Below, in pieces: positions 1 to 64,000 of a DNA stretch of 64,000 nucleotides. Position 1 is the first letter of the stretch. Every line of letters begins with the position of its first letter. A program made the translations under genes and the position numbers. The notes under the pieces are model-generated. The model did not search any database. It was not told the origin of the DNA and worked only from the letters and a program-made list of their open reading frames with translations. Origin of the DNA: Escherichia coli (GTDB lineage: Bacteria; Pseudomonadota; Gammaproteobacteria; Enterobacterales; Enterobacteriaceae); NCBI RefSeq assembly GCF_044324785.1, contig NZ_CP172127.1; one strand, written 5' to 3'.

Positions 1-168
1 CCAATTGATGAGCAAAAGACAATAACGAATTACTTGAGTGCAGCAACGATAAACATTGATTTACTGATTCAAGAGACTGATAAATCGATTGATCTTCTAA
101 AAGAACACCGCACATCGCTGATCAACGCGGCTGTCACAGGAAAAATAGACGTCAGGGAGGCGGTGTAA
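1..168 (+). CDS. hsdS: Type I R-M specificity subunit HsdS, C-terminal fragment (5' end outside window)
   Basis: Frame open from position 1 to TAA at 166-168; translation ends ...EHRTSLINAAVTGKIDVREAV, the conserved C-terminal helix of HsdS; stop overlaps the hsdR ATG (TAATG). Confidence 0.7.
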   Translation, partial: PIDEQKTITNYLSAATINIDLLIQETDKSIDLLKEHRTSLINAAVTGKIDVREAV

Positions 169-3100
169 TGGCTGCACATCATGAAGTGCATTTTGAACAA
201 TATATTACCGAGCAGTTGGTGAACAATGGCTGGAAAGAAGGCCATTCCTGCCACTATGACCAGCAACGCGCCCTTTACCCGCAAGATGTCATGGATTGGG
301 TAAAGGCCACCCAGCCAGATGCCTGGCACAAACTGAATAAACTGCATGGTGTGAATGCCGAGCAGGTGCTGTTGGAGCGTTTGGAAAAAGCCCTCTCTTC
401 CCACAAAGCTGGCAGTAAAACAGGTGGCACCATTAATGTGCTGCGTAAAGGCTTTACCATTGCAGGTTGCGGCACGATTGCCATGGGCCAACGCAAACCC
501 GAAGATGCGCGCAATGAAGAGCGTATAGCCCGTTATGAGCACAACATTTTGCGCGTGGTGCGCCAACTGAAATATTGCCCGACTCGCGAGTGGGAAATTG
601 ACTTGGTGTTCTTTATCAACGGTCTACCCGTTGCCACCGCCGAGCTAAAAACCGATTTTACCCAGTCGCTAGAATCGGCGATTGCGCAGTACAAAGAGGA
701 TCGTCTGCCCGTTGACCCAAAAACCAAGCGTAAAGAGCCGCTGTTAACCTTTAAACGCGGTGCAGTGGTACATTTTGCCATGTCTGATACAGAAATCGCC
801 ATGGCGACCAAACTGGCGGGAGAAAATACCTATTTTCTGCCCTTCAATAAAGGCCATGATGGTTCTACCTCTGATTTGCCCGTACACATCAACTTGCCGG
901 GTGAAGATGGAGAGTATCCGGTCAGCTATTTTTGGCAAGAAATTGCCCAAAAAGATAATTGGCTACGCATTTTCTACAGCTTTGTGTATGTCGAAACCAA
1001 AGAGGTTGCCGATAGCAATGGCAAGGTTGAGCGTAAGGAAACACAGATTTTTCCGCGTTATCATCAGTTAGCCGCAGTCAACAAGATGATTGATGATGCC
1101 CGCCAGAACGGCGCAGGCATGCAGTATCTTTGTGAGCACAGCGCCGGTTCGGGAAAAACCTCTACCATAGCCTGGACGGCCCATGATTTGATTCGTTTAC
1201 GCAGCACCGATGGTAAAGCGGTCTTTAAATCAGTGATCATTGTGACCGACCGCACCGTGCTGGATTCGCAGTTGCAAGATGCGGTGCAACAGCTGGATCA
1301 TCAATATGGGGTGATTAAGGTGATTGATCGCGAAAAGAGCAGCGAGTCGAAATCAAAACAGCTGACTGAAGCGCTATTGACTGGCACGCCGATCATTGTA
1401 GTGACGATTCAAACCTTCCCATATGCGTTAGAAGCGATTCTGACCAATCAATCTTTGGCACAAAGTAACTTTGCGGTGATCATCGATGAAGCACACACCT
1501 CGCAAACAGGCTCTACAGCCAAAGGGTTACGCGCAGCGCTTACTCTAAACCTTAGCCCTCAAGAGTTGGAGCAAATGAGCATTGAGGACATTCTTACTAA
1601 GGTGCAAGAAGCGCGCGCCATGCCCAAGAACGTTTCGCACTTTGCTTTTACGGCAACACCCAAGCACAGCACCAAGATGTTGTTTGGCCGCCCGAAAGAC
1701 CCTAACCAACCAGTGTCAGATGACAATCTTCCTGAATCGTTCCACCTCTACACCCAACGTCAGGCCATTGATGAGGGTTTTATTCTTGATGTGCTGGAGA
1801 ATTACACCCACTACGATACAGCCTACAAAATTGGTGAGAACAATCTGGATGAGAAGCGCGTAGACAGCAAACAAGCTCGCCGCGCGTTGGCGCGCTGGAT
1901 GTCACTGCACCCAACCACGGTCAGCCAAAAAGTCGAATTTATTATTAAGCACTTCAAGGCCAATATCGCTCACCTACTGGAAGGTGAAGCCAAAGCCATG
2001 GTGGTCACATCGGGCAGGCCACAGGCGGTGAAATACAAGCTTGCTTTTGATAAATACATTAAAAAGCATGGTATTGAAGGTATCCAAGCCTTGGTTGCCT
2101 TCTCGGGCAAAGTCCCCGGCAAAGATTTGGGTGATGAAGACAGCCAAGACCCGCTAGAAATTGATTTCGATAAAGAGTACACCGAGTACAACTTAAACCC
2201 AGACACGCACGGGGCTGACCTGCGCCATGAGTTTGAGAAAACCGAATATCGCGTCATGTTAGTCGCCAACAAGTTCCAAACGGGCTTTAATCAACCAAAA
2301 CTGGTTGCCATGTATTTGGATAAGAAAATATCCGATGTAGAAGCGGTGCAAACGCTGTCTCGCCTAAACCGCACCTATCCAGGCAAAGACACAACCTTCG
2401 TGATTGATTTTGTTAACGATCCACAAACCATTCTCAATGCGTTCAAAAAGTACGACAAAGGCGCGCAGCTTAATGAAGTGCAAGATGTGAACGTCATCTA
2501 TGACATCAAAGATATTTTGGATGAACAGAACATATACAACCATCAAGATTTAGAGTTGTTTAAGCAAGCGCGTGGTAAATCGATTCTCGGCCAATCACCT
2601 GACAAAAAGTCACACGCGCACAAGAAACTGCTAGCTGCCACACAACGCCCTACCGATGTGTTCAACGTTAAGCTCAAAGAGCTGGTTGATGCTGCAAACC
2701 ATTGGGATCAGCAATACAACAAAGCGCACCTTGCGGGTGATGAAAAAGCGGCGAACTACGCAGAATCTCAGCGCAGTGATTTCACCAAGCAGCGCGAAGC
2801 ACTAATGCGTTTTAAGTCAGATTTAGCTCGATTTGTGAAGCACTATAGCTATATGGCGCAATTGATTGAGTTTGGTGATCCTGAACTGGAAAACTTTGCC
2901 GCGTTTGCTCATTTGCTATCACGTCGATTGAAAGGGGTAACACCAGAAAACATCGATCTCAGTGCACTGGTACTAGAAAAATTCAAAATCAAATACGACA
3001 AAGAGCCGCTTCCAGAAGCGTTTAATCAGGTACTTGAACCTATCCGCCCCAACTATAACGACCCTGCGGATCGTGAACAGGCATTTCTTGCCGATATCAT

Positions 3101-3404
3101 TCGCCGCCTAAACGAACTGTTTGGCGATGTCGGCGACGAACCCGGTCGCCGAAACTTTGCCAACGGTACTATTACGCGTGTCACCCAAAATCCAATTGTG
3201 GTTGAGCAGATAGAAAAGCACGACAAGTCGATTGCCCTCAAAGGCGACTTGCCGCAAGCGGTGAAGCAAGCCGTTGTGCAGGCTCTGCTGAAAGAAGGTG
3301 ATATAGCCCGAACGCTACTCAAAGACCCACAAGTTATGGCAAGTTATGTTGAGTTGATTTTTGACATGATGAAGCAAGGTGCAGAACAGGCGGCGGTGAA
3401 ATAA
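168..3404 (+). CDS. hsdR: Type I restriction enzyme R subunit HsdR (1078 aa)
   Basis: Long ORF with SF2 helicase motifs (EHSAGSGKTSTIAW Walker A, IIDEAH DEAH box) and N-terminal nuclease region typical of HsdR; immediately follows hsdS. Confidence 0.9.
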   Translation: MAAHHEVHFEQYITEQLVNNGWKEGHSCHYDQQRALYPQDVMDWVKATQPDAWHKLNKLHGVNAEQVLLERLEKALSSHKAGSKTGGTINVLRKGFTIAGCGTIAMGQRKPEDARNEERIARYEHNILRVVRQLKYCPTREWEIDLVFFINGLPVATAELKTDFTQSLESAIAQYKEDRLPVDPKTKRKEPLLTFKRGAVVHFAMSDTEIAMATKLAGENTYFLPFNKGHDGSTSDLPVHINLPGEDGEYPVSYFWQEIAQKDNWLRIFYSFVYVETKEVADSNGKVERKETQIFPRYHQLAAVNKMIDDARQNGAGMQYLCEHSAGSGKTSTIAWTAHDLIRLRSTDGKAVFKSVIIVTDRTVLDSQLQDAVQQLDHQYGVIKVIDREKSSESKSKQLTEALLTGTPIIVVTIQTFPYALEAILTNQSLAQSNFAVIIDEAHTSQTGSTAKGLRAALTLNLSPQELEQMSIEDILTKVQEARAMPKNVSHFAFTATPKHSTKMLFGRPKDPNQPVSDDNLPESFHLYTQRQAIDEGFILDVLENYTHYDTAYKIGENNLDEKRVDSKQARRALARWMSLHPTTVSQKVEFIIKHFKANIAHLLEGEAKAMVVTSGRPQAVKYKLAFDKYIKKHGIEGIQALVAFSGKVPGKDLGDEDSQDPLEIDFDKEYTEYNLNPDTHGADLRHEFEKTEYRVMLVANKFQTGFNQPKLVAMYLDKKISDVEAVQTLSRLNRTYPGKDTTFVIDFVNDPQTILNAFKKYDKGAQLNEVQDVNVIYDIKDILDEQNIYNHQDLELFKQARGKSILGQSPDKKSHAHKKLLAATQRPTDVFNVKLKELVDAANHWDQQYNKAHLAGDEKAANYAESQRSDFTKQREALMRFKSDLARFVKHYSYMAQLIEFGDPELENFAAFAHLLSRRLKGVTPENIDLSALVLEKFKIKYDKEPLPEAFNQVLEPIRPNYNDPADREQAFLADIIRRLNELFGDVGDEPGRRNFANGTITRVTQNPIVVEQIEKHDKSIALKGDLPQAVKQAVVQALLKEGDIARTLLKDPQVMASYVELIFDMMKQGAEQAAVK

Positions 3405-3958
3405 TGAATACTGCGTTTCGGGTTTTACTTACGTTCAATGCAACATCACTACTAGTGATTATCTTTGCGGTACAAAAAGGGTACTCACTCGGATATTTCT
3501 TTGGTGGTTTCGCTTGCTTCGATTGGATAGCAGCACTTCCGAACGCAGTATCATATTTACTCTATTTTCTTATCCCTGTTTTATCGACTGGATTGAGTAT
3601 TTGGCTGAGTAAGTATTTGGGTAAAGACGATTTTAAGGCGGGTGAAGTAGCGAGTATTGAGCATGCCAATAACAGCTTCCTACCAAGTTATTTGGGTTAC
3701 TTTTTCGTGGCGTTGAGCATTGGTAACTGGGAGACATTGTGGTTTGTTTATGGCGTTTTGTTTGTTTTTACTCTCTTATCGCAAGCACTCTACTTTAACC
3801 CATTGTTTTTACTGTTTGGTTATGAGTTTTATAACATTACAACCAAAAACGGAACGGCCATTTTCCTTATTAGCCGAGAGCGCTACAAGAAGCCAGATGA
3901 CATCGAAATATCATTGGCTTATCGAATCAATAATTACACATTTATCGAGCGAGGATAA
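3404..3958 (+). CDS. Multi-pass membrane protein (184 aa), first gene of candidate two-gene defence module (KwaA-like architecture, unverified)
   Basis: ATG overlaps the hsdR stop; 4-5 hydrophobic helices (LLVIIFAVQ, FACFDWIAALPNAVSYLLYFLIPVLSTGLSIWL, YFFVALSIGNWETLWFVYGVLFVFTLL, LFLLFGYEF); visibly AT-richer than hsdR. Confidence 0.6.
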   Translation: MNTAFRVLLTFNATSLLVIIFAVQKGYSLGYFFGGFACFDWIAALPNAVSYLLYFLIPVLSTGLSIWLSKYLGKDDFKAGEVASIEHANNSFLPSYLGYFFVALSIGNWETLWFVYGVLFVFTLLSQALYFNPLFLLFGYEFYNITTKNGTAIFLISRERYKKPDDIEISLAYRINNYTFIERG

Positions 3959-4800
3959 TGATGGACCATGTACTGGCACATATAAAAACTAGAGCAAAAA
4001 AACGCATTTTCAAATTGGTTTCTGATCAATCTCTTTTTGATACCGTCACAATCGACTTAAATGCCTGTATTCCATACAATCCAGACCATAACCTTGACGA
4101 AGACTCATGGTTTAAAATTGAAGACTTTAGTCAAAAAGAGTTTTGTATTGAACTGCTAAAAAAAGACTATGATTCAAAAGACTACGATGACTTAACCAAA
4201 GATAACTTCGCCAAGATCGCCTACTTATTTGCAATTCAAGGTAATGATTTTTACTTTCAAAAAATCACTCCAAGCCTATTCGTAAAACGCAAAACGCTTG
4301 TTTTTGGTGAAGCCGCAGAAATTGAGAAGAGCCAAACACGTTTAGTAATAAACGCCTTACCTGATGCAGTGTACTTCAAAGTGGCCGATACCTTGATATT
4401 CAAAAATCTGGCAACGATCTCGAGCATTTTTAAAGGTATCGATGAGTTGTACAAGGAAGCAACAAAAGAAGAAGTTGAGCAGTTTTTAGATGCACAGTTT
4501 ATAGAGTTGGGTAATGACTACAACGTAGATAGCGTCTCAAAACCTAATAGAAAACGTATTGGCCTTGCTATGGCAACACTTGATGCGATGTCTGCTGACG
4601 ATAAAGCTAACATGCTTGATTATATCGACGGTTACTGCGGTGAACAGAAGCTGAAATTCGATAAAGAAAATCAGAAGTTTGAAATATCTAATGACGATGA
4701 GTTGAAGTTACTGCTTTATGGCATTGAACAACGCTTCTATACGACCCCGTTTGGCAAAGAAAAAAGGCTCGCTAACTCTGTAACCGCTATGGATAAATAA
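3958..4800 (+). CDS. Soluble protein of unknown function (280 aa), second gene of candidate defence module (KwaB/DUF4868-like by architecture only)
   Basis: Start overlaps the upstream stop (TAATGATG); acidic, K/D/E-rich, no hydrophobic segments, no motif I recognise; AT-rich. Confidence 0.55.
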   Translation: MMDHVLAHIKTRAKKRIFKLVSDQSLFDTVTIDLNACIPYNPDHNLDEDSWFKIEDFSQKEFCIELLKKDYDSKDYDDLTKDNFAKIAYLFAIQGNDFYFQKITPSLFVKRKTLVFGEAAEIEKSQTRLVINALPDAVYFKVADTLIFKNLATISSIFKGIDELYKEATKEEVEQFLDAQFIELGNDYNVDSVSKPNRKRIGLAMATLDAMSADDKANMLDYIDGYCGEQKLKFDKENQKFEISNDDELKLLLYGIEQRFYTTPFGKEKRLANSVTAMDK

Positions 4801-4820
4801 TAGCCCATTATCAGTAACAT

Positions 4821-5870
4821 ATGAAGGTTGATTCAATGGCCGATAACATCCCACAAGCTCCTCAAGGTGAGTTTGTTCTTTTCACCAGTGCTGATGGTCA
4901 AACCCGCGTTGAGTGTCGTTTTGAGTCTGACACCTTGTGGCTTTCTCAGGCTGCAATGGCAGAGCTTTATCAAGTTAGCTCTCAAGCAATCACCCAACAC
5001 GTAAAAGCTGTCTATTCTGAAGAAGAGCTTGAGCAAATTTCAACTTGTAAGGATTACTTACAAGTTCAACTGGAAGGTGGCAGAGAAGTAAAGCGAAGCA
5101 TTCGTCACTACAGTCTTCCGGTTATTCTTGCAGTAGGATACCGAGTTCGCTCAACACGTGGCACCCAGTTCCGCCAATGGGCAACCAGAATGTTGCAAGA
5201 ATACCTAATCAAAGGATTCGTCATGGATGACGAGCGCCTGAAAAATCCGCCCATTGGCCATTCTGCTGTGCCAGATTACTTTGATGAAATGCTGGAACGC
5301 ATTCGTGATATCCGAGCTAGTGAGCGTCGCGTTTATCTGCGAGTCAAAGAAATCTTTACCATGGCTGCTGATTACGAGCCATCTAACCAAGAGACCAACC
5401 GCTTCTTCCAAACCATTCAGAATAAGCTGCATTATGCTTGTACGCATATGACGGCTGCTGAGCTTATCGCCAGCCGTGTGGATGCCAGTAAGCCGGATAT
5501 GGGCTTAACCAGCTATAAAGGCGATGAAGTGCGCAAGACAGACGTTACTGTTGCCAAGAACTATTTGCGTGAAGACGAAATCAAAGAGCTTAATCGCATC
5601 GTCAATATGTGGCTCGACTTTGCTGAAGACCAAGCACTGCGTCGCAAGCAGGTATTTTTACAGGACTGGGCCGATAAGCTTGACCAGTTCTTGAGTTTTA
5701 ACGATAGAGATGTATTAAACGGTGCAGGAAAAATCTCCAAGAAAGACGCTGATGACAAAGCGAAATTGGAGTTTGACCGCTTTGCCCAGCAGCGCCGTCG
5801 TTTAAAAGAAGCCGAAGGCGCACGGGCCAATATCGCAGCCCTCAAGGCCATACTAAAAAAAGATAAATAG
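4821..5870 (+). CDS. RhuM-family protein (alternative start at ATG 4836)
   Basis: N-terminal segment LFTSADGQTRVECRFESDTLWLSQAAMAELYQVSSQAITQHVKAVY matches the RhuM family N-terminal region as I recall it; 20 bp downstream of the preceding gene, same strand. Confidence 0.55.
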   Translation: MKVDSMADNIPQAPQGEFVLFTSADGQTRVECRFESDTLWLSQAAMAELYQVSSQAITQHVKAVYSEEELEQISTCKDYLQVQLEGGREVKRSIRHYSLPVILAVGYRVRSTRGTQFRQWATRMLQEYLIKGFVMDDERLKNPPIGHSAVPDYFDEMLERIRDIRASERRVYLRVKEIFTMAADYEPSNQETNRFFQTIQNKLHYACTHMTAAELIASRVDASKPDMGLTSYKGDEVRKTDVTVAKNYLREDEIKELNRIVNMWLDFAEDQALRRKQVFLQDWADKLDQFLSFNDRDVLNGAGKISKKDADDKAKLEFDRFAQQRRRLKEAEGARANIAALKAILKKDK

Positions 5871-5927
5871 CCGATATAGTACAGCCCTGATCTCTAATGA
5901 GTTGAGGGCTGTGTTGTAAGATCATAA

Positions 5928-6604
5928 CTATAAAGGATTATCCATCTTAAAATCGTCGATATCGCCTGTCATTTTGAATAGATTGGTGTCATTCCAACGG
6001 CACAGTTGTCTAACCCGCATTAGATTTGAGTTGGCTCTGCGGATTATTGAGAAAGCATCTTCAACAGCAGTAATCACCGATTTTTCCCAATCTTGTGCTC
6101 GGGTAAAGGTGCTTTGTGAATAGCGATAATTGCCCTCACGGGGGAGGTAATGGCTGATCACCTGGTATTTGTCAGAATTCTTTTTAGGTTTAAACTCGTT
6201 GTAAACCCAGAAAATTTCGAGTTTTTTGTTTCTTTGCCTTACACGACAACCAAAATGACCTGGGTAGCCTTCAGAGTTTTTACCTCTATGTGCAACGTTG
6301 TTCAGCCAGAACAAGTCTGCAATTTTTTGTGCTATGTAGAAGTAGCGGAGCTGTTCTATTTCGGTTGATTTATGGGTGTAGTGTAGATATTGCTCTGATA
6401 TGGTTAAGGAAAAAGCATTGCGTCGTCTTGATTAACATTTGTGCTATTGACAATAAAGGTTTCCCAAATATTAATTTGTGTTTCTAGTCCTTTAAATGAT
6501 TTTGAGAAGGCTTCTATGTACTCAGATTGCGGTTGATTTCCCCCATTTAGTGCTGCACCAAATGTAGCTATCTGTTGTTCTAAAAATGAATGATTTTTGG
6601 TCAT
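5928..6604 (-). pseudogene. Hypothetical AT-rich gene, apparently frameshifted (66-aa frame 6404-6604 continuing in +1 frame to 5928)
   Basis: Good SD (AGAGGA) before ATG at 6604; second frame opens just before the first frame's stop and runs ~155 codons with no ATG (ORF track used TTG at 6314); abutted by the IS3-family TIR. Confidence 0.35.
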
Positions 6605-6630
6605 TACATAATCCTCTGTGTGGTTGATAC

Positions 6631-6664
6631 TGCGTATTTTCATGAAAGGAGATCACTCAATAAC
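6631..6664. repeat. IS3-family left terminal inverted repeat (34 bp)
   Basis: Exact reverse-complement match to 8296-8329; begins TG. Confidence 0.8.
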
Positions 6665-6712
6665 CCCCCTGTGTCAGCATAGTTGTCGCCTCAATTTTTT
6701 AAGGAGATAACA

Positions 6713-7225
6713 ATGCCAGGACAACCAATACCAAATGAGCTCAAAGAAAAAGGACTGATATGGCTTTTGCCACCATACTGTTGGTCACACCGTCAGATAG
6801 CCCGGAAGCTGAAGATCAGTGCCTCAGTTGTATCAAAATGGAGATGTGAGTTAGTGGAGCAAGGACTTTTACCTGAAAATGAAAAGATTACCTCCGTTGA
6901 TGTTGAAGACTGGACACCGGAGCGTCGATTCTCAGTTGTTCTTGAGACGGCTACGCTGTCAGAAATGGAACTTGCTGATTATTGCCGACGCATGGGATTG
7001 TTTGTTGAACAGGTTAAAGAATGGCGGGCTATCTCAATTCAGGCGCATGAAAAGAAATTGACGGAAAATATCCGAACAGACAGGGCATTGCGTGACGCAA
7101 AAAATAAGTTACGAGAACTGGAGAAAGAGCTTAAGCGCAAAGATAAAGCTCTGGCGGAAGCAGCTGCCCTGCTTATATTAAGGGAAAAGTTCAATGCCCT
7201 CTGGGACAACAGCGAGGAAGACTGA
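6713..7225 (+). CDS. IS3-family transposase OrfA (HTH plus leucine-zipper region)
   Basis: SD AAGGAG 6 nt before ATG 6713; C-terminal heptad-like LRELEKELKRKDKALAEAAALLILREKF. Confidence 0.6.
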   Translation: MPGQPIPNELKEKGLIWLLPPYCWSHRQIARKLKISASVVSKWRCELVEQGLLPENEKITSVDVEDWTPERRFSVVLETATLSEMELADYCRRMGLFVEQVKEWRAISIQAHEKKLTENIRTDRALRDAKNKLRELEKELKRKDKALAEAAALLILREKFNALWDNSEED

Positions 7226-8252
7226 CCCCTCTCCTGGAGCGGCATAAAATTATTTCTCTTGTCCGTGAGGCCGTCGCCAACGGCGCCCGGAAAGGTCAGG
7301 CTTGTAGGTGTATCGGTATTTCTATTCGGACACTTCAGCGCTGGACTAATGGCAACATCATCACCACGGACCGAAGATCCGATACTGTAAACAGCTCTCC
7401 CCGAAATAAGCTGTCAGAAGCGGAAAGATTGCGAATACTGGAGTTGTGCAACTCTCCAGAGTTTGCATCCTTGCCTCCAAATGTGATCGTACCAACTCTG
7501 GCAGACAGAGGTATTTATATTGCTTCTGAATCAAGTTTTTATCGTGTACTGAAATCAGCCAAGCAGTTGAAGAAACGATCCCGTGAATGCCAGTATAAAC
7601 TGGCCTGATGTACTCAGGGCCGTTGCACCGAATCAAGTCTGGAGTTGGGACATCAGCTATTTGCCGTCCTGGGTCAGAGGCCAGCATTTTTACCTCTATA
7701 TGATCGTCGATATTTACAGTCGCAAAATTATTGCTGCTGAGGTATTTGCCAGCGAATCTGGAAAACATGCAGCAGAACTACTCCAGCGTGCAGTATGGAA
7801 TGAAAAATGTTCATCCAACAATCTGGTACTCCATTCTGATAACGGTGGTCCCATGCGCAGTGACACGTTGTTGGCGAAAATGTATGCGCTTGGTGTGCTA
7901 AGTTCTTATTCCCGGCCAAGAGTCAGTAATGATAATCCTTACTCAGAATCTTTGTTCCGGACTCTCAAATATTGTCCCTGGTGGCCTGAGAACGGTTTTC
8001 GCACTATTGATGATGCCAGAGTATGGGTAAACCAGTTTTGTAAACTGGTACAACTTTGAACATAAGCACAGCGGGATCAAATACGTCACGCCAGCCGAGC
8101 GTCATCAAGGTAATGATATGAAAATACTGGCGGCCAGAAAAGCAGTATACCAGCTGGCACGCGAACAGCATCCTGAACGTTGGGGAAAGCATCTACGTAA
8201 CTGGGACTACATATCAGAAGTCTACCTGAATCCAGAAAAAGAGGCTGCATAA
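7222..8252 (+). pseudogene. IS3-family transposase OrfB (DDE integrase core), interrupted by extra frameshifts/stops
   Basis: Integrase-core sequence split over three frames (...CQYKLA stop; VWSWDISYLP...SDNGGPMRSDT...KYCPWWP; HSGIKYVTPAERH... ending 8252). Confidence 0.55.
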
Positions 8253-8295
8253 CGTAATTTTATTACAAAAGGCGACAACTACCTTGAAAAACGCC

Positions 8296-8329
8296 GTTAT
8301 TGAGTGATCTCCTTTCATGAAAATACGCA
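8296..8329. repeat. IS3-family right terminal inverted repeat (34 bp)
   Basis: Exact reverse complement of 6631-6664. Confidence 0.8.
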
Positions 8330-8866
8330 CCATGACCATACCCTCTGCAACCTGACCATCGTAGTCACGCAGCGTCAGTGAACCTCCGAACAACTGTTTT
8401 ACCCGGTACATCGCTGTTTCCGCTATCGAACGACGGTTATAATCTGTTGTCCATTTACACCGGGCATTACTTCCGGTCAGCCGCTGATTAGCCACTGCAC
8501 GGTTACGGTCTTCGTATTCACCGGGCTAGTAACCCGCACCTTTTCGGGAAGGGGTAAGCGCGCTGATTTTCTTACGCCTCAGTTCATCGTGACAGAGTCG
8601 GGGGTCGTAAGCCCCGTCTACCGCTGCAGCCATGATTTTTCTGTGAGTCTGTTGGAGAAGCCCCGGGAAGGCTTCTGAGTCCGTGACGTTGTTCAGCGAC
8701 AGGTCTGCACAGACAATTTCATGTGTGTTGCCATCAACAGACAGATGCGACGCCCCTCTTTGCCGTGCTTTTTGGCTTTCCTTTCGCCTTCCCCAAAGAC
8801 TTTTAGCCCGTTGGAATCAATCACGAGGTGTATGATTTCACCCCGGGTGGGGATTTATGTATAAGA
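8330..8866 (-). pseudogene. IS903-like (IS5-family) transposase remnant, C-terminal half only
   Basis: Minus-strand translation gives ...HLVIDSNGLKVFGEGE...THEIVCADLSLNNVTDSEAFPGLLQQTHRKI...RSIAETAMYRVKQLFGGSLTLRDYDGQVAEGM, recognisable as IS903-type transposase; in-frame stops present; cut by the IS3 TIR and lacking the N-terminal half and IS ends. Confidence 0.6.
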
Positions 8867-9032
8867 AACAGCGTATTCGTGAGGGGTGAGCCATGAATAA
8901 AATCCCTTTTGAAGTATTAATCCACTCTGAAAATGCATTAATCTGCGCAAAGGAAATGGACGCGTTATTAATTAAGTTAATTGATATTCCGGAAAGTGGC
9001 GATAAAACATATTCGATGACGGACAGGCGACA

Positions 9033-9305
9033 ATGTGGTTATCTGTGCTGGCGTTTGGCAGACAGGCCGAAGCACTGGCCAGACACCAGAAAGGCGAACT
9101 GGTAAGCGTGGCAGGTAACATGCAGGTCAGCCAGTGGACAGGGCAGAACGGGAAAACGCGGCAGGGACGGCAGGTTATCGCAGACAGCGTAATCAATACT
9201 CAAACGGTGCGGCCAGGAGGAAGCAGACGCGAAACCACAGGTACACAGGGTAATCAGCCACCAACGGGAGGCGACGCCACTTACGGAGATGATATACCCT
9301 TATGA
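9033..9305 (+). pseudogene. ssb: Single-stranded DNA-binding protein (plasmid/ICE-type SSB) remnant lacking its N-terminal part
   Basis: ...VLAFGRQAEALARHQKGELVSVAGNMQVSQWT...GDATYGDDIPL resembles the SSB OB-fold C-terminal half and acidic DDIPF-type tail; upstream frame is closed. Confidence 0.55.
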
Positions 9306-9322
9306 ATTAAGCGGGGCGCAAC

Positions 9323-9643
9323 ATGAACAACAGCACACTGAAGAGCCGGACAATAAGCGACGCGACAGCGGAAGAACTCGAGAGCAGGGGACTGTGGCGA
9401 CGTGCTGCCAGAAGGTGGCAGGATGTGATGATTACTCTTGAGAAAGACAGTCACAGACAGCTTGCAGTAATGAGAGCAAGGGAATGTATCAGGAAGGCAA
9501 AACGCCCGATACCTGAAAGCCGTATTGATATTCATACAGTCAGAAAGGCCGCAGACAGGACAATACAAAAAATGGGGCTACCGTCGCTTACTGATGAAAT
9601 ATGGCGCGATTACCCTGATAGCGTTAACGATGACGGTTATTAA
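9323..9643 (+). CDS. Hypothetical protein (106 aa)
   Basis: ORF directly after the SSB remnant; no recognisable motif. Confidence 0.25.
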   Translation: MNNSTLKSRTISDATAEELESRGLWRRAARRWQDVMITLEKDSHRQLAVMRARECIRKAKRPIPESRIDIHTVRKAADRTIQKMGLPSLTDEIWRDYPDSVNDDGY

Positions 9644-9926
9644 CTGGCGGGGGAAACACGATACCAGCGGGCGTGACTCGGGAGAATATATACCGCTGGT
9701 GGAACATTACCGGCCCTGATGGCTGGTGGCGTGCGTTACGACCTGAAAGACCATCCATGCGGGAAGGTGACACAGGAGCACCTGGCGAACGCGGGGAAGC
9801 GACTGGATGAGATTAAGAAAAAACAGCAGGAGCGCAGAAAAAGTAACCGTCTCATTAAAACGTCTTTCGCCTCCCTTTCCTGTTTCCTATGCTAATGTCC
9901 ATTTTCGCAGTAAAAGGACATTTACG

Positions 9927-10440
9927 ATGAATGCACGAAAGGCGGTACTGGCAGATAATCCGGAATTGATCCTGCGTTTGCTACAACTGAAATTTGACGA
10001 GACACTGTCGTACCCGCGCATTTCTGCACAGACCGGTGTCAGCAAAACCGCTATTTTTTCTCTGGTGAGGCGATTTCATCAGGTATTCACTGACGGGCAT
10101 CTTTCTGGTGAATATTCCTGCGTGCAACTGACCGGGCTCTTTTCCCGGGGCGATAATATTCAGCCCCGACAGTGACTCAGCCTGTAAAAACAGAGAAAAC
10201 CCGTCGGAACCGATTTTCACCAGAGTAAAAATGGAGACTTGTTCAGCAAACTCTTTTACCCGGAGCCTGTGTGGCCCAGATTGCACGAGAGTCTGGCATC
10301 AATGATAATGTTATTTTCAAATGGCTCAGACTCTGGCAAAACGAAGGGCGTGTTTCGCGGCGTCTTCCGGTAACAACCACTTCTGACGCAGGCGTTGAAT
10401 TATTACCTATGGAGATAACGCCGGATGAGCAGAAAGATCC
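9927..10440 (+). pseudogene. IS-type transposase N-terminal HTH remnant (two HTH segments in different frames; family uncertain, possibly IS630-like)
   Basis: MNARKAVLADNPELILRLLQLKFDETLSYPRISAQTGVSKTAIFSLVRRF (SD AAAGGA upstream) and, in another frame, MAQIARESGINDNVIFKWLRLWQNEGRVSRR; truncated where the ugpB remnant begins. Confidence 0.3.
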
Positions 10441-10980
10441 GATGATTCCCCTACCGCCAGCTTTTCGCCTGCGCCGGTATACGTTTCTTTATCTTTGCCC
10501 TGCATCACCCACAGGCTGGCTCCGCCGATAATGGCGTTTTGTGGTGCATCTTTCGCGTCAGCGTCGTAAGGCATCATGCCTACGCCGTAGTTGAATTTGG
10601 CGTACTCGCGAATGTTGGCAAGAGAACCGGAAGAGGCGGTGGTCATCGCGCAATCACCTCTATAGAACTTCTCGGTGGATTCATCCTTACGCCCGACGTA
10701 GATGAAGTCGCCCTTCTTGTTCATCTCCTCGAGCATGACGATGTGTTTCACCTGCTCCGGCTTGTTGAACTCCAGCACCGCGTCCGTGGCGTCAAAACCG
10801 TTGTTTTTGCTGGCAAACGGCAGACCGTTCCTGGCGCTAAAGTTTTCCAGTTGTATCCACCTCTTTGCCCATTTCCCCTTCCATAGAGTTCCAAAACGGA
10901 ATGGTCGTCACTGCCTGTGCATTGCCCATTAACGCCAGTCCGAGCACCAGTGATGAAGCTGTATAATGTAACGGTTTCAT
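10407..10980 (-). pseudogene. ugpB: sn-glycerol-3-phosphate-binding protein UgpB remnant (internal deletion, frameshift, truncated C-terminus)
   Basis: Minus-strand ATG at 10980 gives [42 protein letters not shown] (UgpB signal peptide/N-terminus), then after a frameshift jumps to ...[42 protein letters not shown]...[18 protein letters not shown] and terminates. Confidence 0.7.
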
Positions 10981-11735
10981 CGTTTATCTCTCTTGCTTGT
11001 TGTACCTGATGTGCAAATTCACTCGTTTTATGCTCGCGGGATTACATATCATGCCCGAATTGCAGAAAAATAACTTTTTATTACATGTGTAAGACAGTAA
11101 AACCTCAGAAAGATGACAGTGTGGTGCCGGCGCGGGTGAGGAAAAATGGAAGATGGGGAATGTATAAGCGGGAAAATAGGAGGGCCTGTGGATTGTAGAT
11201 AATGTGCTCATCGTTTTCATGCCGGATGAGACATAAACACTTTTATCTGAGCATTTCTATGTATTCGGACAGTTGTTCTTGGCATCCAATGGTGCAGGTT
11301 CTGTAGTGTGTGGTGGTAGCAATAGCCTCAGCTTCATTACAATATTTATTATCTCAAACATTCAAATGTCCTTGGCCCACTTTGATAGTCACTTTGTCGT
11401 GGTTATTATGTCTTTCCTTTTCCTAAAGCCCCATTATCTGTGCTGCAGCTTTCCCTCCATCAACGAACCAACAACCAGCAATGCCTGTCCCCCATAACAG
11501 CCCGGAAAATGGCACATTCTCAGATGATTTATCCCGCGAGCTATCCCGCCTACAGCTAATCGACCTGTTTAATACATCTTGACAGTCTGCTGGCAAGGTT
11601 ACCCTTCCCAATATTGTCCGTTTTTAACATATCTAATACGAGCCCCCATCAAATATGCTTCGTGTTCACTGTAAGTGACTAAAAGTGCTGTCTGCCCTGC
11701 CTCATGCAAAATATCACGAACTTCACGGCTCAGTC

Positions 11736-12237
11736 CTACCCTTGTTTTTTATCCAAGCTGGAAAATGGTTCATCTAGCAACAGGATATCTGGATTTGGAA
11801 CCAGTGACCTTGCAAGGGCAATACGTTGCTGCTGACCTCCTGAAAGTTCATGAGGATAGCTGTCTGAATAGTGGAATAAATCCACCATTTTCAACAGTTC
11901 TGTAACTCTGGTTCGCTGTACATCTCTCGGCAGTCTTCTCAGACCAAAGCCACGTTTTGTGAAACTGTAAGGTGGGGAAAGAGCGCATATTCCTGAAAGA
12001 CTATACCGACATGACATTTCTCCGGCGGAAAATGCATATCTGCGCTGGCCACACAATGCTGTGATACAAAAATTTCCCCTTGTTCAGGCGCTCAAAACCA
12101 GCTACAGCACGTAGTACTGTTGTTTTTCCACAACCTGATGTACCAAGCAGACATGCCAGTTCACCTTTACAGACTGACATACCCCCCGCCCCGCAATACA
12201 GGATATGGGCTATTGGGATAAACAACATGGACATCAT
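11736..12237 (-). pseudogene. ABC transporter ATP-binding protein remnant (frameshifted)
   Basis: Walker A LLGTSGCGKTT and signature/Walker [16 protein letters not shown]...[12 protein letters not shown] lie in two different frames. Confidence 0.55.
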
Positions 12238-12267
12238 TAATACATAAAGCTGTTTCTTCAGACATAA

Positions 12268-12868
12268 TCAATCCTCTGATTTCAGTCTTTCAGCTGGAAC
12301 AAACAAAATAACCGGAAATGTCCCTGCAAGAACAATCATTAAAGCAGAGATGGCCCCTTCTTCAAAAGTTCCACGGGCTGCTTCAGCATAAAGAAGTGTT
12401 ACTGGCAGTTCTTTCATCGCATCAGTGAAAACCAGCAGGGCACTGCTCACCAGAGCAACACAGGAAAGTGAACCCGAACAAAAGTTCCTGTACCATTTTC
12501 TCCCAGCAGACGTGAGGCTTGTTCCAGTGACTCTGGTATACGTCCCAGCCGGACATCAAGTGCGCCGATGGCTATTGCCTGAAATCGCATCGTACAGCAA
12601 ATCACCAACAGGACACCGACAGACATTAAAGGTAACCCCCTGTAATCCAGTAGTTCCGCCAGCCAGCGGTCATTTAGGGAGTCAGAAAACCAATCGCCAG
12701 AATCGTGCCTGGAAAGGCATAACCCAGCGACGCCACTCTCATCACACCGCGCCTGAACAGTGGCATAGCGTTGAGGAATTCCGGGCATTCCAGACTACGA
12801 GCAGACTGACAAAAATTACGACAAAGCGTTGAAGGAAGCCAGCGCGCGGACTGACAGGACTTTACCAT
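12268..12868 (-). pseudogene. ABC transporter permease remnant (split over three frames)
   Basis: Hydrophobic permease-like fragments incl. ...AMKELPVTLLY... and ...ALDVRLGRIPESLEQASRLLG... in successive frames. Confidence 0.45.
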
Positions 12869-12918
12869 AAAAACACAGGCTAACCGCGCCTGCGTTTTTA
12901 ATGACGGATGAAACAGAA

Positions 12919-14451
12919 TCAGGTGCCGATTATGCCGCCGTCGGCTTTTACGATAACGACAGTTGAGGAGCGCGGACGACCAGCCTTATCGCCGTCAGGC
13001 CAGCTTGATACTGCCGTCGGATGCTGCGGATCGCTAAGCCCTTCGCTTGGCTCGCCAGGGTGCTGGATGTTAATAAACAGCGTCCGGTTATCCGGAGTGA
13101 ACGCGATGCCGGTGATTTCGCAGCCGCGCGGGCCGGTCAGGAAGCGGCGGAACTCATTGGTACCGGGGATCGTCGCCACCATCTGGTTGTTGCCCATGCC
13201 TTTGTAATCTTTAATATTTATGGTTGATGACGACACGTCGGTCTGGATCCATAGCACGCCGCGGTGATCAAAGCTCAGGCCATCGGCGCTGCCGAATTCC
13301 GCACCCTTCATGCTGCCTTTGGTTTCCAGTTTGTCTGTATCGGTGCGACCGCCCATCACAAGAATATCCCAGGCAAACTGCAGCGCGGTCGGGTCACCGT
13401 TATGCTCCAACCAGTGAATGATGTGGCCGTAAACGTTTTTGGCGCGCGGGTTGGCCGCATCCACTGGCGCTTTTCCTTCCTTACCGCGATCGCTGTTGTT
13501 GGTGAGCGTGCAGTAAACGCTGCCGGCGTGATATGGATCGACCGCAATCCACTCCGGGCGGTCCATTTTAGTGGCCCCCACGGCGTCTGCCGCCAGACGG
13601 GTTTTAATCAACAGGTCGCCCTGGTTTTCAAACCCTTTACTGGCGTCGAGCCCATTTTGTCCGAACACCAGCGGTAGCCACTCGCCTTTGCCGTCGTCGT
13701 TAAATTTCGCCACGTACAGAGTGCCTTTTTCCAGCAGGTGCATGTTGGCTTTGCGATCCTGCGGGTTGAATTTTCCTTCCGAGACAAATTTATATATGTA
13801 TTCGAATTTCTGGTCATCGCCCATATAGACCACAACGCGGTTATCCGGGGCAATTGTCACCGCTGCGCCTTCGTGTTTGATGCGACCAAGCGCGGTGTGC
13901 TTGCGCGGCACTGAATGCGGATCGTATGGATCGATTTCCACCACCCAGCCGAAGCGGTTCGGCTCGTTCGGCGTGGCGTCGACGCTGAACCTTTTATCCA
14001 CTTCGTTCCAGCGGTAAGAGTCGTCGCTCCCGCTGATACCGTAACGTTTTTCCAGCGGGTTCATCTCTGCTTTTTTTACGAAAATATCGGACCAGTTCTC
14101 TTCACACGTCAGATAGGTGCCCCACGGCGTAAATCCGTTGGCACAGTTCTGCATGGTGCCGAGAATGATTTCGCCTTTCGGATCGTCAACTGTTTGCATC
14201 AGTGGGTTATGCAGCGCCGGACCGGTGATTTTCATCGGCGTGTTAACGGTGATGCGGCGTGCGAACGATGACGGGCGCACCACTTCCCAGCCCAGGGGCA
14301 CTTTTTTTACTTCAATGACCGACACGCCCATCGCGTTCTGGCCTTTAAGAGCTTTATCGGCGCTCCAGTTGGCATCGCCATCTTTAAACAGTAGACCGTT
14401 ATCGATGTATTCATGGTTTATGGCAAGCAGGCCGTGATCGGAGCTGTTCCC
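12919..14451 (-). pseudogene. phoX: PhoX-family (DUF839-like) secreted phosphatase gene, 3' part, separated from its 5' part by the prophage
   Basis: Reading frame continues exactly from the fragment at 52793-53245 across the target-site duplication (...SLPQGGN | SSDHGLLAINHEY...); the first 16 codons of ORF 12919-14499 are phage-end derived. Confidence 0.65.
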
Positions 14452-14500
14452 TGATGCGCCGCGCGATAAATGCACTCTATCTTGTGCGATAAATGGCATC
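14452..14500. repeat. Prophage left terminus with two putative transposase-binding motifs
   Basis: GATAAATG at 14465-14472 and 14488-14495; mirrored at identical offsets at the right end. Confidence 0.6.
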
Positions 14501-14529
14501 CACGCGGCGTTTCATTATTTGAAAAAGAA

Positions 14530-15102
14530 TTACATTTCAGGTTGCGTTATGACAGTCCCAACAGGGTGGTAGCGGTAGATCGTTGACAGTCCAATATCAT
14601 AGATAATTGCCAGCCGCTTTCTGTCATACCCTTTCTGGAGCAATCTTGCGATCTGCTCATGCTGCTCCTTCGTCAGTTTCGGGCGACGTCCTCCAACTCT
14701 TCCTTGTGCTCGCGCAGCAGCCAGTCCTGCCAGCGTGCGCTCAACTATCAGTTCACGCTCCATTTCTGCCAGTGCACCCATCATATGAAAAAAGAACCTT
14801 CCCATCGGAGTGCTGGTATCGATTGAATCCGTCAGACTGCGAAAATTGACACCTTTTGCGCGTAGCTCTTCTGTGAGAGCAATGAGGTGTTTCATTCTTC
14901 TACCCAACCGATCCAGCTTCCAGACCACCAATGTATCCCCTCTTTTAAGGCACTTTAAAGCGCGTTTCAGGCCTGGTCGTTCCGACTTGGTTCCGCTCAT
15001 TTTGTCCTCAAAAATCTGTTCACATCCTGCGCACATTAATGCATTGCGTTGCAAATCTGTGTTTTGGTCATTTGTTGACACACGTATGTAGCCAATCAGC
15101 AT
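14530..15102 (-). CDS. pin: Site-specific DNA invertase, Hin/Gin/Pin serine recombinase family
   Basis: MLIGYIRVSTNDQNTDLQRNAL...GDTLVVWKLDRLGR...MGALAEMERELIVERT is the invertase catalytic domain plus C-terminal HTH; adjacent to tail-fibre cassettes. Confidence 0.9.
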   Translation of the reverse strand: MLIGYIRVSTNDQNTDLQRNALMCAGCEQIFEDKMSGTKSERPGLKRALKCLKRGDTLVVWKLDRLGRRMKHLIALTEELRAKGVNFRSLTDSIDTSTPMGRFFFHMMGALAEMERELIVERTLAGLAAARAQGRVGGRRPKLTKEQHEQIARLLQKGYDRKRLAIIYDIGLSTIYRYHPVGTVITQPEM

Positions 15103-15147
15103 TAAAAATACTCCCTTTTGAGTGGTTAAAGTACTGAGATAATGTGG

Positions 15148-15173
15148 GGAGGATTTGAGAGATAAACGTTGGT
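15148..15173. other. Putative invertase crossover site A (gix/pix-like), core AAACG-TT-GGTTT
   Basis: Core AAACGTTGGTTT at 15155-15166 at the start of the conserved ~200-bp fibre box; identical inverted core at 16779-16790. Confidence 0.45.
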
Positions 15174-15686
15174 TTAGGAGAAGGCTCGGCGCTACCCGTT
15201 GGTGTGCCTGTTCCGTGGCCCACCGCCACACCGCCAGCAGGCTGGTTAAAGTGCGACGGGCGCGCCTTTACAAAAGAACAATATCCTGTTCTGGCCAGAG
15301 TCTACCCGACCCTCCGTCTTCCCGATTTACGCGGTGAGTTTATCCGTGGATGGGACGACGGGCGCAAAGTTGATACAGGACGTAAGTTGCTGTCCGCACA
15401 AGGGGCAACGCTGTTAAGAACAGCAATGCTGGATTATTATAACCAGGACACTACGGGAACCTCGGGGATAGTCGGCATGGGATTCAACAATGAAGATTCC
15501 ATTACAGACCTTCGTGAGGGCAGCTTTAAAATGCCGGACGGGACAACATTCAGCGATCCTGTCGTGGCAATGTCAGACAATGGTATGCAGGCTACTATTC
15601 TGACCTCTATCAGAAGCGGGTATGCGAAGGGTATCACTGTCAGACCCCGTAGCATTGCACTTAATTACATTGTGAGGGCAGTTTAA
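15150..15686 (+). CDS. Tail-fibre C-terminal cassette 3 (start-less alternative variable domain)
   Basis: Frame opens after TGA at 15147-15149 with no ATG; encodes the conserved box GEGSALPVGVPVPWPTATPPAGWL...RGEFIRGWDDGRK then a unique C-terminus ending NYIVRAV. Confidence 0.7.
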
Positions 15687-16300
15687 TGAGTAACACTGCA
15701 GTTCTGGATGAAAACGGTATCGCCACTGTAGCGGGCGAGATCACTGTATATCACTATGACGAGGAAACCCGGGAATACACCTCATCCTCTGTGGAGTATC
15801 TCGCCCTTGGGGTGGGTACTCCGGCACATTCGTGCGCCGATGCACCGCCGGAGGCAATTTCGGGTTACGTGGTTTGCCGGACTGCCACGCTGAACGGGTG
15901 GGAGCATGTGCCTGATCACCGCGGCGAGACGGTATACAGCACGGAGAACGGTAACCCCGTTCTGATTACCCAACCGGGTGATTACCCGGCGGACACCACC
16001 ACAAAACAGCCGGCCACGCCATGGGATACCTGGAACGGTGAGGCGTGGGTAACCGATACTGAACGGCAGCGAGCCGCAGAACTGGAGGTTGCCAGACAGC
16101 AACGCCAGCAACGGGTGAAACAGGCGATGGCGTCCGTCGATCTTATCAACCTCAAACTGCGTGCTGGTCGCAGTCTGACACCAGAAGAAACGGCAAAACT
16201 GAACGCCGTGCTGGATTATATCGACGAGCTGAACGCACTGGATATCAGCACGGCACCTGAAATCAGCTGGCCGGAAGCGCCACTGGCACTTGCCAGCTGA
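15686..16300 (+). CDS. Tail fibre assembly protein (Tfa/U-like)
   Basis: ATG overlaps cassette-3 stop (TAATG); 204 aa, in the position and orientation of a Tfa chaperone for cassette 3. Confidence 0.65.
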   Translation: MSNTAVLDENGIATVAGEITVYHYDEETREYTSSSVEYLALGVGTPAHSCADAPPEAISGYVVCRTATLNGWEHVPDHRGETVYSTENGNPVLITQPGDYPADTTTKQPATPWDTWNGEAWVTDTERQRAAELEVARQQRQQRVKQAMASVDLINLKLRAGRSLTPEETAKLNAVLDYIDELNALDISTAPEISWPEAPLALAS

Positions 16301-16306
16301 ACGGTA

Positions 16307-16780
16307 TCACGCCGCCCTCACGATATAGTTAAACGCGATATTGCGGGGGCGGGTTATGTTAAAGAATGCTCCGTTTAATTCGGCTTTTGCGCGACTGTTT
16401 GTTCCACCCAGAATTGCGTACCACAAATAATCGCTACGGTAATTCCCCGCAAACACCTTATCGCCGCCATAGTCAATATTATTTCCGTTACTCATGTACG
16501 AGATATCCAGCGAAGAATCGTTATCGTCATGACCGCCGACCAGTGTACCTTTCTGCCATGAAAGCAACTTACGCCCCTCGTCAATCTTGCGCCCGTCGTC
16601 CCATCCACGGATAAACTCACCGCGTAAATCGGGAAGACGGAGGGTCGGGTAGACTCTGGCCAGAACAGGATATTGTTCTTTGGTGAACGTAGCTCCGTTG
16701 CACTGTAACCAGCCTGCTGGCGGTGTGGCGGTGGGCCACGGAACAGGCACACCAACAGGCAATGCAGAGCCTTCCCCCAA
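16307..16780 (-). CDS. Tail-fibre C-terminal cassette 2 (unfused alternative variable domain, TTG-initiated frame)
   Basis: Begins with the same conserved box as cassettes 1 and 3 but has a different distal sequence; lies directly after the main fibre stop in +1 frame. Confidence 0.55.
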   Translation of the reverse strand: MGEGSALPVGVPVPWPTATPPAGWLQCNGATFTKEQYPVLARVYPTLRLPDLRGEFIRGWDDGRKIDEGRKLLSWQKGTLVGGHDDNDSSLDISYMSNGNNIDYGGDKVFAGNYRSDYLWYAILGGTNSRAKAELNGAFFNITRPRNIAFNYIVRAA

Positions 16781-16798
16781 ACCAACGTTTTTATGCGG
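16773..16798. other. Putative invertase crossover site B (inverted relative to site A)
   Basis: + strand AAACCAACGTTT at 16779-16790 is the reverse complement of the site A core. Confidence 0.45.
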
Positions 16799-18719
16799 CC
16801 CTTACGATGTAATTAAACGCAACATTGCGGGGGCGCATTGATATCCATGCCCCGGTAAAATTATCCTCCGCTGTCCTTTGAATACCCGTTATAGAGTTAT
16901 CTGCTGATGCAGGAACATAATCGCTATTATTTCCTGCTTTAGGATTAGCTGGGTTTCCAACGGTTATAACAGAATCAGCAGTAGCAAAAGCGATACCTAC
17001 TTTGACATTAGTATTCAGATCGTAACCGTAATAATCCTGCAAAGCTGTACGAATAAATGTTGCAGCCTGACCACTTAGCAATGAACGCCCCGTATCAACT
17101 TTGCGCCCGTCGTCCCATCCACGGATAAACTCACCGCGCAAATCGGGAAGACGGAGGGTCGGGTAGACTCTGGCCAGAACAGGATATTGTTCTTTTGTAA
17201 AGGCGCGCCCGTCACACTTTAACCAGCCTGCTGGCGGTGTGGCGGTGGGCCATGGAACAGGCACACCAACAGGCAGTGCAGAGCCTTCCCCCAAACCAAG
17301 GTAATTGAGGACATCTTTTATACTGCCCTTAGCGATAATAGCGCGACCAATAGCTGTAAGGGTTGCCAGCGCTGCGCGGTCTGCTCCGGTAAAATAAGGC
17401 AACCGATCTGCTGCAGTGGCAAGTCCTGCCAGAGCAGTGAGCGTGGCATCTGCCGGTTGTTTTCCGTTTGCCAGATCGTATGCAGCCTTGACCGCTTTCG
17501 GTGTGGCGGCCAGTATTTCAGACGTGCTGTTGATGGCACTGCTCAATTGTATGGTGCCTTTTGCCGTCAGCGAGGCAGCAGGCACTCCCGTTATCTGACT
17601 CCACGGGTGAGTGTGGCTGACGGGCGCCTTGCCGGCTGCAAGGTCGTATGCAGCCTTGACCGCCTTCGGCGTGGCAGCCTCAGTTTCTGATTGACTGTCC
17701 GTGGCGCTGCTCAGTTGTACGGTGCCTTTTGCCGTCAGCGAGGCAGCAGGCACTCCCGTTATCTGACTCCACGGGTGAGTGTGGCTGACGGGGGCCTTGC
17801 CGGCAGCCAGGTCATATGCAGCCTTGACGGCCTTTGGTGTGGCGGCCAGCGTTTCAGAGGTGCTGTTGGTGGCACTGCTCAGTTGTACGATCCCTTTACG
17901 GGTCGTTGTTGCATCCTGGGCTGTGTATTTTCCCCGGGCCAGATCATACGCGATTTTCACAGCCTTCGGCGTGGCAGCCTCAGTTTCTGATTGACTGTCC
18001 GTGGCGCTGCTCAGTTGTACGGTGCCTTTTGCCGTCAGCGAGGCAGCAGGCACTCCCGTTATCTGACTCCACGGGTGAGTGTGGCTGACGGGGGCCTTGC
18101 CGGCAGCTAGGTCATATGCAGCCTTGACGGCCTTTGGTGTGGCGGCCAGCGTTTCAGAGGTGCTGTTGGTGGCACTGCTCAGTTGTACGATCCCTTTACG
18201 GGTCGTTGTTGCATCCTGGGCTGTGTATTTTCCCCGGGCCAGATCATACGCGATTTTCACAGCCTTCGGCGTGGCAGCCTCAGTTTCTGATTGACTGTCC
18301 GTGGCACTGCTCAGCTGTACGGTGCCTTTTGCCGTCAGCGAGGCAGCAGGCACTCCCGTTATCTGACTCCACGGGTGAGTGTGACTGACGGGTGCCTTGC
18401 CGGCTGCAAGGTCGTATGCAGCCTTGACGGCTTTTGGTGTGGCGGCCAGCGTTTCAGAGGTGCTGTTGGTGGCACTGCTCAGTTGGGTGAACCCCTTAGC
18501 TGTCAGTGTCGCGTCCGGGTGGTTACGGGAACGTACGTGTTCAGCCAGTGACTGTGCGGCTTCCTCCGTTTTTTTCTTCAGCCATTTCGTCCTGTTTGCC
18601 AGTTGCCGGGGGGCTCGATTTGATATCCCGTCAGCACCACCCAGAACCGGATCTGATGTCTCCAGTTGATAGATTTTTTCTTCCCACTTTTCTGTTTCAT
18701 TCAGGTTTCCCATAATCAA
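16791..18719 (-). CDS. Tail fibre protein (642 aa) with internal repeats and C-terminal cassette 1
   Basis: Repeated QLSSAT..SET.AATPKAVK.AYDLA.GK fibre repeat motif; C-terminal region carries the conserved box and ends NYIVRAA. Confidence 0.85.
   Translation of the reverse strand: MIMGNLNETEKWEEKIYQLETSDPVLGGADGISNRAPRQLANRTKWLKKKTEEAAQSLAEHVRSRNHPDATLTAKGFTQLSSATNSTSETLAATPKAVKAAYDLAAGKAPVSHTHPWSQITGVPAASLTAKGTVQLSSATDSQSETEAATPKAVKIAYDLARGKYTAQDATTTRKGIVQLSSATNSTSETLAATPKAVKAAYDLAAGKAPVSHTHPWSQITGVPAASLTAKGTVQLSSATDSQSETEAATPKAVKIAYDLARGKYTAQDATTTRKGIVQLSSATNSTSETLAATPKAVKAAYDLAAGKAPVSHTHPWSQITGVPAASLTAKGTVQLSSATDSQSETEAATPKAVKAAYDLAAGKAPVSHTHPWSQITGVPAASLTAKGTIQLSSAINSTSEILAATPKAVKAAYDLANGKQPADATLTALAGLATAADRLPYFTGADRAALATLTAIGRAIIAKGSIKDVLNYLGLGEGSALPVGVPVPWPTATPPAGWLKCDGRAFTKEQYPVLARVYPTLRLPDLRGEFIRGWDDGRKVDTGRSLLSGQAATFIRTALQDYYGYDLNTNVKVGIAFATADSVITVGNPANPKAGNNSDYVPASADNSITGIQRTAEDNFTGAWISMRPRNVAFNYIVRAA
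17286..17311. other. Putative crossover site C inside the main fibre gene (one half-site degenerate)
   Basis: Reverse complement reads TCAATTACC-TT-GGTTTGGGGGAA; right half conserved, left half diverged. Confidence 0.3.
17290..18510. repeat. Tandem ~300-bp coding repeats within the tail-fibre gene
   Basis: Shadow ORFs 17779-17994 and 18079-18294 are identical (300-bp period); 17834-18088 and 18134-18388 near-identical; protein shows about seven copies of a 45-55-aa motif. Confidence 0.75.
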
Positions 18720-19306
18720 CTGCTCCCGTGGTTATAACTGCCATCATGGATGGCGGTATTGTTATAGCGAATGGCCACAGACTGATACTCCAGGCTGGCC
18801 AGATGGCAGCGGGCCGGTGCAAATGCAGCGAGCGTCTGACGCAGCATCGCGGCCTGATCGTTAGTAATGGGCTGTTTCAGAATAACGCGATAAACCGCCC
18901 AGGCGGCTGCATCTCCATGAACAAACAGTCCGTTATAGCTGCGATTGCCGTCGTAACTGAGACGACCTGTGCCTTCAATCAGATCCACTTCACCAAAGCC
19001 AAAACGGCGGATAACTTCCCGGATTGACCACGGCGTCCCTTTATACCGGTGTAGTTCGATGGCTGCTTTTATAAGCATGCGGCGAACATCGTCCGATTCC
19101 GCCAGCTCCCAGCCATCGCCAGACAGTGAGAACTGCTCGCCCAGCCATGGCAGCGCAGAACTGTCGACGATATCGACGAGAAAGACCATCAGTACGCTCA
19201 GGTCGATGTTATCCAGCCGCCCTGCCAGTCTTCCCAGCGTCCTGAGACTGATATCACCCTCAAGCGGTGGCGGGAGTTGTAATGGCTCAGTCATCAGACA
19301 CTCCAC
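18716..19306 (-). CDS. Baseplate/tail protein, P2 gpI-like
   Basis: Position between baseplate J and tail fibre; size and context. Confidence 0.65.
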   Translation of the reverse strand: MECLMTEPLQLPPPLEGDISLRTLGRLAGRLDNIDLSVLMVFLVDIVDSSALPWLGEQFSLSGDGWELAESDDVRRMLIKAAIELHRYKGTPWSIREVIRRFGFGEVDLIEGTGRLSYDGNRSYNGLFVHGDAAAWAVYRVILKQPITNDQAAMLRQTLAAFAPARCHLASLEYQSVAIRYNNTAIHDGSYNHGSS

Positions 19307-20390
19307 TCATGTTAAGTGTGATCGCCGTACAGTTTGCCCATTCGTTTTCTGCCACCACCCTCAGTGCCGGTGTCACCAGTTCAACCTGGTACACCCCGGA
19401 AACGGACAATGCACTGATAATCTGGCTGGGGACAATATCACGCCCCAGCGTGGCGGCACGTGATGCCACCCAGTTCTGTATGGCGCTGTTAGCGGCATCT
19501 TTTACAGACCTGGCATCCTGATCACGATAGATCGTAATCCTGGCTTCAATGGTGTAATCCACCTTCACTGGTGTTTTAGCCCGCACTGTATCAGTGAGTG
19601 GCCTGACTTTCTCATCAGAGCAGAAACTCTCTACCAGCGTGAGAACACCGCCGTCCGGCAGACCGGTACTGAGCAGCGGATACAGATCTACGGTCCCGGG
19701 AACCGGGGAAAGCACAGCAACATCGACAATGTTGGGATGGGCCTGCATGGCATGAAAGCGGTATGCGCCACGGCTTCCGGCATTGGTGAATGACTCCGGG
19801 GCCAGCCTGATACGCTCCCGGAGCCTGTCATCGTCTTCCTGTTCTGAACCGCCGGAACTGGCCGTCAGATTGCTCACCAGCAGGTCGACGTTATCAATCT
19901 CATCGAGTAACTGACTGACCTGCGCAGGTTGCCAGCCGTTACCAGCGGTACCGGGTTCGGTACAGGTGGACGTGACATTGACCAGCAGCAATCCGGCCTT
20001 CAGTACCACATCTGTATCGGTGGCAAAAATAACGCTGTCGGAAGCGCTGACGCGGGTGCCTGCCGGGATCAGCACATCAATGGTCAGTGCCTCATCCACA
20101 GAGAACTGAAGTGTGGTGGTGGCAGGCTGCGCGGCAAGGCGGTATACACCAACCAGTTCTCCGAGGTAATCAATCATCGGCTCTCGTGAAAAGGCGACCA
20201 GATTCTGCTTTGCTGCCTCCTGTACCGCAACCCTGACCAGCATTTCGCGATAGGCCCACAGATCAATCAGCAGACGTTCTGCCTGTGCCGGGTACAGCGT
20301 TTTGCCGGTATCCGCTTCATACTTCGCAATCATTTCTGCCGTGATTTTGTCGGCATCGCGTTCAATAAAATCGGGTTCTGTCAGCGCCAT
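19287..20390 (-). CDS. Baseplate protein J-like
   Basis: 367 aa, conserved order W-J-I-fibre. Confidence 0.8.
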   Translation of the reverse strand: MALTEPDFIERDADKITAEMIAKYEADTGKTLYPAQAERLLIDLWAYREMLVRVAVQEAAKQNLVAFSREPMIDYLGELVGVYRLAAQPATTTLQFSVDEALTIDVLIPAGTRVSASDSVIFATDTDVVLKAGLLLVNVTSTCTEPGTAGNGWQPAQVSQLLDEIDNVDLLVSNLTASSGGSEQEDDDRLRERIRLAPESFTNAGSRGAYRFHAMQAHPNIVDVAVLSPVPGTVDLYPLLSTGLPDGGVLTLVESFCSDEKVRPLTDTVRAKTPVKVDYTIEARITIYRDQDARSVKDAANSAIQNWVASRAATLGRDIVPSQIISALSVSGVYQVELVTPALRVVAENEWANCTAITLNMSGVSDD

Positions 20391-20728
20391 AGCAACTCCT
20401 GAGTCCGGGTCTGTCCGTCTGAGCCTTTCCAGCTCACCCGGAGCGTAAGATGTTCGCCGTCGACGGCGGGTTTAACTGACATAAGCTGGCAGCGGGGCTC
20501 CCAGCGTCGGATGGCATCGACGGATTCGCGCACCACATGCGGAATGGCCCGGTCTACAGGCCAGTCGATATAAAGATGCAGATTGCTGCCGAACTCCGGG
20601 CGATGCGGGTCGCTGCCGCGGGGAGTCCGCAGGATAATTTGAATCGCCTGCCGGATATCATCCAGCCCCCGGACAATTTCGCCGGGAGCCTGCAGGGTCG
20701 GTTGCCAGAATACTGAGGTTGTTTTCAT
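20381..20728 (-). CDS. Baseplate protein W-like (gp25/lysozyme-like fold family)
   Basis: 115 aa; context between spike V and J. Confidence 0.75.
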   Translation of the reverse strand: MKTTSVFWQPTLQAPGEIVRGLDDIRQAIQIILRTPRGSDPHRPEFGSNLHLYIDWPVDRAIPHVVRESVDAIRRWEPRCQLMSVKPAVDGEHLTLRVSWKGSDGQTRTQELLWR

Positions 20729-20782
20729 GGGGGCAGTATTGCCCCCGTGCGGGAACGCTGATATTAAAGGCGTTTAAAAAGC

Positions 20783-21379
20783 TCAGTGGGAGTGGTGGCT
20801 GGAGTTTTCGCCATCAGACAACATACTGCCCGTGGCATGGGCATTCCCTTTAATCTCGATATTGCCATGGATGGTCGCGGTAACACCTTCACCACCAGAA
20901 CCCGCCATGCCTCCTTCGTAAATCAGCTTACCCCTGACACGCAGATCTCCGGTAAGTTCGGTTTCCGGTGCGTCAATCGTGGCTTTCTGTGTTTTCAATA
21001 CCACATCAGCACCACACTCAATGACAATATGCTCAATGCCGCCCCGGATGATCAGAGTGTGCGTCTTCCGGTTGTAGCTGTACTCTGCACCATCAGCAAA
21101 CCGGGTTCCCCGGATATTTTTGTCACTGAACGGTGGTTTATCGACGTCTGAATACACCGCGCCCAGAATAACACCATCCTCGCCGTTGGCATCGAGCAGC
21201 ACCTCAACCTGCTCCCCCACGTCAGGGAGCCAGTAATCTTTGTTATCCTGGGTATTGCGCTGCAGCACGTTAAGCCAGTTTGTGCGCAGGTTATCGCATT
21301 CAGGCAGACGAACGCGGGCCTGAACCCTGTCGGCATCAACGGCACTGACCGTACCGACCTGACGAGTGACACCAGTCAT
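20783..21379 (-). CDS. Baseplate spike/assembly protein V-like
   Basis: 198 aa, glycine-rich C-terminus with HxH motifs (SSHHSH) typical of spike tips. Confidence 0.75.
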   Translation of the reverse strand: MTGVTRQVGTVSAVDADRVQARVRLPECDNLRTNWLNVLQRNTQDNKDYWLPDVGEQVEVLLDANGEDGVILGAVYSDVDKPPFSDKNIRGTRFADGAEYSYNRKTHTLIIRGGIEHIVIECGADVVLKTQKATIDAPETELTGDLRVRGKLIYEGGMAGSGGEGVTATIHGNIEIKGNAHATGSMLSDGENSSHHSH

Positions 21380-22548
21380 TTTTTCTTCTCTCTTATTACT
21401 GTGGACGTGCTGCCGTCCGGTTTATAGATGGTCAGCATCCGGGTTTTGCCGATTTTTTTACCTTTCTTCGCCTTGCCCTGTGTGATCGGCCCCCGTGCCA
21501 CTTCCAGCTCTGTGGTGTAGCCGCTGTTACGGTCAAACGCATGGCGGGCAGTGGTTATGAGCCATGGCCCGGATAACTGCCCAAAACCCACCAGTTCAAT
21601 TTTGTTGCCTGCTGTCAGTTGAGGTGTTCCCGTCAGCGTCAGGGAGCCGTTCTGCTGGTATTCGTTATGTCTGGCCAGTGCTGAATCCGCTTTAATCCGG
21701 GCACTGTCCGGGTCGCTGACGCGGCTGTTAACTTTAAGTGAGTCAGCGCTGGTAACCTTACCACCTTTGAGCTTTTTGTCGCTTTCACGGGTACCACCAT
21801 CAGCTTCGTAGACGATCAGTTTTTTACTGCTGCTTTTCTGGTGTTTTACCTTTGCAGATTTATAGACCCGGTTGATGGTGTCACGCAGGGAAAAGCGGGC
21901 CACATCCTGCGGTTTTAACTGCCTGACCGGCTCCTGACTGCGCAGTGTGGCCAGATGAGAAAAAATCAGCTGGTCACTGACCACTTTCACTGCATAACCA
22001 TACTCGCTGGCCAGCCGGCGCAGAAAACCCACGTCGGTTTCAGCATACTGGGTCACCCGGTCGATTCTGATGGACTCAATGCTGCCCACCAGTTTCAGCC
22101 GGTGCTTTCTGGCAATCCGCCCCGCAACAGCTGCCAGCGTGGTGTTCTCAAAACCACGACTGGTTTTAGTCCGCAGGGCACTGTTAACCGAGGTGGCCAC
22201 CCCACGGATAGAAACAACGGAAGCGGGCGAACTCACTTCGATCTCGTCTATAGAGAACGTACCGCAGGACAGCAGCTTCTCGTCCTGATAGCCCATTTTC
22301 AGCGTCAGCGTGTCACCCTTGCCCGGATACCACTTATCCAGCCAGCGGCCATCGGTGTCGTCCAGCTCCACCTCAATGGTATCGGACTCATTTTTGATGT
22401 TATCGCTCCAGGTCACACGGGTGACATAAGGCGCGATATCAGAGGTGATGTTTTTCTGCAGATACCACAGAGTGAACACCGGTGTCAGCACATCGCTGAC
22501 GCCGGTTAACGCTGATGTGACTTGCGCAGTGCTGTTTATCTCAGCCAT
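21376..22548 (-). CDS. Baseplate hub protein (P2 gpD / Mu gp44-like)
   Basis: 390 aa, position after tail protein X. Confidence 0.7.
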   Translation of the reverse strand: MAEINSTAQVTSALTGVSDVLTPVFTLWYLQKNITSDIAPYVTRVTWSDNIKNESDTIEVELDDTDGRWLDKWYPGKGDTLTLKMGYQDEKLLSCGTFSIDEIEVSSPASVVSIRGVATSVNSALRTKTSRGFENTTLAAVAGRIARKHRLKLVGSIESIRIDRVTQYAETDVGFLRRLASEYGYAVKVVSDQLIFSHLATLRSQEPVRQLKPQDVARFSLRDTINRVYKSAKVKHQKSSSKKLIVYEADGGTRESDKKLKGGKVTSADSLKVNSRVSDPDSARIKADSALARHNEYQQNGSLTLTGTPQLTAGNKIELVGFGQLSGPWLITTARHAFDRNSGYTTELEVARGPITQGKAKKGKKIGKTRMLTIYKPDGSTSTVIREKKK

Positions 22549-22751
22549 GGGGCAATATCCTCTTCTGTACGGGCTTCTTCAGCCTCAATCACCGGGATCA
22601 GTAACAACAGCCCGGAGGGCAGCACCGGCGTGATGGCCACGTGCGGATTGGCGGCAATAATCCGGGGATAGCCCAGCGGGTCACCGTAGTACTGCCATGC
22701 CAGCGAATCCCAGCGCTCTCCGTCACGGGTAACATGTTCAAGAAACATCAC
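22536..22751 (-). CDS. Tail protein X-like (small LysM-like)
   Basis: 71 aa with WDSLAWQYYGDP...IAANPHV...GLLLLIP pattern. Confidence 0.7.
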   Translation of the reverse strand: MMFLEHVTRDGERWDSLAWQYYGDPLGYPRIIAANPHVAITPVLPSGLLLLIPVIEAEEARTEEDIAPWLR

Positions 22752-23632
22752 ACACTCCTCGTCAGTATTCTGGCGGCCATTGCACTTAATCCCGGAGACA
22801 TGCGGTTGAATGCTGTTCCGACGGCGTTAAGCTGCCCGGAAACGGTATCCAGAGCACCTGCAATATTTCTTTTGTCCACACCACTCAGCGCAGACTGTGC
22901 CTGCTGTACATACGTGGCTGCTTCGCTGGCTGTTCTGGCCAGACTGATGGCATCGGGCATGGATTCAGAGAGTGCGTTAAACGCCGGAACACTTTTCCCC
23001 AGAGCCCCGGAGATATTACCCAGTCCGCTCATCAGCCCCGGCACACGGGTCAGTGCGACAACGGGGTTATCCTTCATTTTCTGTGTCACCCGAACGGCGC
23101 TGATAGTGGTCTGGAGTACAGACTGCGCCTGTTTCGCATAGTTGACGCCGTTGCGGATGAACTGCGCCACCCCGGAAGGTGAAGGAATGGCACCGGAGAC
23201 CGCCCCGACACCCGGGAGCTTCGTGCGTATTGCCGGTGGTTGCAGAGGATTTTTCGGGTCACCGGTGTATTCCCGGAGAGACACGGTGGCACTGACAGCC
23301 AGCACGTTGCCGGTACTGTCAGTCTGCTCGCTGGTTGCAGTCACATCGGTAATCACGAACCAGCCGCGATAGTCACCGTTGCCGAAGACCAGCGCCAGTG
23401 CCTGATGGGCTTTCATGGCTGTTCGCAGTCTCGCCAGCTCCACATCGGGTACACAATAATGCTGATGGAAAACCAGAGTTATCTGGATTTCGTCCAGCCT
23501 GTCGCCGACGAACTGCAGGCCAGGCTTACCCCCGATGCGGGCATGCTCCGCATAATCGACGCCGAACGTGGCCTCGAAGCCGTCCCAGTAGGTAATCAGC
23601 TCAAACTCAATATCACCCAGTACGGCAAACAT
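22748..23632 (-). CDS. Tail protein (P2 gpU / Mu DNA-circularisation protein N-like)
   Basis: 294 aa between tape measure and X; assignment by position. Confidence 0.5.
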   Translation of the reverse strand: MFAVLGDIEFELITYWDGFEATFGVDYAEHARIGGKPGLQFVGDRLDEIQITLVFHQHYCVPDVELARLRTAMKAHQALALVFGNGDYRGWFVITDVTATSEQTDSTGNVLAVSATVSLREYTGDPKNPLQPPAIRTKLPGVGAVSGAIPSPSGVAQFIRNGVNYAKQAQSVLQTTISAVRVTQKMKDNPVVALTRVPGLMSGLGNISGALGKSVPAFNALSESMPDAISLARTASEAATYVQQAQSALSGVDKRNIAGALDTVSGQLNAVGTAFNRMSPGLSAMAARILTRSV

Positions 23633-26600
23633 CAGCGGTACTCCTTACGTTGTTTCTGAGCCAGCAGACGCTCCAGCATTTTTTCCAGCTCATGCAGACT
23701 CATATTCAGGGCACCAGTCAGTCCTGCAGGCGCTGTGGTTTCCCTGCCATTGAGGAAAAACTGAGGATTAAAGCTGACCTGGATACCACCAGACGTTCCA
23801 CCGCCGGTTGCAGCTGCACCACGGCCTGAATATCCGGCAGCCAGGATTTCAGGCGAGGGGATACGGGGAACATCCGGTGTCATCTCATTTGCCAGACGTT
23901 GCCCTGGTAAAATCGATGCCCGGGTGGAGAGCGGAATAACGGGCATGGAAGACAAACTATTGATTACGGCTCCGATCGCATTTTTAGCAGACGACATAAA
24001 CCCATTGATATCGGGCAACGGCATACTGAAGCGAACACCTGAAGTGTTATCCCGTATTTCTGGCCCCTGAATGCTCACGGGCATTCTGGGGAGCAGTTCA
24101 CTGGCCATTCGCTGCCCGGCCAGAGCTGCAAGCGGAGTGGTCCGCTGCAGGCCAATGGCGGCCCCCTGCGCGATATTGTCACCAAAGCCCATAAACACGC
24201 GGCTCGGCGAATGAATGCCCAGCTTTTCGCTGAACCAGCCACTGATGCTGTCACCCATTCCGGTTACACTGGATTTGAGCGACTCCCATTTGTTTTTGAT
24301 ACCGTTAATCAGACCGTCGACAAGATGGCCACCGAAGTCGGTGAACTTTGCCGGCAGATCAACACCAAGATATTTCAGCGCAGCTGCAAAGGCTTTATAG
24401 AGCAGACCTGCCGGCGACCAGTTAATCAGCAGCTTACCAGTTCCCGCGATACCGCCGTTAAAGGCTTCCTGAATGTCAGCCCAGCACTGTTTAAACCAGC
24501 TACTGATGCTGTCACCCATTCCGGTTACACTGGATTTGAGCGACCCCCATTTGTTTTTGATACCGTTAATCAGACCGTCGATAAGATGGCCACCGAAGTC
24601 GGTGAACTTTGCCGGCAGAGCAACGCCGAAATATTTCAGCGCAGCCGCAAAGGCTTTATAGAGCAGGCCTGCCGGCGACCAGTTAATCAGCAACTTACCA
24701 ATTCCCACAATGCCGCCGTTAAAGGCTTCCTGAATGTCAGCCCAGCGCTGTTTAAACCAGCTACTGATGCTGTCACCCATTCCGGTTACACTGGATTTGA
24801 GCGACCCCCATTTGCTTTTGATACCGTTAATCAGACCGTCGATAAGATGGCCACCGAAGTCGGTGAACTTTGCCGGCAGAGCAACGCCGAAATATTTCAG
24901 CGCAGCCGCAAAGGCTTTATAGAGCAGGCCTGCCGGCGACCAGTTAATCAGCAACTTACCAATTCCCACAATGCCGCCGTTAAAGGCTTCCTGAATGTCA
25001 GCCCAGCGCTGTTTAAACCAACCACTGACAGCCCCCCAGTTGCGGTAGATAAGGTAAGCTGCTGTCGCGACAGCGGTGATAACGAGACCGATGGGATTCA
25101 TCATCAGCGCTCGCCCAATCCAGAGAACGGCACGTGCAGCGCTCATAAAACCGCGAACGAGGCTGCCCGCCAGAACTTTGCTGAGTTTCAGTCCTCCGCT
25201 GGTCAGTCGGCTGAATCCAGTGACAAGCCAGCGTAATTTGCCACCTTCTCCGAGTGCGGTAGTCAGTCGATGCCAGTTGGTCCGGAGTAAAACAGTAGTT
25301 TTCCAGACGTTCACAAAGGGGGAAATAAGGAGATTCAGCCCCAGTTTGAGACCAATAGTCGCTATCTTAATCGCAAGGAGCGCACTGATGAGCTTAAAAG
25401 CCCCACTGACAAATTGCGGGTGAGTCGCTACCCAGTGTTTTGTCCCCTGAATGAGTGGGAGCAGTTCCTGAGTCAGAGAAATAAAAGATGGAGCTAATTG
25501 ATCGCCCAGCGTAATTGCCAGATCGCGACTGCTGACCATAAGTGTTTTAGTGGCTTCAAGGGGAGATTTCAGCCGCTGATCATAAGCACTGGCAAGCAAA
25601 TCGTTATCCGCAGCCCTGAGAGCACCGGCACGGATCTCTCGATATCTGTCCATGTTGGCCAGCATCGGGCGGATAAATGCCATGACCTGCATATCCGCGA
25701 ACATATCGCCCAGACCAAAGTTTTTCGCCAGAGCCTGAAGTGCCTCATCTCTTGCCGTATCATTCTTTATTTTCATGGCTGATTTGAAGCCGGCCAGCGC
25801 TTCGGGGCTTTTGGCATTGAGGTAACGTTCTATAACACTCAACATCCCTTCAATCGGAGAGATCCCCGCAGCTTTATAACTCGCAATAGATCCCTGCAAA
25901 TCAATACCCAGATCAGCAAACTGTTTCTGAGTATCGCGGGCAAAAATTTTGGTAAGAAAGTTTTTAAAATTATTGGCTGCTTCGTCGGTGGAACCTGCAC
26001 CGATTTTTGCTATCTGGAGACTGGCCCCGATTTCAGCAACAGCCTCTTTTCCACTGGCAAGACCCGCCATCATTGGGGCCAGGGACTGCATCCACTTGAC
26101 CTGATCCGGGATTTCAAATGACCCCTGGTCACCGGCATAAGCCATAATATTCTGAACGGCACCAAAATCTCTGGCCGCACCTTTCAGGGAGTTTTGCCAG
26201 ACTGCGGCCACTTTTGCCCAGTCCTGAGCAGACGTGCGTGTTGCCGTTGCCGCGCGGGCAATATCCGGCATCAGAAAACCGATATCTGACACATTATCAA
26301 TATTGTCGCTGATGAGTGAACCCACCGCCTCCTGCAGCTCATCCTGATACTGATTGTATTTAAGCGCCCAGCCTTTTATCTGTCCGGCAAGTGCATCCCG
26401 CGTTTTATTGTCATATTTTGCGGTGATCGACATATCAATCATTTTGTCCTGAAAAGACATGGACTGCTGAACGGCAGGGGAAACCGTATGATAAACAGTC
26501 TGTGCCATGCCATACGCTTCAATCCCCTGACCATACAGCGCCATGCGGTTAGCTTTCAGCGCATCACTGGTAGCGGATGCCGCTGACAGACGGCGCTGCT

Positions 26601-26844
26601 GGCGCTCAATTTGCTCCATGGTGCGGCTTACCCGCAGCAGCTCGCTGTTGAGATGCTGCATCCGGGAAGAACCCAGTTGACCATAACGTTCTGTTGCACG
26701 GGTTAAAGCGTTCTGACGTTCCTGCAGGCGGCGTGAGGTATCGCTCAGGGAATCAAGCGCACGGCGGGTACCGCTCATTGCAGAACGGAATGTGCTGCCA
26801 ATCATCCCGCCGATAACAACGCCGACTGAAAACTGTCCCGACAT
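23632..26844 (-). CDS. Tail tape measure protein (1070 aa) with internal triplicated 87-aa repeat
   Basis: Long, Ala/Gly-rich, coiled-coil-like N-terminus; sits after the tail chaperones. Confidence 0.85.
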   Translation of the reverse strand: MSGQFSVGVVIGGMIGSTFRSAMSGTRRALDSLSDTSRRLQERQNALTRATERYGQLGSSRMQHLNSELLRVSRTMEQIERQQRRLSAASATSDALKANRMALYGQGIEAYGMAQTVYHTVSPAVQQSMSFQDKMIDMSITAKYDNKTRDALAGQIKGWALKYNQYQDELQEAVGSLISDNIDNVSDIGFLMPDIARAATATRTSAQDWAKVAAVWQNSLKGAARDFGAVQNIMAYAGDQGSFEIPDQVKWMQSLAPMMAGLASGKEAVAEIGASLQIAKIGAGSTDEAANNFKNFLTKIFARDTQKQFADLGIDLQGSIASYKAAGISPIEGMLSVIERYLNAKSPEALAGFKSAMKIKNDTARDEALQALAKNFGLGDMFADMQVMAFIRPMLANMDRYREIRAGALRAADNDLLASAYDQRLKSPLEATKTLMVSSRDLAITLGDQLAPSFISLTQELLPLIQGTKHWVATHPQFVSGAFKLISALLAIKIATIGLKLGLNLLISPFVNVWKTTVLLRTNWHRLTTALGEGGKLRWLVTGFSRLTSGGLKLSKVLAGSLVRGFMSAARAVLWIGRALMMNPIGLVITAVATAAYLIYRNWGAVSGWFKQRWADIQEAFNGGIVGIGKLLINWSPAGLLYKAFAAALKYFGVALPAKFTDFGGHLIDGLINGIKSKWGSLKSSVTGMGDSISSWFKQRWADIQEAFNGGIVGIGKLLINWSPAGLLYKAFAAALKYFGVALPAKFTDFGGHLIDGLINGIKNKWGSLKSSVTGMGDSISSWFKQCWADIQEAFNGGIAGTGKLLINWSPAGLLYKAFAAALKYLGVDLPAKFTDFGGHLVDGLINGIKNKWESLKSSVTGMGDSISGWFSEKLGIHSPSRVFMGFGDNIAQGAAIGLQRTTPLAALAGQRMASELLPRMPVSIQGPEIRDNTSGVRFSMPLPDINGFMSSAKNAIGAVINSLSSMPVIPLSTRASILPGQRLANEMTPDVPRIPSPEILAAGYSGRGAAATGGGTSGGIQVSFNPQFFLNGRETTAPAGLTGALNMSLHELEKMLERLLAQKQRKEYR
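24200..25020. repeat. Three tandem ~261-bp coding repeats inside the tape-measure gene
   Basis: Shadow ORFs at 24215, 24473 and 24734 are near-identical; protein repeats ISSWFKQRWADIQEAFNGGIVGIGKLLINWSPAGLLYKAFAAALKYFGVALPAKFTDFGGHLIDGLINGIK.KW.SLKSSVTGMGDS three times. Confidence 0.8.
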
Positions 26845-26919
26845 AGTGGTTAACCTCCGGGGAAGGTGAAAAGACGTGAGGGGATAACGCAGAACAGCCG
26901 CTACTGGCGGCTGTCTGTA

Positions 26920-27177
26920 CTATGATTTGTCGCCGTACTCGCTTTTGATTTGCTCTTCAGCCTGCTCCAGCCACATCTCCAGATCGTCAGTATCGAGGGC
27001 ATCAATCTCCCCCGGCTGAAACCGGAACCATCTCGCCAGCAGCCCCTGCGCCTGCGTCAGCGCCCTGGTTGCTCTCACCCATCCCCGTGATGAGCTGAAA
27101 TCGTTTCTGTAACTGCAGGTAATCAGCCAGATCCATATTGTCGAGATCTTCCGGGAGAAGACCAGTACTGCGGGCAA
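26920..27177 (-). other. Overlapping +1-frame extension of the tail chaperone (putative programmed-frameshift product)
   Basis: Second frame overlaps the last ~58 codons of the chaperone and continues 27 codons past its stop (...GEIDALDTDDLEMWLEQAEEQIKSEYGDKS). Confidence 0.4.
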
Positions 27178-27337
27178 TCAGCGGTTCGTCCCAGTCTGCC
27201 GGGTTTTTGCTGATTTTGCGCACCTGCTTCAGGTCTTTTACCGTCAGGCGTTTCAGTTCAACCAGCTCAATTCTGGTGCCTGCAGCAGTGGTGAAGGGAT
27301 AAGACAATTTAAAAGTATCGGATGGGGTCTGTGACAT
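27002..27337 (-). CDS. Tail assembly chaperone (upstream frame)
   Basis: 111 aa immediately upstream of tape measure. Confidence 0.6.
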   Translation of the reverse strand: MSQTPSDTFKLSYPFTTAAGTRIELVELKRLTVKDLKQVRKISKNPADWDEPLIARSTGLLPEDLDNMDLADYLQLQKRFQLITGMGESNQGADAGAGAAGEMVPVSAGGD

Positions 27338-27434
27338 GATTGTGCTCCTGTGTAAGTTCAGGGCAGTATGTCGGGAGAAGCGCGTGACGGATATTAAAGG
27401 AGATTAAGAAGAAGGGGCCGGAGCCCCTGTGATG

Positions 27435-27716
27435 TCAGCAAGTGCGAAACCCCTTGCAGTTACGCAGGAAAGCGATGAGAAGCGTCTTTCCCTCAGATTT
27501 GCCGATGCCGGAGAACCAGTGGTCGGGAGGCTCCCATGCTTCAATCAAATCCGCCAGTTTGCGGGCCTTTGAACGTGTGCAGTCAATCGGGTCATTGGTT
27601 TTACGGGTATTAAAAAGGGTTTCCACCCCCGGAATATCAAGGAGGGTAAACCACGTACCATTTGACATGCCCAGTGCCGCACATCGTCCTCCTTTATCCG
27701 TCAGTTCAACACTCAC
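27435..27716 (-). CDS. Hypothetical phage protein (93 aa)
   Basis: ORF between tail tube and chaperone. Confidence 0.4.
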   Translation of the reverse strand: MSVELTDKGGRCAALGMSNGTWFTLLDIPGVETLFNTRKTNDPIDCTRSKARKLADLIEAWEPPDHWFSGIGKSEGKTLLIAFLRNCKGFRTC

Positions 27717-27718
27717 CG

Positions 27719-28240
27719 TCAGCCCCCGATATTGATACGGTAGTCAGTCAGTTGATCAACACCGCCGACCCGGAAGATGTTGGCCAGATAGTCCAGTTGC
27801 AGCAGCTCTTCACCATCCAGTACCTGTCTGATATACGTGCAGGTGAAGCTACTGGAGAACTCGGCGTTCTCGTGCTGTTTGAACGTCCCCAGCGGGTTCT
27901 TCTTGAACATAATCGTCAGGAAGGTGACCAGCGGGATTTCGTCAATCAGCCCCTGCGAGCTGTAGCGCTGGACGCTGGAACGACACTGCAGTGCCAGCGA
28001 CCTGTACGGGTTCGCGGCAGACAGCATCGCATCGCGGTAAAAGCTGTTCCATTTGATTTCGCCTTCCAGCTTGTCAAAACCAGCCGGGAGTTCCACCTTA
28101 CCCACCATCCCCAGCGCCTTGTGTTCCTGCATAATCATGGAGACATCGGGGAGTTTGACTTCCTCAGCCCGTCCCAGCAGGTTAGTACCATCCAGATAGA
28201 TGTTGGCATTCGTGATGCGGTTTATCTCAATCTTTGACAT
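27719..28240 (-). CDS. Tail tube protein
   Basis: 173 aa directly downstream of sheath. Confidence 0.8.
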   Translation of the reverse strand: MSKIEINRITNANIYLDGTNLLGRAEEVKLPDVSMIMQEHKALGMVGKVELPAGFDKLEGEIKWNSFYRDAMLSAANPYRSLALQCRSSVQRYSSQGLIDEIPLVTFLTIMFKKNPLGTFKQHENAEFSSSFTCTYIRQVLDGEELLQLDYLANIFRVGGVDQLTDYRINIGG

Positions 28241-29667
28241 CAGTTGCCCCCTTTCAGGGTTAACAGGTATTCCGAGGTGATCTCAGTCTCAAACGTCAGT
28301 CGCTCCAGCGGCGGTGGTGGCGTATATTTGTAGCTCAGCAACAGGTGCCCGGCGGCCAGCTCCGTCTCCGGATTGCGGGCCGGATCAAACCAGCAACGGA
28401 AGCCCAGTACCGCACCATCACCAGTCATTTTGCGACCGTAGGCGTTGACCGACTCCGTCAGTGCATCAATCAGCGCCTGAGTAATCGGCATGTCGATGTA
28501 CTGCTGGCTGAAATAACGAATGGACTCGTTGATCACATCACCGGTGCGGCGAACGTTCTCAAAGTTACGCATATGGGTGACCGTTGGCCATGCTGCCGTC
28601 CGGTTACCCCACAGACGAAGGCCGCTGCCGTAACTGCTGAATACCGTGGTGATCCCCTGTTCGTTAAGCAGGTTCACCTCACTCTGCGGGTCATCAATCA
28701 TCGCGGACAGCTGGCGCTCCACGCCGGTGATCCCCAGAATCTCCTGATTGGAGGATGACCACCAGTAGCCCTTGTCCAGATCGACTCTGGCACGCAGACC
28801 TGCTGCACGCTGGCTGAGCGGCTCCAGACGCTCTGTGTTTGTCACCGGGTCATATACCTTCACATGCGGATAGCACAGACGGACGCGGTCGGAGCTGGTA
28901 TTGAAGTTGATGGTGCCTTCCGGGCCACGACCTGCCAGAGCCTGTGCAAAGGTGGTACCGACAGGCGCATCAATGTAGGTTACCGCGCCCAGCTTCTCTG
29001 CCATGGCGATAAGCTCAACTGCGACACTCTTCTGGGTGCAGAACACCGGCGCAATCAGAATTTTGGCGAAATAGCCGTACAGGTTGAAGCTGTCGTTAAG
29101 CAGCTTCATGCCGGTTCGGTTTCCGGCGCTGTTCACCCCGCCGATGATGTCCGCCGCAGTCACCTTCGACGGGTCCGCGTACTCATAGCTCACCTTCACG
29201 CTGCCACCGGCCTCAATAGCCTTGCCCAGGTTCGTGAGCACACCCGCCTGCGCATCAACACGGTAGTCCGTGTTCGCCGTGTGGGTGGTGCTGCCTTCAC
29301 TGTTTTTCACCACCACATTAGCGACAACCGGATGCGCCAGTCTGGCCTGCCCTGTCGATTTGTCAAAGGTAACCACCTCATCCTCGATCGCCGTTTTATG
29401 TTTCGCCGGGTCGAGGACGTTAATGACCAGAACGGTGCCTGCACCATGGTCATAAATCGCATCCAGCGCCTGCGGAATGGTAAAGCCGGTGAACTGGCTG
29501 CCAAATGCCGCTGCGTCTTTCTCAGACAGGCACTGTACCAGCGTATTGACATCCCCCATCGGGGCGGTACCAATCAGGCCAATAACGGCAGATTTCACCG
29601 TTTTAACCGGGCGGGCACCGTTTTCCACCTCAATGGTTTCGGGACCATGCAGATAGTTAGCTGCCAT
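28240..29667 (-). CDS. Contractile tail sheath protein
   Basis: 475 aa, first tail gene after head-completion genes. Confidence 0.85.
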   Translation of the reverse strand: MAANYLHGPETIEVENGARPVKTVKSAVIGLIGTAPMGDVNTLVQCLSEKDAAAFGSQFTGFTIPQALDAIYDHGAGTVLVINVLDPAKHKTAIEDEVVTFDKSTGQARLAHPVVANVVVKNSEGSTTHTANTDYRVDAQAGVLTNLGKAIEAGGSVKVSYEYADPSKVTAADIIGGVNSAGNRTGMKLLNDSFNLYGYFAKILIAPVFCTQKSVAVELIAMAEKLGAVTYIDAPVGTTFAQALAGRGPEGTINFNTSSDRVRLCYPHVKVYDPVTNTERLEPLSQRAAGLRARVDLDKGYWWSSSNQEILGITGVERQLSAMIDDPQSEVNLLNEQGITTVFSSYGSGLRLWGNRTAAWPTVTHMRNFENVRRTGDVINESIRYFSQQYIDMPITQALIDALTESVNAYGRKMTGDGAVLGFRCWFDPARNPETELAAGHLLLSYKYTPPPPLERLTFETEITSEYLLTLKGGN

Positions 29668-29911
29668 GGGTGTCCTCCGTTTTCACTTCGCTGTCACTGC
29701 TGCTTCTGCGCTTTGGTGACTGCACAGCCGGTGTGCCGGCGGGTTTAGTCTCTTCAGGTACCGGCGTCAGATGTTTCAGCGCCACCAGTACCTTCACGTA
29801 GTCATGCTCCTCCGGCAGGGAAACCGTCTTCCCCGGCCAGAGCAGGATTTCGGTTCCGTCCGACAGCGTGACGCCGCTGGCCGGGCCGGAATAGCGGTAT
29901 TCTTTCATCAC
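29657..29911 (-). CDS. Small phage structural/completion protein
   Basis: 84 aa, overlapping start/stop with neighbours. Confidence 0.45.
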   Translation of the reverse strand: MMKEYRYSGPASGVTLSDGTEILLWPGKTVSLPEEHDYVKVLVALKHLTPVPEETKPAGTPAVQSPKRRSSSDSEVKTEDTHGS

Positions 29912-30372
29912 TCGCTTTCCTCATAGTTCACTTCGGTTAACAGCGGGCCGGACGGTAAATCGCTGTCTTCGATAAAGACGCTTTCAGTCGCGAAGTCGAG
30001 GGCGTACTGCCACAGCCCCCTGACTTCACCGATAAACACCTCGCGGGTCAGCCAGATACGGCGGCGGCAGCCGGGCGGGGTGTGGCCACCGAGAATGCGG
30101 CGGACAGCATCCAGGACATTAATCGCCCCTTTTTTACCGTTGAGCTGGCGGAAGACCACCGTGACGCAGAGCTGGATAGTCTGAGACTGGATCACCGCAC
30201 CGGTATCATCCGGCCTGTCAAAGCGCGAACCGGCATAGCTCAACAGCAACGCGCCAACCGGATGGTTCAGGCGATATTCAGCCGGTTTCTCCGGGAAGTA
30301 CTCCACCTGCAGTTGCGGCAGCTTCTCGCGTAACCGGGCCAGTACCGCATCAAGGACGGGCAGAACGTTCAT
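29908..30372 (-). CDS. Phage head-tail joining protein (Mu gp37-like position)
   Basis: 154 aa; coupled stop/start with neighbours. Confidence 0.5.
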   Translation of the reverse strand: MNVLPVLDAVLARLREKLPQLQVEYFPEKPAEYRLNHPVGALLLSYAGSRFDRPDDTGAVIQSQTIQLCVTVVFRQLNGKKGAINVLDAVRRILGGHTPPGCRRRIWLTREVFIGEVRGLWQYALDFATESVFIEDSDLPSGPLLTEVNYEESE

Positions 30373-30815
30373 CAGTATTTCTCCAGTAAACCGTCACGAC
30401 CGCCGAAAGTAGCCGGGCGACTGCGTACACGAAACTCGCCAGGCTCAGGCACATCTTTCTGAGTGGACGGCAGCCCCAGCGTGAGCCTGTTATCACGTAA
30501 CTCCCTGAGTTGCCGCAGCGCTTCTTTGTGGTCATCCTTCACCGTATCCGGGAGGTCACCTTCCGGGCGGCGGGCGTAGAGCCGGTAACGGACCAGCGTG
30601 ATGGCAATGTCCCGCAGAACAGTCGGTATCTCTGCCAGTGGCAGGATATAGCGTCCGCGCAGATGGGCATCAATCAGCTCGTCGGCATAGCGGATACAGC
30701 TGTCCACCACACGGGTATTCACTGTTGCAGGTGAGTCGAAGTCCATCTCTTCACTGGTGAGCTCGATAAGCGTCCGCTCCGGCACCTGCGCAAGCAAATC
30801 CTCCAGGGTGCAGTA
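30372..30815 (-). CDS. Phage head completion protein (Mu gp36-like position)
   Basis: Probable start MYCTLEDLL at 30815. Confidence 0.5.
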   Translation of the reverse strand, partial: YCTLEDLLAQVPERTLIELTSEEMDFDSPATVNTRVVDSCIRYADELIDAHLRGRYILPLAEIPTVLRDIAITLVRYRLYARRPEGDLPDTVKDDHKEALRQLRELRDNRLTLGLPSTQKDVPEPGEFRVRSRPATFGGRDGLLEKY

Positions 30816-30819
30816 CATG

Positions 30820-31158
30820 TCACACCCCGCGCAGGATACGAATGACGTCGCCTTCACCCCCGGCTTCATCAAGTGCAATACCACAGGATTTACCGTCGCC
30901 GGACTGCGGCACGGCTCTGGCCTGAGCATCTGACTGAACAGCCACACCACGGCTGACAGCGGCCCCGGCCTCGACAGCAATAATGCCCAGAACGCTCACC
31001 GGCGTGCTGTCGCCGGTAACAGCATCCACTTCGGCAACCCCGAGCGCTGCGGCACCGGCTTTACAGGGGGTATTATTTGCCCCGACAAAACGCTGCTGTG
31101 CCAGTGCTGCCCCTGCCGTTACGGTTGTGATCAGAATGACCTGCTGAGTGGTTCCCAT
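30820..31158 (-). CDS. Small Gly/Ala/Val-rich capsid-associated protein
   Basis: 112 aa low-complexity protein directly after the major head gene. Confidence 0.45.
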   Translation of the reverse strand: MGTTQQVILITTVTAGAALAQQRFVGANNTPCKAGAAALGVAEVDAVTGDSTPVSVLGIIAVEAGAAVSRGVAVQSDAQARAVPQSGDGKSCGIALDEAGGEGDVIRILRGV

Positions 31159-31167
31159 AACGCCTCC

Positions 31168-32121
31168 TTATTTACTGATACCGGTAATGAGATACCCGGC
31201 ATCGCCACCAACCACGGCGACTTTGTAGATATCGGTATAACGGCAGTACTTCACCTTGCCACCGGCTCCGTCGTATTTGTCGGCAACAGGCATCCCCTTA
31301 CGACGCAGGGTGTAGCCGAAGGACGGCTCGTTCTCGTCCGCGCTGTCCGCCCCCGGCTGCGGTTTGCCGACATAGTGCAGCATCAGATTGTCTCCCCAGA
31401 TATCCGCCGGCACGCTGTTCTTATCCATTGCCGCTTTCATGGACGGCAGGGAGACTGGGGCACCGATGACGATCTCTTCGATCTGAAAGAGGTCCTGCAG
31501 GATTTCTGTGGTGATGCGCTTGCGTTCGTTGGCTCCGATGGCGGCCTGAATCGCCGGGTGGAACTTCAGCAGCGCCATCACGCCGGCCCCCATGGTCATC
31601 AGGTTAGGACGCAGCCCCGTGGCCGTACGGACCGCTTCCATACCGGCTTCAATCACCCCGATGGGGTCCCCCTTACCACCGGCCCAGCGATCACTGGCTG
31701 TCAGTTTTTTGACGTGCCCGGTACGGTAGACCTTTTCATCCTGAGCCAGACGGGCAGCGATAAGTTCACGGCGCAGGTTCACGCCATTCGTGGCGCGACG
31801 GATGGCCTTGCTCTCTTCGTTAAACATGGACTCCGCCTGCTCGCGATAGTCCACCGGCGCAGCCAGATCGTGTTCACCCAGCACCAGGTCCAGCGTGCCT
31901 GTTTTTTCACGGACCAGAACATTGCTGTCCGCCCCGACGGCACGCTCGGTGTCATATTCCACAAAGGCGGTTTTCCCGAAGGTCGGTACACGCACGCCTT
32001 CCTTGTCCGTCAGCACGACGGGGAAAATACGTTCGCCGATGAATGCGGCATTTTTATAGCCACGGGCGATACTGGTCAGTACCGGATCAACGACACGTTT
32101 ACCTTTTAAGTAATCAGACAT
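31168..32121 (-). CDS. Major head (capsid) subunit, Mu T-like
   Basis: 317 aa between protease/scaffold and head-completion genes. Confidence 0.8.
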   Translation of the reverse strand: MSDYLKGKRVVDPVLTSIARGYKNAAFIGERIFPVVLTDKEGVRVPTFGKTAFVEYDTERAVGADSNVLVREKTGTLDLVLGEHDLAAPVDYREQAESMFNEESKAIRRATNGVNLRRELIAARLAQDEKVYRTGHVKKLTASDRWAGGKGDPIGVIEAGMEAVRTATGLRPNLMTMGAGVMALLKFHPAIQAAIGANERKRITTEILQDLFQIEEIVIGAPVSLPSMKAAMDKNSVPADIWGDNLMLHYVGKPQPGADSADENEPSFGYTLRRKGMPVADKYDGAGGKVKYCRYTDIYKVAVVGGDAGYLITGISK

Positions 32122-32135
32122 GCTCTCTCCTTAAA

Positions 32136-33251
32136 TTACAGGCAGCGTGCGACAGCAGCCTCATAGCTGATGCCTTCTTTTTTGGACAGGGCCACTGCTT
32201 TCTGATGCAGGGCCAGACGCTCAGGATCGGCTTCCGCAAACTCTGCCACATCCACCTTCACCGTGTCGCCGACACGCTCTTTTGTGGCCTGTTCGGCGAA
32301 ATTCATCACCGGCTCCCCGTCGGAGAGCAATGAACGAAAGGCGGTGGCCAGCGGTGTGCGGCTTTCCCCCTCAGCAAACTCCACCGGCTTGTCGCCACCG
32401 GCGACGGCATCCAGCAGGGCAACCACCACGGAGGAGGCGCGGGGAGCCAGACGGCCCTCTGCGACCAGTTTTTCTGCAAAGGCCACATTGTCCTTATGCA
32501 GTTGCTCCTGTCTGACCTGTGCATCACGCGCATCGCGATCAGCAGCCTGCTGCTTCAGGCGGCGGTTCTCCTCCTGAAGGGCTTCAATCTCTTCTTTTGT
32601 CATCGATGATTCCTCGTTACTTGCGGAAGACGGCCCCGGGCCTGTCTCACTGAATTGTGCACCTGCTGCATCCTGCGACAGTGTGTCGCGGTACGCCTCT
32701 TCGCGCAGACTGTTGAGCTGCCATTCCGGCAGGACTTTTTCTGCCTCGTCCAGACTGAAGCGGGCGATCAGAAAATCGCGCAGCTTTCCCCACAGGGAGG
32801 CATTCGTGATGGCCTGCCAGTCGGCGAACTCCACCACACCTTCTTCCTGCTCACTGAAGGACACCTGTTTCAGCCCCTTGACGGAAGGTGGCTGTGCCCC
32901 GAGAAAGCCCACATGGCGAAGGTAGAGCACGCCGGGCTTCGGATTGGACGGTGAATCCGGGAGGTAGAAAGAGGCGGACACTTTTTTGAATCGTCCGTCG
33001 GTGACCATCTCAGCAAACTGCGGGTCCAGCTGGGCAGGCTCTGCCATCAGATCGACGCCGCTGAGCGACAGGGCTTTCACCCAGCCCCACGCCGGGTCTT
33101 CCGTTCTGGGATGACCAATCACGAGTGGTGCTTCATGGACGGACGGGTCATAGGCTTTCACGCAGGCGGCAAGATCGTCTGGCGTGAACGGCAGTTTTTT
33201 GCCGTGCATATCGGTATGAGTACCGGCTTTAAAAATGTGAATGGCTGACAT
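32136..33251 (-). CDS. Head maturation protease/scaffold, Mu I-like
   Basis: 371 aa, coiled-coil stretch LQEENRRLKQQAADRDARDAQVRQEQ; immediately upstream of major head. Confidence 0.75.
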   Translation of the reverse strand: MSAIHIFKAGTHTDMHGKKLPFTPDDLAACVKAYDPSVHEAPLVIGHPRTEDPAWGWVKALSLSGVDLMAEPAQLDPQFAEMVTDGRFKKVSASFYLPDSPSNPKPGVLYLRHVGFLGAQPPSVKGLKQVSFSEQEEGVVEFADWQAITNASLWGKLRDFLIARFSLDEAEKVLPEWQLNSLREEAYRDTLSQDAAGAQFSETGPGPSSASNEESSMTKEEIEALQEENRRLKQQAADRDARDAQVRQEQLHKDNVAFAEKLVAEGRLAPRASSVVVALLDAVAGGDKPVEFAEGESRTPLATAFRSLLSDGEPVMNFAEQATKERVGDTVKVDVAEFAEADPERLALHQKAVALSKKEGISYEAAVARCL

Positions 33252-33465
33252 TTTGCTGTCCCGCGTTATGTTGTCGGAGACAGTTTGTGAGAAATGCAGG
33301 CCCGGCGATTTTAATCTGCTTTAGAAAACATCAGGGGAGAAGGACAGGGAAAGCAATGCGGTGAACCGGAGGCGGTTATAAAACAGAGGCTGTAAAGCCT
33401 TTATAAAGGTAATACAGCCCCTCATTCGCTGGCAATGATAAATCACCCGCCTGAAGAGAGAAAAC

Positions 33466-33924
33466 TCAGCGACGGGCCGCTGATTCAAGATGGCGGACAA
33501 TGGTATCGAGGATGGGGATTACCACTTCAGGCTGTAGTTCTCCATCCCCCGTCACCGGCAGGAACGGGCGGGCCGGAAGTTCAACAGACTCATTACGCCC
33601 CGTTTTACCCCCGAACTGGTGAATGGCACCGTAAACAACGTTGGTCCCCACAACAGCCTGCCGGTCGTCATGGTCGGTTGATACTGACCCCATCAGACGC
33701 CCGGTATCCTGCAGTGTCTGCCCGTCACGTTCTTCCGCTGCCAGCGAGGGCATCCACCCCGGACGCCCCTCATCAAGAAAGTTAAACTGTGTTTCCGCCA
33801 GCAGGGTTCCGGCGATTTTGCGCATCGCGGGCTCCAGGTCTGTGGCAGCAAGATCCAGCGCACGGAGGCTCCGGCGCAGGGACTTATCGTTAATGGTGAT
33901 ACTGACCAGGTTATCGGAAGCCAT
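33466..33924 (-). CDS. Virion morphogenesis protein, Mu G-like
   Basis: 152 aa after F-like gene. Confidence 0.65.
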   Translation of the reverse strand: MASDNLVSITINDKSLRRSLRALDLAATDLEPAMRKIAGTLLAETQFNFLDEGRPGWMPSLAAEERDGQTLQDTGRLMGSVSTDHDDRQAVVGTNVVYGAIHQFGGKTGRNESVELPARPFLPVTGDGELQPEVVIPILDTIVRHLESAARR

Positions 33925-33926
33925 TG

Positions 33927-34775
33927 TTATCCTCTCAGTTCCTGTTGTGCCAGTGGCTGAAGCGTACCCTGATAGCGGGCCAGGTCGGGACGGTATGCTG
34001 CCCCCGGTGCATAAGACCAGCCGACGTCGGTGGTCACCTTCGTGGTGCCGGTATTAAAGGTGGCCACGTTCCGCATTTCGCCGGTTTTCTCTGAGACCAG
34101 TTTCAGTTCCTGGCCCATGGCAGAGCCGGAGCTGATAACCTTCAGGCCACGGGCACGGACATCCGCCGCACTCAGGGCAATCACACTACAGCGGCAGCGC
34201 CAGCCGTTCGGCGGGTAAAATGCCTGCCAGAACGGGTCATCCCAGCGCAGCACCAGACCATGCAGCGCCAGATGGCTCCTGCGGGTATGGCTGTCGTTGA
34301 TGCCGGTATACATCCAGTACGGCCTGTCGTCGACGTTTTCCATCTGCTCCGCCCAACGACCGGCGCTGTAGAGTACGGACATATTGGTGCGAAAGATGGT
34401 GTCGAGCCGCCACGGGCTGCCCTGCTGAATGGTGACCGGCTCACCCGTTACCGGGTCAGTCGTGTCACGTGGTCCCCACCATCCCTTACGCTTCAGCACC
34501 GGCTCCAGCTCCTGCCGGAACCAGCGATCGGTTTTTCCTTCATCGACAGCCTGCTGCAGTGCCCCGCGAATATCTTCCAGAATATCCAGGCGGGTCACTT
34601 TAGCGACGGTAAAGGCGCGGGCATGGGCTTCCTGCCACATTTCTTCCCAGTCCCAGGTAATCTGATACCCTTTGGACTTCAGGTAACTGACTGCCCGCTT
34701 CGGGGGAAGCGTCATGCAGTACGCCAGTTCAGCCGTTGTCACGCTCATGCAGACGCCCCCAGATATTTGCCACAA
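33927..34775 (-). CDS. Head morphogenesis protein, Mu F-like (start may be internal ATG near 34748)
   Basis: 282 aa following portal. Confidence 0.75.
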   Translation of the reverse strand: MWQISGGVCMSVTTAELAYCMTLPPKRAVSYLKSKGYQITWDWEEMWQEAHARAFTVAKVTRLDILEDIRGALQQAVDEGKTDRWFRQELEPVLKRKGWWGPRDTTDPVTGEPVTIQQGSPWRLDTIFRTNMSVLYSAGRWAEQMENVDDRPYWMYTGINDSHTRRSHLALHGLVLRWDDPFWQAFYPPNGWRCRCSVIALSAADVRARGLKVISSGSAMGQELKLVSEKTGEMRNVATFNTGTTKVTTDVGWSYAPGAAYRPDLARYQGTLQPLAQQELRG

Positions 34776-36225
34776 AGAGAATGCGGGCCAGCCGTTCCTG
34801 CAGATCGTCCGTGTTCATCTGAGGGTAGAGCTCCGCCAGTTCGCCCAGCAGCTCAGACGGGTTAACCCCGTTTTCGACCCGCTTAAACAGAGGTGCCAGG
34901 ACGGGTTCCAGCGTGCCATTTAACACACCTCCGTTCATCAGAATGTCCAGCGCGTCGTCAAGCTGCTGCTGAGCCTGAATATCGGCATCAATCGCCTCGG
35001 CAAATGACAGCGGCAGCATGTTATTCTGGCGTTCCGACGGTGGTGTCTCGTCAATATCGCCGTCCTGCAGCTGGTACTCACGCTTAAAGTATTGCGGGGT
35101 CAGACGCAGACCCGCCCGGGTGAGTTTTTCGTCGCGGGTGGCGCGGGTGTCATCAATGGTCTCCTGTTCCCACATGGCCCAGACCGGACACGGCACATCG
35201 CCGAAGTTCAGGGTGACCACCGTTCTGATAACCTGATTCACTGCTGCCTGAATGATGTCCGCATCCGCATCGCGGATATCAGCCGTTACCTCCAGCCCGG
35301 CCTGTGCAGAGGCCTTGTTACTGTTCGCTTCCGTGGTCTGATTCTGACCAAGTAATGCAATGGAGATCTCACTGCGTGACAGTGTGATCAGCTCGCGGAA
35401 TACCTCGCTGCTGTCCGCCTTACCATCCGCGGCTTTGAGTTCGATGCTGCTGTCATCGGGGATGGCGGCCACCGCGTCCTCCACCATCTGCTCCATGGAG
35501 TCCAGCAGTTTTTCAATCTCTGCATCATTTGCACCCCTCGGGTGCTTACCGATCACCCACGGGGAGCCAAACTTTTCGGCAAAGCGGAGCCAGAATTTCA
35601 TCCCGCCTTTCTTGAAGGCGACCGGCCAGAAGCACATGGACAGGTCCGGGAAACCGTAAGGATTGTCATACGAGGCATCCTGTGCCGGCACCACGAATTT
35701 TGACGGTGACAGCAGCTCACCCTCCACACCCGCATCACGCGCCCGGAAGCGCAGGCAGTTGTCCGTATCAAACTGAAACCACTCAGGCGGTTTGCCGACA
35801 ATATCCGTCACTGCCCACGCCCTGACCGAACGGCCCCACATGATTTCACAGGGCTGATACCCGTAGAGCACGGCATCACTCATCTCACCGATGATGCGGG
35901 ACAGATCCAGATCGTCGAGCATGTCGCGGATGAAACGGAAGACCCGGGCAGAAGCGTGACCGCGCTCCAGTCCACGCTCCAGTGATTTGAGCGCTGCTTT
36001 ACGTCTGCGGATACAGCCCCCGACCAGCGGGTCGGTGCGCAGTTCGCGGTAGATACGGATATCCCGTCCCTGAGCCTTGAGAATGGGATCAGGATTGGGC
36101 AGATACATGCCCAGTCCGTAAAAGTCGATCGCGCGGCTGCGGGAGGCAATCTGCGCGGTCAGTGATTTCTGAGGCTCAGAAAAAGCAACAAATTCATCGG
36201 GTGAAACCCAGATACCCCTCGCCAT
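34729..36225 (-). CDS. Portal protein (Mu gp29-like)
   Basis: 498 aa directly after large terminase. Confidence 0.8.
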   Translation of the reverse strand: MARGIWVSPDEFVAFSEPQKSLTAQIASRSRAIDFYGLGMYLPNPDPILKAQGRDIRIYRELRTDPLVGGCIRRRKAALKSLERGLERGHASARVFRFIRDMLDDLDLSRIIGEMSDAVLYGYQPCEIMWGRSVRAWAVTDIVGKPPEWFQFDTDNCLRFRARDAGVEGELLSPSKFVVPAQDASYDNPYGFPDLSMCFWPVAFKKGGMKFWLRFAEKFGSPWVIGKHPRGANDAEIEKLLDSMEQMVEDAVAAIPDDSSIELKAADGKADSSEVFRELITLSRSEISIALLGQNQTTEANSNKASAQAGLEVTADIRDADADIIQAAVNQVIRTVVTLNFGDVPCPVWAMWEQETIDDTRATRDEKLTRAGLRLTPQYFKREYQLQDGDIDETPPSERQNNMLPLSFAEAIDADIQAQQQLDDALDILMNGGVLNGTLEPVLAPLFKRVENGVNPSELLGELAELYPQMNTDDLQERLARILFVANIWGRLHERDNG

Positions 36226-37748
36226 CAGAATCCCTCCAGCATACGGGCCGCCTGACGACGACGGCGTGAGCTTGCCTTCACCGGCCCTTTGTTAATTTCA
36301 CGGCTGGCGAAATACGCCAGCGCCAGTGCGATGGCTGAATCCCCGTGACGTTTACCACCATCAGCCTTTGCTTTTGAGCGTTGCTCCGGCACGCGGGGGA
36401 CACCGTTCACCACCTGAACGGCCCGCAGGTCATCCAGTGTGTCTTCATCCTTTGGTAAGTCCACCAGGTTACCGTCTTCCAGTGCAGCTTTGACCGGAGG
36501 CATATGCTCCCGGTACCAGCCTTCGGTTGGCATCACCTGCTGAACCCGGCCGGAGCCGTAGCGCTGCATGGCGTATTCAGCCAGATAGGCACCATTACCA
36601 CGGGCATCAAACGCTGCACCCAGCAGACCGGGCAGGCCATCCATCAGATACCAGGTGATTTGCTCCTGCTGCCTGAACGGCACGTTACGCAACTCCAGTA
36701 CGAATGGCACGCGTCGTATCAGGTTCTTCTCCTGCAACAACGGGTAGTCCACCGACAAATCCCCGCTACGGCCAAAGTCACGCCCCAGAAAAGAGCGGGC
36801 ACCAGCGGGGAGCGCCTCCAGTAATGGTTTCAGATGCTCATCAAGCCAGTCCTGCGTCTCGCGGAAGCGAACCTCATCAGACAGCAGTTCATAACCTTCC
36901 TTGCAGGTCAGACGCAATACCGGCGTATCAGCGGACATGCGGGACTCTATCAGGGCTCGGGACAGCCAGGCACCGCCACCGTTGGCCGGAATACAGTCAA
37001 GCTCTTCGGATGCACCGGCACCGTAGAATTTGTACACCGACGCCATCCAGGCCTGCTCGGATGCCTCCGACCATTCCTTCCCGGTGCGCAGACAAACGCG
37101 CCGGAACAGCCCCTCAGATACGGCTTCCCGGAAAGTGATGCGATGTACGCTGCCTCCCTGACGTCCGGCACGGATATCCCCGATAAGCGTATTGAACGGA
37201 TTGTCGTCACCGTCATGGGTGGAGATAACGCGTACCTTTCCCCCCCAGATAAGCATCGCCAGCGCCGCTTTCAGCAGTTCGTCCAGTTGCTCATGGAACG
37301 CCGCTTCGTCGATAACAATAATACCCTGACGGCCACGCAGGTTAGACGGGCGGCTGGAGAGCGCAACAATACGAAAGCCGGAGTCAGGAAATTTGATGGT
37401 GTAAGTCCTGATGTGTTTGTCGTCGTCGTCCTCTTCCCAGAATCCTTCTTCAATTTCACTGGCCGCATAGTTGAATGCCCGTGCCCACATCGCACACGCC
37501 TGAATGTATTCGACGGTCATGTCCTGGTTATAAGCGATGTAATACACATTCATCCCGCCTGCTGGCGCAGAAGAGGCGGCGGTCAGTACGTTATCGGATG
37601 CCTCAGCCCATGTAATACCGGTACGACGGCTCTTTTCTATCACCTTAAGCGGAGAGGCATCTGCCACCCAGCGCTGCTGGTAGGGCAACAGAACGGGAGG
37701 GGCCTTATAACTCGCGGTGTCAGGAATGTGCGGCGGCAGCTCCGTCAT
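36225..37748 (-). CDS. Terminase large subunit
   Basis: 507 aa with ATPase-like motifs (GIIVIDEAAF) and C-terminal nuclease region. Confidence 0.8.
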   Translation of the reverse strand: MTELPPHIPDTASYKAPPVLLPYQQRWVADASPLKVIEKSRRTGITWAEASDNVLTAASSAPAGGMNVYYIAYNQDMTVEYIQACAMWARAFNYAASEIEEGFWEEDDDDKHIRTYTIKFPDSGFRIVALSSRPSNLRGRQGIIVIDEAAFHEQLDELLKAALAMLIWGGKVRVISTHDGDDNPFNTLIGDIRAGRQGGSVHRITFREAVSEGLFRRVCLRTGKEWSEASEQAWMASVYKFYGAGASEELDCIPANGGGAWLSRALIESRMSADTPVLRLTCKEGYELLSDEVRFRETQDWLDEHLKPLLEALPAGARSFLGRDFGRSGDLSVDYPLLQEKNLIRRVPFVLELRNVPFRQQEQITWYLMDGLPGLLGAAFDARGNGAYLAEYAMQRYGSGRVQQVMPTEGWYREHMPPVKAALEDGNLVDLPKDEDTLDDLRAVQVVNGVPRVPEQRSKAKADGGKRHGDSAIALALAYFASREINKGPVKASSRRRRQAARMLEGF

Positions 37749-38293
37749 GATACCACCCCCAGAATTTCCCGGCGCAGTGCCTGTACGGCTTCCGCAGAGA
37801 GCCCGCCCTTACGGGCAATTTTCTCGGCGGCAGCGGCAGCACGTTCAACCCTCTCTCTGACTTCTGCCTGATAGCGCTTGAGGTTGACCGAGGCGCGGGT
37901 CAGTGTGGCGATATTTTTTGAAGCCGTTGCCAGCAGTTTTGCCCGGGCGAAGGGATCGTCGTTTTCCCGCGACTCCTGCAGGCGCATCAGGATATCCGTC
38001 ATTTCGGTCTGGACGAGGGTTATCAGCCCGGCTGAACGGTCATCAGGATCGTCTCCGGCCTCCCGGGCAAGCAGACGCGCTGCCTCGGTTGCCGCCCGCA
38101 CCCGGGCCAGTTGCTGCTCCATTTTGTAGCCAAACCGCTGCAGGGAAGAGCGGGTGATGCTGTACCCCTTTTCCTTCAACAGACTTTCAAGCTCTGCATA
38201 GCCGGTGAAATTATTCTCCGTCAGTGCCCGCTCAAGCCAGCGACGGACCTCCTTCGGCAGAGAATCAATGCTGCTGCGACGTCCCATAATCAC
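37745..38293 (-). CDS. Putative terminase small subunit / DNA-binding packaging protein
   Basis: 182 aa, basic N-terminus, coupled to large terminase. Confidence 0.55.
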   Translation of the reverse strand: MIMGRRSSIDSLPKEVRRWLERALTENNFTGYAELESLLKEKGYSITRSSLQRFGYKMEQQLARVRAATEAARLLAREAGDDPDDRSAGLITLVQTEMTDILMRLQESRENDDPFARAKLLATASKNIATLTRASVNLKRYQAEVRERVERAAAAAEKIARKGGLSAEAVQALRREILGVVS

Positions 38294-38601
38294 TCACTCC
38301 AGTATTTTTCCGGGCGGGCAATACCGGGGCCGCATTCCACGGTGTATTCCACAATATCCACACCAAGGCGACTCAGATCGGCAAACCAGTCACCGGAAGG
38401 CCTCTTCTCCAGTTCCACCATCTTGCGATCTGCCAGGTAATCAAGCTCACGGCGCAGCTCCAGTTGCGTGGTGTCCGGGTAGATGGCGCGGGACACTTCC
38501 AGCAGCAGCGTCTCGCTGGCGGTATAAGGGCGGGTTTTGTTCAGGGCAACCAGCAGACTCCAGCGCAGGGATTCGCGGCGTACCCGGGTAATATCGACCA
38601 T
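38290..38601 (-). CDS. Hypothetical phage protein (103 aa)
   Basis: Coupled ORF between lysis and packaging genes. Confidence 0.45.
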   Translation of the reverse strand: MVDITRVRRESLRWSLLVALNKTRPYTASETLLLEVSRAIYPDTTQLELRRELDYLADRKMVELEKRPSGDWFADLSRLGVDIVEYTVECGPGIARPEKYWSE

Positions 38602-38927
38602 TATTGACCTCCGGTATTGCGGTACTGCTGTACCACTTCCAGTTTGTTGTAGAGCGCGTCCAGTTTGGCCTCGATGACTGTCTGGCCACGGATATAATCC
38701 TCGCGACGGACATAATTCAGCGGTAAATCCGCTTTAAATCGCATAAATTCTTTTTCCAGTTCGCCCCAGTTGGAGGCGGACTGTTGCAGGGCCTGCTCAA
38801 GGGAGGCGAATCGTGCCGCCTGGCGTTCTTCTGTTTTACTGAACAACCATTTGGCGAGCCCTCCCACAAACCCCATGAAGGTGAGCAAAAAACTCACCAC
38901 CGTCCAGAATTCAACCTGCAGTGTCAT
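38601..38927 (-). CDS. Small phage membrane protein (108 aa, one N-terminal TM helix)
   Basis: FWTVVSFLLTFMGFVGGLAKWLF hydrophobic segment. Confidence 0.45.
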   Translation of the reverse strand: MTLQVEFWTVVSFLLTFMGFVGGLAKWLFSKTEERQAARFASLEQALQQSASNWGELEKEFMRFKADLPLNYVRREDYIRGQTVIEAKLDALYNKLEVVQQYRNTGGQ

Positions 38928-39535
38928 TTCTGTAATCCTTCCCGTTCATCCAGTAGCGCGTTTATCTGGTTTCGCCAGCGACGACATTGCCCTGCGTTGT
39001 CGATGATGTTGGCAAGGACGTCAAGCTGGGAGACACCCGAATTGCGTAACCGGGCGTCAGCGGTTTCAGGTTGCCCGGTCGCTGCGCCAGTGCCGGTGCC
39101 AGCGGCGGCAACTGAGTCTGAATGACCGGTGTCGACGGATGCGTTGTCGTATCCGAGTGCGGCGTTGTACTGGCGCACGAAACCGCGAGTAAACACGCAC
39201 TCAATGGGATGGCTCTTACCTTTTTCATCAATCCAGCGCTGTGTGACATCGTTAATTTGCCCCTGTAGTTGTTTGTTCTGGTCCTCCAGTTGAGCAATCT
39301 GCTCAAGATAACCAGCTTCAGCCCGTTGCCCGGCGGCTACCTGCTCCTGATAACGCTCAGACCATGCGCGCAACGCCGCCACCTCACGCCGGGCCTGTTC
39401 TGCCCGGTATCCGTCAAAATCCGCCTGCAGGCGGCTGAGCGCCGCCTGACCGTCAGCGGAGGCCCGGTCGTGGCCTGTGCTGTATCCCAGCCACCAGATC
39501 GCCAGCAGGAAGGTGTTCAGGAGAATGGCCAGCAT
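38924..39535 (-). CDS. i-spanin (Rz-like)
   Basis: Start MLAILLNTFLLAIWWLGY (N-terminal TM) then coiled-coil-rich periplasmic domain; follows the endolysin. Confidence 0.6.
   Translation of the reverse strand: MLAILLNTFLLAIWWLGYSTGHDRASADGQAALSRLQADFDGYRAEQARREVAALRAWSERYQEQVAAGQRAEAGYLEQIAQLEDQNKQLQGQINDVTQRWIDEKGKSHPIECVFTRGFVRQYNAALGYDNASVDTGHSDSVAAAGTGTGAATGQPETADARLRNSGVSQLDVLANIIDNAGQCRRWRNQINALLDEREGLQK
38962..39228 (-). CDS. o-spanin (Rz1-like lipoprotein) embedded in +1 frame within the i-spanin gene
   Basis: MKKVRAIPLSACLLAVSCAS... signal peptide with lipobox-like LAVSC, Pro/Thr-rich body. Confidence 0.55.
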   Translation of the reverse strand: MKKVRAIPLSACLLAVSCASTTPHSDTTTHPSTPVIQTQLPPLAPALAQRPGNLKPLTPGYAIRVSPSLTSLPTSSTTQGNVVAGETR

Positions 39536-39563
39536 AATGACCCGCCACGGCAGCGACCGTAAC

Positions 39564-40301
39564 TTACGTACCCACACAGCTTGCCCCTCCCCATGAGAGA
39601 TAACGCGGGGCCAGCGTGAACAGGATGCGCTGGGGATAATGACGGTTCTCCCGCCAGCTGGCAGTGCTGCGTCCGGCATTCACCGTGGCGACATGACCAA
39701 ACCAGCGGGTGCTGTCCAGCCCTTTTTGTGATGCAAGCCGCCTGTCCCGCTGTACCCAGCCCAGACCACCGTTATAGCCCGACAGTGTCATGGCCATACG
39801 CTCGCAGTCACTGGCGGCGCTGACGCGCTGCCACAGCCAGCGGTCATAGCTGACCAGCGCCCGGATGGCCCATGCCGGATTAAATGGCTCACGGCTGTTA
39901 AGCCCCGGCATCAACTGACTTATCCAGTCGGCGGTGGCGGGCATGAACTGCGCCAGTCCCTGAGCGCCAACCGGCGAGATCGCATCAGGTCGCCAGCCGC
40001 TTTCCTGATGCAGTTGCGCAGCGAAATCAGCCACCGGCGCAGACAGTCCCCATTCAAGCCGGGCATTACGGATCACATCATCGCGATACTGCAGCGCTGC
40101 CTGCGGAGGCTGCGCTGCGCGGGCCTGACTGAAGAAGCCGCCACACCAGAGCAACATTGCGACAAAGAATACCCGTGCCATATGAACCAGAAAGGTCCCG
40201 GCGCGGACTGACAGGCGTTCGGTTCTGATGAAGACCCTAAAGGCTTCGAAAGCCAGTTTCAGGGACATGCATACAATCCAGGTGATCTGCGGCCAGTTCA
40301 T
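39564..40301 (-). CDS. Endolysin, lytic transglycosylase (SLT-domain) type, possibly signal-anchored
   Basis: SLT-like motif ...QLHQESGWRPDAISPVGAQGLAQFMPATADW...; hydrophobic N-terminal segment. Confidence 0.75.
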   Translation of the reverse strand: MNWPQITWIVCMSLKLAFEAFRVFIRTERLSVRAGTFLVHMARVFFVAMLLWCGGFFSQARAAQPPQAALQYRDDVIRNARLEWGLSAPVADFAAQLHQESGWRPDAISPVGAQGLAQFMPATADWISQLMPGLNSREPFNPAWAIRALVSYDRWLWQRVSAASDCERMAMTLSGYNGGLGWVQRDRRLASQKGLDSTRWFGHVATVNAGRSTASWRENRHYPQRILFTLAPRYLSWGGASCVGT

Positions 40302-40303
40302 GA

Positions 40304-40654
40304 TTAAAGCCCCATCGCAACAGCCAGACAGACCGCTGCAACAATCAGTGCACGGCGGATTAACGCAGCAGAAAACACCAGGTGAAGGCCGGTCTGTACC
40401 GGGAAACGCCCATCAGCCATCAGCCTGTCGTCATGTTTCAGGTACTGACCGGGACGGGCTTTGGGGAAGAGCGAACGGTCAAGCCAGTAACCCAGCACTG
40501 CTGCCAGCGTGATGAGTGCCAGCTTGTAGATCACAACAGGCAACTGCTGTGGCGAGACCAGAGCGATGGTGCCCAGCAACAGCACTGAGGTCAGCAGCCA
40601 GCCGCTGAGGCGAGGTTTTTTAACAGGGGGAATGAATTTTTTCAGGTTTTTCAT
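40304..40654 (-). CDS. Putative holin (small membrane protein, 2-3 TM helices)
   Basis: SD AGGAGA before ATG 40654; first gene of the late leftward operon, immediately upstream of the endolysin. Confidence 0.5.
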   Translation of the reverse strand: MKNLKKFIPPVKKPRLSGWLLTSVLLLGTIALVSPQQLPVVIYKLALITLAAVLGYWLDRSLFPKARPGQYLKHDDRLMADGRFPVQTGLHLVFSAALIRRALIVAAVCLAVAMGL

Positions 40655-40784
40655 GTGTGTCTCCTTGTCTGGTGGAGACAGCATCACAAATACAGGGCGC
40701 GAAGGATTTTAAAGCGCGTTAAGAGAGCCGGGGATACGGGATGTGCAGGATAAACGATGAATTATTCACAGAGGAGAATACGAT

Positions 40785-41528
40785 ATGACGCAGACACTGA
40801 ATCCGGTCATCACTGTCACCGTGTCCGGTCCTGTGGGCAGCGGTAAAAGTTACATATTGGCGCGGATAGAGGAAGTGGTGAAACAGGAATTCGGGGGCAG
40901 CGTCATTGTCGATGCTGCAGACGTAGATGATGAGCGGCGTATGAGTGGCGATGATCTGACGACCTGGCAGAAGCCACGGGGTGGCACAGTGATCAGGCTG
41001 GAGGAATACACGGGACAGGGCCTGTTGTCATACGGCGAGGAGCGTATCTGTCGGACGAATGAGCTGCTGGATGTTATATGCCCCACGGGCCGGCAACCCT
41101 GGATACTGCCCGATGCACTGCATGCCACCATTGCGGCACTGATGACAGTTTACGATCAGGAGCTGCTCATGAAGGAGCTACGTAAACTCACCGGTCAGCC
41201 AACAGAATGTTTTTCTGCCCCGAAGTACGGGAAACAGGAACACATCCCGGTGAACACGCTCCCCGTTAACCAGCCTCCCCGGTTCTTCGACGAATACATT
41301 CTGACACCGGAAAATAAAGCTGAGCACGAAGAGATCAAAGCGGCGTTGTTCCGGGAAATCAGGAAGATTGCTGAAATGCAACTGGGGGGCGGGCTGGACA
41401 GAGTGATGGCGAGAGGAGAATGGGAGTCGCTGTTTGAAAGAGTTTCCCCGGAATTACTTCCCCTCGCACTGGCTATCGGGATTATGCAGACAGCGGATAA
41501 ACCTCACTTACGTTCATTAAACACGTAA
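40785..41528 (+). CDS. P-loop NTPase-like protein of unknown function (247 aa)
   Basis: Walker A GPVGSGKS at residues 15-22, rest without recognisable motif; SD GAGGAG 8 nt upstream. Confidence 0.5.
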   Translation: MTQTLNPVITVTVSGPVGSGKSYILARIEEVVKQEFGGSVIVDAADVDDERRMSGDDLTTWQKPRGGTVIRLEEYTGQGLLSYGEERICRTNELLDVICPTGRQPWILPDALHATIAALMTVYDQELLMKELRKLTGQPTECFSAPKYGKQEHIPVNTLPVNQPPRFFDEYILTPENKAEHEEIKAALFREIRKIAEMQLGGGLDRVMARGEWESLFERVSPELLPLALAIGIMQTADKPHLRSLNT

Positions 41529-41908
41529 CGCATAATCCGGGATACGCATTCAGCGATGACTGCATTTTCACCGGTTTTTACTGCATCCAGAAGTGACTCT
41601 TTAAATGGTGCGGGCCGGGGCTGCAGAAGGGTCGGCGTGGCATTGAGCAGACGGAGCGTTTTTTCCGTGAGGACGACATCAGCCGCTCCCACAGCCAGCA
41701 ACTGAGAGTAACGAATATAGCTGTTATCCCGAAGCCATATCAGCGTATCAATAAAATACCGGCACTTTTTCTGGTCGTGATCAACCTGGTCCGGGATATC
41801 GAAAAAACCAGAATAAATCAAAACCTGAGGTGCCGGATGCGTGTTCAGTAATCGGCAGAATATTTTGCCGGTGAGTGCATAAAAATCATCATTTAAGGAG
41901 TGCATCAT
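41504..41908 (-). CDS. Hypothetical protein (134 aa)
   Basis: ORF whose ATG (41906-41908) overlaps the divergent ATG of the next gene (41907). Confidence 0.4.
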   Translation of the reverse strand: MMHSLNDDFYALTGKIFCRLLNTHPAPQVLIYSGFFDIPDQVDHDQKKCRYFIDTLIWLRDNSYIRYSQLLAVGAADVVLTEKTLRLLNATPTLLQPRPAPFKESLLDAVKTGENAVIAECVSRIMRYVFNERK

Positions 41909-42122
41909 GAATCCCCGATTAACGTTAACAGAACATCAGCGCCGTGCTGAAGCAGTGAACAATGTTCTGGAAGATATTATCCGGTTACATCGCGGAGAAC
42001 TGAGTGTCTGTCGTGCCGCTTTTCATTTTCAGGGAATACAAAAGCAGTTTGATACTTCTGTTTTTGCAGAAGGTATTACTTATGCCCTGGACCGGATAAG
42101 GTCAGAAAATCGCCCCGGATAA
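41907..42122 (+). CDS. Hypothetical small protein (71 aa)
   Basis: SD AAGGAG 6 nt upstream of ATG. Confidence 0.4.
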   Translation: MNPRLTLTEHQRRAEAVNNVLEDIIRLHRGELSVCRAAFHFQGIQKQFDTSVFAEGITYALDRIRSENRPG

Positions 42123-42313
42123 TCCCTAAACCACATTAACAGAAATCCCACTATCCCTGCCGCATCATGAAAGAACGACCAGCCCGGTGCTTCGGACCCA
42201 CCGGGCTGGCCATCGTCCCACAGAAGTGGCTGTGAGCCGACCGAGGTTCAGTCAGTCTCGCGAGACCAGACTAGCCTGCCATATTTTTAATAATTGTAAA
42301 AGGCTTACAGATT

Positions 42314-43078
42314 ATGAAAATGAAGACATTACCCATCGTTCCATGGATTGGTGGCAAACGTCGCCTGGCAAAACACATCCTGCCGCTGTTTCCGGCGCAT
42401 GAATGTTATGTGGAGCCGTTTTGTGGGGCAGCAGCGCTCTATTTTCTTAAGACACCCGGCAAGATCGAAGTCATCAATGATATCAACGGTGAACTGGTGA
42501 ATCTGTACCGGGTGGTAAAGCATCACCTGGAAGAATTTGTCCGCCAGTTCAAATGGGCGCTGGTCAGCCGTCAGATCTACAAATGGCTGCAGATCACCCC
42601 GGAAGAAACACTGACGGATATCCAGCGTGCGGCACGGTTCTACTACCTTCAGAAGCAGGCGTTTGGCGGCAAGGTGGCAGAGCACAGCTTCGGTACCTCC
42701 ACCACATCCCCGCCACGCTTCAACCTGCTGCGTATTGAAGAAGAACTGTCAGCAGCACACCTGCGGCTTTCCAGAACAGTCATAGAACACATGGACTGGC
42801 AACAGTGCATTGAGCGTTATGATCGTCCGCACACACTGTTCTACTGCGACCCACCGTACCTGGGTACGGAAGGCTATGGTGTGGATTTTCCTGAAGGGAA
42901 CTACTCGCGGCTGGCAGAGCTGGCCCGGTGCATCAGAGGAAAAATGATAATTTCGGTGAACGATATCCCACAGATGCGCGAGGTGTTCACTGGACTGAAC
43001 ATACAGACAGTGAACATCAACTACAGTCTGGCGGGGAAATCTACGCCGCGCCGTGAACTGGTAATCTGCAACTTCTGA
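42314..43078 (+). CDS. DNA N6-adenine methyltransferase (Dam-like)
   Basis: N-terminal WIGGKRRLAKHILPLFP and catalytic DPPY motif (YCDPPYLG). Confidence 0.85.
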   Translation: MKMKTLPIVPWIGGKRRLAKHILPLFPAHECYVEPFCGAAALYFLKTPGKIEVINDINGELVNLYRVVKHHLEEFVRQFKWALVSRQIYKWLQITPEETLTDIQRAARFYYLQKQAFGGKVAEHSFGTSTTSPPRFNLLRIEEELSAAHLRLSRTVIEHMDWQQCIERYDRPHTLFYCDPPYLGTEGYGVDFPEGNYSRLAELARCIRGKMIISVNDIPQMREVFTGLNIQTVNINYSLAGKSTPRRELVICNF

Positions 43079-43085
43079 AACAAAA

Positions 43086-43108
43086 CCGGAAAGCACAATG
43101 CTTTCCGG
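43086..43108. terminator. Bidirectional hairpin between dam-like gene and repressor gene
   Basis: Perfect 9-bp stem CCGGAAAGC/GCTTTCCGG with 5-nt loop; T-rich run on the minus-strand side. Confidence 0.45.
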
Positions 43109-43194
43109 TAAACCAAACAACTTCCACTATGTCACTGGCGATGTTTTCTGAAAGCATCCAGATCAACCACCTGTCCTTTGTGTCCAGGTCAAAA

Positions 43195-43533
43195 TCAGCC
43201 TGCGAGTTTGCTTGGTTTGGGTTGAATGAAGACTTTGCCGACCTCAAGAATTGCCCTCCGTTGTTCGGGGCTCATTTCGTCGAATGCATCCATTAACTCT
43301 TTCTTTTCTTGTGACACATAAGGTGCAACAACAGGCTGACTCCGCACCCCAGTAACTACATACAAAATATCTACACCGATTTCTGATAGTGCAGATAACT
43401 GCACTGCAGTAGGAGAAGTGCGATCTTTTTCCCAATCAATGAAAGTTCTCTTTGCCACACCTATAGCATCAGCCAACCCTTGCTGTGTAAGAGATAGACG
43501 CTCTCTTTCTTCTTTAATACGTAACCCGATCAT
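43195..43533 (-). CDS. Phage repressor, HTH XRE/cI-type
   Basis: MIGLRIKEERERLSLTQQGLADAIGVAKRTFIDWEKDRTSP is a canonical XRE HTH; divergent from the early operon. Confidence 0.7.
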   Translation of the reverse strand: MIGLRIKEERERLSLTQQGLADAIGVAKRTFIDWEKDRTSPTAVQLSALSEIGVDILYVVTGVRSQPVVAPYVSQEKKELMDAFDEMSPEQRRAILEVGKVFIQPKPSKLAG

Positions 43534-43557
43534 GTGAGTTTTTCTGCACTCTTTAAG

Positions 43558-43586
43558 TTGACTGGTGAGGTAATCTGCACCATAAT
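43558..43586 (+). promoter_or_regulatory. Putative sigma70 early promoter with overlapping repressor operators
   Basis: -35 TTGACT (43558-43563), 17-bp spacer, -10 CATAAT (43581-43586); direct repeat TCTGCAC at 43543-43549 and 43574-43580. Confidence 0.4.
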
Positions 43587-43633
43587 CTATCACACATAAG
43601 GCAAACATCATTGCATCAACAAAGGAGACAACG

Positions 43634-43822
43634 ATGACTGCAGAACAAGTCAAAGCTCTCTTCCGCCAGCGCGGGATCACTTTCACCCGCTGGGCAGAAG
43701 AAAACGGCTACAACCGCAATGAGGTATACCGCGTTCTCAATGGGCAGACCAAAGCCCGTTACGGTAAATCCCATGAAATCGCCGTGAAGTTGGGGCTGAA
43801 ATCAACAGCTCAGGCAGCCTGA
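43634..43822 (+). CDS. Small DNA-binding protein (Ner-like position)
   Basis: 62 aa basic protein, first gene of the rightward early operon, divergent from repressor. Confidence 0.4.
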   Translation: MTAEQVKALFRQRGITFTRWAEENGYNRNEVYRVLNGQTKARYGKSHEIAVKLGLKSTAQAA

Positions 43823-43868
43823 AGATTTTGAGTCTTTGTAAAAGGTTATCACATATCGCAAAAGAGGT

Positions 43869-44183
43869 ATGCAGATGAGTAAGACGAATGTTTCAAGCTC
43901 CGGCAGTCGCATCCTCCGGGTACTCAAAGCGCTGCGCGGTCATGCCCTGAACGGTATTTCCAACGGTGAACTGGCGGCAGCACTGCACGAGTCACCGGCA
44001 AACATCAACCGGGCACTCAACACCCTCATTGAAGAAGGGTTGGCCCTGAAACTGGAAAACGGGCGTTTCGCGCCGGGCATCCAGTTACTGCAGATCGCTA
44101 TGGCCCACAGTAACGAGATGGCACGTGCACAGGATCGCATTAACGAAATCAACCAACGTGTCATTTCAGGTAGTCGTTTGTAA
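43869..44183 (+). CDS. Putative winged-helix DNA-binding regulator (104 aa)
   Basis: ILRVLKALRGHALNGISNGELAAALHESPANINRALNTLIEEGL resembles a wHTH. Confidence 0.4.
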   Translation: MQMSKTNVSSSGSRILRVLKALRGHALNGISNGELAAALHESPANINRALNTLIEEGLALKLENGRFAPGIQLLQIAMAHSNEMARAQDRINEINQRVISGSRL

Positions 44184-44193
44184 GGAGTAATAA

Positions 44194-45105
44194 ATGGGAC
44201 GCACCAAATCACCGATTAACACTGAACTGAACGCCGAGGTACCGCTGTCGGATGATCTCAATGTCAGTCTGAACGCCATGACACAGCATCGTATGGAGAT
44301 CATGCAGCAGTTTGGCGATGGTCAGCCCTATGAGCGTGATCGCATAGTTCATGAGGCTCGGTTTTATATGGCACAGAGCGCTGAGGCCATGCTGGAAGCA
44401 GGTAAACGACTTATTATTCTCAAAGAAAATGAACCTCACGGGGACTTTGTTGGAATTGTAGAAGAACAACTTGGTCTGCATGTGCGCGCAGCACAACGAA
44501 TGATGAAAGCATCTTTGAAATACCTTTCACCAAAACTAGAGCCAAAAGCGACAACGTTGTCGCTTTTAGGTAAGGCAAAATTATTTGAACTTGTTGCTGA
44601 AGATGACGACGACCTTGCTGAACTGGCCGACGGTGGCACAGTTGCCGGACTGACGCTTGACGATGTTGATCGCATGTCAGTACGTGAATTGCGTCAGGCC
44701 CTGCGCGAAGCGCGCGAAACCAACGCAGCACAACAGCGCGTACTCGCCGACAAAAATGAAAAAATAGACTCACTCTCCACCAGACTGGAGAAGAAATCCC
44801 GTATTCAGCCACCTGAGCCTGATGAAGAGGTGAAGAAACTGCGGGCAGAAGTGACCGCGTTAGCGGTTGAGGCGGAATCTGCCATCGCCGTTCGACTGTC
44901 CAGCGCTTTTGAGACGCTGTGCGCATATTGTGCTGAAAACATGATTGATACCCCCAGAGACTTCATGGCAGGCCTGGTCTGTCAACTGGAAAGCACAGCG
45001 CGTAGCCTGCGCTCCACATTTGACCTGCCGGACGAGCCAACAGGCAATGCAGCGCCTTCATGGCTGACTGAGCCGACGCCACAGATTAACGGGCTGGAGG
45101 CATAA
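44194..45105 (+). CDS. Hypothetical early protein (303 aa), possibly DUF3102-like
   Basis: Acidic, coiled-coil-rich; located just upstream of transposase A. Confidence 0.4.
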   Translation: MGRTKSPINTELNAEVPLSDDLNVSLNAMTQHRMEIMQQFGDGQPYERDRIVHEARFYMAQSAEAMLEAGKRLIILKENEPHGDFVGIVEEQLGLHVRAAQRMMKASLKYLSPKLEPKATTLSLLGKAKLFELVAEDDDDLAELADGGTVAGLTLDDVDRMSVRELRQALREARETNAAQQRVLADKNEKIDSLSTRLEKKSRIQPPEPDEEVKKLRAEVTALAVEAESAIAVRLSSAFETLCAYCAENMIDTPRDFMAGLVCQLESTARSLRSTFDLPDEPTGNAAPSWLTEPTPQINGLEA

Positions 45106-45108
45106 CCA

Positions 45109-46878
45109 ATGAATGCTGCCCTGACTGAACGACTGGTTTATGTCGCCCGCGCGGCACGTGACGCGGGGCATGGTAAACGCGGCGCAGTATACGACGCTGC
45201 CTGTGCTGAACTTGGCATGTCCCGCGCCACTCTGCTGCGCAGGCTGAAGGAGGTATCTGTGACTGATAAACGCAAAAAACGCGCCGATGCCGGGCGCAGC
45301 GCCCTGACCCGCGACGAAGCCGCGCTGATATCTGCCACACTGCGTGAGGCCACCCGCAAGAACGGTAAGCGTCTCTATTCCATCGCGGATGCAGTGGAAA
45401 CCCTGCGGGCTAACGGCTTTATATCCGCAGGCAGAACAGATGAAACCACCGGTGAGTTTTTCCCGTTGTCCGAAGATGCCATCAGCCGAGCCCTGCGTAA
45501 CTATGGCCTGCACCCGGAACAACTGGATGCCCCTGCGCCGCATACCGAAGTGGCCAGTCTGCATCCCAATCATGTCTGGCAGATTGACGCCTCACTCTGC
45601 ACGCTTTACTACCTGAGCAATGGACATAAAGGGCTGCAGGTGATGGACAGCGCGAAGTTCTACAAGAACAAGCCCGCTAACCTTGCCCGTATCGCCAGTG
45701 ACCGCGTGTGGAGTTACGAGATTACCGACCATGCCAGCGGCTGGATTTACGTTGAGTATGTGACGGGCGCGGAATCAGGTGAGAACCTGTGTTCTGTGCT
45801 TATCAACGCCATGCAGGAGCGTGGCGGCGCAGACGTGCTGCACGGTGTGCCGAAAATACTCTATCTCGACCCCGGCTCGGCAAACACCGCGGGTATGACG
45901 AAAAACATGTGCCGCTCACTGGGCATCGACCTGATAGCGCACAAGCCGCATAACGCCCGCGCCACCGGACAGGTGGAAAAGGCGCGGGACATTATCGAAC
46001 GCAAGCTGGAGCCGGGTCTGAAGTTCCGGCCGGTTCACAGTCTGGAAGAACTCAACGCGCTGGCCGCGAAATGGCGCAGCCACTTTAACGCCACGGCTGT
46101 TCACAGCCGCCACGGTAAAACCCGCACGGATATCTGGCTGAAGATTACTGCTGAGCAGCTGAAAAAAGCGCCTTCCGTTGAGGTATGTCGTGAACTGGCT
46201 GTGGCGGCACCAGAACTCCGCAAAGTCACGCCAAAACTTCGTGTCTCGTTCCGGGGCACTGAATTTGACGTATCAACGGTACCGGGCGTACTGGTTGGTG
46301 AAAAACTGATGATTACCCGTAACCCGTGGCGCAGCGATGTGGCACAGGTGGTTCTGACCGGTGAGGACGGCCACGAGACGTTCTTCCTGGTCGAAGAGGT
46401 CAGAAAGAACGAGTTTGGCTTTGCTGAAGGCGCGGCGGTATTTGGCGAAAGTTACAAAGCCCTGCCGGAAACCCCGGCGCAGATGGCGGCAAAAGAAACC
46501 GAAGCGCTGGTCACCGGTACAGACAACGCCGCAGATGCAGCTGCCGCACGCAAGGCGAAGGCGCTGCCGTTCGGCGGGCGGCTTGACCCGTATAAACATA
46601 TCGACGACACCACACTTCCGGCCTATATGCCGAAGCGTGGTCAGGCCTCTGACGTACGCGGGCCGCGCACTGAACAACGTCCCATGACTTATGTGGAGGC
46701 CGCGAAAGCCCTGCGCGATAAGTTCAGCGCCAACGGCTTTACCTGGACGCTGGAACATTACCGCCAGTTAACGGCACAGTATCCGGACGGCGTACCGGAA
46801 GCCGCACTGGATGAAGTCATGGCCACGCTGACCACGCCGGCCCGCAGCAGCGTTATCAGTATTGTTAACGGCAACTGA
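45109..46878 (+). CDS. Mu-type DDE transposase (A protein)
   Basis: 589 aa with integrase-core region (HVWQIDASL...) followed by the B-like ATPase gene. Confidence 0.8.
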   Translation: MNAALTERLVYVARAARDAGHGKRGAVYDAACAELGMSRATLLRRLKEVSVTDKRKKRADAGRSALTRDEAALISATLREATRKNGKRLYSIADAVETLRANGFISAGRTDETTGEFFPLSEDAISRALRNYGLHPEQLDAPAPHTEVASLHPNHVWQIDASLCTLYYLSNGHKGLQVMDSAKFYKNKPANLARIASDRVWSYEITDHASGWIYVEYVTGAESGENLCSVLINAMQERGGADVLHGVPKILYLDPGSANTAGMTKNMCRSLGIDLIAHKPHNARATGQVEKARDIIERKLEPGLKFRPVHSLEELNALAAKWRSHFNATAVHSRHGKTRTDIWLKITAEQLKKAPSVEVCRELAVAAPELRKVTPKLRVSFRGTEFDVSTVPGVLVGEKLMITRNPWRSDVAQVVLTGEDGHETFFLVEEVRKNEFGFAEGAAVFGESYKALPETPAQMAAKETEALVTGTDNAADAAAARKAKALPFGGRLDPYKHIDDTTLPAYMPKRGQASDVRGPRTEQRPMTYVEAAKALRDKFSANGFTWTLEHYRQLTAQYPDGVPEAALDEVMATLTTPARSSVISIVNGN

Positions 46879-46888
46879 GGAGGGAAAC

Positions 46889-48055
46889 ATGCTGGTACTG
46901 AAGCAGCAACTGAAAGAAGCCCGTATTCCACAGGCGGTGGTGGCGAGAGCTGTCGATGTTTCTGAGGCCACGCTGGCCCAGATTGTGAATCATAACGCGT
47001 GGCCCCGCACCAGCCCCGGAGAAGTGCGCCGGCGTCTTGCGTCCTGGCTGGAAAGTCAGGGGATTGATACAACGAAGAGTTTTGATGCTGTACAGGGCGC
47101 GGCCACGCCCCGTACAGCGGGTACCACAGATAAAACGAGCCTCAGTGAGGAAGAGAATATGTTACTCAAAAAACAGGTGTTATTTCCAGCAACCAAAAAA
47201 GCGTTTGGTCTTTTCCGTGACCCGTTCGCCGACGAAGCCATGCAGGGTTCTGATGATGTGTTCACCACCCCGGATATTCGCTACGTGCGTGAGGCGTTGT
47301 ACCAGACAGCCCGTCATGGTGGGTTTATGGCCGTCATCGGTGAGTCCGGTGCGGGTAAATCCACGCTGCGCCGCGACCTGACTGAACGTATCAACCGCGA
47401 GAATGCGCCGGTAATTGTTATCGAGCCATACATCATCGCTATGGAAGACAACGATGTGAAAGGGAAAACCCTGAAGGCAGCAGCGATTGCCGAAGCCATT
47501 ATCAGTACCATCGCACCACTGGAAAGCATCAGACGCAGTCAGGACGCCCGCTTTCGCCAGTTGCATCGCGTCCTGAAAGACAGCAGCCAGGCGGGGTTCA
47601 GCCACGTTCTGGTGATTGAGGAGGCCCACAGTCTGCCCATTCCGACACTGAAACACCTCAAACGCTTTTTTGAGCTGGAGTCCGGTTTCAAAAAACTGCT
47701 GTCCATCGTGCTGATTGGCCAGCCGGAACTGGCGACAAAACTGTCTGAACGCAATATGGAAGTCCGTGAAGTCGTTCAGCGCTGTGAGGTGGTCGAACTT
47801 CTGCCTCTGGACAATAACCTTGAAGAGTTTCTGACGTTCAAACTGCAACGGGCCGGTAAACAACTGACGGACATTATGGACGCCAGCGCAGTGGATGCCA
47901 TACGTGCCCGCCTGAGCAATCCGGGAAGTCATCGTAAAAATATGGTCAGCCTGCTGTATCCGCTGGCCGTCAGTAACCTGGTAATAGCCGCCATGAATCT
48001 GGCCGCTGAAATCGGGGTTCCACAGGTCAACGCTGACGTTGTCAAAGGGGTTTAA
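46889..48055 (+). CDS. Transposition ATPase (MuB-like AAA+ target DNA activator)
   Basis: Walker A VIGESGAGKST, Walker B-like HVLVIEEAH; SD GGAGGG before ATG. Confidence 0.8.
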   Translation: MLVLKQQLKEARIPQAVVARAVDVSEATLAQIVNHNAWPRTSPGEVRRRLASWLESQGIDTTKSFDAVQGAATPRTAGTTDKTSLSEEENMLLKKQVLFPATKKAFGLFRDPFADEAMQGSDDVFTTPDIRYVREALYQTARHGGFMAVIGESGAGKSTLRRDLTERINRENAPVIVIEPYIIAMEDNDVKGKTLKAAAIAEAIISTIAPLESIRRSQDARFRQLHRVLKDSSQAGFSHVLVIEEAHSLPIPTLKHLKRFFELESGFKKLLSIVLIGQPELATKLSERNMEVREVVQRCEVVELLPLDNNLEEFLTFKLQRAGKQLTDIMDASAVDAIRARLSNPGSHRKNMVSLLYPLAVSNLVIAAMNLAAEIGVPQVNADVVKGV

Positions 48056-48057
48056 TA

Positions 48058-48327
48058 ATGAAATCCACCACAGGTATCAACCAGCAAATCAGCAAAGTGC
48101 AGTCAGCCATTATGGCGCTTAAGGCGACGAACACGGATGTACAAAGCATCACCATCAGGGGTAACAAACCTGTCATCCGCGTTTCCCGGAGTGCGCATTG
48201 CATGCGCATGCTTGAGCAGGGAAAGGCCTGTTATCTGTATACCGGTCATGACCACAGGGGACATTTCCGTCAGGGCGTTTTCGAACTGCACGGCTGTCGC
48301 GTCGTGTGGCCGGAATCTTTGTGGTAA
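48058..48327 (+). CDS. Hypothetical early protein (89 aa)
   Basis: Coupled to B stop. Confidence 0.4.
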   Translation: MKSTTGINQQISKVQSAIMALKATNTDVQSITIRGNKPVIRVSRSAHCMRMLEQGKACYLYTGHDHRGHFRQGVFELHGCRVVWPESLW

Positions 48328-48354
48328 TCAGCACAACAGGAGGAGTCATAAAAT

Positions 48355-48885
48355 ATGGCAAAAAGTACAAAAGGGGCAAAACGTATCAAAGCCGCAGCAG
48401 CACTCTGGGTGCCGGGGACACGCGAAGAGGTCATTGAGGGAATCAGACTGCTTGGTGACGCGCAACGTGAACTGGTCAGGGCTGAAACAGAAATGAATGA
48501 CACCATTGGCGACATCACCGCACGTTATGCCCCGCTCACCGAGAGCCTGAAAAAACGCATGGCCGAACTGCAGTCCGGTATTCAGACATGGTGTGAGGCA
48601 CACCGTGATGAACTGACCGGCAACGGGAAGGTGAAGTTCGCTAACCTCACCACCGGCGAGGTGCAGTGGCGAAACCGTCCGCCGTCAGTCAGTATCCGTG
48701 GGGCGGATAATGTTATTGAATTACTGAGACGTCTGGGGCTTGAGCGCTTTATCCGTGTAAAGGAGGAAATAAATAAAGACGCCATCCTGAATGAAAAGGA
48801 CGCCGTGAAAAATATTCCCGGTATTACCATAAAAAGTGATATTGAGGATTTTTCAATAATTCCTTTTGAGCAGAATGTGCAGTAA
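48355..48885 (+). CDS. gam: Host-nuclease inhibitor Gam
   Basis: 176 aa closely matching Mu Gam along its length (AKRIKAAAALWVP...IGDAQRE...ETEMND...WCEAHRDELT...IRVKEEINKDAIL...DFSIIPFEQ). Confidence 0.85.
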   Translation: MAKSTKGAKRIKAAAALWVPGTREEVIEGIRLLGDAQRELVRAETEMNDTIGDITARYAPLTESLKKRMAELQSGIQTWCEAHRDELTGNGKVKFANLTTGEVQWRNRPPSVSIRGADNVIELLRRLGLERFIRVKEEINKDAILNEKDAVKNIPGITIKSDIEDFSIIPFEQNVQ

Positions 48886-48981
48886 AAACAGCATATAAGC
48901 TATTTAAAACAGCCTTTTCTTTTTTATTCCGGCATCAGCGCCGTGGGCTTCTGCACGCCGGAAACAGAGGAGAATTAAATC

Positions 48982-49176
48982 ATGATATTTAAATGTATTC
49001 AGTGCGAGAGGGATATAACAGCCCTGCGTTTTCACAGCGCCATCGCCGTGATGTCCGGTAAGTACCACGTACCTGCAGTACGCGTCACCCTGGTCTGTCC
49101 GTACTGCAGTCAGCATTTTTCGGCAGACGTGCCCGTCATGGAATTCTCCCGCCCTGACAGGGAGGACTCGCAATGA
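48982..49176 (+). CDS. Small zinc-ribbon protein (64 aa)
   Basis: Two CxxC pairs (CIQC ... CPYC). Confidence 0.4.
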   Translation: MIFKCIQCERDITALRFHSAIAVMSGKYHVPAVRVTLVCPYCSQHFSADVPVMEFSRPDREDSQ

Positions 49177-49445
49177 TTACCCCACAGGAAGCACGACAGC
49201 GCACCCGAACCCTTGTTGAACACTATGTCAACGAGTGTGAATGCCGCGACCTCACCGATGTGAAGCACGTCCTGACGGCGCTAATCAGCATGACCGCTCA
49301 GGCCATTGTGGCGACCAACGGAAAGGCGGCTGCCCTGCAGGTACTGGTGAACACACTCACCCACACGGCAGAGCACGATGTGCCGTACCGGATGGAAACC
49401 ACTGCAGAAGGCGGCCTGAACATCACCGTCGACCGGAAACACTGA
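49173..49445 (+). CDS. Hypothetical early protein (90 aa)
   Basis: Coupled ORF. Confidence 0.4.
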   Translation: MITPQEARQRTRTLVEHYVNECECRDLTDVKHVLTALISMTAQAIVATNGKAAALQVLVNTLTHTAEHDVPYRMETTAEGGLNITVDRKH

Positions 49446-49454
49446 GGGCGCGGC

Positions 49455-49760
49455 ATGACACGGAACACCGAACTCACCCGCACCGCCCTCTACCGTCTGG
49501 CCCTGCAGCGTTTCGGGCCGGACGCACAGGCCCTGAAACTGACAGAAGAGGCCGCTGAACTGGCGGCCAGTGCCGCCCGCAACCTGAACGGACAGGGCAG
49601 CGAAAGTGACCTCGCGGCAGAGCTGGCAGACGTGGAAATCATGACAGAGCAGCTGCGCCTTCAGGGAATGGACCGGCTGATTGACTTCCACAAACAGAAA
49701 AAACTGGAACGCCTTGCCGCACGGCTGGGCGTCATGTACACCGGAGATACTGAACAATGA
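49455..49760 (+). CDS. Small MazG-like nucleotide pyrophosphohydrolase-type protein (tentative)
   Basis: 101 aa helical protein with EEAAELAA...AELADVEIM pattern reminiscent of MazG-type NTP-PPase. Confidence 0.4.
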   Translation: MTRNTELTRTALYRLALQRFGPDAQALKLTEEAAELAASAARNLNGQGSESDLAAELADVEIMTEQLRLQGMDRLIDFHKQKKLERLAARLGVMYTGDTEQ

Positions 49761-50440
49761 CAGACCAGGATAAACACATTGAGAAACTGAAAAAGTTGCT
49801 GGCGCTGGCCGCATCCGGCAACCCTCACGAGGCCGCTCTGGCACTGCGCCGTGCCCGTAAACTGATGGATGTTCACGGCATCACACATTCCGACATCGCC
49901 ATGAGTGATATTGATGAAACCATCAGTCACTACTGGCCGACAGGCAGCCTCCGTCCACCGCGCTACATGCTGGGCCTGATGAACATCATCCGCGAGGCAT
50001 TTGGTGTTAACTCCATCATTCACCCCGGCACATATCCGGGTGTGGGGTTCTACGGCAACCGGGAACGGGCTGCACTGGCTGCGTACACCTGGGAAGTGCT
50101 GGCCCGCCAGCTGAAAAAGGCGCGTCAGCAATATATCAGCGCACAGAACAAAAGAATAAAAACTGCCACCCGTACCAGCCGTGGTGACCAGTTTGCTGAA
50201 GGCTGGGTGCTGGCCGTTATCAGTGAAATACAGTCCTTCGCCCTGACCGATGACGAACGTGAACTGATGCAGCAGTGGCTGGAACATAAATACCCGCAGA
50301 CGCAAACCACCAGGGCGCGTAAACCGGGAAGAAGCCGCAATGGCGACGCCTCGCGCTATGCGGGGTTTCTTGAAGGGCAGAACGTCAGACTGCACCGCCC
50401 GGTCAGTGGGCAGGAACAACAGAAACTGGAGGCCAGATGA
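49757..50440 (+). CDS. Hypothetical early protein (227 aa), DUF2786-like N-terminus
   Basis: N-terminal IEKLKKLLALAASGNPHEAALALRRARKLM pattern. Confidence 0.45.
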   Translation: MTDQDKHIEKLKKLLALAASGNPHEAALALRRARKLMDVHGITHSDIAMSDIDETISHYWPTGSLRPPRYMLGLMNIIREAFGVNSIIHPGTYPGVGFYGNRERAALAAYTWEVLARQLKKARQQYISAQNKRIKTATRTSRGDQFAEGWVLAVISEIQSFALTDDERELMQQWLEHKYPQTQTTRARKPGRSRNGDASRYAGFLEGQNVRLHRPVSGQEQQKLEAR

Positions 50441-50667
50441 TTACGCTATCAGGTAAAAGCCGGAAATTAAAAGCCTGCCGAATATCTGCCAGATACCTTT
50501 TTGCCCGCGCCTTTTTTAAGAACGTCAGGCCGGGGATCACAATTGGTGTTATTGCCGGACGCGAACAGGTTGAAAAATACATGTCAGGTGCATGGTGGAA
50601 TAACGACCCTGTCATTGCTGCCCGTAATATTCATATCAGTTGGGGGGATATTCAGAATGACGGCTGA
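50437..50667 (+). CDS. Hypothetical small protein (76 aa)
   Basis: Coupled ORF. Confidence 0.3.
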   Translation: MITLSGKSRKLKACRISARYLFARAFFKNVRPGITIGVIAGREQVEKYMSGAWWNNDPVIAARNIHISWGDIQNDG

Positions 50668-50872
50668 ATCTGTTGTATGTGCCCTGTTCTGGTATTGTTT
50701 TGTCGGTTGGTGTACTGCTGAACTGCACCGCCGTTCAGGGTTTTATTCACGTTACAGTGGTGCTGGCTACTGGATTAGCTGGTCGGTGATGTTCCTGTGC
50801 TGGCCTGTGGCGCTTCCTTTATATGTCGATTATATCGGTGGCGCAGGTAAAAGGAGCAACGATGATGACTAA
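50664..50872 (+). CDS. Small membrane protein (2 TM)
   Basis: VVCALFWYCFVGWC and WSVMFLCWPVALPLYV hydrophobic segments. Confidence 0.35.
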
Positions 50873-51314
50873 ACAACGTCTTATCCAGCTCATTCATATT
50901 GCCCGTAATGAACTGGGTATGGATGAAGACACCTACCGCCAGATGTTACAGGGGCTGACCGGTAAAGCCTCAACCAAAGGAATGGATACCACACAACTAA
51001 ACTGCGTGCTGGAATCCATGAAAAGGAAAGGCTTTCGCGTTAAGCCTGCCGGAAAAGCCAGCTCCGGTTTACCGCTGGATAACCATCCGCAGTCCAGGAA
51101 AATCCGTGCGCTATGGCTTGAAATGGCTGCTGCCGGCATTGTTCGTGACCGTTCAGAAAATGCATTAGCGCGGTGGATCAAGCGGGAAACGGGCATCAGC
51201 GCCCTGCGCTGGCTCAGTACTGAACAGGCAAGCAGTGTTATTGAGAAACTGAAGAAGTGGCAGCGCAGAGCTGCGGGAGTCAAACATGAGCGACCTGAAT
51301 CAGTTTCGAAGTAA
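50862..51314 (+). CDS. gemA: GemA-like regulatory protein (Mu gp16 family)
   Basis: SD AGGAG before ATG; position immediately before Mor; size ~150 aa. Confidence 0.6.
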   Translation: MMTKQRLIQLIHIARNELGMDEDTYRQMLQGLTGKASTKGMDTTQLNCVLESMKRKGFRVKPAGKASSGLPLDNHPQSRKIRALWLEMAAAGIVRDRSENALARWIKRETGISALRWLSTEQASSVIEKLKKWQRRAAGVKHERPESVSK

Positions 51315-51684
51315 AGGGCCGGAACTCCTGGTGGAGCTGGCACAGCATACCTCTGAGACCGTTCGCGAGATTATTGATATTGAGCCCGCAATTGCCGACC
51401 AGATTGGTCAGGCCGTCGCGAACCGAATGATGCAGGTCTGGGGCGGGCAAAACGTTTATTTCCCGATGGGCATGGTATGGAAGGTCAGTCAGCGCGACCG
51501 GGAAATCTTCAGGGAGTTTAACGGACGCAACCACCACGAACTGGCCCGCAAGTTTGGTGTTTCGCTTCAGTGGGTCTACAGCGTGGTTAAGCGGGTCAGA
51601 AAAGAAGAACTGGATCGGATGCAGGGCAGGTTGTTTGATGAAGATCTGCCAGAGGAGACGAAAGACGTTAACAAATCCAGATAA
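51286..51684 (+). CDS. mor: Mor-like middle-operon transcriptional activator
   Basis: C-terminal ...VYFPMG...REIFREFNGRNHHELARKFGVSLQWVYSVVKR matches the Mor/C family HTH. Confidence 0.7.
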   Translation: MSDLNQFRSKGPELLVELAQHTSETVREIIDIEPAIADQIGQAVANRMMQVWGGQNVYFPMGMVWKVSQRDREIFREFNGRNHHELARKFGVSLQWVYSVVKRVRKEELDRMQGRLFDEDLPEETKDVNKSR

Positions 51685-51730
51685 TTCCTGCTTGTTAAAG
51701 TCCTTTCAAAAATCTCCTTATTGTATAAAA

Positions 51731-51760
51731 GCACGGTAGACCCCTTACCGTGCTTTTTTT
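51731..51760 (+). terminator. Rho-independent terminator after mor
   Basis: Perfect 8-bp stem GCACGGTA/TACCGTGC, 7-nt loop, followed by TTTTTTT (51754-51760). Confidence 0.65.
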
Positions 51761-51798
51761 ATGCTCTCTCTTTAGTATTCAGGATGCAGGGAGAAAAT

Positions 51799-52431
51799 AT
51801 GTTTGACGTTTCGTTGTTAAATCTGCCATGGGCAACACTGGTGACCCTGACCAGTGGCTATATTGGGTATTTTATTGCGAATGTGGGACTGAAGGATCAC
51901 CACAAGCCCATTGAGGTGACTTTTTCTTCGCTGATTTTTGGCCTGACAGCAATGATGGCTTACCAGGCTGTTATGTGGGCAGGTCTGAATGCCTGGCTGG
52001 CAACACCACCAGCACTTCTGTGTGCCGTTACATGCGGTGCGTGGTGGCGCAGGTACGGTCGCAAATGGATGTACAGATTACTGTGGAATAATGATATTTC
52101 ATGGTCTGACGATACCAGCTCAGCATGGCAGGCAATGTTTGATCAAACAGGCTTCAGCGTTACCGAGGTCAGAGTGATTCTTCGCGATGGTTCCGGTATG
52201 ATGTCACGGCTGCCAGGGAACTTTGAAGAGTGGCCTAACGGTCCGTTTACCCTGGGGAATAAAGGCGATATGGTTCTTTACGTCACGCACAGCAGCCCTT
52301 CAGGCAGTAACGAATGGGAAGAGTATAAAGGCGTGGTTGATAAGTACTGGGGAGCTCTGGCAACCTATATTCCAGCAGATCAGATTGCCAGAGTGGAGAT
52401 CAGGCGCGTTCGTGCAACGAACGATGAATGA
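51799..52431 (+). CDS. Membrane-anchored protein (211 aa), candidate moron / superinfection-exclusion factor
   Basis: Own SD (GGGAGA) after the mor terminator; N-terminal TM helices (WATLVTLTSGYIGYFIANVGL, FSSLIFGLTAMMAYQAVMWAGL) plus soluble C-terminal domain; last gene before the prophage right end. Confidence 0.55.
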   Translation: MFDVSLLNLPWATLVTLTSGYIGYFIANVGLKDHHKPIEVTFSSLIFGLTAMMAYQAVMWAGLNAWLATPPALLCAVTCGAWWRRYGRKWMYRLLWNNDISWSDDTSSAWQAMFDQTGFSVTEVRVILRDGSGMMSRLPGNFEEWPNGPFTLGNKGDMVLYVTHSSPSGSNEWEEYKGVVDKYWGALATYIPADQIARVEIRRVRATNDE

Positions 52432-52744
52432 TGTTTATTTTTTCCCTGGGGCAGGGGCTGCCGGCATAGTGGTTTTATTGGCAGAGGAAGACGATTCTCC
52501 TTTTCTACCGGAATCGCGCTCGAACGTCACGATGTGCTTGCTTTTGGGCTTTTCTGAGTAATCCAGGCTATCATGCTTATTGTTTTGAGTAGTCATTGGA
52601 ATCATCCTTTTTGTTGCGGGTCATGTTTCAGCAAACTCGATTCTAAGTTGCCAGGAAGGATGATTTCAATGCCCGACTTATCTATCGTATAGCGGAAAAG
52701 AATTTCAGTTCTGTTCACCAGAACCCATGTTAACCCACTCCAAT

Positions 52745-52792
52745 TCGTTATTTATCTCACGGATCCCCCTTCATTTATCTCATGTCTGATCA
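52745..52792. repeat. Prophage right terminus with two putative transposase-binding motifs (inverted relative to left end)
   Basis: Reverse complement reads TGATCAGACATGAGATAAATGAAGGGGGATCCGTGAGATAAATAACG; motifs at + 52772-52779 and 52749-52756. Confidence 0.6.
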
Positions 52793-53245
52793 GTTCCCGC
52801 CCTGCGGCAGGCTAAACCACGCCATGCCGTCGTGGTGCATCCCGGCCTGCGCCGCCTGTTCTTCCGTGGTGTTGCTACCGTCGGTTTTAAAAACCGGCAG
52901 ATTTCCGGCAATCCCGGTGGCGTCGCCCCATTTGTAGAAGGGCTTCGCGATGTATCCTTCCGGCACGATAACGGTATCTTCCGTGGAAACCGGCAGGCTG
53001 GTGAAACCGAGCGTCGTCGCTTTGCCGAGGTTACCGCTTGCTTTGGAGACCACTTTCGCCAGCGCGTTTTCCTGTTTCAGCAGAAATGGGAACGCTGCCG
53101 CGGCACCGGCGACCGTGCCTGCCTGTAACAGACGGCGGCGTGACAAATAGACTTCCGCCACCTGCGAAAACGCGCGGTTATCGCTCGGGTTACTGATTTC
53201 TTCACTATGCTCACGTTTGAATAAAGTTTTTAACGGTCTGCCCAT
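52793..53245 (-). pseudogene. phoX: PhoX-family secreted phosphatase gene, 5' part (Tat signal), separated from its 3' part by the prophage
   Basis: Twin-arginine motif SRRRLLQAGTVAGAAAAFPF; frame terminated by TGA supplied by the prophage terminal TGATCA. Confidence 0.65.
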
Positions 53246-53667
53246 TGCGGTTTCCTTTCAAAAAATCGATTTCAAGGGGAATCATTTTTATGCACGTGAG
53301 TCTACGGAAAGATTGTTACGGAAATATAACAATTGTCATAAAAAACCGGCGATAAAATCATCTATGGTCGGGACGCGGTTTCAGGTATGATGTGAGGCTA
53401 GAATTCTGAACGCTCTCTTTTGTTGAGCATATATGGACGTCCCAGATGAGGCAAGTACTGGTTCGATGCGGTTTGCGACCATATATCCGGCGTCGTTAGT
53501 AGGTTCAATGACCTGCGCCATGATGTTATCCGGGCCCTATTTCCTAATCACTACACCGGTATTTGATTACCCAGGTCAACTTCAGACTGTTACAGGGGCG
53601 GTAGCCGTTATCTCATCAGTGAATGTAAACTCAGTTAAAAATATTTTCTATAACTTACTGTTTTTCT

Positions 53668-53877
53668 TTAATTCATCACAACGGCCTTCTGCATATTAAA
53701 ATCAATACTATCGCTCAAAACACGCCAGATGATTCTTGTCAGCTTATTCGCCAGCGCACCAGTGGTTTTCAGGAACCCTCGACGGGCTTCCATCCTTTGC
53801 AGACAAATACTCAGACTGTCAGTGAGCTTTTTCACACAGCGCATTACAGACTGAAATGGCACACTGAATTTGGTCAC
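53668..53877 (-). pseudogene. IS110-family transposase C-terminal remnant
   Basis: ...RRGFLKTTGALANKLTRIIWRVLSD resembles the IS110-family C-terminal helix. Confidence 0.4.
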
Positions 53878-53887
53878 CTGAACAGAG

Positions 53888-54624
<737 letters not shown>

Positions 54625-54630
54625 CTAGCT

Positions 54631-54667
<37 letters not shown>

Positions 54668-55006
54668 TAATTACACTGTGGGTTGACGCCGGAAGAATCA
54701 GAGAACAGATACCGTTCTTACTGTAAAACGTGGCTAATATTAATTGAGCACTGCAGTGTTCAGAGCACAAAGAAGAAAAAAGATGTGTGCGAATGCCTGT
54801 AATGTGTTAAAAGAATGTTCCGCGTTTCCGGTACGCTTTTCGTAACTAACAATGCAGGGTGACGTAACGCTGGTTGTGCCGGAAACGCGTCCCTCCCCCT
54901 ATCTTTCCTGTTTGGATTTGCCCCTATATTTCTGGATTATCCGACAAAACCGGCGTGAAGTATTACTCTCGTCGCCCAGCACCATAAGGATAACGCCCAT
55001 AAAATC

Positions 55007-55372
55007 ATGAAACTTTTCTTCCAGATTGGATACAATCAGGCCGTATCCCGTATTACAGGCTTATCACGTGTGACAGTCAGTCTCTGGGTGTGTTCAGGAA
55101 CATTCCCTGAAATGTCAACCCGGCCTCCAGAGCGAGGACTTCTGGCCCCATGGAGGGAGTGGTTAAAAGAGCAACGAGAAAGTGGTAACTTCGGCGCGTG
55201 GCTGCAAGGATGGCAGCTGATGCTGCGGCTATATGTGAGGCAATCGGCAGTCGCTGGAATAATGGGGGTTGTCGAAAGTCATGTAAATAGACTAAAAATG
55301 CTGAAAGGCCAGATGTATGGTCGAGCCGGATTTGAACTACTCAGACAGAGGGTCATGAGTCCACTGGCATGA
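55007..55372 (+). CDS. AlpA-like HTH regulator (tentative)
   Basis: ...AVSRITGLSRVTVSLWVCSGTFP... resembles the AlpA/Xis-type HTH. Confidence 0.35.
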   Translation: MKLFFQIGYNQAVSRITGLSRVTVSLWVCSGTFPEMSTRPPERGLLAPWREWLKEQRESGNFGAWLQGWQLMLRLYVRQSAVAGIMGVVESHVNRLKMLKGQMYGRAGFELLRQRVMSPLA

Positions 55373-55426
55373 AAATCTCCATCCAGGTTGCGTAAGAGCC
55401 ACTTTTCATCCGTCGTCGATATCTGG

Positions 55427-56621
<1,195 letters not shown>

Positions 56622-56981
56622 TTAACGTTATCCGCTGACGTCGATATTCCCGTGGTGAGAGATAACCTAACGCACTATGCGGATGGTTTTCATTGTAATG
56701 CTCGAACGCCTCTGCAAGGTTATGCAATGCCGTTATTACATTCAGTTTCGGCATGAACGCGATGTAGTCTTCATTCACGTTTTCACGAACCTTTCTGCCA
56801 TTCTATTGCTCTGAGGGCTACTGACTGCCGTCGTGCAGGGCTCCAGATTCAACTCTCTGGCGAATTGCCGTGTTTCATGAGCCGTATAAGCCGAACCGTT
56901 ATCCGTCCGCCACTGGATTGCTCGTTCCGGTCCTTTATCGCCAAAGCGTTTTTCTATCGCTCCTAACATCACATCCTGCAC
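56622..56981 (-). pseudogene. IS2-like (IS3-family) transposase OrfB C-terminal remnant, frameshifted and cut by IS5
   Basis: ...[45 protein letters not shown] and ...[43 protein letters not shown] in two frames; reading continues into the IS5 end. Confidence 0.55.
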
Positions 56982-57403
56982 TGTCGGCTTTATCGTAACC
57001 TCCCGTACTGGTCACGGGCAGACTGTTCATCATGTTAAACCCAGCCGCTGTCAGATCATGCACCGGCCGGATGGCGGGCTGACCTGCCCCGCCGCGCTGC
57101 TGCCCGCCAATCCATTTCTTACCTTCCTTCCCGGTGGCCTGACGTCCGGCCTCGTCCCCTTTCACCGCATCACCGTCACCGCTGTTCACCACCTTCTTGT
57201 ACTCTTCCAGCATCGCTGGCCTGCGTCCATTTGCTGCGATCAGAAAAGTCCATCATCCGTTTTGCCATGTTCTGGCAGTTCAGTTACGCCTTGTCGAAAG
57301 CCACATTCGCCTGCAGCACACCGTTGGTGATCATGTCGTACAGGCCGGGGTTGGCACGCTGTATCACCATCGCCGGCAGACTGGCAGCGGCGCCGGTCGC
57401 CCC

Positions 57404-57745
57404 CTAAATCACATCCCCCATCAGATTTTTAAAGCCGTCGGTCAATCCGTTAAGATGATTACCCACCGTGGTCTTCAGGTCAAAGTTGCCGCACATCAGA
57501 TCGCTGCTCCAGCCCAGGTCCATACCCAGCTTCTGCATGTTGCTGCGCGTGGCCAACTGTGAGATCACCGAGCCGCCACCCAGCGTATAGAACAGTTTGT
57601 CGGATACGGCGCCATCCACGGATTTCCCGTAACCGAACGTGCTGTCATTCAGTTTCGGCAGGGAAAGAAGATCAGCCATCGCCGGAATACTGCAGTACAG
57701 CATCACACTCAGTGCCACCATACCTGTTTTCATCTTCATCATCAT
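57404..57745 (-). pseudogene. Conjugative-transfer TraH-like protein, N-terminal remnant
   Basis: Signal peptide plus ...DLKTTVGNHLNGLTDGFKNLMGDVI; ORF ends prematurely relative to TraH-size proteins. Confidence 0.35.
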
Positions 57746-57751
57746 GGTTCC

Positions 57752-58726
57752 TTAAAAATTCGTACTGCCAAGGAATCGCTGCCCGCGCTTTTCGAAGCAG
57801 CTGTAAGGCTGCCACAGTGCAAAGGCTGCATTACCGTTCTCCGCCGCCTGGTGTTCACCATCCGGGAAAACGGCACAGGAACGCGACACTGACGGCGTCA
57901 GTCGCTGCCATTTGTGATTGCGGGTGCCGGTGTTTTCCTCCACCGCCTCCGGGGGCCAGTAGCCGTCACGTTTCACGCCCTTAACCTCCCTGTAGACATG
58001 CGACTCCCCCATCCGCGTGATAATGTCGGCCACCCGCTGAGCCCCCACCGCCGCGGCCCGGTCATCATCGCTCTGCATCACAAAACCACTCCGGTGATAA
58101 ACGCTCCCCCACATGTTTTTATCGGCCTAGCTGCCAATCTCGCGTTTGCCGGGAACCTGTGCCTCTGGATACAGGGATTCAGGTAATCCCGTTCGCTAGA
58201 CGATGCTGTCCAGGGTACTGAGGAAATAGGCCATGGCCGGTGTCACCGGTGAATCACAGCTGAATCCGGGTACCATCCCGCCGATAAGCTGTGTGGCCGG
58301 ATGACCCAGCGCATCTGCATATTTGAAACGAATTGCTGAACGGCGCTTCCCCTGTATTTTCATATCCGCCGGATTTCCCCCGCCGGCACTCAGCCCGGAC
58401 AGGCCGTCAGTGATGGCATTCTCCGGGCCACCTGCGGTCCGGCTGACCAGCGACATCTCTTTCCAGGGATTACCACCCGGTGCCGTATAGGTGGAAATAA
58501 CCACTTCCGGGATGAAATGTGTCACCTTCACGGAAATTCTGACCGTACAGCCAGACGCGCTGCAGTAAAGCCAGTAACAAATCCCGCTGACACGCCAGCT
58601 GATATAGTCCGGTGCCGCAGTACTGGCGATAATGCTGGCGGTGTTCAGTGATACAGACGCCAGGGGCAGTGATGCCACACTCAGTAACAGCACGCCGGTA
58701 CGCAGACGACATTTCAGGGACATCAT
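57752..58726 (-). pseudogene. Conjugative-transfer TraU-like protein, split by frameshift
   Basis: Two consecutive ORFs (58196-58726, 57752-58114) with Cys-rich segment GICYWLYCSASGC and TraU-like C-terminal pattern. Confidence 0.35.
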
Positions 58727-58839
58727 GGCTGCACTCCTCCCTCAGCACGGATTTTCCCGGCCATCACCACATCCATGGTGCCGTAAACCACCTCACTGTC
58801 ATCAAACACCACGGCAGGGTATTTCTTCACGCCCAGCGA

Positions 58840-59118
58840 CTAGGCATGTGCCACATCGCGGTAATGACCGGCCAGTTCCGCCTGCATCGTCTGCCATTCG
58901 GGAGACTTCATACGTACCCTGACCACCGATTCAGCCTCACCCGCATCAGCAGGCAACAGGCCCCAAAAGCGGCTCTGAAGCTGCTCAGGCGCATCCAGCA
59001 GAACCACCCTGACACCATCAGGAGGATTAACGGGAAGATGCTGAGAATCGGTATAAATTGTTGTGCCGGCAGACGCTGCCAGCGGCAGGAAAAACAGGGA
59101 ACAGAAAATCCGGTACAT
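58840..59118 (-). CDS. Small exported protein (92 aa), possible transfer-region protein
   Basis: N-terminal signal peptide MYRIFCSLFFLPLAASAG. Confidence 0.3.
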   Translation of the reverse strand: MYRIFCSLFFLPLAASAGTTIYTDSQHLPVNPPDGVRVVLLDAPEQLQSRFWGLLPADAGEAESVVRVRMKSPEWQTMQAELAGHYRDVAHA

Positions 59119-59313
59119 CGTACACCTCAGTCAGATATTATCTGACTGACAGCGTGCGAAGAAAGCGCTCATTTATCAGCAATAAATTAAAAACGGGATT
59201 AAAAAATTACGGTGGGATCCGGGGAAGTGTATCTGCCAAGCATAACAGACAGTCTGTGATTATACCCGGCCTTTCACAAAGCCGGGGAACTGATTCATAC
59301 CAAGTGGTGATTT

Positions 59314-59565
59314 TCAACAATAAGTATAATGAGGTTGTCCCGGCACCGGTGGCAGTGGTTCGAGATAGACGTCATCAACAAAAACACAGGGGAATTTTTC
59401 AACTGCACATCCAGCACGCTCAGACATTACCTTCAGACTGATACCATGTTTCTCAGCATCAATAAAGAGGACATCTGCCCCTGTTTCATCCCGGAGATTT
59501 GTCGCATGATGCATGATCCGGTGTACTGAAGGACATGTTTTGTAACCAAAAACACATATACGCAT
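59314..59565 (-). CDS. Glutaredoxin-like small protein (CPxV variant)
   Basis: MRICVFGYKTCPSVHRIM ... KFPCVFVDD fits the glutaredoxin/NrdH fold pattern with the second active-site Cys replaced. Confidence 0.4.
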   Translation of the reverse strand: MRICVFGYKTCPSVHRIMHHATNLRDETGADVLFIDAEKHGISLKVMSERAGCAVEKFPCVFVDDVYLEPLPPVPGQPHYTYC

Positions 59566-60051
59566 GTTGCACCTCCTGATCACTGGTTGACGCCGATAAT
59601 AAAACAATAATGTGAGCGTAAAAAATGCACCTCATACCACATTTCTGTAAAAGGCTCTGGCTATCACTGCAAAAAGCAAAATCTTAATTCCAGCATCACT
59701 TGTTACTCTCATTCCGTCACTTATATTTACCCACATGGCGATGTATTTAATTACTGCCCATAAGAATAAAAGCCGCTGGCGGATTATTTCTTTATTACCC
59801 GGATGCGGTCACAAGCCCACACATCGTCAACTACCTGCCGGTAATATTAACTGTCAGAAGAACGCATACATCCGGATGTTTACAGAGTCGCGCGCCTGGT
59901 CACAGGTGACAACAGAAGTATGCCATACTAAAGGAGTAAACGGCGGGTCACTGGTGATCAAACACCTGCATCGTGTGTTGCTGCCACTGCCCTCAGGTGA
60001 CAGAGGCAGCATCTTTACGTATTATAATGCGTTATATCGGGTTTGTTGTTA

Positions 60052-62139
60052 TCAGAACTGATAGTTCAGCGACATCCAGTAATTTCTCTCAGGTATCACA
60101 TAACCCGTTGTCGATGCCCCCGTCTGGAAGTAATCACCCGCATAAAGCGTACCACTGCCGGCACGATACAGACTTACGTCACTGTAATCCTTGTTAAGCA
60201 CATTATTCACCGCTGCATTCAGCATCAGTGCATCCGTCACTTTCCACGACATGCCCGCATCCAGTACCGTCCAGGCTTTCAGATATTCACCTTTCTCATC
60301 ATACACTTTCTTCTGTACAGCTGAGAGTGACGAATAATTCTGGGTGAAACGTGGCGTTTTCCCGCGGTAACGGGCACCCAGCCATGATGTCACCTCTTCA
60401 GTAATCTGCCAGTTCAGTTTCGCATTCACCATATGCTCAGGGGTGTAACTCAGTGGTGCACCTTTATTATCCCCATCCCGTTGTTCACTCTGCGTCCAGG
60501 TATAATTCAGAGACAGAGTCACATCCTCTGACAACAGAGGCAGTGTGCCGGCAAATTCCACGCCCTGAGTCCTAGCCTTTCCGCTGTTTGTGTAGCTGCG
60601 GGTATTATCATCAATGGAATAAGATACGATCTTGTTGGAGAATTCTGTCATAAAGCCCGTGATATTGGCGTTCAGACCGGCATGATTATCGTAATACACG
60701 CCCGCTTCATAACTGACACTCTCCTCCGGCTTCAGGTCCGGGTTACCGAGAAGATTCGTACGCCCCTGACCGGACACACCGCTGATCCCCTTATGTAACT
60801 GCCCCATGCTGGGCGCCTTATATCCCGTGGTCACCCCACCTTTCAGCGTCCACGCATCAGTCACATCCCAGACCATATATGCCCGGGGACTGAAGTGTCC
60901 TCCGAACACCTCATAGCGTTCATAGCGGCTACCCGCAGTCAGTGCAAATGCATCCGTGATATACCACTCATCCTCAACAAATGCCGACCAGCTTTTCTGA
61001 CGGAAGGTTTCACCAGTACTGGCGAGAACAACCCCGTCTTTCATGGAGGAGTTCTGATACTCACCACCGACGGTAACCTTGTGTGATTCCCCCAGAGGTG
61101 CAAACAGTAATGAGCTCAGGATAAGATTCGACTCCTTAAGCTCCCTCGGCTGGCCGGCAAGCCCCCATTTATCACGCTGCAGTACGCTACGTACAAGCTG
61201 ACGGCCTTTATTTTCCGTCTCATTCCAGTTCAGAGATGACTTCCAGGCTCCGAAGGTGAATGTATGATCATAGCCTGCTGAAATTTTATTACGCTCATAG
61301 CGCAGGGTGCGATCATAACCGCCCGTCAGACTGCCCAGCTGGCCATCTCGGTTATCATAACGCTGCCGGGCGATATCCATATCAATCCAGAGTACATCCT
61401 TGTCCGTCGCTTTCCAGTCAAGACGACCACCTGCATTATAATTCTGTGATTCCGTGGGATAAGGGATACGCGTAGCTGAGGTGTCGCTCAGTGATGTGAC
61501 CGATGAGCCCTGACGCTGCTGTGTGCTGCCACGTACCTGAAGGCTGAGTGAATCATCCACAAGGGGACCGCTGCTCCAGAAATTAAACTGGCTGCTGTTC
61601 CCCCATTTGTTACTTTCCTGCAGGTTCAGCCCGGCATTAACCGAAGAGCGCCATTTGTCTGCATTCTTTTTGGTGATGATATTCACCACGCCCCCCATGG
61701 CATCAGAGCCGTACAGAGTGGACATGGGGCCCCTGATAATCTCAATACGTTCGATGGCGGCCAGAGGTGGCATAAAACCCGTATTCATGGCAGCATAACC
61801 GTTTGGGGTTACGTCACTGCTCCCGCCCTGACGGACACCATCGATCAGTATCAGCGTATAACTGGCAGGCATTCCGCGGATGCTGATTTCCAGCCCACCT
61901 GTTTTACCCGTACCGCTTTCAACATCCACCCCCTCTACGGATCTCAGTGCCTCCCCCAGATCATGATACTGGCTGGATCGCAAATCCTCCTGGCTGATCA
62001 CTGAAACACTCGCAGCTGCACTGGTTAATTTTTTTTCATAGCCAGACGCCGTGACTACCATCACATCTTCCGCAGCCATACTGCTGACTGAAAACCCGAG
62101 ACAAGGGATGGCTACTGAAGCCAGAGTGGTTACTCGCAT
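60052..62139 (-). CDS. TonB-dependent outer-membrane siderophore receptor, IrgA/Iha-like (695 aa)
   Basis: Signal peptide, plug-domain motifs ([26 protein letters not shown]), C-terminal aromatic residue (..NYQF); Fur box upstream. Confidence 0.8.
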   Translation of the reverse strand: [695 protein letters not shown]

Positions 62140-62188
62140 ATCTTCTCTCCGATTATATTAATCAGAGAGAAGATAAACAAACGCAAGA

Positions 62189-62207
62189 GATAATGAGAAT
62201 GATTTGC
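62189..62207. promoter_or_regulatory. Putative Fur box upstream of the TonB-dependent receptor gene
   Basis: GATAATGAGAATGATTTGC matches the 19-bp Fur consensus GATAATGATAATCATTATC at 15/19 positions, ~50 bp upstream of the start codon. Confidence 0.5.
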
Positions 62208-62451
62208 TTTTGGTTTTTACATAAAAAAGCAAAAAATTACAAAATATTACATAAGGTTCTACTATACCCCGAATTTCAGTTGAGGACGTTCTTTTCTCTA
62301 GGGGAAAGTAACGGATAGCAATCGTTGACGATCCATATCGGATTTTTGCACTATGGGTATTTATCCAATCTTTATCAGTTTCTTGTCCTTGGATATGTTA
62401 ATCATACACTATCGGATATTTCGTACATCAGACAGGTGAATATAATTAATA

Positions 62452-62736
62452 ATGAGGAGTTTTATGGACAATAGAACAATTACTCTGCAGGAATTACTCG
62501 AGTACATGTCAATGCTTCGAGACGACATGAATGCTCTCACGGTTGCATTTTCATATCTGGCTTCATCGCTTCCTAAGGAACAGATGATACAAATACTGGC
62601 ATTCATTCATTTTGAATCAAATAATTCCAGATGGTCTTCAGAACAGCAGAAATCTTTCAAATGGCTAGCATCACTACTGGAGGGCTGTTATACAGTTCAC
62701 ACAAACATTTTTGATATACCATCAAAGAACCACTAG
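62452..62736 (+). CDS. Hypothetical AT-rich orphan ORF (94 aa)
   Basis: ORF in strongly AT-rich DNA with plausible SD (AGGAG) upstream. Confidence 0.3.
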   Translation: MRSFMDNRTITLQELLEYMSMLRDDMNALTVAFSYLASSLPKEQMIQILAFIHFESNNSRWSSEQQKSFKWLASLLEGCYTVHTNIFDIPSKNH

Positions 62737-63059
62737 TACATTATGATACATTCCCTCTGAAATATATTTCTACTTTGAGCGCCTCTGACTTTATGAGGCG
62801 CTTTGTCCAGCAAACCAAACATACTCGCTGGAAACAGAGTAAAGTATTATTATCCCCGATACATCTATATTTTACAACAGCGCATCCATATATTAATTAA
62901 CGATGCAGTTAAGTTCCCCATTCTACCCAATTTACTGTTTTTGTTGTTTGAAAGAAGACTCTCATTAAGTGAGAGCCATCTGTAAGTATCCCGCATAATC
63001 GCTCCATTCATATTTAGAGATCATCCGGAATAATCAATCTGATAACGAAGAAAATCGCT

Positions 63060-63183
63060 ATGCGTAAAGCCCGTATTACTGAGTATTAGATCATCGCTGT
63101 AATTAAATCGGTTGAAACCGGACGAACAATTAAAGATGTTTGTCGGGAAGCCGGTATTTCTGAAGCCACTTACTACATCTATT
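63060..63183 (+). pseudogene. IS3-family OrfA N-terminal remnant with in-frame stop
   Basis: MRKARITEY-stop-IIAVIKSVETGRTIKDVCREAGISEATYYI is the IS3-family OrfA HTH with a premature TAG. Confidence 0.5.
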
Positions 63184-63400
63184 GACTACCTCAGTTTTGC
63201 AAGCACTGATTCTGGTTTTGGATTGTTGCTTACATCTATCCGGCATCAGGAAAACCTGTGCCCAAATAGGGAATCCACACACAATCGCCTCTACAACTGG
63301 ACGACCTCTGAGGCCAGTACAAAAATCAGGTTCCGATTGTGCAGGTGCAACCCGTCACCATTTCTCAGTACGCTGCAACTTTTGCTGAAAGAGATTAACT

Positions 63401-63628
63401 TCACACTGCCTGATATTCTGTATCATTTATCAGCATCGACCAGATTATTCTCGCGTATTTGTTAGCAATCTCCACAGTAGTTTTATTAAATTCGCGACTC
63501 TCCTTTAACTGCTTAACCCACTGATTTAGGTATACATCATTATTATTCGTAGCAACTCTAACGACAGCACGGACGCCATGAATAAAAAGTGTTTGCAGAT
63601 GCTTGTCGCCTTTTTTCGTTATATTCAT
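63401..63628 (-). pseudogene. IS110-family transposase C-terminal remnant
   Basis: KGDKHLQTLFIHGVRAVV...NKTTVEIANKYARIIWSML matches the IS110-family C-terminal domain pattern; in-frame stop 2 codons upstream of the ATG. Confidence 0.45.
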
Positions 63629-64000
63629 GAGAACTTACCTGCAGCAACTCTAGTGCAGGCATGGAAGCAGACCAAGCCATGCAGCACAGTGACGATCATT
63701 CTTAAATTCAGTGCCTTTGCCAATAATAACAGCAACAACGCTCGTGACAATTTCAGGACCAATGCCTTTAGCTTTTGCAATACGCTGACAGCATTCAGAT
63801 TGCCTGGACAGGTCTCTATTTATTTATCAAAAAAGTTTATACTACGACCGAGATCGTTAAAGAGATCATCTAAATAGCTGCGCCTAATACCACTACACTT
63901 TTGCCAGCCCATGTTTGCCTCCGGGGAACGGGCTGATGGTTTCCATAAAATGGCGAATTTTTTTCAACAGTTGCCACATTGAGCGGCACTGATGATTACG

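Follow-up and report, generated by a model that had tools for sequence, protein, structure and literature searches.

An intact iha of a divergent subtype beside the remnants of an SPI-7/pKLC102-class ICE in Escherichia coli

The stretch of Escherichia coli DNA analysed here (64,000 nucleotides, referred to as the window) carries an intact gene for a TonB-dependent receptor. Judging by family model and alignment, this gene is iha itself, the known and already RefSeq-named bifunctional catecholate siderophore receptor/adhesin. Taken as a whole, the locus is probably best explained as a functional, Fur-controlled iha of a divergent, ICE-clade subtype, kept while its host element decayed. Directly observed are the intact open reading frame, the family membership, the conserved Fur box, the setting among ICE genes, and the contrast in selection between the gene and its neighbours. 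What is new concerns minor details only, and knowledge of the protein family is unchanged. The features discussed below are collected in Table 1.

Table 1. Features of the iha locus and of the adjoining DNA, in window coordinates
Feature	Position	Strand	Basis or remark
Third ICE transfer gene, 5' half	57003..57742	minus	truncated at nt 739 of 1419; 1-bp insertion and stops
TIGR03756 (TraU-like) ICE gene remnant	57752..58726	minus	premature stops at codons 177 and 200
TIGR03757 (DUF1525) ICE gene remnant, 3' side of iha	58723..59118	minus	premature stop at codon 93 of 132
iha CDS, 695 aa	60052..62139	minus	ATG start; uninterrupted ORF without internal stop
Beta-barrel PF00593, aa 221-647	60199..61479	minus	Pfam E = 6.2e-65
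Plug domain PF07715, aa 39-151	61687..62025	minus	Pfam E = 2.5e-27
TonB box DVMVVTA, aa 25-31	62047..62067	minus	sequence
Signal peptide, aa 1-23	62071..62139	minus	translation; putative A-x-A-like cleavage site (SMA, then A) and alignment to canonical Iha
Leader hairpin, 17-bp stem (one G.U), 3-nt loop	62139..62175	minus	inverted-repeat search
Conserved promoter/leader block travelling with iha	62140..62253	minus	homology limits
Fur box, 15/19 to consensus	62189..62207		proximal edge 49 nt upstream of iha ATG
AT-rich DNA 5' of iha, 35-38% GC	62254..63200		without counterpart in ICE loci
Hypothetical ORF, 94 aa, divergent from iha	62452-62736	+	in AT-rich DNA

The receptor and its subtype

The original prediction described a 695-aa TonB-dependent receptor of the Iha/IrgA group, and both the receptor and the group assignment are borne out. 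The reading frame is preceded by a GGAGAG Shine-Dalgarno sequence 7-12 nt before the ATG and by an in-frame TAA seven codons upstream. The NCBI Iha equivalog model NF010012/PRK13486 scores 1538.7 bits against a cutoff of 924, with residues 1-695 of the protein aligned to positions 1-696 of the profile, and the protein is 100% identical to RefSeq WP_001266790.1, which is annotated iha. Models of related receptor families gave scores below threshold, as seen for CfrA (483.8, cutoff 1200), IreA (398.5, cutoff 1197), CirA (NF007478; 330.7, cutoff 745), and the FepA subfamily (268.4, cutoff 493). EDL933 Iha shares 90.4% of its residues with the window protein in an alignment with one 1-aa gap, and the Nissle/UPEC type shares 89.9%; the closest relatives outside E. 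coli reach at most 73% (Citrobacter). About 67 residues separate the window protein from the experimentally tested Iha proteins. For canonical Iha, both TonB-dependent catecholate uptake (Leveille et al. 2006) and adherence to epithelial cells (Tarr et al. 2000) are reported, as cited in PMC6024878 and PMC12200846.

The architecture of a TonB-dependent receptor is complete, comprising a signal peptide, TonB box, plug, 22-strand barrel, and terminal aromatic residue. The motif DVMVVTA matches the TonB-box pattern xTxVVTA known from CirA, FepA, and BtuB, and from residue 24-25 onward the N-terminal stretch containing it aligns with chains of CirA and BtuB. In an AlphaFold2 model of the protein, 22 strands run from residue 164 to residue 694, with the C-terminal Phe at the end; model confidence is moderate (mean pLDDT of 70.8, barrel about 80, plug poorly predicted), which makes the assignment of loops and strands approximate. 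We know of no solved Iha structure. The nearest solved structures are catecholate receptors, namely CirA (E = 7e-79), followed by PirA, FepA, and PfeA.

The original prediction can be refined in one respect: the gene is a divergent subtype rather than the canonical allele. Its nucleotide identity to the EDL933, LAA, and pO113 subtypes is 85-86.5% (86.5% to EDL933), and dS to the canonical clade is about 0.6-0.77. The nearest relative, with which it groups, is a 94.8% identical allele located on an intact ICE. Among 5,426 complete E. coli genomes, 59 have a copy at least 99.8% identical to that of the window and named iha in RefSeq; poultry is the source of many carriers, and human clinical isolates are also represented. 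The gene is thus a rare subtype and belongs to a deep second clade, here called the ICE clade. The three subtypes described by Colello et al. 2019 (PMC6920203), iha-LAA/LPA, iha-pO113, and iha-EDL933, were reported as mutually 91-94% similar. In the present alignment, these three share 91-97% identity. The window lineage is therefore a fourth and deeper one, of which no description was found in the searchable literature.

This divergence has a practical side. Both classical iha PCR primers mismatch the window allele at their 3' ends, and cut-offs of 90% identity are common in gene finders. At 86% nucleotide identity, strains carrying only the window subtype are consequently probably scored as iha-negative. 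Surveys would therefore under-count iha, a standard virulence-typing marker for ExPEC, APEC, and STEC.

The control region and the leader hairpin

A Fur box matching the consensus at 15 of 19 positions had been placed about 50 bp upstream of the gene, and this placement stands. The plus-strand sequence at 62189-62207, GATAATGAGAATGATTTGC, matches the consensus GATAATGATAATCATTATC at 15/19, and the reading on the gene strand gives 14/19. It is the sole 15/19 site on both strands of the window and the best among 128,000 positions. The DNA around it has 27-33% GC; only 13-22 of 5000 dinucleotide shuffles of this local AT-rich upstream DNA attain 15/19 (p about 0.003-0.004), and 0.1 such sites are expected per shuffled window. 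Its position is also conserved. The core AAT(C/T)ATTCTCATT is retained in six aligned E. coli iha alleles, and the box aligns with those of the C. freundii (14/19) and S. odorifera (16/19) homologues, whose flanks are otherwise unalignable. Two further Fur-like sites of 14/19, one within a hypothetical gene (4240-4258) and one within an IS3 pseudogene (7925-7943), were taken as chance matches. Fur control of canonical iha is reported by Rashid et al. 2006, as cited in PMC6024878.

The box belongs to a block that travels with the gene. Upstream homology with the ICE copy of AR_0089 ends at 62253 and that with the canonical iha islands at about 62227, and within the control region the blocks TTTTGT and TGTAAAA are invariant in the allele alignment. 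A sigma-70 consensus scan of the gene strand detected no promoter. A candidate promoter can be proposed from TTGTAA (62237-62242) and TAAAAA (62214-62219), separated by 17 nt; an alternative candidate for the -10 element, CATTAT (62190-62195), lies within the Fur box. At the other end of the gene, a scan for intrinsic terminators 3' of iha gave no match. A short stem-loop without a U tract is present past the gene, at about 59987-60009.

The leader is predicted to fold into a hairpin in which the Shine-Dalgarno sequence is paired over its full length, as is the A of the AUG. Its minimum free energy is -27.7 kcal/mol (z = -6.6), a stability equalled by 0 of 200 shuffles. Weaker homologous hairpins (26 pairs) are found in all iha alleles. 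The predicted probability of the Shine-Dalgarno sequence being unpaired is 0.00 in the window between 25 and 42 C, compared with 0.25 for the AR_0089 allele and about 0.5 for canonical alleles. Since it is predicted to be fully paired over this range, translation may be weak or conditional. Two candidate mechanisms for opening the hairpin were considered and found no support. A simple RNA thermometer is unsupported in silico, as the predicted accessibility of the Shine-Dalgarno sequence does not change between 25 and 42 C in any E. coli allele. For RyhB, RNAduplex energies against the window, AR_0089, and EDL933 leaders were no better than those of shuffled sRNA, a fraction of 0.57-1.0 of the shuffles doing at least equally well, and RyhB was rejected as unsupported. 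A search of the leader and its flanks against Rfam found no family, with chance hairpin matches far below gathering scores.

Genomic context, selection, and competing explanations

The gene lies, as originally described, between transfer-gene remnants and AT-rich DNA, with the TIGR03757 and TIGR03756 remnants on its 3' side. GC content is 57-60% in the ICE remnants, about 51% in iha, and 35-38% at about 62200-63200. This AT-rich upstream DNA could attract H-NS silencing; the 94-aa ORF within it had no match in Pfam or NCBIfam. The intactness of the gene in a decayed neighbourhood also holds, as the adjoining ICE genes carry stops or truncations. The window lacks a complete ICE transfer module: TIGR03757, TIGR03756, and one further gene are left, all stopped or truncated, in an island heavily decayed to pseudogenes and IS debris. 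No tRNA or integrase was found anywhere in the 64 kb.

In relatives, iha is carried by intact elements. The 94.8% iha allele resides in an AR_0089-type ICE in 24 genomes, between TIGR03757 on one side and a conjugative ATPase and a 128-aa gene on the other. A canonical-clade allele occupies the same slot in 5 genomes, in an ICE whose backbone identity is 80-85%. Both iha clades thus share one transfer-module slot in intact SPI-7/pKLC102-type conjugative elements. The dS of iha, 0.65, resembles that of the flanking transfer genes, 0.69-1.4. This context offers a simple account of the scatter of iha over unrelated islands and plasmids.

The original prediction took the intactness of the gene to imply selection. 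Because 59 copies are at least 99.8% identical, intactness alone is weak evidence, and recent spread alone could explain it for the window copy. Substitution rates are more informative. dN/dS for iha is 0.07-0.14 across all allele pairs and 0.138 against the nearest allele. In the same comparison, the adjacent ICE genes show three nonsense mutations and values of 0.69 (TIGR03757 remnant against the intact AR_0089 copy) and 0.33 (TIGR03756 remnant). This contrast with the neighbouring remnants supports purifying selection on iha, so that the implied selection is upheld. Conservation within the barrel is highest in the predicted extracellular loops, with substitutions at 5.3% compared with 11.5% in strands, where the exchanges are mostly conservative; the depletion in loops relative to EDL933 has an odds ratio of 0.46 (p = 0.026). 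Such conservation speaks for a ligand and adhesion surface that has not changed, and surface diversification driven by antigenic, colicin, or phage escape was rejected on the same depletion.

For the ligand, adhesion, Fur repression, and actual expression of the window gene, we infer a mechanism by homology to characterised Iha and to CirA/FepA-type receptors. In iron-replete cells, Fe2+-Fur would occupy its box, which lies at the promoter or closely follows it, and repress iha, and iron limitation would relieve this repression. The Iha precursor would be exported via its 23-aa signal peptide and form a 22-strand barrel closed by the plug. Its surface loops would bind ferric catecholates (enterobactin and its breakdown products), which would be imported when TonB-ExbBD engages the TonB box, and the exposed surface could also mediate adherence. 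An SPI-7/pKLC102-class ICE would once have carried the gene as cargo, in a fixed slot of its type IV secretion module. While this ICE decayed to pseudogenes and IS debris, iha and its control region of about 115 bp would have stayed under purifying selection.

Other explanations have to be weighed against this account. The gene might be a silent relic, intact only because disabling mutations have not yet accumulated, with the perfected 17-bp hairpin, and possibly also H-NS on the AT-rich upstream DNA, blocking its translation. The stability of the leader, with a Shine-Dalgarno sequence paired far more completely than in AR_0089 or canonical alleles, speaks for such silence, as do the recent spread of the 59 near-identical copies, the heavy decay of the island, and the lack of a match in the consensus promoter scan. 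However, dN/dS is 0.138 for iha against 0.33-0.69 and three stops in its neighbours, over less divergence, and the Fur box, Shine-Dalgarno sequence, start codon, and TonB box have all been kept. The hairpin, moreover, is present in every iha allele, including canonical ones whose expression is experimentally established, and pairing of the Shine-Dalgarno sequence is therefore compatible with expression. A silent gene is accordingly judged unlikely. It is improbable, too, that the window protein has diverged in function from canonical Iha, by acquiring another siderophore specificity or by losing its receptor or adhesin role. The 10% amino-acid divergence and the dS of about 0.6-0.77 that separate it from the canonical clade would fit such a change, as would the coexistence of two iha types in some genomes (e.g., GF60, CM2, TUM1886, and TUM9803), which could indicate non-redundancy, but the depletion of substitutions in predicted surface loops, the mostly conservative changes in strands, the NF010012 score far above its cutoff, and the uniformly low dN/dS argue against it. 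Finally, the Fur-box match could have arisen by chance in AT-rich intergenic DNA, leaving iha without iron regulation. The region is indeed only 27-33% GC, the match is imperfect, and the scan gave no promoter for the box to overlap. This possibility is nevertheless very remote, given that just 0.3-0.4% of local dinucleotide shuffles reach 15/19, that the Citrobacter and Serratia homologues have Fur-like boxes in the same columns, as do the six E. coli alleles, and that Fur control of canonical iha has been published.

The preferred account, a functional iha retained in a decayed ICE, can be extended into a joint reading that is tentative and rather doubtful as a whole. It combines an ancient residence of iha in one ICE slot, the escape of island and plasmid copies, and a gate formed by the hairpin over the Shine-Dalgarno sequence. 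The gene may have split into two deep clades in step with the ICE backbones, and the OI-43/48, UPEC pheV, LAA/LPA, and pO113 copies may represent an escaped cassette of 2.4-2.5 kb. The conserved leader hairpin may act as a post-transcriptional gate carried on this cassette. In the window, it may have been made a perfect palindrome by a clustered change resembling a quasi-palindrome template switch, and the perfected hairpin could make expression of the subtype conditional on some further factor.

Comparison with known receptors and loci

The closest known counterparts are Iha of O157:H7 (EDL933/86-24, on the OI-43/48 tellurite-adherence island) and that of UPEC and Nissle. They match the same family model, differ in length by no more than 1 aa, and share with the window protein the signal peptide, TonB box, plug, barrel, and C-terminal LNYQF. 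The 5' control region is likewise homologous, including the Fur box and the leader hairpin. However, the Fur box matches at 15/19 in the window and at 13/19 in canonical iha (the latter counted by hand, not computed by a tool), and the hairpin is much more stable in the window. The flanks also differ, being ICE remnants in the window and ter genes with IS fragments in EDL933. Together with the window gene, the subtypes of Colello and co-workers form an allelic series of one gene on different mobile elements, and several genomes carry two subtypes. CirA (the colicin I receptor, PDB 2HDI/2HDF), FepA, PfeA, and PirA follow the same domain plan, although CirA belongs to a different orthologous group.

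The EDL933 locus additionally contains a 77-nt candidate sRNA with a terminator (L002 9372-9448), about 1.3 kb from iha, which we take to be Esr41 by its published description, not by a reference sequence. That description, by Waters et al. 2017 (PMC5286369), pairs iha with Esr41 on OI-43/48. The EDL933 candidate had no match in the window or in any other iha locus compared, and Esr41 was consequently rejected as a part of the iha cassette.

As regards the host element, TIGR03756 and TIGR03757 genes are common to ICEs of the SPI-7/pKLC102/PAGI-2 class and to the neighbours of the window gene. In E. coli, this class includes the ICEEc2 family (Roche et al. 2010, as cited in PMC11537424). The complete iha-bearing ICE of relatives adjoins a tRNA and encodes ParA, an SPI-7-type DnaB, ParB, topoisomerase III, PilL, TraD, and the TIGR037xx set. 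Unlike such elements, that of the window is dead, with three pseudogenes and neither tRNA nor integrase in the 64 kb.

For the leader, the nearest parallel is chuA/shuA, likewise a Fur-regulated TonB-dependent receptor gene, whose leader combines a FourU thermometer with the sRNA CyaR (PMC9002310). A U-rich stretch pairs with the Shine-Dalgarno sequence in the chuA/shuA leader and is predicted to do so in that of iha. In contrast to chuA/shuA, the predicted iha hairpin stays closed between 25 and 42 C. The iha hairpin is a candidate means of controlling a Fur-regulated receptor after transcription, and one that would be cheap to test.

Identity and divergence of the receptor gene

The receptor that the original prediction called "IrgA/Iha-like" is, as judged from its sequence, iha itself, and its predicted length of 695 aa and its intactness both hold. 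The reading frame is preceded by a Shine-Dalgarno sequence (GGAGAG, 7-12 nt ahead of the start) and by an in-frame stop seven codons upstream. The protein carries Plug and barrel domains, opens with a signal peptide followed by a TonB box (DVMVVTA), as read from the sequence, and terminates in LNYQF. The proposed search against related receptors separated the candidates: the NCBI equivalog model for Iha (NF010012) matches over its full length with 1538.7 bits against a cutoff of 924, and the CfrA, IreA, CirA, and FepA models each score under their own cutoffs. The protein is 90% identical, with one single-residue gap, to Iha of EDL933, the O157:H7 reference with canonical iha on OI-43/48. Among solved structures there is none of Iha, and the closest are catecholate receptors, namely CirA (7e-79), then PirA, FepA, and PfeA. 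Canonical Iha is described, in passages of PMC6024878 and PMC12200846 drawing on Tarr 2000, Leveille 2006, and Rashid 2006, as an adhesin and catecholate siderophore receptor under Fur control; for the window-type subtype, we infer function, Fur repression, and expression alike.

Of 5,426 complete E. coli genomes, 59 have the 3.2-kb stretch with iha in the chromosome at 100% identity; RefSeq names the gene there "iha: bifunctional siderophore receptor/adhesin Iha" (WP_001266790.1). The name is correct and the gene was known before, so its novelty is low. Many carriers come from chickens; human clinical isolates and SMS-3-5, an environmental strain, are also among them. Among the 1,583 genomes with any iha, nucleotide identity to the window gene is 80-90% in 1,536 records, 90-95% in 20, and at least 99% in 59.

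The window allele was aligned with representatives of five other contexts. Canonical-clade alleles (EDL933, Nissle/UPEC, pO113-type plasmid, LPA/LAA, and an STEC ICE copy) are 91-99% identical among themselves and 85-86.5% identical to the window in nucleotides, compared with 94.8% for the allele of strain AR_0089, located in an intact integrative conjugative element (ICE) of the SPI-7/pKLC102 class. In this alignment, iha alleles form two deep clades, the canonical one and one comprising the window allele and its 94.8% relative, with 89.8-90.9% amino acid identity and a synonymous divergence (dS) of 0.61-0.77 between them. Such values lie far above the usual within-species figures for E. coli core genes. 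All three subtypes in the literature (iha-LAA, iha-pO113, as well as iha-EDL933; PMC6920203) fall in the canonical clade, and no description of the second clade was found in the literature searched. The nearest homologues outside E. coli, in Citrobacter (73%), Serratia odorifera (68%), and Shimwellia (65%), are apparently chromosomal genes off ICEs. The window and AR_0089 alleles form a mosaic, with 88-91% identity in gene nt 600-1275 and 97-99% in the last 800 nt, which suggests intragenic recombination among iha lineages.

This divergence bears on typing. The sequences that we take to be the classical primers for iha PCR have no mismatch to EDL933 or Nissle and give the expected 827-bp product, which validates them. 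The two window sites carry 3 and 2 mismatches, both 3'-terminal bases included, and identity thresholds in gene finders can exclude alleles at 86% nucleotide identity. Consequently, PCR and gene finders with an identity threshold are both likely to miss window-type iha. The additions made here are modest: by alignment, a fourth, deeper iha lineage and a fixed ICE slot common to both clades and, further, a conserved leader hairpin sequestering the Shine-Dalgarno sequence, perfect in the window allele, together with this likely under-detection.

Features of the window and of compared loci (window positions unless a locus is named)
Feature	Position	Strand	Remarks
iha ORF	60052-62139	-	ATG start, 695 aa, uninterrupted
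Plug domain	aa 39-151		Pfam
TonB-dependent barrel	aa 221-647		Pfam
iha mosaic, 88-91% part	60865-61540
iha mosaic, 97-99% part	60052-60864
PCR primer sites	61939-61959; 61037-61057
Predicted leader hairpin	62175-62139	-	17-bp stem (one G.U), 3-nt loop
Predicted Fur box	62189-62207	+ (reading)	15/19 match to GATAATGATAATCATTATC
Candidate promoter	62242-62214		TTGTAA-17 nt-TAAAAA
14/19 Fur-consensus matches	4240-4258; 7925-7943		hypothetical gene; IS3 pseudogene
Homology to canonical islands	60042-62227
Homology to AR_0089 ICE	59979-62253		plus transfer-gene remnants
Segment between iha and TIGR03757 remnant	59199-59978		780 bp
97-aa ORF	59314-59607	-	unannotated
94-aa ORF	62452-62736	+	WP_000370415.1
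Restriction-modification and transfer genes	1-6314		all intact
ssb-PerC-ProQ/FinO trio	9059-9945
Iron ABC transporter	10508-12872		decayed
Mu-like transposable prophage	14452-52792		38.3 kb
77-nt direct repeats	AR_0089 locus (L003) 7770-7846; 10174-10250		91% identical
sRNA-like element	EDL933 locus (L002) 9372-9448	-	77 nt

Retention of iha in a decayed ICE

On its 3' side, window iha is followed by two ICE genes, TIGR03757 (DUF1525; premature stop at codon 93) and TIGR03756 (TraU-like; premature stops at codons 177 and 200), and then by part of a third, cut off at nt 739 of 1419 and carrying a 1-bp insertion. The 94.8% allele occurs in AR_0089 and in 23 further genomes, flanked by these same TIGR03757/TIGR03756 genes on one side and by a conjugative ATPase with a 128-aa gene on the other. 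The AR_0089 element looks complete, judged on the half upstream of iha, and contains a tRNA, ParA, SPI-7-type DnaB, ParB, topoisomerase III, PilL, TraD, and the TIGR037xx transfer set. Its iha cassette is flanked by 77-nt direct repeats, 2,404 bp apart, which derive from the 3' end of the 128-aa gene; in 11 genomes, this backbone (98-99% identity) has a single repeat copy and lacks iha. Both repeats are absent from the window copy. In five genomes, STEC or other, the same slot of an ICE with a backbone just 80-85% identical is filled by a canonical-clade iha (96.9% to EDL933). A comparison of the two ICE lineages gives a dS of 0.65 for iha and 0.69-1.4 for flanking transfer genes, as expected from co-divergence in place. 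Canonical islands have only the cassette in common with the 80-85% ICE; it begins about 300 bp upstream of iha and ends 70-90 bp downstream. The limits of homology in the table, together with the transfer-gene remnants, show window iha stranded in a dead ICE within a mosaic island of IS debris.

The original prediction attributed the intactness of the gene amid decay to selection. Because the 59 copies are near identical, intactness alone would be insufficient evidence. The substitution ratios bear the claim out: for window iha, dN/dS comes to 0.138 when compared with the AR_0089 allele and to 0.066-0.086 with canonical ones. Between the window and AR_0089, the neighbouring remnants reach 0.69 and 0.33 and contain three nonsense mutations in 1.37 kb. 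Within intact ICEs, the same flanking genes have dN/dS of 0.10-0.15. These values support selective retention of iha. Substitution rates against EDL933 were assigned to regions on the topology of an AlphaFold model (22 strands, short periplasmic turns; mean pLDDT 70.8, barrel about 80, plug poor). They amount to 5.3% of residues in predicted extracellular loops, 11.5% in strands, 20% in periplasmic turns, and 7.1% in the plug, and the loop rates give no sign of surface diversification. Since loop substitutions are low, the surface for ligand binding and adhesion has probably not changed.

Other features of the window and of EDL933

The segment separating iha from the TIGR03757 remnant has no counterpart in the three ICE loci compared. 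Its 97-aa ORF shows weak GrxA-family glutaredoxin similarity (E = 6e-8, below cutoff), with CPSV where the active-site CPYC is expected. The 94-aa hypothetical ORF, divergent from iha in DNA of 35-38% GC, gave no hit in Pfam or NCBIfam, and the ICE loci lack it. At the other end, type I restriction-modification genes (S and R subunits), two hypothetical genes, a RhuM-family gene, and a MobI(A/C)-like transfer gene are followed by IS3/IS5 debris and the ssb trio. The solute-binding protein, ATPase, and permease genes of the iron ABC transporter are all frameshifted or truncated; this second iron-related system of the island is, from its reading frames, lost. It lies by the PhoX-family gene into which, by comparison with strain 1517k, the Mu-like prophage is inserted. 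The prophage encodes a MuA-like integrase-catalytic protein, an ExeA/MuB-like protein, a DUF935 portal, and head genes, and is bordered by a GTTCC(C) target duplication with ends TGAT...ATCA. It recurs at essentially 100% identity at other chromosomal positions in at least 12 complete genomes, and in 498 genomes at least 80% of it is covered at one place; none of the matches listed lies at the window site. In EDL933, the sRNA-like element lies about 1.3 kb away from canonical iha. It combines a strong terminator with a CUUGCUUCCCAG motif and agrees with what has been published on Esr41; no copy occurs in the window or other iha loci.

Fur box and leader hairpin

The Fur box predicted about 50 bp upstream stands, with its proximal edge 49 nt from the ATG. 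It is the sole 15/19 site on both strands of the 64 kb; when the AT-rich upstream DNA was shuffled by dinucleotides, such a match arose in just 13-22 of 5000 versions, and shuffling the whole window block by block yielded 0.1 sites. The two 14/19 sites are taken as chance matches. Across all E. coli iha alleles, about 115-130 bp before the ATG can be aligned, and the core AAT(C/T)ATTCTCATT is retained in 6/6 aligned alleles. In the same columns, with flanks otherwise unalignable, the Citrobacter homologue has GATAATTATTTGTATTATC (14/19) and that of S. odorifera GATAATCATTTTCATTATC (16/19). A consensus scan found no sigma-70 promoter on the iha strand. By eye, a candidate lies on invariant alignment blocks (TTGTCA-17-TAAAAG in EDL933), and an alternative -10-like CATTAT falls within the predicted Fur box; with either, the Fur box would lie on or just downstream of the promoter.

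In the hairpin predicted directly ahead of the start, the Shine-Dalgarno sequence is paired over its whole length, as is the A of the AUG (66-nt leader fold, -27.7 kcal/mol, z = -6.6). A homologous, interrupted hairpin occurs in every iha allele (AR_0089 -21.4, canonical about -17 kcal/mol), and in distant homologues a TATCTTAC-like stretch likewise pairs with the Shine-Dalgarno sequence. RNAalifold across the alleles gives 26 pairs with only one compensatory change, so that covariation evidence is thin. The Shine-Dalgarno sequence is predicted to be unpaired with a probability of 0.00 in the window allele, compared with 0.25 for AR_0089 and about 0.5 for canonical alleles, and these values stay flat over 25 to 42 C. 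Five substitutions, in a cluster, separate the 5' arm of AR_0089 from that of the window (TTTCGCCCG to TTCTCTCTG); four of them perfect the palindrome, a pattern resembling quasi-palindrome template-switch mutation. Rfam holds no family matching the leader, and RyhB was rejected as a partner, its predicted pairing being no better than chance. The predicted hairpin is the main reason for doubting strong expression of the window allele. It may simply be a tolerated structure, or it may gate translation in the manner of the chuA leader (PMC9002310).

Follow-up and report, generated by a model that had tools for sequence, protein, structure and literature searches.

Results

Divergent iha and the composition of the adjoining tract

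The window analysed here is a stretch of 64,000 nucleotides of Escherichia coli DNA, and the tract of interest within it covers 62208-63060. A first-pass annotation placed this tract between a receptor gene promoter and insertion sequence remnants, and that is where it lies: the receptor gene, iha, occupies 60052-62139 on the minus strand, and IS3-family sequence begins at ~62981. The iha gene, named as such by RefSeq, encodes the TonB-dependent catecholate siderophore receptor/adhesin Iha. Its product scored 1538.7 bits against the NCBIfam equivalog model NF010012 (cutoff 924), which places it in that family at the equivalog level, and contains the Plug and beta-barrel Pfam domains. The allele is divergent. 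At 99% identity or more it occurred in only 59 of the 5426 complete E. coli genomes, and classical iha (O157:H7, UPEC, ST131; ~1536 records) was ~86% identical to it at the nucleotide level.

The 5' leader and promoter region of iha (62140-62253, minus strand) was 75% identical to the region upstream of iha in GPEC673, and this homology ended at ~62253. In GPEC673, iha is cargo in an intact ICE, between the TIGR03756/03757 genes and the conjugative ATPase. Beyond the opposite end of iha, the window retains ICE genes as pseudogenes and TraU fragments, and the ATPase side has been replaced. Judged by these flanks, the window iha allele derives from a degraded ICE of which an intact form exists. 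Outside the island, the SCU-115 annotation showed no colinearity with the left portion of the window and was set aside.

A Fur-box-like site, GATAATGAGAATGATTTGC, was found at 62189-62207. It matches 15 of the 19 positions of the 19-bp Fur consensus and is the sole site in the 64-kb window with at least 15 matches; its counterpart in the ICE version of the locus matches 14 of 19. The predicted Fur box is upstream of iha, 50-68 nt from its ATG. Fur represses classical iha according to Rashid et al., as cited in the review PMC6313751. By motif match, then, the iha promoter has a predicted Fur box nearby, repression itself being known from classical iha.

Similar to the window locus, classical iha loci (the tellurite-resistance/adherence island OI-43/48 of O157:H7 and the UPEC/ST131 islands) combine a Fur-box promoter, a TonB-dependent receptor/adhesin and an IS-rich island. 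The upstream DNA of classical iha, in contrast, lacks the small gene described below, and the ICE origin of the window allele, seen in its TIGR03756/7 and TraU remnants, also sets it apart from the classical loci.

The tract had been described as markedly AT-rich, and this was confirmed. Its GC content was 35.9%, compared to a mean of 52.2% (sd 5.4%) for 853-nt segments of the 64 kb; a GC content of 35.9% or lower was seen in 0.16% of such segments, and the minimum of the 64 kb fell at 62151. Measured over 300 nt at a time, GC dropped from 0.52-0.55 within iha to 0.36-0.38 across 62100-63150. The 961-bp stretch from 62140 to 63100 was present in 59 genomes, at 99% identity or more in all of them and at full length in 56; these are the same 59 complete genomes that carry the iha allele.

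AT-rich foreign DNA is a general property of H-NS targets. With an AT content so far above the 64-kb average, the tract resembles H-NS-silenced xenogeneic DNA in composition, and on that ground silencing is plausible. The earlier proposal was that the tract is silenced foreign cargo of this kind, with the open reading frame (ORF) inside it perhaps encoding a small regulator or toxin. The tract is clearly foreign (36% GC), which agrees with the proposal. The high-affinity H-NS motif TCGATAAATT was matched 50 times in the window against 45 expected, an uninformative result no better than chance. The part of the proposal that concerns the ORF is taken up with the properties of its product.

Mosaic structure of the tract

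The tract was resolved into segments of different origin. The iha promoter region is followed by an AT-rich joint (62254-62322), beyond which lies DNA of prophage type. A sensitive DNA search found 62333-62683 to be ~71% identical to DNA that, in prophages of the sampled E. coli genomes, is annotated as 'hypothetical protein' and 'lysozyme (rrrQ)', and in 1191 records the best match to the query fell in the 60-80% identity band. Alignment with three phage or prophage copies widened the prophage homology to ~62323-62810.

Both ends of this fragment are dead genes on the minus strand. At the left end (62323-62352), tblastn and DNA colinearity identified the 5' end of a phage-21-type SAR endolysin gene (rrrQ-like). 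The translated SAKIRYGSST aligns with RrrQ residues 2-11 (NAKIRYGLSA) at 70% identity, a match that is weak taken alone (tblastn E 0.67). The remnant is colinear with the prophage; its ATG is changed, 1 nt is deleted and homology ends after ~10 codons. At the right end (62723-62810), DNA homology to ~62810 marks the decayed 3' end of a convergent ydfR-like gene. Here YdfR residues 82-108 align at 41% identity across an in-frame stop, again a weak match when taken alone (tblastn E 0.23), and the ORF list holds no minus-strand ORF in this segment.

The prophage fragment is followed by AT-rich filler (62811-62980) that contains short ORFs and, on the minus strand, a terminator-like hairpin (62977-62957). 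Together with the joint, this leaves ~240 nt of the tract that match nothing outside the 59 genomes sharing it. The left end of an IS3-family remnant follows at 62981-63176 on the plus strand: an orfA fragment with an internal stop, 85-92% identical to transposase genes. RefSeq annotates an incomplete transposase at 63090-63176, with further fragments onward and then IS110 and IS630 genes.

The suggestion that the AT-rich DNA was acquired horizontally is thus borne out by prophage, ICE and IS3-family matches. We consider it likely that the tract is a junction within a degraded pathogenicity island. Its pieces would be the promoter of iha, ~480 bp from the lysis region of a lambdoid prophage that amount almost exactly to one 'moron' cassette, AT-rich filler and the IS3-family remnant, with the small gene as a passenger.

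A genuine 90-aa gene

Between the two dead phage genes lies one intact gene (62464-62736, plus strand), supported by a profile match, homologues and dN/dS. It had been listed as a 94-aa ORF at 62452-62736, and the frame is indeed open from the ATG at 62452 to the stop at 62736. The start is likely not 62452 but the second ATG at 62464, which gives 90 aa: a GAGGAG Shine-Dalgarno sequence (62454-62459) precedes that ATG and lies inside the first codons of the longer frame, every homologue begins at the second methionine (MDN...), and RefSeq annotates 62464-62736 as WP_000370415.1, 90 aa ('Ybl58' in UniRef).

The protein matched phage family PHROG 2411 with an E value of 5.6e-34 (117 bits), residues 1-83 aligning with profile positions 1-83 of 90. 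When the window copy was compared with four phage copies, dN/dS was 0.17-0.30 over codons 1-75 and 0.75-0.90 over the final 15; phage copies compared with one another gave 0.20-0.39. The ORF was intact in all 80 viral loci examined in IMG/VR, with 90 aa in 78 and 89 aa in two. A dN/dS of 0.17-0.30 argues that the ORF is a real gene, and at the level of sequence these comparisons show it to be a genuine protein-coding gene of the uncharacterised PHROG 2411 family. The last ~15 residues of the window protein are unrelated to those of phage copies; an unrelated, relaxed C-terminal tail fits with the loss in the window of the overlapping ydfR frame.

The ORF had also been called an orphan. It belongs instead to a family of ~100 clusters of relatives, confined to Enterobacterales, with 169 copies in IMG/VR viral contigs. 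Conservation in no other genome was to have counted against the ORF, and it proved to be widely conserved.

Candidate expression signals

The region upstream of the gene (62356-62463, plus strand) aligns with the prophage intergenic region between rrrQ and the ORF and contains blocks of invariant columns. A candidate promoter, TTATCA-16-TATGTT, lies at 62372-62399; it is a weak sigma-70-like element matched at the level of pattern. The motif TATCAGGAT-N15-CCCTGGwTATGTT was also found upstream of the Atlantibacter homologue. By eye, the spacings of the conserved block do not fit sigma-E, sigma-54 or extended -10 elements.

About 40 nt past the stop codon, a GC-rich hairpin (62777-62803, plus strand) may act as a weak terminator. 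Its folding energy was -16.1 kcal/mol (z -4.0 compared to shuffled sequences), and the stem is followed by UUU only. The same hairpin occurs in the BL21 prophage copy, and a weaker one in the Stx2k phage copy. A stricter promoter/terminator scanner called neither the candidate promoter nor the hairpin, and an Rfam scan of 61900-63400 gave sub-threshold chance matches only.

Upstream of the ORF in the window, and of six homologues, we found no Fur site with 13 or more of 19 matches, and there is therefore no sign of direct Fur control of the ORF. Since 257 nt separate the gene from the iha Fur box and it has no good Fur site of its own, there is no reason to assume that the ORF and iha are co-regulated.

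Properties of the predicted protein

The window protein has a pI of 5.45 and a GRAVY of -0.24. Phage copies have a pI of 4.3-4.8, and across the window and phage copies together pI ranged from 4.3 to 5.6 and GRAVY from -0.18 to -0.50. The negative mean hydropathy argues for a soluble protein. An AF2 model built from a 26-sequence alignment (mean pLDDT 82, pTM 0.58) showed helices at residues 8-35, 38-52 and 59-83 and a disordered tail. Residues L18, L25, A28, F29, L32, T44, E51, N54 and F65 are near-invariant, and most belong to the hydrophobic core or to an E-S-x-N turn of the model.

The description of the ORF as having no recognisable motif held for Pfam, NCBIfam and PADLOC, in which the ORF had no match above threshold, and for Pfam across 26 family members; it did not hold for PHROG 2411, whose profile is matched over the full length. 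Weak matches to DUF6887, Cellsynth_D and other families were inconsistent across family members. Of the searches that had been proposed, homology returned a family of phage relatives and structure gave no informative relative: the best Foldseek E values were 2.2 against PDB and 0.22 against BFVD, to generic helical folds only, and a profile search of PDB sequences returned nothing below an E value of 1.

These properties bear on the suggested regulator or toxin. The ORF is a real gene without an assigned function, which leaves room for either role. Domain searches, however, gave no match to a helix-turn-helix, Hha/YmoA, PerC-like or other regulator domain, and neither domain nor fold searches pointed to a regulator. 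A toxin is unlikely because the ORF has no partner gene in the window, no toxin-antitoxin or defence family match above threshold in Pfam, NCBIfam or PADLOC, a soluble, acidic and helical product, and a history of being stably carried alone: the exact protein is indexed in over 5000 blocks of public assemblies, and an adjacent antidote gene was called in none of the 10 places read. H-NS-silenced cargo encoding a small regulator or toxin is, on this evidence, an improbable description of the tract.

Homologues in phages and their contexts

The 90-aa protein was 57-67% identical to its homologues from lambdoid phages and prophages of E. coli, and to those in phages of Citrobacter, Atlantibacter, Yersinia and Serratia 30-50%. 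In temperate phages of Enterobacterales the PHROG 2411 gene is always antisense to the surrounding phage genes, in differing positions. It lies between tail genes M and L in Atlantibacter, between tail genes I and J in Yersinia, upstream of a holin in Citrobacter, next to terminase genes at locus L008 and, in Serratia, in the early region beside a RelA/SpoT-like gene. Homologues in Sodalis and in a metagenome were chromosomal singletons. The word-indexed protein search recovered near-identical copies only; the family was reached by exhaustive representative and profile searches.

In E. coli lambdoid phages a pinholin-type holin gene is followed by ydfR (114 aa), then, on the other strand, by the 90-aa gene, and last by a lysozyme or further holin gene. 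Examples of this order are phiSTEC1575-Stx2k, phage Chlobot, a BL21 prophage and strain AVS0935. The Qin prophage of K-12, by comparison, has essQ-ydfR-rrrQ, with a 103-aa YdfR, a 4-nt overlap of ydfR with rrrQ and no antisense gene. In the BL21-type prophage 472 bp replace 92 bp of Qin, and the flanks are 87-90% identical. The 472-bp insert contains the upstream region, the ORF and the hairpin, and it encodes the C-terminal ~45 residues of the longer YdfR. The segment 62323-62810 of the window corresponds to this cassette plus the dead first ~30 nt of rrrQ.

Phage 'morons' were reportedly defined for the lambdoid phages HK97 and HK022 by Juhala, Hendrix and colleagues; examples are bor and lom of lambda and gene 15 of HK97. 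The cassette is inserted between genes that are adjacent in a related prophage (ydfR and rrrQ of Qin), as other family members lie between tail genes M and L or I and J, and its base composition is unlike that of the flanking phage genes (GC 42.3%, compared to 51.7% for rrrQ, 47.5% for ydfR and 50.2% for the holin gene). By position and composition, the cassette of the 90-aa gene is a classic moron. The low GC content of the tract in the window is accounted for by this low-GC moron origin together with the AT-rich promoter and joint DNA around the gene.

Copies outside phages

Public assemblies contained the exact window protein in 5131 indexed blocks. Ten places were read, and each had the order iha-ORF-IS630; in two of them an IS1 or IS3-family element was inserted between iha and the ORF. 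These insertions end ~175 nt before the ORF begins, at a position equivalent to 62254-62322 of the window. A second capture outside phages was seen on ~70 conjugative F-type E. coli plasmids, where a 58%-identical copy lies 298 nt downstream of an AIDA-like autotransporter gene and its heptosyltransferase gene.

Compared to members of the PHROG 2411 phage family, which it matches over the full length, the window copy differs in lying outside any prophage and in a divergence of ~40% from phage copies. Because those copies were the reference for measuring purifying selection, it may have acted before capture. All island copies are at least 99% identical to one another; they are therefore uninformative on selection in the island context, and there has been little time for decay. 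This uniformity fits the possibility that the ORF is an inert relic here, intact only through recent capture and contributing nothing to the host or to iha. Consistent with a relic, both flanking phage genes are dead, IS debris and pseudogenes surround the ORF, and the IS insertions upstream of it are tolerated. Recent capture is harder to reconcile with the ~40% amino-acid divergence from every phage copy found, over which the frame has stayed intact, the conserved core residues have been kept and the Shine-Dalgarno sequence has been strengthened. DNA, word-indexed protein and exhaustive representative protein searches found no closely related phage-borne source copy, and the plasmid capture, which was independent, is intact outside phages as well. 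We regard an inert relic as rather unlikely.

A convergent partner gene in phages

All phage contexts examined, which covered five insertion sites and five genera, have a small late-strand ORF that is convergent with the 90-aa gene and overlaps it at the 3' end. This partner encodes 52-71 aa or, in E. coli, is the C-terminus of the 114-aa YdfR, and it ends with a conserved (E/K)R(I/L)TG(S/D)L..P motif. It was present in 75 of 80 viral loci, and the overlap was 35 nt in 73 of the 80. Two partners were 38% identical over their full length (E 2e-9). The codons of the motif differ at synonymous positions between genera, and in Citrobacter the motif lies wholly outside the 90-aa ORF. These two observations indicate that the motif is selected on the partner protein and is not the shadow of the other frame. 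Window and plasmid copies are without the partner.

The convergent arrangement could also mean that the functional product is an antisense RNA against the late operon (ydfR/holin), damping leaky expression of lysis genes. In line with this, the gene in E. coli phages overlaps the convergent ydfR by 35 nt in most loci and sits inside the lysis cassette. Nevertheless, it is the amino acids that are conserved, with synonymous turnover and a dN/dS of ~0.2, and homologues as little as 30% identical keep the protein at unrelated positions among tail genes and in the terminase region. There was no Rfam match, and in the window nothing is left for the gene to be antisense to. An antisense RNA is accordingly a very remote prospect.

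Discussion

The AT-rich tract beside the divergent iha allele is best read as an island junction into which a fragment of a lambdoid prophage was incorporated, carrying a PHROG 2411 gene of the moron type. The cassette shares several features with morons of the HK97/HK022 type: an extra gene between adjacent genes, lower GC content, a candidate promoter and a hairpin. Its orientation is independent of the late operon and its insertion point differs among phages, as in morons. The named morons, however, encode membrane proteins or lipoproteins with roles in serum resistance, adhesion and superinfection exclusion, whereas the product of this cassette is predicted to be a soluble, acidic three-helix protein.

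The 90-aa gene would have a promoter of its own and be transcribed separately from the late operon, most probably in lysogens; its antisense orientation to the late genes is indirect support for expression in the lysogen. The small, acidic, cytoplasmic product of the gene, three-helical in the model, would most likely bind another protein in the interplay between phage and host or between phages; a protein-binding mode is suggested by the size, charge and fold of the product and by searches that found neither catalytic nor DNA-binding signatures. An enzyme, a DNA binder or a membrane toxin is correspondingly the less probable identity. In the window, the gene would be a passenger fixed next to iha.

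The convergent partner raises a more speculative proposal, that PHROG 2411 is one half of an unrecognised two-gene phage module. We hold this with low confidence. Under such a scheme the 90-aa protein, made in the lysogen, would bind and neutralise the late-expressed partner; alternatively, the two genes might exclude each other by transcriptional interference. Type I toxin-antitoxin pairs such as txpA/ratA are prophage modules with convergent, 3'-overlapping genes, and the PHROG 2411 gene is likewise convergent with a small gene whose 3' end it overlaps. The pair differs from txpA/ratA-type systems in that both partners are apparently proteins and neither is a small hydrophobic peptide. It also differs from toxin-antitoxin modules in general: toxin-antitoxin and defence HMMs gave no match, and in the window and on plasmids the gene occurs without its partner. 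If the proposal were true, the pair would constitute a switch coupled to lysogeny and lysis, or an addiction-like or exclusion system, and the iha-linked and plasmid copies would be orphan 'antidote-like' halves kept against related phages.

Literature searches on ybl58, the WP accessions, phrog_2411 and ydfR with holin and moron returned nothing relevant. For annotation, we suggest that the ORF in the window be labelled a PHROG 2411 moron protein of 90 aa with its start at 62464.

The finding in the window itself is an ordinary island junction. The divergent iha allele always travels with the moron, so that the combination marks this island lineage, which occurs for the most part in E. coli from poultry and humans. 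PHROG 2411 is common (~1200 E. coli complete-genome records have their best match at 60-80% identity), under purifying selection and uncharacterised. The family and its YdfR-like pairing are a modest lead: the convergent arrangement may help to explain what the two genes do, YdfR (DUF1327), long without an explanation, among them.

The 90-aa gene and its convergent partner

The 90-aa gene of the AT-rich tract (window 62464-62736, + strand) belongs to a family, PHROG 2411, that is also carried by phages. In every phage context examined, the phage-borne gene faced a small ORF of the late strand in convergent orientation, and the two overlapped at the 3' end of this partner. Partner ORFs were located at 3367-3711 in the BL21 prophage (L005), 5239-5430 in L016, 6261-6476 in L010, 2677-2835 in L020, 6248-6436 in L008 and 5251-5430 in L018, with coordinates local to each comparison locus. 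The C-terminal end of the partner was the motif (E/K)R(I/L)TG(S/D)L..P, and an MTLEQRVEILE-like N-terminus was seen in four of five small partners. The 90-aa gene and its convergent partner may form a module of two genes that has so far gone unrecognised. No such partner accompanies the copy in the window.

In E. coli, the partner motif forms the C-terminus of a 114-aa YdfR, a DUF1327 protein of lambdoid prophages. YdfR was found in two forms: 103 aa in K-12 Qin (L116), where the gene abuts rrrQ, versus 114 aa in the BL21 prophage. The inserted cassette that carries the 90-aa gene encodes, on its antisense strand, the last ~45 residues of the 114-aa form, and the insertion therefore rewrote the YdfR C-terminus. 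In three unrelated phage contexts (L002 ~3845-3870, L010 ~5850-5880 and L008 ~5850-5880), strong terminator hairpins in late-strand orientation were predicted immediately ahead of the promoter region of the small gene, suggesting that the cassette may also carry a late-strand terminator.

Copies on plasmids and in Serratia

Plasmid NZ_CP132984.1 (L004) and ~70 other F-type plasmids carry a version of the small gene with 58% identity, representing a second capture of the gene outside any phage. In this setting (L004 42-5267), the small gene lies 298 nt downstream of the genes for an AIDA-like autotransporter of 1549 aa and the associated heptosyltransferase, and is followed by an oppositely oriented IS3-family remnant. 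Similar to the iha-linked copy, it adjoins an outer-membrane adhesin gene. A homologue was also observed in the early region of Serratia ficaria prophages (L018/L019), two genes from a 363-aa RelA/SpoT-domain protein (3245-4336), possibly a toxic small alarmone synthetase.

The iha allele and its island

The window iha (60052-62139) is a divergent allele: at the nucleotide level it is ~86% identical to classical iha, the form present in O157:H7 and ST131. Of the 5426 complete genomes, only 59 contain it at 99% identity or more. Classical iha loci were without a PHROG 2411 gene upstream. The window iha is cargo of an ICE: a related iha lies within an apparently intact ICE in strain GPEC673, and ICE traces in the window were limited to pseudogenised TIGR03756/03757 and TraU remnants.

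Within the island, a myovirus-type prophage (~16000-48000), whose genes include those for tail fibre, tape measure and sheath, lies between a PhoX gene and IS5/ICE remnants. It includes an rve-domain protein (45109-46878), possibly a Mu-like transposase. The layout here differs from that of strain SCU-115, with which the window shares the iha tract. At 168-5870, a 1078-aa type I restriction R subunit, HsdR, is followed by 184-aa and 280-aa ORFs and a RhuM-family gene; the 280-aa ORF had no Pfam match. The stretch at 3300-4200 (37% GC) was nearly as AT-rich as the iha-adjacent tract.

Variation and predicted transcription between iha and the small ORF

Some genomes carried an IS3-family element or IS1 between iha and the small ORF (L027 4597-5825; L028 5124-5821), equivalent to window ~62250-62290. 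The inserted elements end ~175 nt upstream of the small ORF start and leave both genes intact. In NZ_CP182371.1, the tract match reached only window 62445.

A sigma-70-like match, TTTACA-18-CAAAAT (62216-62245, + strand), directly adjoins the Fur box and is directed toward the small ORF and away from iha. If active, it would yield a Fur-adjacent divergent transcript with a leader of ~210 nt.
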